Below the pieces are notes generated by a model. That model was not told where the DNA came from. It ran no database searches and was given only the letters and a program-made list of their open reading frames with translations. Source: Sphaeroforma arctica JP610 (lineage: Eukaryota). From it: a DNA stretch of 36,438 bases. Below are positions 1 to 36,438 of this stretch, one piece after another. Every line of letters begins with the position of its first letter. Position 1 is the first letter of the stretch. Position numbers and translations under genes: made by a program. The DNA lies in the NCBI RefSeq assembly GCF_001186125.1, contig NW_014040217.1, positions 4,083 to 40,520 on the forward strand, read 5' to 3'.

Positions 1-140
1 TATATATCTGTCTGCCTGTGTGTGTATATATATGTGTGTGTGTTTCGTGTGTGTATGTGTTTATGTGTTTGTTTTTGGGTATGTGTGTGGGTGTTTGTGG
101 GTGCGCGTGTATTGTGTGTGTGTGGGTACGTGTGTCTGTG
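1..140. repeat. Degenerate (GT)n/(AT)n microsatellite
   Basis: Imperfect gtgtgt/tatata runs directly visible. Confidence 0.85.
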
Positions 141-2441
141 TAGATATATGCATTTAGTTGATGATATATCTCTCCATATTGCTGTGTAACGCACTGAATA
201 TGCTCGTTCGATTGAGTTCTATCATTTTGTATAGAATTACCCACACTGTTTATCAGGCTGGTGATTATAAAATTCTGAGATGCACACGACTATAGCACTG
301 CAATTCATACACCATGACATTATAACAGACAGCAGACAAAACTAGTGTGATACCTTTCTTACTCCCGTCATTCTGATCCATGTTGATGGTGGTGAATAGC
401 GCAATACTTTGATAGACACCCTGTTCTGTTTCGGTGTCGAGGCTGGTATTGTCTTATGCCTAGCCACATTAAGACGTAAGCCCCTTGTCGCCTGAAATTA
501 GGTGCACTGTTCCTCGACAACTAAATGATTGCGTTGAGCTGAAAATGGGGACCATGGGCATGATATCTGCCTGTAGTATTAGTAGTATCCAACTGAAGTT
601 GATTCACTGACAAGATTCGATCATGACAAGCTATTTATATACTGAACTGCCACTGTTGCCACTTGCCAACAGACAGCTTTGCTCTTATCATTACGCTCAT
701 CAGCCATAGCCCTCTTTAATAATACAATCAGCGTCTAAAATAAATATATTTAGTTTTTTTTTTTTTAAAGGGGGAACATACATTGGGTCATAGGCTCACT
801 CTGTGCTGTACAATGTTGGGTTATCTATTGATATAAAACTCTGCTATCTATCGATCACAAATACATACTGAAATTCAAATTCCCACTTTCCCGGTGCAGG
901 AATCTATTTATAGACTTTTAAGGTATTCAAAAATTTACATAGGCTGACTTTATTTCGGTAAAGTCCTCCCTTTGTTTATTCAGGAGGCTATGTTTTGTAT
1001 ATGTGGTCATGTCCAATTGTACTCGTGATTTGCGTAACCACCGCGAGTAATCCTCATACGGTTGAAAGAGATAGCACTGATGTGAGATGCGGATAGACCG
1101 GGTAATATTTTTTTCCCGCGTAAAACCCTAAAACCCCCTGCAGTACGTACATGATGGTTCTGAAATATGGACTGATTCGATCACACTGGACTTGAGGCTG
1201 GGAAAACACCAGTTGGATCCTGATAAAATGTGTCAGTAATTTTAAAATTACAGATCTGGCTGGAAGAACAGGCTTCCTTCGAAGATTCCAGTATTGATCA
1301 TTAAGGACTTAACCCGAATGCTGGTTTGTGTAGAATGTGAATTCAGCCATAGTTTCTCATTCTTGTGCCAATTCAAGATAAATGCCACATTAGCCAATAC
1401 AGCCAGCATGGGCTCTATCACATGGTCATTTTTTTTAGTAATGTCGACATTGACATATATATCGGTACAATACCATGGGGACTGTCTGGTCATGGTGACT
1501 GTTTTCCACGGCAACCTTTAACAAATATAAGCACTTACTTCCGCGGCAACATTTAACAATCATAAAGACTGACTTACACGACCACCTATGACAGACAGGC
1601 AAATGCTACCATAATGATTGCCTATTTTTTTGAATTCAGATAATTTGTGGATACTTCTCGACATCAAACCTACATGCATGCCCATCACACCGCATCACAT
1701 CTCACATGCATCACAATAGTTGTATATGATAGCTTCTTGAATAAAAAGGCAGCTCCTTGAATGTTACTGAATATTTCTAAATATTGTAATTATCTTGACA
1801 AAAACCCGACCAACTTTTCTTTAGATGGTTGCTTCTTGGATTTTGCAGCCTTATTTTAGATGACGATACGTTGATAAACGTTGGTATTATTCAATTCCAC
1901 AAGCATATACTTTGTAATCTCCAGTTCGATCACATCTATTTCTCCAGTTTGAATTGACTATTTGTTCCCAATTTCCAATTAATTTTCTGAAAGTGATTGC
2001 TGTACATGTGTTTAATTTTTCGACTAGGCACAGGTCTTGCCTTCACTTGCGCTTGAAGTCCGCTTCGCTTGCGTGATCTCCACAACCTAGTGATGCTCGC
2101 AGATGTATGTTACCGCGTATTCCGCGCCGCAATACAGTTTCATGGGATACCCGTGTGACCTCTTAGTTTAATTGGGCATGAGAATACTGGAGCACTCGAG
2201 GGATGCTAAGATCTGGCAGTCGGCATATGCACACTCTGATTGAGTAAGATACCATCCAGCAGAAGTTCTCGTCCGTGTTCGGATGAGTTCATTCTATTCG
2301 TACCCTGGCATCCATTATGATTTTCTTCGGGAGTGCAATTGTGAGCGCAATCCTCTCTCTATACCTTATCCTATATTATACTTTTTAAGTATCACTATCA
2401 AACTCAACCCTTCGCGTTATTGATATCTGACGCTTCACAGT

Positions 2442-4427
2442 TTACTTCGAGCGGGTAGTCACAGGGGCGGTGCTCTGTACACCCACTGTGGACTCCTGCC
2501 CGGCCACGGCTGCTGGCGTGTGACGTTCTGCCAACTCGGGGTCACCTTCTTGAGCTCCGGCGGCCATAATACCTGCCTCGTCCTCGGGGTTGTTCTTCCA
2601 TTGGAACGCGAAGTAGTTGAGTGCACCTCCAAATGGTCCACCACAGAGTGGCGCTACCCAGTATAACCACTGATCGTCCCAAGAGCCTGAAACCACAGCT
2701 GATGCAAAACTACGGGCTGGATTGATTCCACATCCTGTAACAGGAATCATCATAATATGTGCTAGGAACACTGCGAAGCCAATAGCGATAGGGGCGTTGT
2801 GATGCGCGAATTCGGATCCTCTGGGGTCAACTGCAGTACCAAAAATGGTAAAGACTAGCAGGGCAGTACCAAAGAACTCTATGAAGAACGCCTATTTATA
2901 AATAAGCGGAGAGAGGGGGATAGAGAATGTGTACAGTTAGTTTACATCACGATTGTAAATGCATTTTAAGTACAACTGCTTGAAACATCGAATTTGCCAT
3001 TTGACCGTACTGTCACACCGTACTGTCACGATTAACCTTGTCAAGCTCACGATTACACATTCTCCACTGTATATCAGGCACTTATACAGCCAATGAGTGG
3101 CTATGCTCGATATGCATACTGACATCCCATAAGGTTGCAATACCCATCAATAACAACGCTTTGCCGCCAAGACGAACTGAATAGATCCGCGATGCGATCT
3201 CATTACTAACTGTGCCATGCGACCAATGAGTAATTGGTTTCATATACTCCCCAAATGATGGAGAACGCCCATTAATTACTTCACAAACCCAAATTGCAAT
3301 ACCCATCACTGACTACACTATGCCACATATATTTTCAATAAAATGCTTCCATACCTGAGCAGTGCTGGTAACATTGTGGTCATATCCGTTAGCACCAAAG
3401 GCAACAGCATCGGTAACTTGATTTGGCCACAAAGCATCCACCATGGCTACACCACATGTGGCACCCAGGGTTTGAACTATAATATACCCTATGCCTCGTA
3501 TGACATTGATCTTACCGAAACAAATCTAGGAAGAAGAGAGAGGAAAAAGAAGAAGAGTACGAGTTAGGTTTCGACACTGAATTTTATATGCGCGCCAAGA
3601 TTCATTTAACCTATGTAGAGTGATCCTTCGATAGATTGTGACCAAAGAATTGAAAACAAGCACATTGAAGAAATAGAAACGAGCGCAAATGATCACATTG
3701 AAAACCTCACGCAACTTCCAGCGGACACTCACCATAGCCATAGTAACTGCTGGATTCAGGTGACCGCCACTTATATGTGCAATCGAGAAAACCAGCACCA
3801 TAATTGACATTCCGAACGCGAAAGCGATAGTGAGCACCATGGCTGTATTGAAAGCATACTTCCCACCGACTTGTGGTTGATACGCCGGATCCACTTGTCG
3901 TTCCGTACCACTAAAAACCTGTGGCAGTAAATCCTCCTACAGATTTGTTCAAGAAAATGTCAGTTCGAGGCGCCATTGCTAGACCACGCTTGACACGTTT
4001 GCATTTTGACGGAACACGTGTTTTGCGGTTGATTTAAATAGCAAGGCACAACAAAATCGAACATAAACACGGCCACGAAGCACGAGTCTTTATTAATAAA
4101 TACAGACCACGAACTCACCACGAGCGAAGCACAAAACATTAAACCAAATAAATCACTGTCAACCAACATAAAATAGTTGACAAATGGTATAACGAGAGAA
4201 CAACGACTCCACAGGATAGCAAAGGCAGGGACATAAATTTGTATCGACAATTATTGATCTTAATAACTTACCACACTCGCTGCTAAGGCGCCGTAGAACG
4301 AGCAGACCACTCCGATGGTCACAAAGAGAAAGAAAAACATGCCAATAAATTCCGCTGAGTATGATCTTATTGCTGCGTGCCCACCCCATTTCTTGAAGGA
4401 AAGTTCTGAACTCATACCGTGACCCAT
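2442..4427 (-). CDS. Aquaporin (MIP family), 4 exons: complement(join(2442..2891,3355..3525,3733..3918,4272..4427)), 320 aa
   Basis: Motifs AEFIG (TM1), HISGGHLNPAVT, QTLGA, IEFFGT, APIAIGFAVFLAH and TGCGINPARSF...WLYWVAPL. Three GT-AG introns (donors GTAAGT, GTGAGT, GTATGG), all phase 0. Exons of 156/186/171/450 nt join into an uninterrupted frame; exon 3 is absent from the ORF track. The start Met could be the next in-frame ATG. Confidence 0.95.
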
Positions 4428-4990
4428 TTTTGCGATTGTCTGTGTACAAGTACCTTTTAAAGTAGTAATGAACAACTTACGAAGTAACTAGTGACGAAAG
4501 TCTTCTCCTTCCTCGTCCTTTTAACTAAAATAAAGCAAATATTTATAAATCCCTCGCCTAGCATGAACTTCTGAAGGAAGATCAACTTCCACACAAAAAG
4601 TGACAAGTCGTTTGTGAACAGGATCAGTTGTTGCACAAGTTTACACTCACATGTCTCAGTAGTCAGTACTCAGTAATCCCCCTTTTCATAGCCTACATTC
4701 TATAAAAAGGCAACATTTCACTATGCAGATTGCAGCATTGCAGCCGCCAACCAGTGAGCAATTTTCATCAATTTCAGGCTGTTTGGCGCCTACTACTAGG
4801 TGGACAAATATTTGCCATTTATTTGTTTTTATTGCGACCAATGATGTACGCAGAACTATTATATTTTTTATATCTATCAACGATTCAACTATTTATTGTC
4901 TGTGCGGTTAATTAAATTTTGTGCTTAGTAGCTGGCCCTAATGCCCTTGGTCCTTTTTCTTTTTTTTAAACAGATACTGTATTTTAAAAG

Positions 4991-5420
4991 GGCGGTTCGG
5001 AACTTCGGATGTACTCCTTTGTTTTAGGGTTTATTTTGAGCCCAAATACAAGGGGGGGGGGGACAACAAATTACGATATCGACATTGAATCCTAGTTTTG
5101 CCCTAGTTTGAGGTACATTCTCAAACCCTAAGATTGTTGTATTTGAAAAAGATATTGCTTGATATTTACAAAGTGTTTGGGACTTTAGTATAAATGGTCT
5201 CTCTAGTGAGCTCTAATTTTTTTTGTAAATCGTTTACGACATCAGATATTCCAGTTCGACGTACACGATATAGTTGGCCAAAATGTATTATATTGGATTA
5301 AAATGTGCCTATATGTACAAATTTAAAAGTGCAAAATGCACCAAAAATCCAAAAATAAAAATAAAAATTCCAGAGGGGGTGGTTAGGGGACCCTAAACAA
5401 AGTAGCACATCCGAACCGCC
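4991..5420. mobile_element. Candidate MITE (non-autonomous DNA transposon), ~430 bp
   Basis: Left end GGCGGTTCGGA...TTCGGATGTACTCCTTTGTTTTAGGGT versus reverse complement of right end GGCGGTTCGGATGTGCTACTTTGTTTAGGGT. AT-rich non-coding interior; no clean TSD. Confidence 0.6.
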
Positions 5421-6028
5421 TAAAGTCGAAACTGCATTTTGTGGGGCGGGGGGGGGGGGGGGTTGCTAGAGGCAATAACCGAGCTCACCTTGATAAAAAA
5501 AAAAGCAAAAACAAGAGTTGAAACTTGTGGTATAATAAAGCAAAATATATTTTTACAAGCCAAGGGGTTTCATTCAAGTTTCAAAGCTTCAACTCTCAAA
5601 TCACAAGAAGTCAAGATGTATTTTAATTTATGCTATTGTTTTCGTTTTGTGATTGTTTTTTTTATAAAAACCAATATCAGACGCAATAATGTACATACTT
5701 ATGTAAATATTAAAATAGAGTAAAATGTCTATTGTCTATATTAGGAAAATTGAGGTGAGTAAACCTTGTTCTCAGGTCTCTTTTCATAGGCTTCTAAAAT
5801 AAAACACTTTTTTATTCATATTTTATTTTCTTTATAAAACTATTTATTATGTAGTTCGAACATGAAGATTCAAAGTGCAAACCAAAAGTCCAAGAGCTGA
5901 CAGCCTGACAATCTGACATTCGTGATTAAAAAGGCATCAGCCAACAGGTTACAGGCAGTCAGGCAGCAATGAATGATTGAAGGTATTTTATTTTTCTTCC
6001 GCAGAACTTCAGAAGCAGTGAGAAGTAT

Positions 6029-6412
6029 GTATGTATTACAATATATTTATTTACATAAATACAGACAATGTATGTATTACAATGTATTTATTTACATAAA
6101 TACAGAGACACTAATAGTAGACACTGACCAATGTAAATAGAGTAAACAGACAGTGGATTACACTCATCAGTATATTTAATTGCTACTAGTACTCTAGATA
6201 CTCTCGCTCTCGCTCTCTGTATAAAGTTAATACGCAGCGGGGAGTATGTATTATAATGTATTTATTTACATAAATACAGAGACACTAAAGTAGACACTGA
6301 CCAATGTAAATAGAGTAAACAGACAGTGGATTACACTCATCAGTATATTTAACTGCTACTAGTACTCTAGATACTCTCTCTCTCGCTCTCTGTAGCAAGT
6401 CAATACGCAGTG
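6029..6412. repeat. Tandem duplication, ~174-bp unit x2 (6070-6243, 6244-6412), preceded by an extra 41-bp partial unit
   Basis: GTATGTATTA..ATGTATTTATTTACATAAATACAGA begins at 6029, 6070 and 6244; the two long units are near identical. Confidence 0.9.
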
Positions 6413-6589
6413 GACAATTGAACACCCTGGACATTTATGTTGAAATTTTTTAAACTGCTTTACATAGCGTCATAACCTCCTATGTTCTTTTTACATATTT
6501 AAAAAATAGAAGGCTATTTAGACCTTGTCTATACGACAGCCGTCACTATAAAATTATTAACGCCCGAGCCCTGTCCAAAATCGCATCCT

Positions 6590-7098
6590 GTGGGCCCACG
6601 TAAAGCGACTTTGGCCCAAGTGCCGAACTATAAGCGTGTACACCGCAAAAAGTATCTTTACCGATACAACAGTCAAGTATTAGTTTTCGGTACACAATCT
6701 ACACCTATTGGCTTACCCCCATCCTCGCTTCTCGACCGGATTATGACGGATAACCTGGTCCTTCTCGGTATTTCGTACTCTGCGCTAACCCATTCCGTGA
6801 CACTACACGGCGCAGACCCGATCCGTACCACAGAGGTGGGTACTCTACTTAGTAGGTCAGCAAGCGAATATATGGAACATTCGAAAGTAACAGTGTTTTG
6901 TCAACACCGGCCCGAATTGACTCAGCACATATCTTCCATTGTCGACTCACTTGGCCCAAGCTTCAAACGGGAATTTACTGACCACTTCTTCCCATCAATT
7001 TTTCCTGAACCACTACAGCGACTATGAGAGCCATACCATCTGTTCATACATTGTATCATACATATTTGCCACTTTTGGAATAAACAATATTATCCCTA
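6590..7098 (+). mobile_element. 5'-truncated copy of the LINE at 27422-30710 (ORF C-terminus and 3' UTR)
   Basis: 6771-7098 aligns without gaps to 30383-30710 (328 bp), encoding the same ...DHFFPSIFPEPLQRL* peptide and ending at the same ATTATCCCTA. Left boundary uncertain. Confidence 0.8.
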
Positions 7099-7856
7099 TC
7101 ACCTGAAATAGAATACAAGGCTATGTAAAATATGATCGTTTGATGTCTAATTTGTAGATAGACATAAGAACGTAAGTCAAGTTATTGTAGATACATTAGC
7201 TAATATAAATGTAAATACATCTGAAGAAAAGTTAAAAAAAGAAAAAAGACATTGAATTTTGGAGATTGGCGGAAAGACCAAAACCTGTAAGTAGTATTTC
7301 AAAGATTTCAAAATTTAGTTTATAGTATCCTACATCTACTATCGTCTCAAATAGGTCCACGTTAGTGAGTCATATCAAATACTCAGGCTATTGGAGCCAT
7401 CAAAGTGAATTTAGAACCATTTGGAAATATTAGAGAAAAAAAACTTGAATTAAATAATTTAAATACACATAAAACCCAATGAGTTTTCTCGTTTTGATCG
7501 GGATATTTTAGACTGACCGGAGGCCGTATTTCTACAACAGCAAGTAGGCCCAGCTCTTCTGATATTCTCTGCCGATATTTATACTGCGCTTAAAGCCGAA
7601 TAAAAGGACGCAGCTTTGGGTACGTATCTGTTCTTTGAAATAATCAATTCATTCATAATACAGTCATTCTTGACTGTACTGATTACCAAGAACTACACCT
7701 CTTTCCAGCCCTCTCGATCAGCGACTGATAGAAGCAGAAGAAATAGCTAATTGGCTGCATGACGACTGGTACCAAAACCTCGCTCAGAAGAACCCGGATA
7801 TAATAATTAATAAAGACGCCGACGACGAGTAAGACAACAATGACGACATTGAGGTT

Positions 7857-7992
<136 letters not shown>

Positions 7993-8041
7993 ANNNNNNN
8001 NNNNNNNNNNNNNNNNNNNNNNNNNNNNNNNNNNNNNNNNN

Positions 8042-8100
<59 letters not shown>

Positions 8101-8102
8101 AG

Positions 8103-8144
<42 letters not shown>
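8042..8144. repeat. (TTAG)n followed by (GT)n simple repeats
   Basis: Directly visible. Confidence 0.95.
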
Positions 8145-8145
<1 letters not shown>

Positions 8146-8146
<1 letters not shown>

Positions 8147-8999
8147 TAAAATTCGGTACAATACGTTAATACGTTAAAATGTAAAATGTTAAATATGTTT
8201 AACTTCGGCCCTTGGTTATGAGCAAACGATTAGAGGATTTTAGACTGAGACTATTGTCTATATGATCTGCTCTAATCACTCACTCCTTCGGTCTAGATTT
8301 ATTTATGTTTTAGTTACTAAGACTAGATATAATTTCATTGGACGCATAGTTTACATTTCACGTCTCGAAACAATTACCTAATCAAACTAACCAATAAAGT
8401 ATATCTATGTCCAACTTAAGAAAATAGAAATAAAATCAAAACACCAAGCTGGTGCAGTATACATCTGCACCTAAACCCCATCACTTGGTACCTAGCTCCC
8501 CATCTCATTTAAGGCATAGACGGGCCCATCTAGTTGGCTGGCTAGGAGGAATCAAAACAATGTTGTCCTAAATTCTAACAACTCTGATCTTGTCCTTTTC
8601 TCAGTGGATTATCTTACTCTGAGATCCTTATTGAATTATACCATAGATTTGTACCTACAACCATTTCATGCCTGAGACCCTCTCTCATGGTACTCCCATT
8701 AATTAGAGATTCCGAAAGTGTCATTTTCAGGTGTTAGATTGGTGTCGTTCCTATTTAAAACAATTCTAATTTCAGTGAAAAAAACTAATCTATATTTGGG
8801 AAACCACCTAATTGTCCACAGTAGAGTCCCACACTCTACTGAGTACTGTCACATGTTCAGAATCCTGAATTTCTCAGTTCTTGTTCATGTCCAATTCGTT
8901 AAATGTTTGACAGTATTATAAGTATAAACGTTATTATGTTTATACGTTTATAATATACGTTACCTGTGCAACTACTATTAGGAACCCGCTATTTTTACA
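8146..8999 (-). repeat. 3' LTR of element A (~855 bp)
   Basis: Minus-strand TGTAAAAATAGCGGG starts 3 nt after a G15 tract. The far end (plus strand GTAAAATTCGGT) and internal GAGGATTTTAGACTGAGACTATTGTCTATA resemble the LTR family at 12095-12819 and 23428-23649. Confidence 0.7.
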
Positions 9000-9002
9000 T
9001 AG

Positions 9003-9017
9003 CCCCCCCCCCCCCCC
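9003..9017 (-). promoter_or_regulatory. Polypurine tract (G15) of element A
   Basis: Lies between the pol stop (9156) and the LTR TG start (8999). Confidence 0.75.
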
Positions 9018-9155
9018 TCAGCTTGAAAATTATAATGTTGGCTTATACGTGGTATTAGCACATAGACTCAAATCTCACATGAATTGTACAAGCGAAAAGA
9101 AAAGAAAATGCTGATGTTGTATTCTCTTAGACAAAGTATACTTAGACGTTATAAG

Positions 9156-10575
9156 TTACTCGGTTACTCTATTACGTTTGGGCTTTGGTCTTTGTGGTCC
9201 CCGATGGTGGATGGGACGTTTCTTAATGCCTTTTGGAGGTACGTACATTCCATGCTGTTTAAAGCTGGGAATGTATGATGTCTGTGGATAGATCTTACAC
9301 ACTTCGGGTCGCTTATTCGATGGTAAGATTGTTTCTGCATCAGCCTTATTTTTGTGTAAGCGTTTGCGAAACTTCTTATTAAAATCCTTTAGTACATCCG
9401 GATCATCAAATGCTGATGGTGGAAGATCATACTGTGCTCCATCGGCGAGCTCCGTAGTGTAATATGTCATATCCTCATGTTTGTACTTCCCTAGAATCTA
9501 CTTAAACTCGTAAGACATAAGAGGTGTTATAGCTTCACATGTGCGACGAAGGATGATTTCTGTTGTAGGGATTCGATGTGGCCCGATATTTAAGGCACTA
9601 GAGTCATCAACGTTGTTAACTTCATACGTTCCGCTCTTCTTATCGGCCACAGAGATCATAAATAATCCAATATATTTAGCCGTAAGCACAGTTGTATCGA
9701 AGTTGCGAGCCATATCGTTGACTATATTGTCTACCTCAAACTCGACTATTTTCTTGGTGTCATTCCATCGCTTTTGTCTCTTCTTAAGAGCGATATCCCT
9801 CATCTCCCTTAAGCAAGGATAGACCACATCTCTGGTCCGACACATCTTCTCTAACCATGGTAACACATGATCATCTTGAGACTCTTTGTTGAAGGGGATC
9901 TGTAATTCACTATAACGGCCCAGGAAATAGTGAGCGGGTGTTGTACCAGTGACTAAATCAGGGGATTCGCTTATCTGTGTCTGTACTCAATTGATTGAGT
10001 ACGGCCACATGTCAGCATCATCAAGTAGTGCTCCTCGCATGAACTCCTTCATCTTTCTGTGTCGTACCTCGTTCGCACCTTGTGTCTGAGGCTTGTAAGG
10101 TACACCCATCGTATGGCATGATCCCGCAACGAGTGACAGTGTCGTCATGACATCTCTTGTAAACTCACTACCGTTGTCGGAACATACAATAGCTGGCCAG
10201 CCGAAATCTGCGAAACATTTATATATGCTCTCAGCCACAGTTTGTGTTGATTTATCTTTCAGCGGATACGATACATTATATCTTGGTGCGACATCAAACA
10301 CGTGACAGACATATTATTCCTTCGTGCGTTCGGACGTGGGTAGCTCAACCAAATCAATGATATCCCGGCGCCAAGACTCGTCATCTGATACGCTGCGTAA
10401 AGGTGCGCATCCGTAGCGCTTGATCCAGTTAACTTCGCAGTTGTTACATTCGTGATACACCTGAGATATATAATGCTTGAGGTTCGGGTTTACGATTTCG
10501 TACCTCTTGCAATCTTTCTCAGTTCTAACCTTATCCATGTGCTTAAGAGCATGATTTTGTCATAACCACTTCAGA
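9156..10575 (-). pseudogene. Integrase (HHCC, DDE core, GPY/F-like) plus chromodomain-like C-terminus of element A
   Basis: NHALKH...CNNC; D(IIDL)-D(SDNG)-E(GANE); AKYIGLF; YEFK*ILGKY...YYTTELADG...PSAFDDPDVLKDF, then a basic tail. Disrupted by stops and frameshifts. Confidence 0.88.
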
Positions 10576-11010
10576 ATCGCCTCCTGTGATTTACTTATTA
10601 CATTGAAATCAGGAGGTGAGGATTCCCGCGTCATCACCTGGACTCGAAGACTCGTCTTGTCCAATCTCGCCTAAAGCTTCTATATCGTGAATCCGACTGA
10701 TGTTTGTTCTATCCATTAGTTGAGTCACATGATCATATACCTCGGGAAAGTCATTCATCAATTGCTTAAGCAATCCAGTTTCGGCTTGGTATGCAGTTTC
10801 CCTGTCAGACCGTATCTTGTTGTAGAAGGCTTTCGCTAGTGTTGTGCTCCTCGTTGATTCCTTTAAATTTGGCTGTATCTCGGTAACACATACTGCAGGT
10901 GCTTGTGTTGTCCCAGTCTCTGATTGAGACTTAGGATTCAAGAGTGGAATCTTGGATTCCTCAACCTTCTGTTTGAAAGTCTCGGATGGTGTCCACTTGG
11001 TTGTTCCAAC

Positions 11011-11415
11011 TGGACCTATTCGACATATAATAGTATGTCGCCAAAGCGTCTTTTGGACTGCACGGATACCCTGGTAGGGAAAAGTATCTACCTCTCTATC
11101 CACATAGATCGGCTCACATTGAATCATTGAGATCAACTGTGGTAGCCATGTATCTGAGTGTCTTAGGGAACAACACAACGTGATGGTAGCATCTTGAATA
11201 TGTACATAATTTAGCAACGGTGGTATTAATAGCTATGGAGGATTTGCCCAGGCATTCTCGTGAGACAAGTCTATCTGGAATCCGTCTCCTTCCGGATGTT
11301 CCAGTGACCAGTACCTCGGCAGTTGCGCATTATGATGAGCGGCAAATATATCTATGGTATGTGGTCCATATATGTTGTCAGCGATCTTAAACCACCTAGG
11401 ATTGGCCATTCAATC
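11011..11415 (-). pseudogene. Dam-like DNA N6-adenine methyltransferase domain in pol of element A
   Basis: One frame reads D*MANPRWFKIADNIYGPHTIDIFAAHHNAQLPRYWSLEHPEGDGFQIDLSHENAWANPP*LLIPPLLNYVHIQDATITLC...WLPQL...HTIICRIGP. Both stops (11410-12 TGA, 11233-35 TAG) are one change from TGG and align with Trp in copy B. Confidence 0.85.
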
Positions 11416-12094
11416 TGTAGCTAGTAACTCCCTAACCATCTTGTTATAGTCTGGTACGAAGCGAGACAACATGTCGGTAAATGATTGTGAATATCCGGTA
11501 TATGTGTTATGCCGAAAGAAAATTTTGCGATCGTGTCATGCCACCGACTGACTAACTGTGAGTTAGGTTTCATGTTCTTTAGGTGTTGCAATGACTTCTG
11601 ATCACATAGCACGTTAAAGTGCGTGCCATATGGATAGTCCTTAAAATGAGTGAGTACAGTAACAATAGCCAAAAGCTCTTGTTGCACGGTTGGGTAATTG
11701 ATCTGAGACGAATTCATGGCCCTGCTAAAGAACTGTACATATCATGGTTTCCCATCAATCATTTGATACAAGACGCCACCGAGTGCCATGTCGGACGCGT
11801 CTGTTGCTACCATGAATGGAATATCATCCTTTGGTGGCTGGACTATTGGCGCCTGTTGACCCACTATTTTGAGCTGCTTAAATGCGTCATCACAGTCTTT
11901 GGTCCACAGTGCGCCTAGTTTGCCTCTATGAAATCTCAAATGTCCAAAGGGCTTTAAATAACTTACCAGGTATGGTACTCCGTCAGATGAAAAGTTGCCG
12001 AATCCGCACATGTTGTTGACATCCTTACCCGTGGTAGGAGTTCTCCAGTCTAGCAAGTGGTCGACCTTCCCGGGATCGATCATAATTCCATCCC

Positions 12095-12819
12095 TGTAAG
12101 ATTCGGTCTATCAAGGCGATATTAACGCCTTAGACTAATTAAACGCGTAGGTAAAATTTAAGTATCGTGACATTCAAAGTAAATTAAAAAAATGAGTCTT
12201 TTAGTAAAGTTAGGTATGCCTCGTGAAAACAGCATTACTCTGAGGGATTGTGAGGCTGAGACATTGCCTATATATAATCCTCTCAGTACTGTTTCCGCCG
12301 AAGGGATTTTATTTAGTGTTTCGTTGTCGCTCTATTAGAAACTATAGTATGTTTCGTTGGGGCGAATCCGAGAGACTCATAAAATCCTATCTTTAGAAAA
12401 CAATTAAATTTGAATTTAAAAAAAAAAGACTCTTGATGTCCTTAGTTATTGCATTAACCAATATCGTGCAACTTATCAAGAATTACCGACTTAGCCTTCA
12501 TCAGACTGGCACATCTGGTTGGCTGATCGGAGGATAAACTAGGTAACGTTAATAGTCCCTAGAAATCTATGTTCGGTTGAGCCATCTCGCTACCGAAGTA
12601 TTCAGATATAAATAGATTTGGAAAGTAAATATAGTTATATTAATAGAACTAGACCAAATCTTATGTTTGGTATTTTACAGGGGCCTTTTTAATGGCCTTA
12701 TCCAAATATCTGATATGTAAAATGGAAAGATATTAATTAATAAAACCGTCAAAAACCATATAGTTTACGTACTGCTTAAGTTGTAACATAGAGTCTAGTG
12801 TGGAGGCCCGGCTATTACA
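12095..12819 (-). mobile_element. Solo LTR (725 bp) inserted in the RT of element A
   Basis: TGTAA...TTACA termini; 4-bp TSD TCCC (12091-94, 12820-23). Removing it restores LGYRVSGDGIMIDPGK. 12095-12315 is homologous to the reverse complement of 23428-23649. Confidence 0.92.
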
Positions 12820-15475
12820 TCCCCGGATACTCGATAACCCAACAACTGAATCTCGTTAACACCGAAGTGACATTTATTACTGTTGACCTTAAAGTTGTGC
12901 TTGTCGAGTCTATCTAGAACCTCTCGCACAACCCTTTCGTGCTCCTCTTTGGTTTTGGTGAATACCACAATGTCATCAAGTATACTTGTACATTGTCCAT
13001 TTCCCTAAACAAGTTTTAGGCAGGTAACATGTGTAACCCAAAAGGGGCGCCTTTGAACGAATATTGCTGACCCTCCCAGGTAAAGGTGAATACTTCCGGT
13101 GTGGTTTGTAGATCTTCATCTGGTGGTAGCCCTGCTTCAGGTCGATAGTGGAGAATATCTTAGCTCCCTCCATGCGCCTGAGTAGTTCGTTTATCCTTGG
13201 TAAGTGAAAAGTGTGCGTCGGTATCAATATCCAAACACACCCGAACTTTCTTCAGCGTCCCGTCAGAATTGAATTGGTCGACGGCTAAAAGCGCTAGGTT
13301 GACGGGAGTCGGCTCGTATTTGACTGTGATCACTCCGTCATCTAACCATGCTTTAACCTGTTCTCGTACGACCTGCTCATGACGCCATGCAACATAGTTA
13401 CGTGTAGGACAATTCAGCTTCGAGAAATCTACTCTCGTCAGGTATAGACTAACGTATCCGTTATTGAATTTGAACTTAGACCAGTCAGAGATCTGAATCT
13501 TGTCGTTCTCGAAAATCAAGTCCTTGAGTTTCTCTGTGAAGTGAGGGATCATCTTCTTCACAGTCTTCGAAGGTTTATATACCGGTTTCAACAAGTTGTC
13601 GTCCGACTGATCCTTCTGTGGTTCAATGTTAGTAGGTAAGCCTGTAATTGTGATACCTAATGACAATAAATCACTCATACCTACTATGAGATCATAGTCT
13701 AGTGAAGTGTTATATATGACTGCCTTAGTAACTATAGTACGTTGGTCTGTCAATGTAAACCTAAGATCGATTGCCATTTCTCTGCAAGTGATCTCTCTTT
13801 CATCAGCCAGTTTCAACATAGCTGGCTTTGACTTTCGAGTTACGTCTGTCATTTTACAAAATCTAGAGGATATACATGAAATTTGCGAGCCCGGATCCAG
13901 CAACGCTTTATTTCTTGTCCGTTAACTCGTATATCTAGGATTACACGATCGTCTTGAGGTGCGTCCTTTTGTCTTAGTGACAAGACCCGGTATGTTTGTC
14001 ACTTAACTTCAACTTTTGGTTTCACCTTGCATGTATGCTTGTGGTAATCTCCAGTCCCTGTACAGTCGGCACACTTCTCGATAAAGTGCTTACACTTTTC
14101 TGCGTGCCTTCCATTCCATCTGCCATTCGGCTCATGTTGGGTCATTCGCCAATTGCAATCAGTCTCACTACAGTTCTTGACCTCCCTAAGCCTGGGCTTA
14201 GGGTTACCTGCCGGCGGTCCATTTCTTTTGGTCTGGTTATCCTTAGGGATGACATTGTTCTTGTTGCTTTCAGAACCATTATAAACACAAAATACATAAT
14301 ATCCCTATAGTCACTAGTAGTAAGGGGCTATACCTCTTGGAATCAAAGACGTAGATCTAAAACGAGTATGAACACACTACTCTGTGTCAATAAGAGATAC
14401 AAATAAACCCTGATAACAACAGTAACACTACTGAATGTTAGCGTCGCAATAAAACAAGAAACCCCCACACACCATGGGACAACACATCCTCACACTCCAT
14501 GAGGTAGAAATAAAAGGCCAAGAAATCACATCCAGTAAGAACAAAGTAAAAGACTAAAGACTAGAGTAATGCAACAACAAGAACAGCATAGGTACAAACA
14601 AACTAATGAGAACACCACTCAGTAATTAGTTAGAACATATTGTAAATTTGGTATGGACACTCCAGTCCTAAATCACAAGGCGATATACAAGATTACTGTA
14701 GCTACACATAGATTACAAGGATAAACCAACACTAGAAGACAATAGTGTAGCAAAACTAACGGCCAGAAGCCAAATTTCACACAAAAATCCGGACACATGG
14801 ATAACAGTGACAACGTAAAGAATACATGTACACGTGCCAATAACAAAGACTACCAGGAATCAGATAACACATATCGAAATTCAAACATACTAGGCATACC
14901 AATACGTTGTACATCACACACGGCAGCGGGTATAAGCTGACGTATGCACACCACACAAAGCACAGACCACAAAAGATATCTGATAATATCTGTATAAACG
15001 TATACAAGTAGTATTACAGGTGTACAATGAATACTACAAGGTATATAAACATAGGAGGAAGTTCGGAACACCACCGAGACTCAAATAAAAATGAAATATA
15101 ATAGAAAATTTGTAAAACCAAATTACAGGTTTACAAAACCAAAAACCAAGTCACGAGAGAAACTAGGTTTACAACCAATAAACCATCATAAACCCAAGTT
15201 TATCATCTCAAACCAAAAATTCTTCAAATAAACCCAGGTAACTCGAACACGAGCAATTCAAGCCACACAAGCACAAGGCCCTACAATCAGCACGGACACC
15301 GCATGCCACACGGGGACGCAGAAACAGGTAATAAACAAATCTGATTCAACCAATTTACTGATGCATTACAAATATATCCTAACCACACCCCACACGCAGA
15401 ACAGTCAATGACGTCTGCACCATACCAACTCACCAATTATGACACAACAGTCAGTGCACCAAGTACAAAACTAAC

Positions 15476-16419
15476 ATGGGAAACACGACTACAAAATTTA
15501 GAGGAGTCAAAACGACCACAACAAGATGCCAATGTGGCACAATATCAAGAAAAATGCACGCAGCATTTGATCGCAAATATCAAGAGAAGTATGTACACTT
15601 CCAAGAGGGGAACATTGTGATGATTCGGTACCTAGGTGAAATGAATAAAATGGCAGCACTATATGGAGGACCATACAAGGTAGCAAGCAAAGAGGGCAAC
15701 GTATATTTCGTCCGTAACCTTGATGGCACTCGAGCCCCCGAATATCCTAACTCGGTCATTGATGAGCTAATTGGTTTAGTCAAGAAGGCTAGTGAATCAG
15801 AAGGTTTCACTACCAACAATCAAATCTAACAATCAGAAGAGACTCAATTCTCTTCGATACTAGACCACAGAGAATCCACAAGAGGTGGAGGAACCCAGGA
15901 CTACCTATTGCAATGGACAGATGGAGAGCGCACCTGGACACAGGAATCAGACATCGCAGATCCTGATATTCTTACGATATACCGACAGCGTGAACGACGC
16001 AAGCGAAGACAATCCAGGCCGAAGCAGTCAACAGCAATCAGCATTGATGAAAGATCAGCGAGCAACAGGCAGCGCACAAGGCGGGGAACTTAGCCAAGTT
16101 TCATTGACACCAAAGGACACTCCCACTTTTCTCACCTTGAAGCATACTCTGCCCACACACCAGAGGGATAAGAACCAAAGACTCAGTTGAGAGCCACCGT
16201 TGAGATGCGTTTTCCCAAGCCAAGTTGTAATCAACCGAGAGCACAGGTCAAGACTGACTCTGATGAGCGTAGTAGAGTACTCCTGTTATTTAGTATAAAT
16301 TAATTTATTAAGTAATATGTTAGAATGGATAATGGTGGCAGGTTTTTCATCTTATGACCCCTAAGGGACAAGTTTTTCCCTGTACAAAACCACCAACCTC
16401 TAGATAATCGAGTCCTACA
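15476..16419 (+). mobile_element. 3' end of chromovirus-type element C: integrase GPY/F tail, chromodomain, PPT, 3' LTR
   Basis: FQEGNIVMIR...ALYGGPYKV; SILDHRE...QDYLLQWTDGERTWTQESDIADPDILTIYRQ; PPT AAGGCGGGGAAC at ~16078-16089; LTR ~16090-16419 ending CTACA. Confidence 0.85.
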
Positions 16420-16462
16420 AGATGTCACTTTTTACTCCTACGCCGGCTAAGAGTTGGGGGGC

Positions 16463-16776
16463 TGTAGCATCCAGGGGCCAGATTATCAGAAAAGCCAATC
16501 CTACACCCAAAACCCAGGATTATCAAATACTGAGTTTTGGATCCAGGATCCAATATTTCTGATGATAGAGTGATCAGAAATATAGCGGGATTACCGGCAG
16601 ATGATACCGGGACCCCCGCGTGTGAGAGAAACACTTAAGTAAATATTGAGTCTAGTGTAGAAAATACTAAACACATATAAAGACTCAATGCGAGTGCTTC
16701 AGCTGGGGACTTAACCTAGCTGAGAGATTCGCACTTGAGAAGAGGTCTATTGTTTCCTTTACTCTCAAACTCTACA
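16463..16776 (+). repeat. 3' LTR of family D (314 bp) with upstream PPT
   Basis: TGTAG...CTACA termini; preceded by AAGAGTTGGGGGGC; homologous to 26521-26843. Confidence 0.85.
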
Positions 16777-17147
16777 TACTTCGCGCCAATGCATATTATC
16801 GGATGGAAGCCTTTACGTAGGGTATCCTGGCCCAAACACTGTCCACACTGCCGCTTAATTTATGTAGCCAGTTCTAATGCCCCCGGCCAAACGTGTCCGT
16901 TCTGTTGTAACTATTGGACAGTATCGGCAGCGCCGTGGTGGCCTTGCTCATGCTGTGCCTGTGTGAGTTGTGTACGCCGTTGTTGTTCCACTGGTGTGGC
17001 ATTCGCAAAGGCCGGTTGTGCCCCTCACTAGTTAACGCCACGGAAATATCTCGTGCCGTATCCAAACACTGATGGTATGGTGTGTGTCGATGTTCGACAT
17101 AACCTAATCTTTGTGTAAAGCTCTCGGCTAGCTGGAATCCTGACGGC

Positions 17148-17548
17148 GGCCCCACTCGTGCAACGACCGTGTGCCCCGACGACGTCTTTCCACAGGCATA
17201 CTTTGCATACTTTAGAAATGTATGCGGGGTCCGGGGTACTAACACTGGCTTGGCTTGCAATAATTATTTGAAAAGGTCAAACCATGGTGCGCGAGGAGTC
17301 CAAAGTAAGCACGCCGTCGCTATAGCCCCGTCCGCTTTGATCTTCCGAAGCACGCGGTGTATCAACCTCCACGGCGGGTTCATCCACCCGTCCACCATCG
17401 CCCAGTTATGATCAAACGTACCGTCGTGTTCGTACTTTGTTCAAAACCTAGGAAGCTGCGCGTTGTGGGGTGCTGCGAACACGTTTATGTTATTGTGTCC
17501 AAAGACACGTTGTGCTTGTTCGAAGTAGCTGGGAAATAATTGCCAACA
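17148..17548 (-). pseudogene. Dam-like DNA N6-adenine methyltransferase domain in pol of element B
   Basis: WQLFPSYFEQAQRVFGHNNINVFAAPHNAQLPRF*TKYEHDGTFDHNWAMVDGWMNPPWRLIHRVLRKIKADGAIATACLLWTPRAPWFDLFK*...HTVVARVGP; intact NPPW at 17369-17380; in frame with RH. Confidence 0.9.
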
Positions 17549-17815
17549 GTCTGCATACAGGATCTCTGGCATCTCTGTTTCCGCGGTCCCTTCATGTATG
17601 CGACTCAGCATATCCGGCAGGACATTCCTCTCCCCCGGTATATGTGAAATGGTGTAGCTAAAGGGCGCTATGATGTGGTGCCACCTTTGTAGCATCGGAT
17701 TAAGCTTCAGTTGGGTATTCATATATACTGTGCTTTGTGATCCATAAACACCGCAAAGCGCTGGCCGTCGAGGTAGTCACGGAAGTGTGTCAACCTGTAG
17801 ACTAACGCTAGTAGT

Positions 17816-18114
17816 TCCCACTTTTCTCACCTTGAAGCATGCTCTGCCCACACACCAGAGGGATAAGAACCAAAGACTCAGTTGAGAGCCACCGTTGAGA
17901 TGCGTTTTCCCAAGCCAAGTTGTAATCAACCGAGAGCACAGGTCAAGACTGACTCTGATGAGCGTGGTAGAGTACTCCTGTTATTTAGTATAAATTAATT
18001 TAATAAGTAATATGTTAGAATGGAAAATGGTGGCAGGTTTTTCATCTTATGACCCCTAAGGGACAAGTTTTTCCCTGTACAAAACCACCAACCTCTAGAT
18101 AATCTAGTCCTATA
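17816..18114 (+). repeat. 5'-truncated copy of the element C LTR sitting in place of the RT of element B
   Basis: 17816-18112 matches 16121-16417 (297 bp, about five mismatches by eye). Confidence 0.92.
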
Positions 18115-20150
18115 AACCCTTCAACCACTTCTGTACCTGTTCATCGACATACGGTAACCACCGCTCGGGTACAAAGTTGCGTGTCGATCGTCTCATGCTC
18201 ATAACCTGCTCGCGTGTCACCGGTATCGCTACTTCACTCCCCTCTAAGCGGCAACGTGCATTGTCTACAATGTCGGCGTTCGCTTCTAACACTGCGACCA
18301 GCCTTGTCCGTCCTCCGTCGGGTTCGGTGGTGTTGGGGGCTTGACGCCGAGCCATAGGTGTAAGGAGGTCATCTAGTTCCGTTGGGTCGATGGGTGCGAG
18401 TGGTGACTGAATTCCGCCAATGTATACCCGAAGGTCCGTCATCATGTCCAGCCCTAGTCTAATATCGATGCTATCAGGGAGATTCATCAATTCGAACGAT
18501 CCATTGATGATCTCTGAGCGATAACGTATCGGTAGCACTTCTGTTGTCCCCAGGCGAGGAGTGCGTACCGCTCTATCAGTCAAATATATATATAAATCGC
18601 TGGGTACTGGTGTAATTGGTCGTCCTAAGAGGTCTGCGGATGCTCGTGCGATGCAACTACGGCTTGCACCTGTATCTACCAACGCTCGGAATGTACGACC
18701 ATTCACCTGCAATTGTATATAGACACGATTGTCGGAGGACAGCAGTGGGTCTTTTATTGCCATCACTGTCTTCAATGGATGCGTAAACGTAAATATCGGA
18801 CACCCTGAGGTCTCAGTGTTTCTTTGTTATCGGAGTCCATTGGGACTGCGATGTATCCGTTTGTGTATCCGCGGCCTGCTCGATGTCATTGGTTAGGATG
18901 GAGTGTATATGTAACTCCGTGGCCGACTGGCTATCGTGCCCCGGTCCGTCCTCTTGTGTGAGTACAGTAACCTGCGGTGTCGTCGTAGTTGAGGTCGACT
19001 GTCGGCTTGGGTATTGTGGTGGTTGGTGACCGGACCCTTGTGGTGGTGTAAATCGTTGTCCCATTGTAACCTCTCTCTGCTGCTGACTAGTGTCTGACGT
19101 CCGTGTTCTCACGTCCTGCCCCCCAGGTTGGGCCGCCCGATGATGATGGCAGCGCGGTATGTGTCGCAACCCTGGTGGTGCTTGTGCTCGGCAACCGTTG
19201 CACGTCGTTGGGTTAGTTGTTGGAGTCGGACGCTGTTGCCATTATTGCTGCTGACGCTATACTATGTGCGGGCTAGGTCTACTATTCGTCGTCTCCCCCC
19301 GGGCTGTGCTCCCATTGTGACCTCGACGGATGACTAAACGTTGAGTCGAACGAATCTGGGCCTCCTGGATATCCAGACTTAGCAACTGTAGTAATTCACG
19401 AGTCTCCATGAGCTGCCACTTTGGATGTAACTGTAACGTGCGCTCATATGTCCGGGATCCTAAGGTGTCCTCCAACAATTGAACTATGCAGTGGTTGAGC
19501 AATTTTTGCTTAAAGTCTGCGTCGGTCTGACAACGCTCGTGTGCCCGACGATGATTCTCCATAAGGTATGTCATCTGTTTCATCACTGGAACATTACTAA
19601 GCTTCTGGTGTCCCTTTTCTCTAGTTTGCGAAATGTGGGATCCACCGTGGCTTGAGTATCGTGTGAACAGATTTGTGTTCTTTGGAGTTCTGGTGTCCAT
19701 GCAACTAAACGTTGGTGATTGAATTTTATATAATTGAGTGTAGATTGCTCGGCTCTAAAGTGGTTCAACACCTTATAGAACCAACGGAAGCTCCATGCCT
19801 CATCTAGCCCCGAAATTTGCGTGTTCTTAAGGGCTTTACGTAGTGCCCCTTTAGTGTCGCGCTCCATAATGTTGCTGAGTTTGTACCGGTTAGAGGGCCT
19901 CTCAGGCCAACTACGCGGCTCGTGTGGTTCTGGTTTGTTCGCTGGTCGAGAGTCGTATGTTGCTCTCAAAGTCTCAAGTACACCCCGTAGAGCCACCGCT
20001 CGTAGTAAATCGTTCTTCTCCACTGCACTATAGAGCTCTTCTGACCGCTTGAGCATCCGGGCATGCAAGGCCTGGCGGTCAGCCGATATACTGTCCGGAG
20101 TAAGAGGTGTGATCTGTTGAGCTAGACGACGTCGCTTGTCTGCTGGCGTT

Positions 20151-21568
20151 ACTTGATTCGACAGAGTGCGTTCGAGCACTCGACGTGCTTCCAGACTATC
20201 GCCCATAGCTTCCTACACGAACTGTTGTCCCTGACGTTGTGCCTGGATAGACATCTCCATATTATCTCGGCGGATGTCTAGCGCATTCCTACCGTGTGGG
20301 TTCTGCGTAACTCGTTGTTGTTCTTGTACAAAGCTCTGAGGTGATAACGGTTCCTGTCGTGTATCATCCTCCTACTGATCCGACAACGTATACCCTACCC
20401 CGTGACGAGTCTGGTCCGCACCTTTGATGCGGAATTCGAGATTGTCCGGCGGCGGGGATTTCGCCCGTTGTAAGCGTTGTAACCGTCGATCGTATATCTC
20501 CAATAATGATTGCTGTTGTCGAAGTAGATTTGTCAGCTGTTCCGGTGTGTCATTGTCTCTCCCTCGGCTATGTCGGTTTTCTTGTCGACGATGACGCGGG
20601 TGCTTGCCCCCAGCAGCTCTTGAGACCTCTCGAGGAGTTGTACCTACTTGATGTGCAGTCTGCGATGCCGAACGTGTGCCTCTAACGGTTTAGGGTTACG
20701 TTGGTCCCTGTCTGTGAAATCCACATCACTAGGAGTTGTTATCCGCTCATCTCCTTGTTGTTGCACTGTTAGGGTCTGCTGAAGTATTGCATTGTTAGTA
20801 CGATGTTCCGCCTCCAGATCGTCCGACATGTCTCCACTAGCTGACATAACTTGATTCGACGGAGTGCGTCCGAGCATTCGACGTGCCATCAGACTATCGC
20901 CCATAGCTTCCTGCACGAACTGTTGTTGTGGTCAGATATACGATTTAGGGTTATTATGGTTTTTGTGGTTTGGTATACGATTTTGGGTTATTAATGTTTA
21001 TTTATGGATCGGTCATAAACTCAGTTTAGGGCTCTGATCCGAATACGTACATGCGCTAATCCTGTCGTGTAACATCCTCCTACTGATCCGACGACGTATA
21101 CCCTACCCCGTGACGAGTCTGGTCCGCACCTTTGATGCGGAATTCGAGATTGTCCGGCGGTGGGGATTTTGCCCGTTGTAAGCGTTGTAACCGTCGATCG
21201 TATATCTCCAATAATGATTGCTATTGTCGAAGTAGATTTGTCAGCTGTTCCTGTGTGTTACTGTCTCTCCCTCGGCTATGTTGTTTCCCTTGTCGGCGAT
21301 GACCCGGGCGCTTGCCTCCGGCAGCTCTTGAGACCTCTCGAGGAGTTGTACCTACTTGATGCGCAGTCTGCGATGCCGAACGTGTGCCTCTTAACGGTTC
21401 AGGGTTACGTTGGTCCCTGTCTGTAAAATCCACATCACTGGGAGTTGTTATCTGCCCATTTCGTTGTTGTTGCACTGTTAGGGTCCGCTGAAGTATTACT
21501 TCGTTAGGGATAATATTATTTATTAGTGCGATGTTCCGCCTCCAGATCGTCCAACATGTCTCCACTAG
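20151..21568. repeat. ~700-bp tandem duplication in the gag-like region of element B
   Basis: 20151-20228 matches 20849-20926 and 20353-20840 matches 21061-21568; a ~130-bp middle segment differs. Confidence 0.9.
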
Positions 21569-22770
21569 TGTCTGCGCGATCCTGGGTGCGACGTCTAAAA
21601 CCCCGTTGATGAATGTCATCTCTCTCGCGTTGTTCTGGCAACAGATGTTGTTGTCGTCGACTCTGTTTAATATTGGTTATGGTGGCCCTGAGTTATGGCT
21701 GTCGATTAATAAACGATGTGACGTTATCTTTGCCTCTCTTCCGCCTTATCATGTCATCGCTATTCGAATAACCTGAAGCCCTGTTGACGGTACATACATC
21801 GTCTACGTCTTGCTCTATTTCGTAGTATCGACGCATCGGCGTTGTCCCTGCATAGGCAATCGTGCCTTAAGCTAATCCCGGGTCTCGTTGTGGTTGCTCT
21901 TTTACTTTTCCAACTAACCCCTGCTCTTGGCTCACGTGCCACTGCTCTCTCGGTAACTCCATGCTCCCAACATCCGTCTTCCATCTCATCTAAGCACATG
22001 TTCTTTACTCCTTTCAAAGCTCATCTAATCCCCCAACGATTGTCGCCTCTAACCTCTCGTAGCTAATCAGTTTGTCCGCCAATATCACCCGTCGTTCTCG
22101 TCTGGGATCCTGGACTTACGCAAGCACTTGTCTCTTCTAACTCGCTTGGACGGCGCACCCCCACATTGAACGCACACACAAATTGCCATTGCTTTGTATT
22201 CACGTACACATTGATGTCACTTGCTTGCAGGTTCATCACTCATGGTACTAACGTATTTCACATTATTGTGCTCTATACTGGTGTATGAGCTTACTGTGTG
22301 TGCAACTTACTTCCTGTCTGTTTAACACTTGCTGTAATGCACATCTCTCCGTGTTCCTGTCTTTGCATGGATATCTGTTACCGTGAAATCTTACCCATGT
22401 CATACTGCCACTCCGATTATGTCTGACCACTATTTCTTATTTCAATTTTTTTACTTGAGTACTATATATGGTGCATCTTACATATATATCCCTATTTGAC
22501 ATTTTCTGACGTGTACGTCCACATTCCTTGTTGTCTTGGTGATCTTCCAACTTTTACACCTATCTTTTTTATTTATTATTTGTGTTCCACTTCGTCTTCT
22601 GTAATCTGTCATCTTTCTTCCTTGTTCTCTTCAACCTTCCTGGTGTGGCTCGGATCTGGCGAAGGTGTTAGTGCCCATAACGGTGCGGTTATTTCTTGAT
22701 GTGGTGTGGTTCGGAGTCTCCATGTCGATGTAAAGGTACATACTCTTTGGGTTTGTTCTATCATATCATC

Positions 22771-23427
22771 GCTGGAGTCTACGGCATGAAGAAACTCTGG
22801 CGGATCATCAAACGATCTGCGAAAGGGTTAAAAGTTCCTACTGACCATATTGCACTCCTTGCGATGCGGAAGTAAGATGGCTTCACTGATGACCCGCGCG
22901 GTCGTCGGGAGCAGCGTTGGCAGGAGGTCTACCGAGATATCGATATACGTATATACCACGTTCGGGGTAAAGGCAATAGGATAGCCGACATGTTTTCTCG
23001 GTTGACTCATGTAGTTGACTACGAAATGCAGCTAGCTCGGAAGCCAGCGAAAAGCACAGCGAAGCGTGTTCACTGGTCCCTAGTTGATACGTCCACCCCC
23101 AGAACGACAGAGTATAAATTGGCAGTGATGTGGTTCCGCCTGGCGGATGCCCGCTTCGGCCCCCACCATGCTGACGGATCTGCTCTTCCAGGAAGTCAAT
23201 AAATGATTCCCTTCTATTCTCCTCCTCTGAAGGGAGGGGTATGGGCGCTTTGCTGGCGCACTCTCAACTTATGGCTCAATCCTCCGTGGGAGGATTTAGA
23301 GCGTCTTTTTCTCAAGGTCGTATCCGATAAGGTGGTGGGCGTGACGGTCTGTTGCATTGGTTTTCGGTGATACACATGTTCCTCTTGGCATTGCACATAG
23401 TGATACCCCCCGCAGATTGAGTCCAGA
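22771..23427 (+). pseudogene. Retrotransposon pol fragment F: RNase H C-half plus Dam-like MTase
   Basis: One frame: AGVYGMKKLWR...VPTDHIALL...QRWQEVYRDIDIRIYHVRGKGNRIADMFSRL...EYKLAVMWFRLADARFGPHHADGSALPGSQ*MIPFYS...WRTLNLWLNPPWEDLERLFLKVV; NPPW at 23278-23289. Confidence 0.82.
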
Positions 23428-26400
23428 TAAATAAAATTTTCCTTCGGCGAAAACAGTATTGAGAAGATTGTATATAGGCAATGTCTCAGCTTCACAATCC
23501 CTCAGAGTATTGCTGTTTTCACGAGATATACCCAACTTTAATAAAAGACTCATTTCGTTTATTTTACTTTGAATTTTTTGAATTTAAACCGTTTTACGCG
23601 TTTATTTACTCTAAGTCGTTAACACCGCCTTGTGAGACCGAAATTTACACATTTTAAAGTTATTAAAGGTATTAACTACGCAGACTACTTGAAAGTAGTG
23701 GTGGTTAAATATCACGAAATTTTTCTTAACGTAGCTATTCCTTAAGAGAATAGACGAAAATCTCAATTAACATTTTATGACTAAGAAGGACAATACACCT
23801 TCTAAGAAGCAAAAGGCCGAAAAGAAGAAGATGGAGAGAGATGCAGCCATCGCCGCCGCCGCATCCACTGCCGCTGCCGATGAAGTGAATTGAGCCGTAG
23901 CCGAAGCTATTGTCGCTGGCACTAACAGCCAAGACAATGCGTCGGACAAGGGTGAGACCACTCCATCAAGAGAGAAGTCTCCCGAAGAAAGAGCCCGAGG
24001 GCCAAATATTGCCTCAACTTTGAAGCTTGCATTTACGAAGCCAAGAAGTGAGATACAGGGTGTGTCTAAGGACACCCCAGCTAATCCTTATAAGGAATCT
24101 CAGAAAGAAGTGTCACTGATTGCGGTAGAAGATTACGAACCTCAGAGGGTACCGCCAAAGGAACATGAAGAGGAGAAAAGCTCGAATAGCCAACCCGAAT
24201 CAAAGTCCAAGCCCACCGAGTCAACTCGCAGAAGCATGTTAACTGCTGAAAATACTGAACTCAAGAATCAATTATCTGCTCTTAAACAGAGTCTAGCCAT
24301 TGAACACGTAGATCGCATGTATGGATCTGGAGAAAACCCAGAGCGCTTTCACGAACACCTTTCTCCTGGAACCACAAAAGCTCTGCAGAAATGGACTGAA
24401 TGCAAATTAGAGAAGCCGCCTTCAAAAAGGTAGAAATCTGAGCGCAAACCCCGTAGCCGGCGAACCGGAACAATCAATCTGGCAATTAGCTTACGGGGGT
24501 TCACCCCCAGAGGAACAGGCGTGTTATACGCCCGAATAATCTCCAGGACATGAGTCCCCTATACTCGAGGGAATTATAGACCACGAAACAGGGAAGAATA
24601 CTCCGCCGGAAATTTCTAACTGGGGAGATGCCCCACGCCGGAAACCAAAGTCCACGGGACAGATAATCCCTATGCGTGGTGTATCTCAGATCGTGATACC
24701 TTCGGAGGTCTTCACTAATGATCAACGCAAACTATCCACAATGGATTGCGGCCTCCATCAACCCGTAGAAAACTTGCAATCTGATGAGGTGACGGAGCTT
24801 AATAAGACAGTCGACGACTACACCATTCAGATGGAGATTGCACACGATCGCCATGATGCTGAAGACGTAGTATACTATGCTAGTTTGATCGCCATTAAAA
24901 AAATACTGCAGGCTCAACGTAGGCGAGACCACCAACACAACCAGAAGTATAAGGAAATGATCAGACAACTTAAGTCAAACTGGGAAGCCAGCAGTCAAAA
25001 GTCTGAGTTTATCAATAACCATGATCTCGATACTTTGACCCGCACGCTGAATGCATTTGCAGTGATGTTGGAGACGAATGATGCTGCTCCACATCAATGG
25101 ATATCTGTACTTATGCAGTCGTTTGATCCTATAGGATCAAGCTACTTCATCCTTCGAAGACATCATGATGAATTAGGCCACTGCCCTGACTGACCGGCGG
25201 TTTATTGGTTAGTAACGATTTTATTAAGCAAGGACACGCGCAGCCCATGACTAAGTTCAATCTTAGCCGAACCAGCACCAAACACGCCCATATATAGTTA
25301 TATATTGAAGCTCGACGCGGACCTAAAACGCCCTGATATAAAGAAGAACGACATGCCGCGATGGTACGAGTTTCTGCCTATGTATGTGTTCTGTAAGAAC
25401 ATCGGAAACAATGTCCGAGAGAGTTTGTATACTGGGGCTCGTCGCAAGTATGCAAACGAATCTCGTGATATGGGACACTAGTCAAAGGTTTATTTGACTC
25501 AGCTAAATTGGGATCGGTTCTATCAGACTGTATCCTCCGTAAACCCTCCCGGACGAGTGACCTCTCGGGAGAAGGCGGCGAGAGAATCTCGGTAGACCTC
25601 AAACAGGAGGACCACTCAGACACGCCCTCGTGAGACTACTCAGAATACACGCCCTGTTAAGAAGGTGCGTGCCGCGCCTAAGGGCCCTGCGTAAAAGCAT
25701 ATCAAGAAGTGTGCGAATGACAATTGCGGATATAATATGTACCAATTTACCCCTGACGATTATTGGAACGAAAATCACGCACCTGCTTGCACACATTATC
25801 TCGCAAAGTGCAATAAGTGCGAGAAGACCAATGGCTATCACACTATCACACTAAGTCTTGCGACAAGGAGCCCGACATTAAGTTGGAGTGAAGGTACTAC
25901 CGGGTACAATCGATACGAAGACAATACAACAACCCCTTAAATGAACGTGTAATTATCCCTGTATATTGCAACGGAAATAAAAATCTTGCACTGATTGATC
26001 CTGGTTCAGAAATCTCTTGTATATCCGATCGCTTTTCGTTGATGAAAGATATCGAACGGCGAACGCAAACCACTCATCTTATTTCAGCAGATGAGAATAC
26101 TTCTAAGTGTGAACCATGGCCATCGATGATAAAATCTCCTTGGCCGATAATATAAATATCACCACTCAAGCTGTGATACTTAAGATGTTACAGAAACACT
26201 AAATTATAGTCGGAATGAGCAATCTGTTCACATTAGGTATAACTGTAACTGAGCTACCGAACAACATCGATCCATTAAAAGATCAATAAGACGATAATTG
26301 TTTAAAACCATATCACCACCGTCTGACACAGCCAAGGCATTATTGCCTGACTTTGTAAATAAGATTATGAATATTATTTTAATAAATCTGAAGAGTAAGA

Positions 26401-26520
26401 TTACTGACTGGTAAGTTCCGTTTTAACGACAGATACGTCAGCCTTGACTTAACCAAGGTAGATTTTACCCCGCTGAAGTGTGCCTCTAAGAACTATGTAT
26501 CCTGGAGACACGAGGCTGTA
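23428..26520 (+). mobile_element. 5' part of Ty3/gypsy element E (relative of A): partial 5' LTR (23428-23649), gag pseudogene (23777-25891), protease and linker
   Basis: LTR ends TTTACA at 23649; ATG at 23777; PR ALIDPGSEISCISDRF versus A ALLDPGSQISCISSRF; NYVSWRHE versus A NYVAWRHE; cut off by an LTR of family D. Confidence 0.88.
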
Positions 26521-26843
26521 TGTACCATCTAGGGACCAGATTATCAAAAAGCCAATCCAAATCCCAAATGCCAGAATAATCAAATACTGAGTTTTGGAAT
26601 TGGGATTGGAATATTTTTGATATTAGAGTCATCAGAAATATTAGCGATAGAATCGGTAAGCTATACTAGGACTCCCGCGTGTGAGAGAAGCACTCAAGTA
26701 AATTCTGAGTCTAGTGAAAACACAAATAAAGACTCAGTTTGGTTCACTCAGACTAAGGACTTTTCCTAGCTGAGATAGCCGTATTTAAGAGGTCTGTTGT
26801 ATCCATTTGTCTCGTACCTTTCAGCTACTCTCCAAACTCTACA
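26521..26843 (+). repeat. LTR of family D, second diverged copy (323 bp)
   Basis: TGTA...TACA termini; collinear similarity to 16463-16776; no TSD. Confidence 0.85.
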
Positions 26844-27421
26844 TTTTTTACAATATCCTTACTTAGATAAGTCAACCAGAGTCACTATAAGTTAAAGAAT
26901 ATATCGTAATTAGTGAATTATAATTCATCACAGTTCTGAATACCACGAGGAAGTAACACCAGAGTGAAGAAGTGTTATTACAAACGTGAGGAGGCTAAGT
27001 TCTCAGTAGGGCCAACAAAAAGAAGGTGGATTCACTATCCAGGACTGCCGCGGAAAGAAGAACGAAGAGGAGCAAATAAGAAGAAAAACCCCTCAGATAA
27101 CGTGGCCTCAGGACAACAACCAAGGTATCAATATCGTGTCCAGAAGTAAGCTGGACACGGGTCAAGGCTGTACAAGTGTTGTTATGATCACAAAGAGAAT
27201 ATCCGCGTGTAGAAAAATTAGAAGTTTCGCATTGATTATTTAAATAATGTTGAGGATTTTCAAACAAGAAAGTCCACTGAGATCAGGGGCCCTACACAAC
27301 AAAGCGAGGTAGACTAGTGATAAAAGAACATAGGTGACATAATTTCTATCAACTAGCTAGAGTTATGAGTCTACGAATTAATACACGAGGAGAGCCCAGT
27401 AGTATTGACCGATGATGAACA

Positions 27422-30400
27422 ATGTTAGGCCCAATGAGAATGACGCTCTTCAACCCACAAGGACTCAACATGGACAACGCAGCACATACAGATAAGTGTC
27501 TGAACGTTATATCGATTTTAAGTCAGGTTGATGTTATGTGTGTGGTTGAAACCTGGCATAACACCACATTTCTTAATCATATACGCTCGAACACACACTA
27601 CCATATCCTACACCACACTACACAGCATAATATCTTACACCCTTCACACTGTGGTATTGGCATATTTTCCAAACACTACCCATCGAATTTTCAACTTGTA
27701 CACTCTTCACCGTACGCGGTGTTCTTTGTGTGCTTTGGCATTCATATGACCGTGTTCTACTTTCCACTCAAATCGCTTACTGAAGAAGACGTCAGGCGAT
27801 ACATGAATCCCCCCGAGATTGGCGGTTTCCAACCAGATGTCGTGTGGGGAGATTTCAACTTCAAAGCTCGGAAGTATGGCCACGCATCTACAAATCACGG
27901 ACTACGTATGAAAACGATTGAAACTATTCTGCGTAAGACGTGGCACTTGGACTACCTCTATGCTGGCGGCTCAACTGGTACTGAACATGCGTATCATCGA
28001 CCTACCACCCCCGCCTCCCTCCAAACCTATAAGCTGACGGACTACGGTATCTGTGGTGACCACACCTTTGGACTCGATCTCCAGATACTTCCCACGAATC
28101 AAATCCATCAGCCCCAACAAATGCCAGCAATGCCGCCGCCTCCGGACCAACGCCTCCCCTCCCATGGATATAACCGATATCGCCATCGACTGTATCACCT
28201 ACGCAACAAATCCCGCGCGCGATTATTCCAAGCCGAAATCAGGGCGCATCAGAACCTACTACGGTCGTATCTCACTTTACATGGACCAGCGGAAGGGCTG
28301 CTACGAATCCTCGACCGCATCTGGCGCTATGCCACTAACCCACAAATCTTTGGAGGGTTCTATTATGACTTAAACAGACCTTGGGTTCAGCAGCTGCCAA
28401 ACCACTCGTTCCGCCCACGTCTGACCGCCCAAAGCAATGCTCAAATGTTCAAAGATATTGCGTACCAACGACGGTCTCCGCGCCAACCCTGCATACCGGG
28501 TACCGATGACACAGGCGCTACCCTCGCTGGCTACTTTGAGGCCCTATTCAACTCTACAAACCCGTACGTGGTTCCACCGGATACCGAACCCTCTCCTGAT
28601 GTCACTTCCACCATACGCTCCGACGATGTAATGGAGGCAATACTACGCTATCCCAATAAGGGACCTGGCCCCGACGGGATCCACATCCTCCTCCTGAAGG
28701 CCTCAGTGAAGCGCTCTACCGAACGTCAGACATTGGGACGCCCCGACGCCAATAGCCCACTGATTAGACTCCTTGCCGAAGCATTCACTGAGCTACTGAT
28801 GGCGGGTACCTTTCCCGCAGCCCTGAACTGCAGCCTCCTAACAGCGCACCCAAAGAAAGCCGATGCAGATTTCACCTCCCCCGCCGACTTCCGTCCCATC
28901 ACGCTTACACAAATAGTCAGACGCATCTTTGAAAAGTGCTTTCTTAATCTGATTACGAGCCACCCCGGCTCTGCTACCCATGCTATCCAAGCTGGCTTCA
29001 AATCACGGTACTCCTGTCATACCCAAGCACTTGCCGCCATGGAATCTGAGACACAGTCAGAAGAGGAGTGGAACGATGTCTGTCTGGACATAACCAAGGC
29101 ATACGACAAGGTCGCTCTCCCACGCCTATGGGTACTTTTGCGTCACGCTGGAATGCCCGAAAACTGGATCAACTGCCTCCGCGCGCTGTTTGAGAGGGTC
29201 CCTACCCGAGTGACATACCGCGGCACGCTCTCGTCTCTATTCCTTAGAACGAATGGCATCCTACAAGGCTCAATCGTCGGTCCCCAGCTCTTTATTATCT
29301 ACATGGATTCCTTAGCTGTCACGCTAGCACAATTTCGGCCCAAGCTCTTCCGTTCATATTTATTTGTCGATGACACACGGATCCAAGCCCCTCGATCGGT
29401 TTCGCTCCAGCCCTTCTTAGATGACATTGATGCGTGGGGACGCAAATCTGGCCTCGAACAGGGTGTCATTAAACCCCGAGTACAATCTACCGACTTGCGA
29501 CACGCGGCACCAACCATCCGTATAAGTGGTGAGCTTATCATGCCGACGCTTGCAGACGCACCTTGGAACACACGTTACCTCCCCCTGAAACTGGCGCCCA
29601 CACATGCCGAACCGAAACACTACAAATACCCAGGGTTCCCACTCTCTCACGGAGTACCAGGAATCAACCTCGCTAGACATATGGAATTCCTAGTTGCAGC
29701 ATTGTCACTGGGTATCGCCTCTTTCCGCGCTTATGGCTTCCATGGCTTCAGCTGGCGACACCCCCGCAACCGACTGGTGATGTTCAAGACATTCATCCTA
29801 TCCACGGCTACATATGGGATGAACATTATTGCCTGGGCTCTGCCTATGTGGAAGGATGCGTTGGACCCCCTATTCGAACGCTTTAACTCAGCACTCATTC
29901 AAGCAGCAGCCATCATCACGGGCACTAAATACCCTCGGTTTCCTAAACATCAAACAAACTTACTTCACTTTTGCGGCCTGCTCCCCTTGCGACAATTCGC
30001 GGACTACCTCGGAGGTTGCCTGGGAATAAAACTCGACTCAATGGCCAGCACAAATCCACTTACCCCTCTGACGCAACCCGCCTGGGCCCACGATAAACCA
30101 TCACTGAGCTTCCCGTACAGTATCTTTGCTCACCTGAAAACTGTACACAAAACCACGGGCGGGCGTACACCCGACCATGTAGCCCTCCGCCAACGCTGTG
30201 ACGACATCAGGAAGAACTCAACAAAACGTTGGTCCAACAAGGAGATCGCGGCAATGGCCCGGCGCCAATACTACTACCAACTGGTTATGGTAAACCGCCA
30301 ACCTCAAACCGAGACACAGCCAGTCACGACAGCTTCAATTGCTGCTTCGAGTATACACCAATNNNNNNNNNNNNNNNNNNNNTTTCGTACTCTGCACTAA

Positions 30401-30639
30401 CCCATTCCGCGGCACTACACGGCGCAGATCTGATGCGTACCACAGAGGTGGGTACTCTACTTAGTAGGCCAGCAAGCGAATATATGGAACATTCGATAGT
30501 AACAGTATTTTGTCAACACCGGCCCGAATTGACTCAGCACATATCTTCCATTGTCGACTCACTTGGCCCAAGCTTTAAAGGGGAATTTACTGACCACTTC
30601 TTCCCATCAATCTTTCCTGAACCACTACAGCGACTATGA
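27422..30639 (+). CDS. LINE ORF2-like protein: APE endonuclease plus reverse transcriptase (interrupted by N gap 30363-30382)
   Basis: APE motifs FNPQGL, VVETW, WGDFN, GDH; RT motifs KGPGPDGI, FRPITL, QAGF, LDITKAYDKV, GILQGS, YLFVDD, YKYPG. About 980 codons are open up to the gap; continuation to the stop at 30637-30639 is inferred. Confidence 0.9.
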
Positions 30640-30710
30640 GAGCCATACCATAAGTTCATACATTGTATCATACATACTTGCCATTTTTGAAATAAATAAT
30701 ATTATCCCTA
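27422..30710 (+). mobile_element. Non-LTR retrotransposon (LINE) with APE endonuclease and RT
   Basis: Long open frame; the 3' end is defined by the end of similarity with the second copy at 7098. Confidence 0.9.
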
Positions 30711-31049
30711 CGAACAACTAACAAGACATTATTGTAAGGTGCACACATCACAAGGCAGCCATATTCTTCGGCAGAAAATCAGACAAAATACACTCCAAGT
30801 CACATGCCTCAGCAGCAGAGGGTCAGAGGCTCATCAGGCCCACAGCCTATTAGGCCAGCCTCAGCGACTCAGCCTCTCAGAGACCCAGAGCTTTATAGGA
30901 CAGACCGCCAGTCTCCAGAATGCCAAAGACCCAGACCTCTCAGTCCCTCACCCCACTGACCCCAGACTCAGAGTGCGCCACAGGCCAGAGCCCAGCACCC
31001 GGTCTGCCAGTCACCACTCACCAGTCGCCACTGTCACAAGTCACCAACT

Positions 31050-31225
31050 CACCACTCTCTAGTTCATCACGGGCGCTGGTTATTTGGTTTCATTTCATTT
31101 TTTAAATTTTTTTCATAAAATATAGATATATATATATATATCTACACCACTCTCTAGTTAACTACGGGCATTGGTTTTTTGGTTTCATTTTTATTTTTTA
31201 TTTTTTCATAAAATATTTATATATA
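31050..31225. repeat. ~95-bp imperfect tandem duplication
   Basis: CACCACTCTCTAGTT....ACGGGC..TGGTT.TTTGGTTTCATTT at 31050 and 31145. Confidence 0.8.
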
Positions 31226-33018
31226 TTAAACCCCCCCCCAAAAGAACAAAAAACAAACAAACAAAAGCCCCAGAGTCCCAGACGCCCTATAGAGTAGCTT
31301 TTGCCTTTCAGTTTCAATTTTCACGGCCCTCTGGATTTGGGTCTCTGCTAAATTTTCGATTTCCGCTACGACGAAACCTTGATTTCCGCTCGAGGGCCAT
31401 GATATTTTTTATTATCACTAAAAGCTTCAGTTATTAGGTCCCTCAGAACTATATTTATCCAAATAGGGAATAAACTAAAGCTTTTTATGCCCATTTGAGA
31501 CCCTGTACATGAATATAGAAAGGCCAAGTACAAGAAACACGATGTGATACCAGCAGTAGAAGAGATACGGTTATTGGGAGCTTCCCCCCCAACTCCAATA
31601 ACGACAACATTTTATTTATTTTTGGAAATCTGGACCGAAACGTAAACCAAAATTTAAGTTGCACTTTTAAAACCATGGGGCACGCTTTCCCAAAATTAAA
31701 AATTAACTAGTTCCCCACCAGCGGTGTTTTATTTATAGTCAAAGTTCAAACAACAAACTATGTACATAAAACTCAAGGAGAGAGTGAGAGTGAGGCTGTC
31801 ACTAGAGAGTGGAGACTGGAGAGTCGTTAAACTTTTAAACTGTTGCTTTTTGTAATATAAAAGTCATCTTTTATTTGGGACAAAGTAATATATATAAATT
31901 TTAAATTTACACTTGGAAAGTTGTCCTATAGATTTTAAACTTCAGGCCTAAAATAAATTTTAGCAAATCAGAATTGTTCAACCGGACGCTTGGTAGTTTA
32001 CATTTGGTAGTTGGCTCCTAAAAGCGGGACAAAATGTATATACCTACTGACCTGAATATTGTACCTACTGAATTTGTGAAGGGCTTATATATGTATAAAA
32101 GGATAAAAGGTGATCTTTTTAACGTAAAAAACATACAAAAATAAAGTTATAAATTTTAACTTTATGAGGTTAGCTTGAGACTCGAGACTCGAAACTCGAG
32201 ACTCGGAGAGAGAGAGAAAGCTCTGAAATTTCTCAGAGGCTTTTTTAAAAGTCGTTTTTTAACGGAATTCAAGCTTTTTTACATATAAATAGTTTTGAAC
32301 TTTCGGCTTAGCTGAGACAGAACTCTTGCACATGACGGGGCGTACAAGAAGAGCGGCAGTGTCATTGACTCAATGCAGGTGAAATAGGAGGGATTCCTAC
32401 TTTTAAAAAGTAGTAATTTTAGTTATTCTTTCACTTTTTAGTTTTTAGGCGACATGCAGTGCGGTTAAACAGCCTCACAGGGCGGCTCTCATCAGCCCTC
32501 AGAGGCTCAGAACCTCAGAGGTTCAGGAATCAGGACTTCAGTCTTCAGGGCCGGGGCGGCCAGGGCGGCCAGGGCGCCAGGCCCCGCCCGCCAGGCATAC
32601 TTTCAAGTTTTAGGCTTTCAGTACTTGATCAAGTCACTTATTGCCATTGCTCCTAAAAAGCGACTCTACTCTCTGGCTGGCTTTTATATTTATATTTTTT
32701 AAAAGCGACCTCCAGGAATATACTCTGGCAGTATAGCTGGTGACACCCCAGACCCCAGACCCCAGGTTCCCAGCCGGTCCAGACTCCAGAGTCCAGAGTC
32801 CAGCCTCGCTATCAGATAAGGGCTCCCGCCATCATGAAGTATTTCATCATTCAATTAGGTCAATCCGGAGGAAACTAGGACTATCCAGGACTCTACTCCT
32901 CTAGAGAGGGCAGAGGCTAGTGTAGATAGAGGGCCAATTGTTTTTCTGGGGAGTTAAGGTCGCAAGGAGTGGCAACTGGCAAACGCTCTACTAACCGTTT
33001 GGCCCTGTGCTCCACGGA

Positions 33019-33062
33019 CTGAGGCTGAGGGCTGAGGGCTGAGGGCTGAGGGCTGAGGGCTG
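33019..33062. repeat. (TGAGGGC)n heptamer array
   Basis: About six units directly visible. Confidence 0.9.
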
Positions 33063-34634
33063 TGGTCGAAACGACGACAGTACGACTCTCGACCGTCGAT
33101 AGTTGTAGAGCTACTCTCTCTGAGAGGGAGTCTCGAGACTCGTCACTCGAGAGTCGAGACTTGAGTCTCAAGAGTCCTTGAGAGACTCCTACATAGTCGA
33201 GACGCGACTCTCACAACAACACAAATGGCGACAGAAATAACTCTGGATAGACAGTCAGAGTCACTGAAGTGGATGCACTAGGACGGAGAGTCGGAGACAT
33301 GCACCTTTTACACTTAGGCATACATTGATGTAAACCAAGAGAGTATTTGAAATTGTAGACAGGATAATGAGTAATCTATAAACCAGTAAAAACCGCAATT
33401 CATATATTGGATGCTCTGGTTGGTGTATCAAAATCAGTTACTCTATCATTATTCAACGATGATTTCCACAGCCTAGAGAAACATTGAGTTCCGCTCGAGA
33501 CTCGAGACTCGAGACCCTAAAAACCAGAGGACCGTGTTACGTGTAACCTTGATTTTGCCGCTCGAGACCTAAATATAGAGTAGTAGAGGGCTGTGATGTA
33601 CAACAATATTGTTTTTCTAAAAACCATTTCCCTCTCGTTTCGTTTCTTTTTTATATTTTTAAAAACAATTACCGTTGTTGCATAGCCTTCTGAAAAAAAA
33701 CAAGAAGGCTATGGTTATCGTATTTATTGTTTGCAGGCTATGGTATTTTTAAAAACAAATGGTTTTTTATATTTATATTATATTTCTTTTCTTTTTTCTT
33801 TTATATATATATATATAAAACCAAAATCAATGTTTTTTTCAGTTTATTTTTTAACAAAACAACAATTACAGTGGTTGGAACCCGGGACAGGACCCGAAAG
33901 CGGGAGTTTCTGTTTTTATTTAAATATAGTTTTTTTCAAAGGTTTTGTTTTTGGTTTTGTTTTTGGTTTGTTATTTTTGAAAAAAACCCCATTCTATTGT
34001 GATTTGTAAGTCACATGAGTTGACAATTGTCATAAACCCTAGAGTAGAGGTCTGGACTCGACTGGCGGGAGTGGAGGCTGGGCCGTTGGGCAACTGGGGC
34101 CTGGACGCCTGGGGCCCTGGGCCATGTCGGGGGCCATCATTCACTATGTGTGTACTATGTAGTCCAGGCATTACATCACATAATTTCGAAAAATTATGAA
34201 GGGCGAAAATAGCCGTAATTATTTAAAGGAATACGTAATATGACACAATTCCGGGTTTCAGAAATTAATATATTTAGGTCGAAGACAAATTGAATTTCGG
34301 AAATTTTTAGAGGTTTTCGGAATTTTTTAGAATTTAAAGAGATTTGTAAGATTAAGAAATCACGCAGTTCTTAATAAGAAATAAGAATCAAAAAGTCAAC
34401 AAATCTTAAATAAGGAAAATGGAATAACGGGAAGAACAAGACATTTCTTGATTAAGAATCATTATCCACTCATCACTGTAATTTTCCTACGTGGCGCACG
34501 CGGACTCACGCCCCACCGGGCCCGGCCTTTGCGTTTCTTAAATAAGTTTCCTATTGAAAGCAAATTTTAAGACTCACATAGCAAATAAAAGTAACCGTGT
34601 GGGAGTCTCTGGGAGATGAGTTAATGCTTTCAGG

Positions 34635-36300
34635 ATGGCGAGTAGTGAGGCAGATACACCGGTTAGGGGTCTTAGGGCAACAAATAATGAAACCGATCGT
34701 GGAAAGGGCAAGGATCTTGAAGAGGGCAAGGCTCCGGCAGGGGGCGAGGCTCCTGAAGAGGACGAGGCTCTTGAAGAGGATGAGATCGAAGTGGTGGCAA
34801 TTAAGAGCCAAAGAAGAGCCAAAAGAGTTCAAACCAGCATCTATGATTGCACAAAGTTATACAGAAGTTTAAAAAGAAGAAGTGAAACTTGATTTTTTAG
34901 CTGAACACTTCACGGCGGACAAAAGGAATCCAGCGAAATTGGCTTCTTGTAATTATTGCGGTAGTGGTAAGCTTTTCGCATGGAATAAAAAGAAAGCAAG
35001 CAACGCCTTGATTCACTATGAGAGCACGCATGAGAAGTACTGGTATGACGACTTGAGCAAATTTGTTACAAAGATAGTAGAAAAGCGAAACAAGATTTCG
35101 GGGCGTCAACAGAGCCTTACGGCATTCGGGGCTACCCCGAATCGACTGCCACAAGTACAATACAATACGGCTAAAAACCTTGCCGTCCTACATTGGGCTC
35201 GTTGTGTGGCTTCATACGATCTTCCTTTCAATTAGGGAGAAAGGCTCATTTTAGAGAATAGTTGGCTGGTGTAGTCGCAGTACCAACCACTGCACACCCT
35301 AGTTACAACCCTTGTGCTCCGGAAACCATTAGAAAGTATTTAACAATATTAGAAAAATCTATTAGAGATATAGTATTGAACAAATGGAGAGACGCTCTGC
35401 GATATTACAATCTTCCTTTTGCTAGTCTAGAATTTTTTTTAATGAAAGGATGCTACCGGCACTAATTACTTTGGTAGCATCTTACTTTGGTATGAACCTT
35501 ACCCTGTTGGATAACAACCTACCAAAATATCTGTATTCTTAGGATTGAAAGAGGTGGTAGGTTTTCATTCGGCCATAAACTTTGCAGAATGGCAGGTACA
35601 AGTCCTTCGAGATTGGGGTATTCCAAGAACAATGCCTGACACTAATTTTAAAATTGGTGTCTTAGGTGAGAATGATTTTGTATGGCTGCATCCCAAACAG
35701 GTATGCTGCAAATGTTCAAGCAGCAATGAAGCTCCCAGCACATGCCGCTATGGATTGTTGTGCTCATAGGATTGCCCTCGTAATGAAGAAGGCATGTGGG
35801 GAGCCTTGATTGCTGCTACCGATATGATGCGTGTTGTATTTAATGATAAGCAGATGGGCTTGCATAAGCACAAACTCGAGAAACAGCTCAATATACTGGA
35901 AGCTCTTATAGGGATAATATTATTTATTTCAAAAATGGCAAGTATGTATGATACAATGTATGAACATATGGTATGGCTCTCAAAGTCGCTGTAGTGGTTC
36001 AGGATAGATGTTCAGAAAACGAGGAGGCGATGCAAAGTCTTGTGGCACCGAAATTCGACAGCAAACCAATATCAAACACAATATAATTTTGTGCCCAACG
36101 AGCTGCATACTTTAATAAAAGTACGGTAGGCGCCGATAAACGTGTGCAAGCTCAGGAGATGTTATTATATGACAATTGGCTAGAGCTATAGCAAACGGCG
36201 GTGTCCAGTGGTCTGGTGTGTATGAAATAATTGGGCATGATGACTATCTTTGTACAGCAATCATGAAGCTAATCGAAGATCCGAAGGAAAATGATAAACA
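34635..36300 (+). pseudogene. hAT-superfamily transposase pseudogene with BED zinc finger
   Basis: KRRS..EHF...ASCNYC...SNALIHYESTH (BED finger); YDLPFN; NYFG; HSAINFAEWQVQVLRDWGI; AANVQAAM...DCCAHRIALV (CxxH at 35756-35767). Many frameshifts and stops; 3' extent uncertain. Confidence 0.85.
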
Positions 36301-36438
36301 TACTGGATCATAGGGTGATGAAGACGGGAAGATACGAAAAGAAAAATTCAAAGCAACCAGGAATCTACGTGAAATTCGGAGATAATGGATAGGGTTTTGG
36401 CAACGTCCAAAACAAGAAGCAAAAAAGCTTCTTTTATA

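What the first reader, a model, noticed from the sequence alone, without database searches (positions are those of the whole stretch)
9156..13998. Integrase-type Ty3/gypsy retrotransposon whose Pol carries a Dam-like N6-adenine methyltransferase between RNase H and integrase
Seen: after the RNase H end, element A has ~135 codons (11011-11415) reading WF...GPHTIDIFA..HNAQLPRYW...DGF..D..ENAWANPP[W]LL...L...ATITL...W, then a linker, HHCC/DDE integrase, chromodomain-like tail, PPT and a TG-initiated LTR. Known: (D/N)PP(Y/W/F) is catalytic motif IV of amino-methyltransferases, and this phage-Dam-like signature is what DIRS tyrosine-recombinase retroelements carry after RNase H. Canonical gypsy Pol goes directly from RH to INT. 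Inference: a gypsy lineage packages its own adenine MTase, possibly to methylate its cDNA or new insertions. I cannot confirm from here that this is unreported.
Basis: partly seen in the sequence, partly recalled or inferred. Interest (0 to 1): 0.93.

Follow-up and report, generated by a model that had tools for sequence, protein, structure and literature searches.

The report
Decayed methylase-carrying gypsy retrotransposon, already described
This is a broken copy of a gypsy-type jumping gene of the protist Sphaeroforma arctica whose enzyme chain carries an adenine-methyltransferase domain that likely marks the element's own DNA or RNA, a real design that a May 2026 preprint already described in this same species.

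Summary
Element A (minus strand) reads gag, protease, RT, RNase H, Dam-like domain, linker, DDE integrase, chromo-like tail, PPT, LTR. It has stops, frameshifts and a solo LTR inside RT. The domain hits Pfam Dam (E 8e-5), folds with pLDDT 93, and matches N6-adenine methyltransferases; the best solved match is the RNA cap methylase PCIF1/CAPAM (Z 10.7). An intact 1376-aa relative carries all Pol domains in one frame with NPPW. It is 64% identical in the Dam domain, as in RT/RNase H, against 37% in the linker. RT groups with integrase-bearing elements, so a secondary DIRS insertion is rejected. A named S. arctica gene model lies in this window. The preprint bioRxiv 10.64898/2026.05.21.726589 describes these 'DAM-LTRs' in S. 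arctica, with raised 6mA but a negative E. coli assay. This scan also noted such elements before on other DNA (for example Rozella). Two small additions: a cryptic chromodomain in a lineage reported to lack one, and PCIF1 as nearest solved fold, which keeps an RNA substrate open. Catalysis is not shown.

The parts
13999..14304 (-). C-terminal part of gag with a Cys/His-rich motif; gag N-terminus and 5' LTR not found in the window
   Evidence: translation; 32% to gag of element C, E 1e-13; no Pfam hit; family-like cover falls off near 14300-14500
13660..13921 (-). aspartic protease (ALLDPGS)
   Evidence: weak Pfam protease hits, E 0.006-0.09; 41% over 49 aa to intact relative P0006
12820..13540 (-). 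reverse transcriptase, N-terminal part through the LDD motif, with frameshifts
   Evidence: RVT_1 E 4e-12; best PDB matches Ty3 RT 4OL8 and 7Q5B; 62-69% to P0006
12095..12819 (.). solo LTR of another family inserted in RT; TGTAA...TTACA ends, 4-bp target duplication TCCC
   Evidence: sequence; many different flanks at both ends in public contigs; partial second copy at 23428-23649
11490..12094 (-). RT connection and RNase H; one stop at 11744, frameshift near 11490
   Evidence: PF17917 E 5e-18, PF17919 E 2e-12; Ty3 best PDB match E 4e-11; 67-69% to P0006
11002..11421 (-). Dam-like (PF05869/PCIF1-type) N6-adenine methyltransferase domain; stops at 11412 and 11235 (directly after NPP)
   Evidence: model pLDDT 93; fold matches; 64% over 137 aa to P0006
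10612..11001 (-). variable linker in frame with the Dam domain; frameshift to integrase near 10625
   Evidence: 37% over 91 aa to P0006
9516..10637 (-). integrase: HHCC finger, DDE core, SH3-like region; stops at 10562, 10316, 9989
   Evidence: rve E 5.7e-9; PDB integrase matches; stops; 79% over 298 aa to S. arctica SARC_04662 including the tail
9366..9515 (-). degenerate chromodomain-like tail, with a stop at 9500; the ORF ends at 9156
   Evidence: no Pfam hit; ESM Atlas on the matching part of SARC_04662: Chromo 0.92, TM 0.72-0.79; weak session-profile hit E 0.046
9003..9019 (-). polypurine tract
   Evidence: sequence
8144..8999 (-). 3' LTR, TG-initiated; far end approximate, abuts microsatellites and an assembly gap
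   Evidence: sequence; repeat-level cover across the stretch; no second copy in the window
16782..17776 (-). element B, a second and divergent family: RNase H end, Dam (17138-17575, NPPW kept, two stops elsewhere), linker, integrase HHCC finger
   Evidence: PF05869 E 5.3e-7, above cut-off; PF17921 E 2.4e-4; 33% to A's domain, score 186 vs best of 500 shuffles 49; S. arctica relatives SARC_07150 and SARC_09702
22876..23370 (+). element E, a third divergent fragment: RNase H end and the first part of a Dam domain (NPPW)
   Evidence: tblastn and shuffles; no Pfam hit; 23203-23367 is exon 1 of the S. arctica gene model SARC_05388

Best explanation
The locus is a dead, 5'-truncated copy of an ichthyosporean DAM-LTR, a Ty3/gypsy retrotransposon whose Pol runs protease, RT, RNase H, Dam-like methyltransferase, integrase, chromo-like tail; in intact members that domain likely N6-methylates adenines of the element's own cDNA or RNA:DNA intermediate. 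Shown here: domain order, fold, retention of NPP(W/F) and conservation of the domain on a par with RT and RNase H. Inferred: the domain is packaged with Pol and acts during reverse transcription, and the mark would then be maintained by the host AMT1 at ApT, keeping new insertions in permissive chromatin (the preprint's model). This copy cannot make the protein because of stops, frameshifts and an LTR insertion. Confidence is about 0.97 in the identity and about 0.45 in the DNA/hybrid-methylation mechanism.
For: Domain hits. AF2 model on a 97-sequence alignment, pLDDT 93, pTM 0.88. Fold matches: phage N6-adenine methyltransferases, TM 0.71-0.77, E about 1e-7, and PCIF1/CAPAM, Z 10.7, rmsd 3.1, 133 aligned. 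Intact relative P0006 has RT, RNase H, Dam and rve in one 1376-aa frame; identity to A is 64% in Dam, 62-69% in RT/RNase H, 37% in the linker. 16 of 149 Dam hits carry an integrase, 14 of these with NPP(W/F). 14 of 14 LTR-type database rows in A's Dam clade keep NPP(W/F). RT lies on the integrase-bearing side of a branch with SH-aLRT 99. The Dam domains of A and B fall in a clade (99) with three Abeoforma whisleri proteins. The host is S. arctica. The preprint reports more methylated insertions and higher expression for DAM-LTRs in S. arctica.
Against: The preprint's expression of DAM-LTR and DIRS domains in dam- E. coli gave no rise in 6mA. Iyer et al. (PMC4738411, passages only) call the related DIRS1 domains likely inactive. 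The closest solved structure is an RNA methylase, and RNA methylases (DIMT1, KsgA, Erm; Z 8-9) score level with or above E. coli Dam (8.1) and T4 Dam (7.9). The 6mA enrichment is a correlation and could follow from transcription. This copy's own Pfam score is below the cut-off. No activity was tested here and no dN/dS was computed.
Confidence: 0.45

Rival explanations
1. The domain is an RNA adenine methylase of the PCIF1/CAPAM type that would mark the element's genomic RNA (cap-adjacent or internal m6A) or its primer, helping stability, packaging or priming; the 6mA seen on insertions is then a by-product of higher transcription.
For: The top six Foldseek PDB hits are all PCIF1/CAPAM (E 7e-5 to 4e-3), as is the top VIA hit, 1.6 Z above the next. 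Viral PCIF1-like proteins are in the BFVD list. B's domain weakly hits PF12237, E 0.2. Iyer et al. place DIRS methylases in the PCIF1 clade. The negative DNA assay in E. coli fits. The preprint's main text never mentions PCIF1.
Against: Phage DNA N6-adenine methyltransferases match better than any PCIF1 (E 5e-8 vs 7e-5); no phage Dam of this family appeared among the solved-structure hits, so PCIF1 may top the list only because it is the nearest solved member. The domain lacks PCIF1's WW and helical domains (140 aa vs about 480 solved residues). Cap-binding residues were not checked.
Confidence: 0.25
2. The domain is conserved as a non-catalytic nucleic-acid- or SAM-binding module, or as a structural part of the RT-RNase H unit, and methylates nothing.
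For: Negative E. coli assay; Iyer et al.'s view of DIRS1 domains; earlier notes of this scan report gypsy lineages in Rozella that keep the domain without the catalytic motif (unchecked).
Against: 14 of 14 relatives in A's clade keep NPP(W/F), and 8 of those 14 also match my DxFA-type pattern, which is what catalytic constraint predicts.
Confidence: 0.22
3. A DIRS fragment inserted secondarily into an ordinary gypsy element, or the region is a chimera of nested repeats or an assembly artefact.
For: The window is a nest of broken elements with a solo LTR inside A's RT; frameshifts lie at both sides of the Dam-linker frame; no single public contig bridged RNase H to integrase among those listed.
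Against: P0006 is collinear with A from protease to tail in one frame; many other intact ORFs have the same order; SARC_09702 joins Dam to the integrase finger in one frame; three divergent RNase H-Dam junctions occur in the window; contig cover is even across RNase H, Dam, linker and integrase.
Confidence: 0.02

Closest known systems
Ichthyosporean DAM-LTR lineage (Pirum gemmata, Abeoforma whisleri, Sphaeroforma arctica); Fernandez-Moreno et al., bioRxiv 10.64898/2026.05.21.726589, 22 May 2026
   Same: Ty3/gypsy RT and integrase with a DIRS-type Dam domain carrying Asn-Pro-Pro; same host species; A's Dam groups with Abeoforma proteins.
   Different: The preprint says this lineage lacks chromodomains; here a degenerate one is supported. 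Its main text gives the Dam position only for another clade, and I could not see its figures or supplements, which may show the order for this lineage.
DIRS1-type tyrosine-recombinase retrotransposons with RT-RNase H-MT ORF
   Same: Homologous methyltransferase directly after RNase H; many of the 149 hits have this layout.
   Different: A has a protease, a DDE integrase, PPT and TG-LTR; its RT is separated from 42 DIRS-layout RTs by a long branch with support 99; no tyrosine recombinase hit in 99 of 99 ORFs scanned.
PCIF1/CAPAM cap-specific adenosine N6-methyltransferase (PDB 6IRW, 6IRX)
   Same: Closest solved fold, over the whole domain.
   Different: 12-16% identity; no WW or helical domain; substrate of the retroelement domain unknown.
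Phage-type DNA N6-adenine methyltransferases (Pfam PF05869, PHROG 111)
   Same: Best profile and predicted-structure matches.
   Different: Stand-alone phage proteins; here fused inside Pol, and aligned only over the N-terminal 60-70 profile positions in this copy.
EpiLTRs and Chlorophyta DAM-chromoviruses (same preprint)
   Same: Dam plus chromodomain in one LTR element.
   Different: No cytosine methyltransferase here; the chromodomain is degenerate; different host group.

Membership tests
Ichthyosporean DAM-LTR | Ty3/gypsy-type RT | tested here: met
   Ty3 is the best PDB match for RT and RNase H; RT on the integrase-bearing side, SH-aLRT 99, in a quick tree where A's row filled 31% of columns. 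No Repbase reference set was available.
Ichthyosporean DAM-LTR | DDE integrase downstream of RNase H | tested here: met
   rve E 5.7e-9, above cut-off; HHCC finger visible
Ichthyosporean DAM-LTR | Dam (PF05869) domain within Pol | tested here: met
   E 7.7e-5 in A (below cut-off), 5.3e-7 in B (above); in frame in P0006; fold confirmed
Ichthyosporean DAM-LTR | Asn-Pro-Pro catalytic triplet | tested here: met
   NPP present in A, followed by a stop; NPP(W/F) in 14 of 14 clade relatives
Ichthyosporean DAM-LTR | Ichthyosporean host and Dam clade shared with Abeoforma elements | tested here: met
   S. arctica gene model SARC_05388 maps into the window, exon 1 at 100%; 17-row Dam clade, support 99, includes three A. 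whisleri proteins
Ichthyosporean DAM-LTR | No chromodomain (as stated in the preprint) | tested here: inconclusive
   Met by a Pfam scan like the preprint's (no hit), but contradicted by ESM Atlas on SARC_04662 and by a session profile that finds chromo-like tails in Abeoforma P0010 (E 1e-6) and weakly in A (E 0.046)
Ichthyosporean DAM-LTR | Paired LTRs with target-site duplication | tested here: inconclusive
   Only the 3' LTR and PPT are present; no second copy in the window
Ichthyosporean DAM-LTR | Raised 6mA and transcription of insertions | not testable with these tools
   Reported for S. arctica in the preprint; no methylation data here
DIRS retrotransposon | Tyrosine recombinase instead of DDE integrase | tested here: not met
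   DDE integrase present; no recombinase hit in 99 of 99 stop-free ORFs of 62 aa or more in 8.1-27.3 kb, a weak test for broken genes
DIRS retrotransposon | RT in the DIRS clade | tested here: not met
   the DIRS label is my inference from layout (RT and terminal Dam, no integrase), not an annotation
DIRS retrotransposon | Inverted terminal repeats with internal complementary region | not tested
   5' end missing; a PPT and TG-LTR are seen instead
Chromovirus | Chromodomain at the integrase C-terminus | tested here: inconclusive
   degenerate, below Pfam detection
Chromovirus | RT in the chromovirus clade | not tested
EpiLTR | Additional cytosine methyltransferase | tested here: not met
   no such Pfam hit in 99 ORFs or in P0006
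PCIF1/CAPAM | Methyltransferase core fold | tested here: met
   Z 10.7, rmsd 3.1, 133 aligned
PCIF1/CAPAM | WW and helical domains | tested here: not met
   no such Pfam hit in P0006 or the other long relatives scanned; the domain is 140 aa between RNase H and linker
PCIF1/CAPAM | m6Am activity on capped RNA | not testable with these tools
   needs an assay

The most novel reading that the evidence does not exclude
Ichthyosporean DAM-LTRs carry a PCIF1/CAPAM-like enzyme that methylates the element's own RNA or RNA:DNA intermediate rather than double-stranded DNA, which would explain the failed E. coli test, and they pair it with a cryptic short-loop chromodomain missed by Pfam: a retrotransposon that writes its own epitranscriptomic mark and reads host chromatin.
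Probability: 0.2. Interest if true: 0.7.

Novelty: already known. Interest (0 to 1): 0.2.

Why it matters
As a locus it is one dead copy of a family described months ago in this very species, so it adds little. The class matters: a transposon that brings its own adenine methylase may exploit the host's activating 6mA mark, and its substrate is still unknown. Two points here can help that question. The nearest solved fold is an RNA cap methylase, which argues for testing RNA and hybrid substrates. The lineage seems to keep a degenerate chromodomain, so the published split into chromodomain and non-chromodomain DAM-LTRs may partly reflect a detection threshold. An intact relative (P0006) is available as an assay candidate.

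Tried and rejected
No whole genome is held for this window, so no genome-wide copy census or dN/dS. The word-based search for longer proteins with A's Dam domain found none among 11 candidates; the full HMMER search later found them, so that blank was a sensitivity limit. Scans of viral and metagenome contigs gave no confirmed locus among 40 and 101 pattern matches. Sequence searches of the PDB with the Dam domain gave nothing, nor did the RT-connection piece. Several Pfam references were in the wrong frame; the Dam and chromodomain pieces were redone. No listed sequencing run is on record as RNA: no evidence on expression either way. A closer read-level look at the two stop codons was not obtained, so their state in other S. 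arctica copies of family A is open; the intact motif is shown from a protein relative instead. ESM Atlas on SARC_07150 gave Dam-containing clusters at 0.87-0.88, a lead only. Dinucleotide and GATC counts showed nothing usable. No tRNA gene in the window; no PBS could be sought because the 5' end is missing. Element E's Dam sits on a long branch and could not be placed. Rejected: secondary DIRS insertion, assembly chimera, DIRS membership, EpiLTR membership. Literature searches; only the one preprint holds the term DAM-LTR.
Full report
Observation. The minus strand of 9156-14304 holds a decayed LTR retrotransposon, element A. In order: the end of gag, a protease (weak Pfam hits), RT (RVT_1 E 4e-12), RNase H (E 5e-18), the 140-codon segment in question, a linker of about 130 codons, an HHCC/DDE integrase (rve E 5.7e-9), a tail, a G-run PPT at 9003-9019 and a TG-initiated LTR from 8999. 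The copy is dead. The Dam frame has stops at 11412 and 11235, RNase H one and integrase four, there are frameshifts on both sides of the Dam-linker frame, and a 725-bp solo LTR with a 4-bp target duplication splits RT. No 5' LTR is in the window.

The domain. Read with X at the stops, the segment hits Pfam Dam PF05869 (E 7.7e-5, below the cut-off) and PHROG 111. A full HMMER search with a 4-row alignment found 3290 proteins at E up to 0.001 and listed the best 150. An alignment of 97 sequences gave a model with pLDDT 93. Its best solved matches are PCIF1/CAPAM (six top Foldseek rows; Z 10.7, rmsd 3.1, 133 aligned), followed by other SAM-dependent methylases including E. coli Dam (Z 8.1). Its best predicted viral matches are phage N6-adenine methyltransferases (TM 0.71-0.77).

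Part of the element, not a passenger. P0006, an unnamed 1376-aa protein, has RT, RNase H, Dam and rve in one frame and is A's closest intact relative in every Pol domain. Identity to A is 69% in RT-N, 62% in RT-C, 69% in RNase H, 64% in Dam, 53% in the integrase core, 41% in protease and 37% in the linker, so Dam is constrained like RT. Of 149 hits examined, 16 carry an integrase, 14 of them with NPP(W/F). Two more divergent RNase H-Dam junctions lie in this window: element B (17138-17575, above the Pfam cut-off, followed by an integrase finger) and element E (22876-23370). A and B are 33% identical in Dam (score 186, best of 500 shuffles 49), while my protease, linker and finger comparisons did not beat shuffles. 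Public contigs from 4 of 4 runs cover RNase H, Dam, linker and integrase at a similar level and far above the flank; these depths are not copy numbers, and no listed contig bridges the whole junction.

Gypsy, not DIRS. RT and RNase H match Ty3 best among solved structures. In a quick RT tree of 60 rows (59 of 68 RT-bearing hits; 9 short ones dropped), A's 53-aa fragment falls with P0006 on the side holding all 13 integrase-bearing rows, split from 42 DIRS-layout rows with SH-aLRT 99. The careful search did not finish, and the DIRS label is my inference from layout. In a Dam tree of 55 rows (30 of 51 DIRS-layout rows used), A and B sit in a 17-row clade (support 99) with three Abeoforma whisleri proteins; E is unplaced. 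No tyrosine recombinase or cytosine methylase was found in 99 of 99 ORFs scanned, a weak test on broken genes.

Host. The word-based searches returned only Sphaeroforma arctica JP610 proteins, and the gene model SARC_05388 maps into this window: residues 1-55 at 100% to 23203-23367, and the rest to 23894-24430 (94% over a hit that overruns the splice junction). The window is therefore S. arctica DNA, an ichthyosporean.

What is known. The preprint 10.64898/2026.05.21.726589 (main text read whole; figures and supplements not seen) claims the first identification of Dam domains in non-DIRS LTR retrotransposons, defines five lineages and names an ichthyosporean one in P. gemmata, A. whisleri and S. 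arctica. It reports more 6mA-marked insertions and higher expression for these elements, proposes methylation of RNA-DNA intermediates followed by AMT1 maintenance, and found no activity in dam- E. coli. Iyer et al. (PMC4738411, three passages seen) place the DIRS domain in the PCIF1 clade and think it inactive. The other papers were seen only as search listings. Earlier notes of this scan record such elements in other genomes; I did not check their sequences, and I had found the preprint before reading them.

What this locus adds. First, the preprint says the ichthyosporean lineage lacks chromodomains. Pfam agrees for A. However, the matching part of the 79%-identical SARC_04662 scores 0.92 to Chromo clusters in the ESM Atlas, with TM 0.72-0.79. 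A profile from three Pfam-positive chromodomains finds a tail in Abeoforma P0010 at E 1e-6; a second round finds most other clade members, but A and SARC_04662 only at E about 0.04 and P0006's tail not at all. A degenerate chromodomain is thus likely for the clade and weaker for family A. Second, the nearest solved fold is an RNA cap methylase, which the preprint's main text does not mention.

Mechanism. Shown: order, fold, motif and constraint. Inferred: the domain travels in the particle with Pol and methylates the element's nucleic acid. I put 0.45 on cDNA or hybrid methylation that seeds host 6mA, 0.25 on RNA methylation, 0.22 on a non-catalytic role and 0.02 on an insertion or artefact.

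Verdict. Real, correctly read by the first stage, and already known, in this species. Interest 0.2.

Noticed in passing
window 16782-22000 (-): Element B, a second DAM-LTR family (gag, protease, RNase H end, Dam, integrase finger). Most of RT is missing and its place is taken by a 300-bp stretch (17816-18115) that is 98% identical to 16121-16420; rearrangement or assembly error. The gag region has an internal duplication (20352-20840 vs 21060-21568, 90%).
   Followed up: partly
window 22876-23370 (+): Element E, a third RNase H-Dam fragment, cut by a partial copy of the solo-LTR family near 23428. The annotation SARC_05388 splices its Dam piece to the gag-region ORF of element C, which looks like a false gene model.
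   Followed up: partly
window 15460-16777 (+): Element D: 3' end of a gypsy element with a clearer chromodomain (PF00385 E 7.8e-4), PPT and a 316-bp LTR (16462-16777, TGTAG...CTACA). Its tail is 60% identical to P0011, an intact DAM-LTR polyprotein, so it probably belongs to a Dam-carrying family too.
   Followed up: partly
window 23700-26520 (+): Element C: gag, protease and start of RT related to A (45-50%), truncated by a sequence 75% similar to D's LTR region at 26521-26813.
   Followed up: partly
window 12095-12819: Solo LTR with a 4-bp target duplication; the deepest-covered stretch in four public runs, with many different flanks, so probably a very abundant family.
   Followed up: partly
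window 27419-30400 (+): 993-aa open frame with endonuclease and RT domains, a LINE-type element; its 3' part (30383-30710) recurs at 6771-7098 (95%) and, inverted, at 35908-36009.
   Followed up: no
window 2442-4420 (-): Spliced aquaporin (MIP, PF00230) gene, the only clear host gene seen.
   Followed up: no
proteins P0046 and P0049: Unnamed polyproteins with endonuclease, Dam, RT, RNase H and integrase finger in one frame (P0046 also with a protease), with Dam before RT; they resemble the mixed Euglena elements of the preprint.
   Followed up: no
window 35000-35900 (+): Broken frames reading like a hAT-type DNA transposase (my recollection of the motifs, not tested).
   Followed up: no

What the first reader, a model, noticed from the sequence alone, without database searches (positions are those of the whole stretch)
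16780..17815. Second, divergent element with the same RH-MTase-integrase order and an intact NPPW
Seen: in element B the RH end (HIPGERNVLPDMLSR) runs in frame into WQL...INVFAAPHNAQLPRF*...WMNPPWRLIHRVLRKI, then a linker and an integrase finger (HEQGH...WPG...CGQC...GFHP). A and B share protein motifs (FAA.HNAQLPR; HTIICRIGP/HTVVARVGP) while their proteases are distant. Inference: the fusion is old and was retained under selection across families, not a one-off nested insertion.
Basis: partly seen in the sequence, partly recalled or inferred. Interest (0 to 1): 0.85.

Follow-up and report, generated by a model that had tools for sequence, protein, structure and literature searches.

The report
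Broken methylase-carrying gypsy retrotransposon copy
This is a broken fragment of a gypsy-type jumping gene whose intact relatives carry an adenine-methyltransferase domain between RNase H and integrase; the design is real, likely old and kept by selection, but a 2026 preprint already described it in this likely host group, and what the domain methylates is untested.

Summary
The motifs are at the stated places. RNase H runs in frame into a Pfam Dam domain with NPPW. The copy itself is dead: two stops in the methylase, frameshifts, RT replaced by a 300-bp insert, and the integrase cut by an LTR. Intact single-ORF PR-RT-RH-Dam-IN relatives exist for A and B. A, B, Sphaeroforma arctica and Abeoforma proteins form one Dam clade (100/98), mirrored in the RT and RT+RH trees (B, lacking RT, by proxy). 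Variants segregating among B-family copies are 22 synonymous to 6 non-synonymous (40 of 124 rows seen). No duplication brackets the domain. It belongs to the ichthyosporean DAM-LTR lineage of Fernandez-Moreno et al. (bioRxiv, May 2026), so it is already known, and this scan has found such elements before in other genomes. Two additions. The preprint says the lineage lacks chromodomains, yet 11 of 14 integrase tails carry a divergent one. The methylase model's best structural match is the RNA cap methylase PCIF1/CAPAM, not E. coli Dam, which keeps an RNA substrate in play.

The parts
17731..17817 (-). Element B: middle of Ty3-type RNase H (ELLA...DHKA), cut on its 5' side by the 300-bp insert
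   Evidence: Pfam RT_RNaseH E 8e-7; frame differs from the RH tail
17600..17719 (-). Element B: RNase H tail ending HIPGERNVLPDMLSR, in frame with the methylase
   Evidence: 48-59% identity to P0009, P0171, P0172 and P0010
17129..17560 (-). Element B: Dam-like (PF05869) N6-adenine methyltransferase domain; NPPW intact, two premature stops
   Evidence: Pfam; model pLDDT 91; best fold match PCIF1/CAPAM; most other family contigs have sense codons at both stops
16953..17128 (-). Element B: linker with a frameshift near 17020
   Evidence: S. arctica SARC_09702 reads Dam C-terminus, linker and HEQEH in one frame; other contigs differ by one base here
16777..16952 (-). Element B: integrase HHCC finger to GFHP, two stops, cut off by the LTR of element C
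17816..18115 (+). 300-bp copy (98%) of element C's 3' untranslated region (16121-16420), in place of about 975 nt of B's RT/RH
18113..18826 (-). Element B: aspartic protease and start of RT
   Evidence: Pfam gag-asp_proteas E 3e-7; best hit P0009/P0171, 36%
15443..16030 (+). Element C: integrase C-terminus and divergent chromodomain, 61% identical to the tail of Dam-bearing P0009
16449..16776 (+). Element C: polypurine tract (16449-16462) and LTR (16463-16776, TGTAG...CTACA)
   Evidence: related LTR at 26521-26843, 75% over 307 nt
9201..13921 (-). Element A: decayed PR-RT-RH-Dam-IN pol of a second family (intact relative P0010, 64% in Dam)
   Evidence: Dam E 2e-4; rve E 5e-9
22912..23358 (+). 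Element F: RNase H tail and N-terminal half of a very decayed Dam-like domain (WLNPPW)
   Evidence: tblastn with B, E 7e-9, 22%; no Pfam hit; unplaced in tree

Best explanation
B is a dead fragment of a Ty3/Gypsy LTR retrotransposon of the ichthyosporean DAM-LTR lineage; its intact relatives make one Pol polyprotein PR-RT-RH-Dam-IN, whose methylase likely marks the element's own nucleic acid inside the particle. Shown: the domain order, intact single-ORF relatives, shared ancestry of A and B in the Dam tree and (by proxy for B) the RT trees, and purifying selection on the family's domain. Inferred: a DIRS-type methylase was captured once by the ancestor of this clade, before the families found in Sphaeroforma and Abeoforma split, and was inherited vertically. 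After insertion this copy decayed, lost most of RT/RH to a 300-bp filler from its neighbour, and was cut by element C. Mechanism, inferred and taken largely from the preprint's model (about 45%): being part of Pol, the domain is packaged with RT and integrase. It would put N6-methyladenine on the RNA-DNA hybrid or nascent cDNA, which host AMT1 would then maintain at ApT, so new insertions look like active chromatin and stay transcribed. The confidence value is for the identity and history; the mechanism is the 45% step.
For: Pfam Dam plus Ty3 RH. 18 of 28 scanned hits have RH-Dam-IN in one protein. Nearest named proteins are S. arctica SARC_09702 (76%) and SARC_07150 (64%); three Abeoforma proteins lie in the same clade. 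Trees. RT+RH and Dam distances correlate among 8 intact Pols (Mantel rho 0.49, p 0.038). Mean between-family identity is Dam 42%, RT 44%, RH 38%, IN 36%, linker 22%. NPP[W/F] in 16 of 17 clade proteins. Segregating variants 22 synonymous / 6 non-synonymous against 29% synonymous expected (p 1e-7, crude pN/pS 0.11); changes private to this copy 1 / 11 (Fisher p 5e-5). The preprint (whole main text read) reports more 6mA and more transcription on DAM-LTRs than on other LTRs in S. arctica and A. whisleri.
Against: No activity has been shown: the preprint's E. coli assay was negative, and its 6mA enrichment is a correlation. Iyer et al. 2016 (PMC4738411, passages) judged DIRS-type domains likely inactive. 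The best fold matches are RNA methylases. B has no RT, so its place in the RT trees rests on P0009; in the Dam tree B is not specifically sister to P0009, and that bootstrap had not converged (0.862). The selection test saw 40 of 124 variant rows, chosen by the tool for support, from contigs at least 80% alike, in four runs labelled as one organism. The host is inferred from protein hits; no genome was held.
Confidence: 0.88

Rival explanations
1. Same element and history, but the domain is an RNA N6-adenine methylase or cap-proximal RNA binder of the PCIF1/CAPAM kind. It would act on the element's genomic RNA, affecting stability, packaging or escape from RNA surveillance. The genomic 6mA would then follow from transcription, laid by host AMT1.
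For: The top six Foldseek rows are PCIF1/CAPAM (TM up to 0.67, against 0.40 for E. coli Dam). VIA-align over 48,161 chains ranks CAPAM first (Z 9.8, rmsd 3.0, 129 aligned), then RNA methylases (8.7-8.1), M.TaqI 7.9, E. coli Dam 7.6 and T4 Dam 7.4. Iyer et al. place DIRS methylases in the PCIF1 clade. No activity on E. coli DNA. The preprint never mentions PCIF1, CAPAM or m6Am.
Against: No Foldseek hit reaches E 0.001, and the lead over the next chain is about 1 Z. A shared fold shows no substrate. CAPAM needs a helical domain for cap and RNA binding (PMC8287941, passages), and the 144-aa element domain has none. Pfam places the sequence with phage Dam.
Confidence: 0.25
2. Same element and history, but the domain is kept as a non-catalytic nucleic-acid- or SAM-binding module, for example a Pol spacer, chaperone or template binder.
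For: Negative heterologous assay; Iyer et al. predict inactivity for DIRS copies. Unchecked scan notes report DAM-LTR lineages that keep the domain but lost the motif.
Against: In this clade the catalytic NPP[W/F] is kept in 16 of 17 proteins, and N61-P62-P63 are among the nearly invariant columns.
Confidence: 0.2
3. The arrangement is a local accident: a DIRS fragment nested into Gypsy copies, or an assembly chimera.
For: The locus is a nest of fragments. The 300-bp near-duplicate inside B could be a misassembly, and no listed contig piece spans the stretch.
Against: Three separate copies in the window have RH running into Dam. Intact single-ORF relatives come from independent sources. The RH is of the Ty3 type. 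No bracketing repeat of 7 bp or more. Purifying selection.
Confidence: 0.03

Closest known systems
Ichthyosporean DAM-LTR lineage (Fernandez-Moreno et al., bioRxiv 10.64898/2026.05.21.726589; Pirum, Abeoforma, Sphaeroforma arctica)
   Same: Ty3/Gypsy Pol with a DIRS-derived PF05869 domain and a conserved NPP triplet; my clade holds S. arctica and A. whisleri proteins.
   Different: The preprint says this lineage lacks chromodomains; 11 of 14 tails here carry a divergent one, including Abeoforma P0021. Its main text has no selection test ('purifying' 0 hits) and no PCIF1 comparison. Its supplementary figures were not seen and may give the exact domain order. B itself is a pseudogene fragment.
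DIRS tyrosine-recombinase retrotransposons (RT-RH-MT; PMC3783388, passages)
   Same: Dam PF05869 domain directly after RNase H.
   Different: DIRS lack a protease and a DDE integrase and have inverted repeats. B has a protease and an HHCC finger, and its relatives' RTs sit on the LTR side of a 98/97 split.
PCIF1/CAPAM cap-specific m6Am RNA methyltransferase
   Same: Best structural match; NPPF versus NPPW motif; same clade in Iyer et al. 2016.
   Different: No WW or helical domain; 15% identity; substrate untested.
Plant chromoviruses with group II chromodomains (PMC3350952, passages)
   Same: Chromodomain fold after the integrase with the chromo-box Y and W kept; by eye, C lacks the first and third cage aromatics.
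   Different: The clade's tails score below Pfam's cut-off, and the A family tail is not detected. No common origin with plant group II domains was tested.

Membership tests
DAM-LTR, ichthyosporean lineage | PF05869 Dam domain inside Pol | tested here: met
DAM-LTR, ichthyosporean lineage | Ty3/Gypsy backbone (protease, Ty3 RT/RH, DDE integrase) | tested here: met
   B: protease, RH and HHCC finger. RT and integrase core are seen in A and in intact relatives; B has lost them.
DAM-LTR, ichthyosporean lineage | Dam domain groups with Sphaeroforma/Abeoforma elements | tested here: met
DAM-LTR, ichthyosporean lineage | Conserved NPP catalytic triplet | tested here: met
DAM-LTR, ichthyosporean lineage | No chromodomain (descriptive statement in the preprint) | tested here: inconclusive
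   B's own 3' end is lost. Clade tails score below Pfam's cut-off, matching the preprint's E 1e-5 screen, yet a custom profile and a fold model find a chromodomain. This reads as a detection limit of the preprint, not as non-membership.
DAM-LTR, ichthyosporean lineage | Paired LTRs around a full element | tested here: inconclusive
   B's ends are lost. C, a P0009-like element, has a PPT and a 3' LTR. The metagenome scan gave no close full copy.
DAM-LTR, ichthyosporean lineage | 6mA enrichment and host AMT1 | not testable with these tools
   no genome or methylation data
DIRS | No protease and no DDE integrase | tested here: not met
DIRS | RT in the DIRS group | tested here: not met
   Relatives' RTs are on the LTR side of the split; tested by proxy because B has no RT
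DIRS | Tyrosine recombinase ORF and inverted terminal repeats | tested here: inconclusive
   No recombinase among the ORFs scanned and no inverted repeat around B among the 25 longest of 61 pairs listed, but B is truncated
PCIF1/CAPAM | Methyltransferase fold with NPPF-type motif | tested here: met
PCIF1/CAPAM | WW and helical cap-binding domains | tested here: not met
   The 144-aa model is all methylase core; no such Pfam family in 23 members
PCIF1/CAPAM | Methylates cap-adjacent Am | not testable with these tools
   needs an assay

The most novel reading that the evidence does not exclude
The retrotransposon 'Dam' is a stripped-down PCIF1-type RNA methylase that writes m6A or m6Am on the element's own RNA inside the particle. 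The ichthyosporean lineage would also pair it with an overlooked group II-like chromodomain, making it a two-module epigenetic element and revising both the substrate and the architecture given in the 2026 preprint.
Probability: 0.2. Interest if true: 0.7.

Novelty: already known. Interest (0 to 1): 0.27.

Why it matters
Transposons that carry their own methylase show how selfish elements exploit host epigenetic marks, here 6mA, a mark of active chromatin in many protists. The class and lineage are already in a preprint, so this copy is not a discovery. It adds three things: direct evidence of purifying selection on the domain, intact Pol sequences (P0009, P0010, P0171, P0021) for assays, and two testable corrections, an overlooked chromodomain and an RNA-methylase-like fold that could explain the failed E. 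coli DNA assay.

Tried and rejected
Direct dN/dS between A, B and F was not computed: at 22-31% protein identity dS is saturated. Family polymorphism from laid contigs was used instead. No RNA holder is on record; one laid run is only a guessed RNA run, so expression was not assessed. Depth over B's protease and Dam was similar in four runs and higher over C; the tool warns that depth is no copy number, so it was not used. The idea that C is B's own family's 3' end stays unproven: C is 61% like P0009's tail while B's domains are 36-41% like P0009. The metagenome scan with P0013 gave 4 distant loci, which were not analysed. Word-index searches with B found one protein each. A sequence search of the PDB with B gave only a weak Ty3 match (E 0.05). 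No Rfam hit in 14000-23700. A's tail as a chromodomain: no Pfam hit, below the shuffles, and only sub-0.9 atlas leads; not supported. The atlas gave no result for B's methylase. No VIA-align search was obtained for the chromodomain model. Paper searches: 'DAM-LTR' found only the preprint; 'LTR retrotransposon + Dam + methyltransferase + 6mA' found 19, one relevant; 'Sphaeroforma + retrotransposon + chromodomain' found 3; 'PCIF1 + DIRS + methylase' found 1. Subscription papers are not covered. Scan look-ups by place and by sequence returned nothing.

Full report
Observation. The window is eukaryotic, intron-bearing DNA packed with retroelement fragments; no whole genome is held. On the minus strand the RNase H tail (17644-17600) runs in one frame into WQL, INVFAAPHNAQLPRF, WMNPPW and HTVVARVGP. 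This stretch is Pfam Dam PF05869 at the curated cut-off. It holds two stops (17443, 17266). The HHCC finger (HEQGH, WPG, CGQC, GFHP; 16952-16800) is in another frame with two more stops and ends at 16777, against the end of an LTR (16463-16776, TGTAG...CTACA, preceded by a polypurine tract) of a plus-strand element C. Upstream, a further frameshift splits RH, and about 325 codons of RT/RH are replaced by 300 bp that are 98% identical to C's 3' untranslated region. Beyond that lies an open protease. So the order RH-methylase-integrase is real, but B is a pseudogene fragment. Element A (Dam 31% identical to B) and element F (22%) show the same RH-to-Dam run-on.

The lesions belong to this copy. 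Contigs from four public runs, all labelled as one organism, were laid on the region. Other copies differ by one base at both frameshifts and mostly carry sense codons at both stops. S. arctica SARC_09702 (76% identical) reads from the Dam C-terminus through the linker to HEQEH in one frame. A profile search of 1.84 billion proteins gave 1,139 hits, 150 listed. I scanned 28 of them, picked as long or top-scoring; 18 have RH, Dam and integrase in that order in one protein. P0009 and P0171 are the best full-length hits for B's protease (36%) and Dam (40-41%), and P0172, P0009 and P0171 for its finger; P0010 is the intact A family. Named relatives are S. arctica and Abeoforma whisleri proteins, so the host is likely Sphaeroforma or a close ichthyosporean (inference).

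Is the fusion old? In a 69-row Dam tree (near-duplicates, P0075 and Dam-only fragments left out), A, B, SARC_07150, three Abeoforma proteins and 11 unnamed Pols form one clade (100/98; bootstrap not converged). All 10 members with an RT form one clade in a 57-row RT tree (98/86). With P0171 and P0172 added, 12 stay together, with no Dam-less element inside, in an RT+RH tree that includes the 45 best of 95 Dam-less hits (SH-aLRT 96, quick method). RT+RH and Dam distances correlate (rho 0.49, p 0.038, 8 proteins). B lacks an RT, so it enters the RT trees only by proxy. F is a long branch that can be neither placed in nor excluded from the clade (AU p 0.44). Across all Dam-bearing Ty3 Pols the trait changes six times, in line with several captures or losses.

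Is it selected? Of 124 variant rows over B's domain the tool showed 40. The 28 that segregate among other copies are 22 synonymous and 6 non-synonymous, against 29% synonymous expected (p 1e-7; crude pN/pS 0.11). The 12 that are near-fixed in the other copies, and so private to this one, are 1 and 11 (Fisher p 5e-5; p 3e-4 at a share threshold of 0.8). That is a constrained family and a neutrally decaying copy. Between families the domain is as conserved as RT (42% against 44%; linker 22%), and NPP[W/F] is kept in 16 of 17 proteins.

What is known. A May 2026 preprint (10.64898/2026.05.21.726589; whole main text read; supplementary figures not seen) defines DAM-LTRs, with at least four captures of a DIRS Dam domain by Ty3/Gypsy elements. 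One is an ichthyosporean lineage in Pirum, Abeoforma and S. arctica. It reports more 6mA and more transcription on these elements and no activity in E. coli. The Dam domain after RH in DIRS is long known (PMC3783388, passages). Twenty earlier notes of this scan on other genomes hold the same search words, and the eight shown cite the same preprint (unchecked); I had found it independently. B is therefore a member of a described lineage.

Mechanism. As part of Pol the domain would be packaged with RT and integrase (established Ty3 biology, recalled). The likeliest role (about 45%) is methylation of the element's own hybrid or cDNA, later maintained by host AMT1; this is the preprint's model and remains untested. 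A confident model of B's domain (pLDDT 91) matches the RNA cap methylase PCIF1/CAPAM best (Foldseek TM 0.67 against 0.40 for E. coli Dam, none at E below 0.001; Z 9.8 against 7.6, next chain 8.7). Iyer et al. 2016 already put DIRS methylases in the PCIF1 clade and thought them inactive RNA binders (passages); the preprint does not mention PCIF1. An RNA substrate (about 25%) or a non-catalytic role (about 20%) stays open. CAPAM's cap-binding helical domain (PMC8287941, passages) is absent, which argues against literal cap methylation.

A side result. Element C's tail is 61% identical to the tail of Dam-bearing P0009 and has a weak Pfam Chromo hit (E 0.001, below cut-off). A profile from 8 Pfam-called chromodomains scores 11 of 14 clade tails above the best of 700 shuffles, including Abeoforma P0021, which has Dam and tail in one protein; A, P0010 and the truncated P0022 are not detected. 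C's tail folds as three strands and a helix (pLDDT 85), and all 40 listed Foldseek rows are chromodomain proteins (best E 2.6e-3). This conflicts with the preprint's 'lacks chromodomains', most likely because of its E 1e-5 threshold. By eye the domain resembles plant group II chromodomains, which lack two cage aromatics (PMC3350952, passages).

Verdict. Observation largely confirmed, interpretation supported, novelty low: already known, interest 0.27.

Noticed in passing
window 15443-16776 (+): Element C: 3' end of a P0009-like (Dam-bearing family) element with a divergent chromodomain, PPT and LTR; its LTR end cuts B's integrase.
   Followed up: yes
window 17816-18115 and 16121-16420: 300-bp, 98% identical copy of C's 3' untranslated region standing in place of B's RT/RH; repair filler from the neighbour 1.7 kb away, or misassembly.
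   Followed up: partly
window 23894-26843 (+): Gag-protease of an A-like element (45-50% to A's protease), cut at the start of RT by an LTR 75% like C's.
   Followed up: partly
window 12095-12315 and 23428-23649: A short repeat (84% alike, opposite strands) that interrupts A's pol and lies just beyond F's Dam; very high summed contig depth over the second copy; MITE-like, unidentified.
   Followed up: no
window 27419-30400 (+): 993-aa LINE-like frame with endonuclease and RT domains, open up to and through an N gap.
   Followed up: partly
window 20352-20840 and 21060-21568: Tandem duplication (90%) in the region upstream of B's gag-like frames; some other contigs skip part of it.
   Followed up: no
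window 2442-3936 (-): Intron-split aquaporin-like gene with two NPA motifs (by eye; label recalled, not scanned).
   Followed up: no
window 34873-35235 (+): Frame with a CxxC...H zinc-finger pattern resembling a BED finger of a DNA transposon (by eye; label recalled).
   Followed up: no
protein P0075: 2382-aa protein with protease, endonuclease, Dam, RT, RH and integrase: Dam lies before RT, and its RT is on a very long branch; perhaps like the LINE/LTR chimeras the preprint reports in Euglena.
   Followed up: no
proteins P0173, P0174: Dam-less Ty3 Pols with clear chromodomains that branch nearest the Dam-bearing group; candidates for the pre-capture state.
   Followed up: partly
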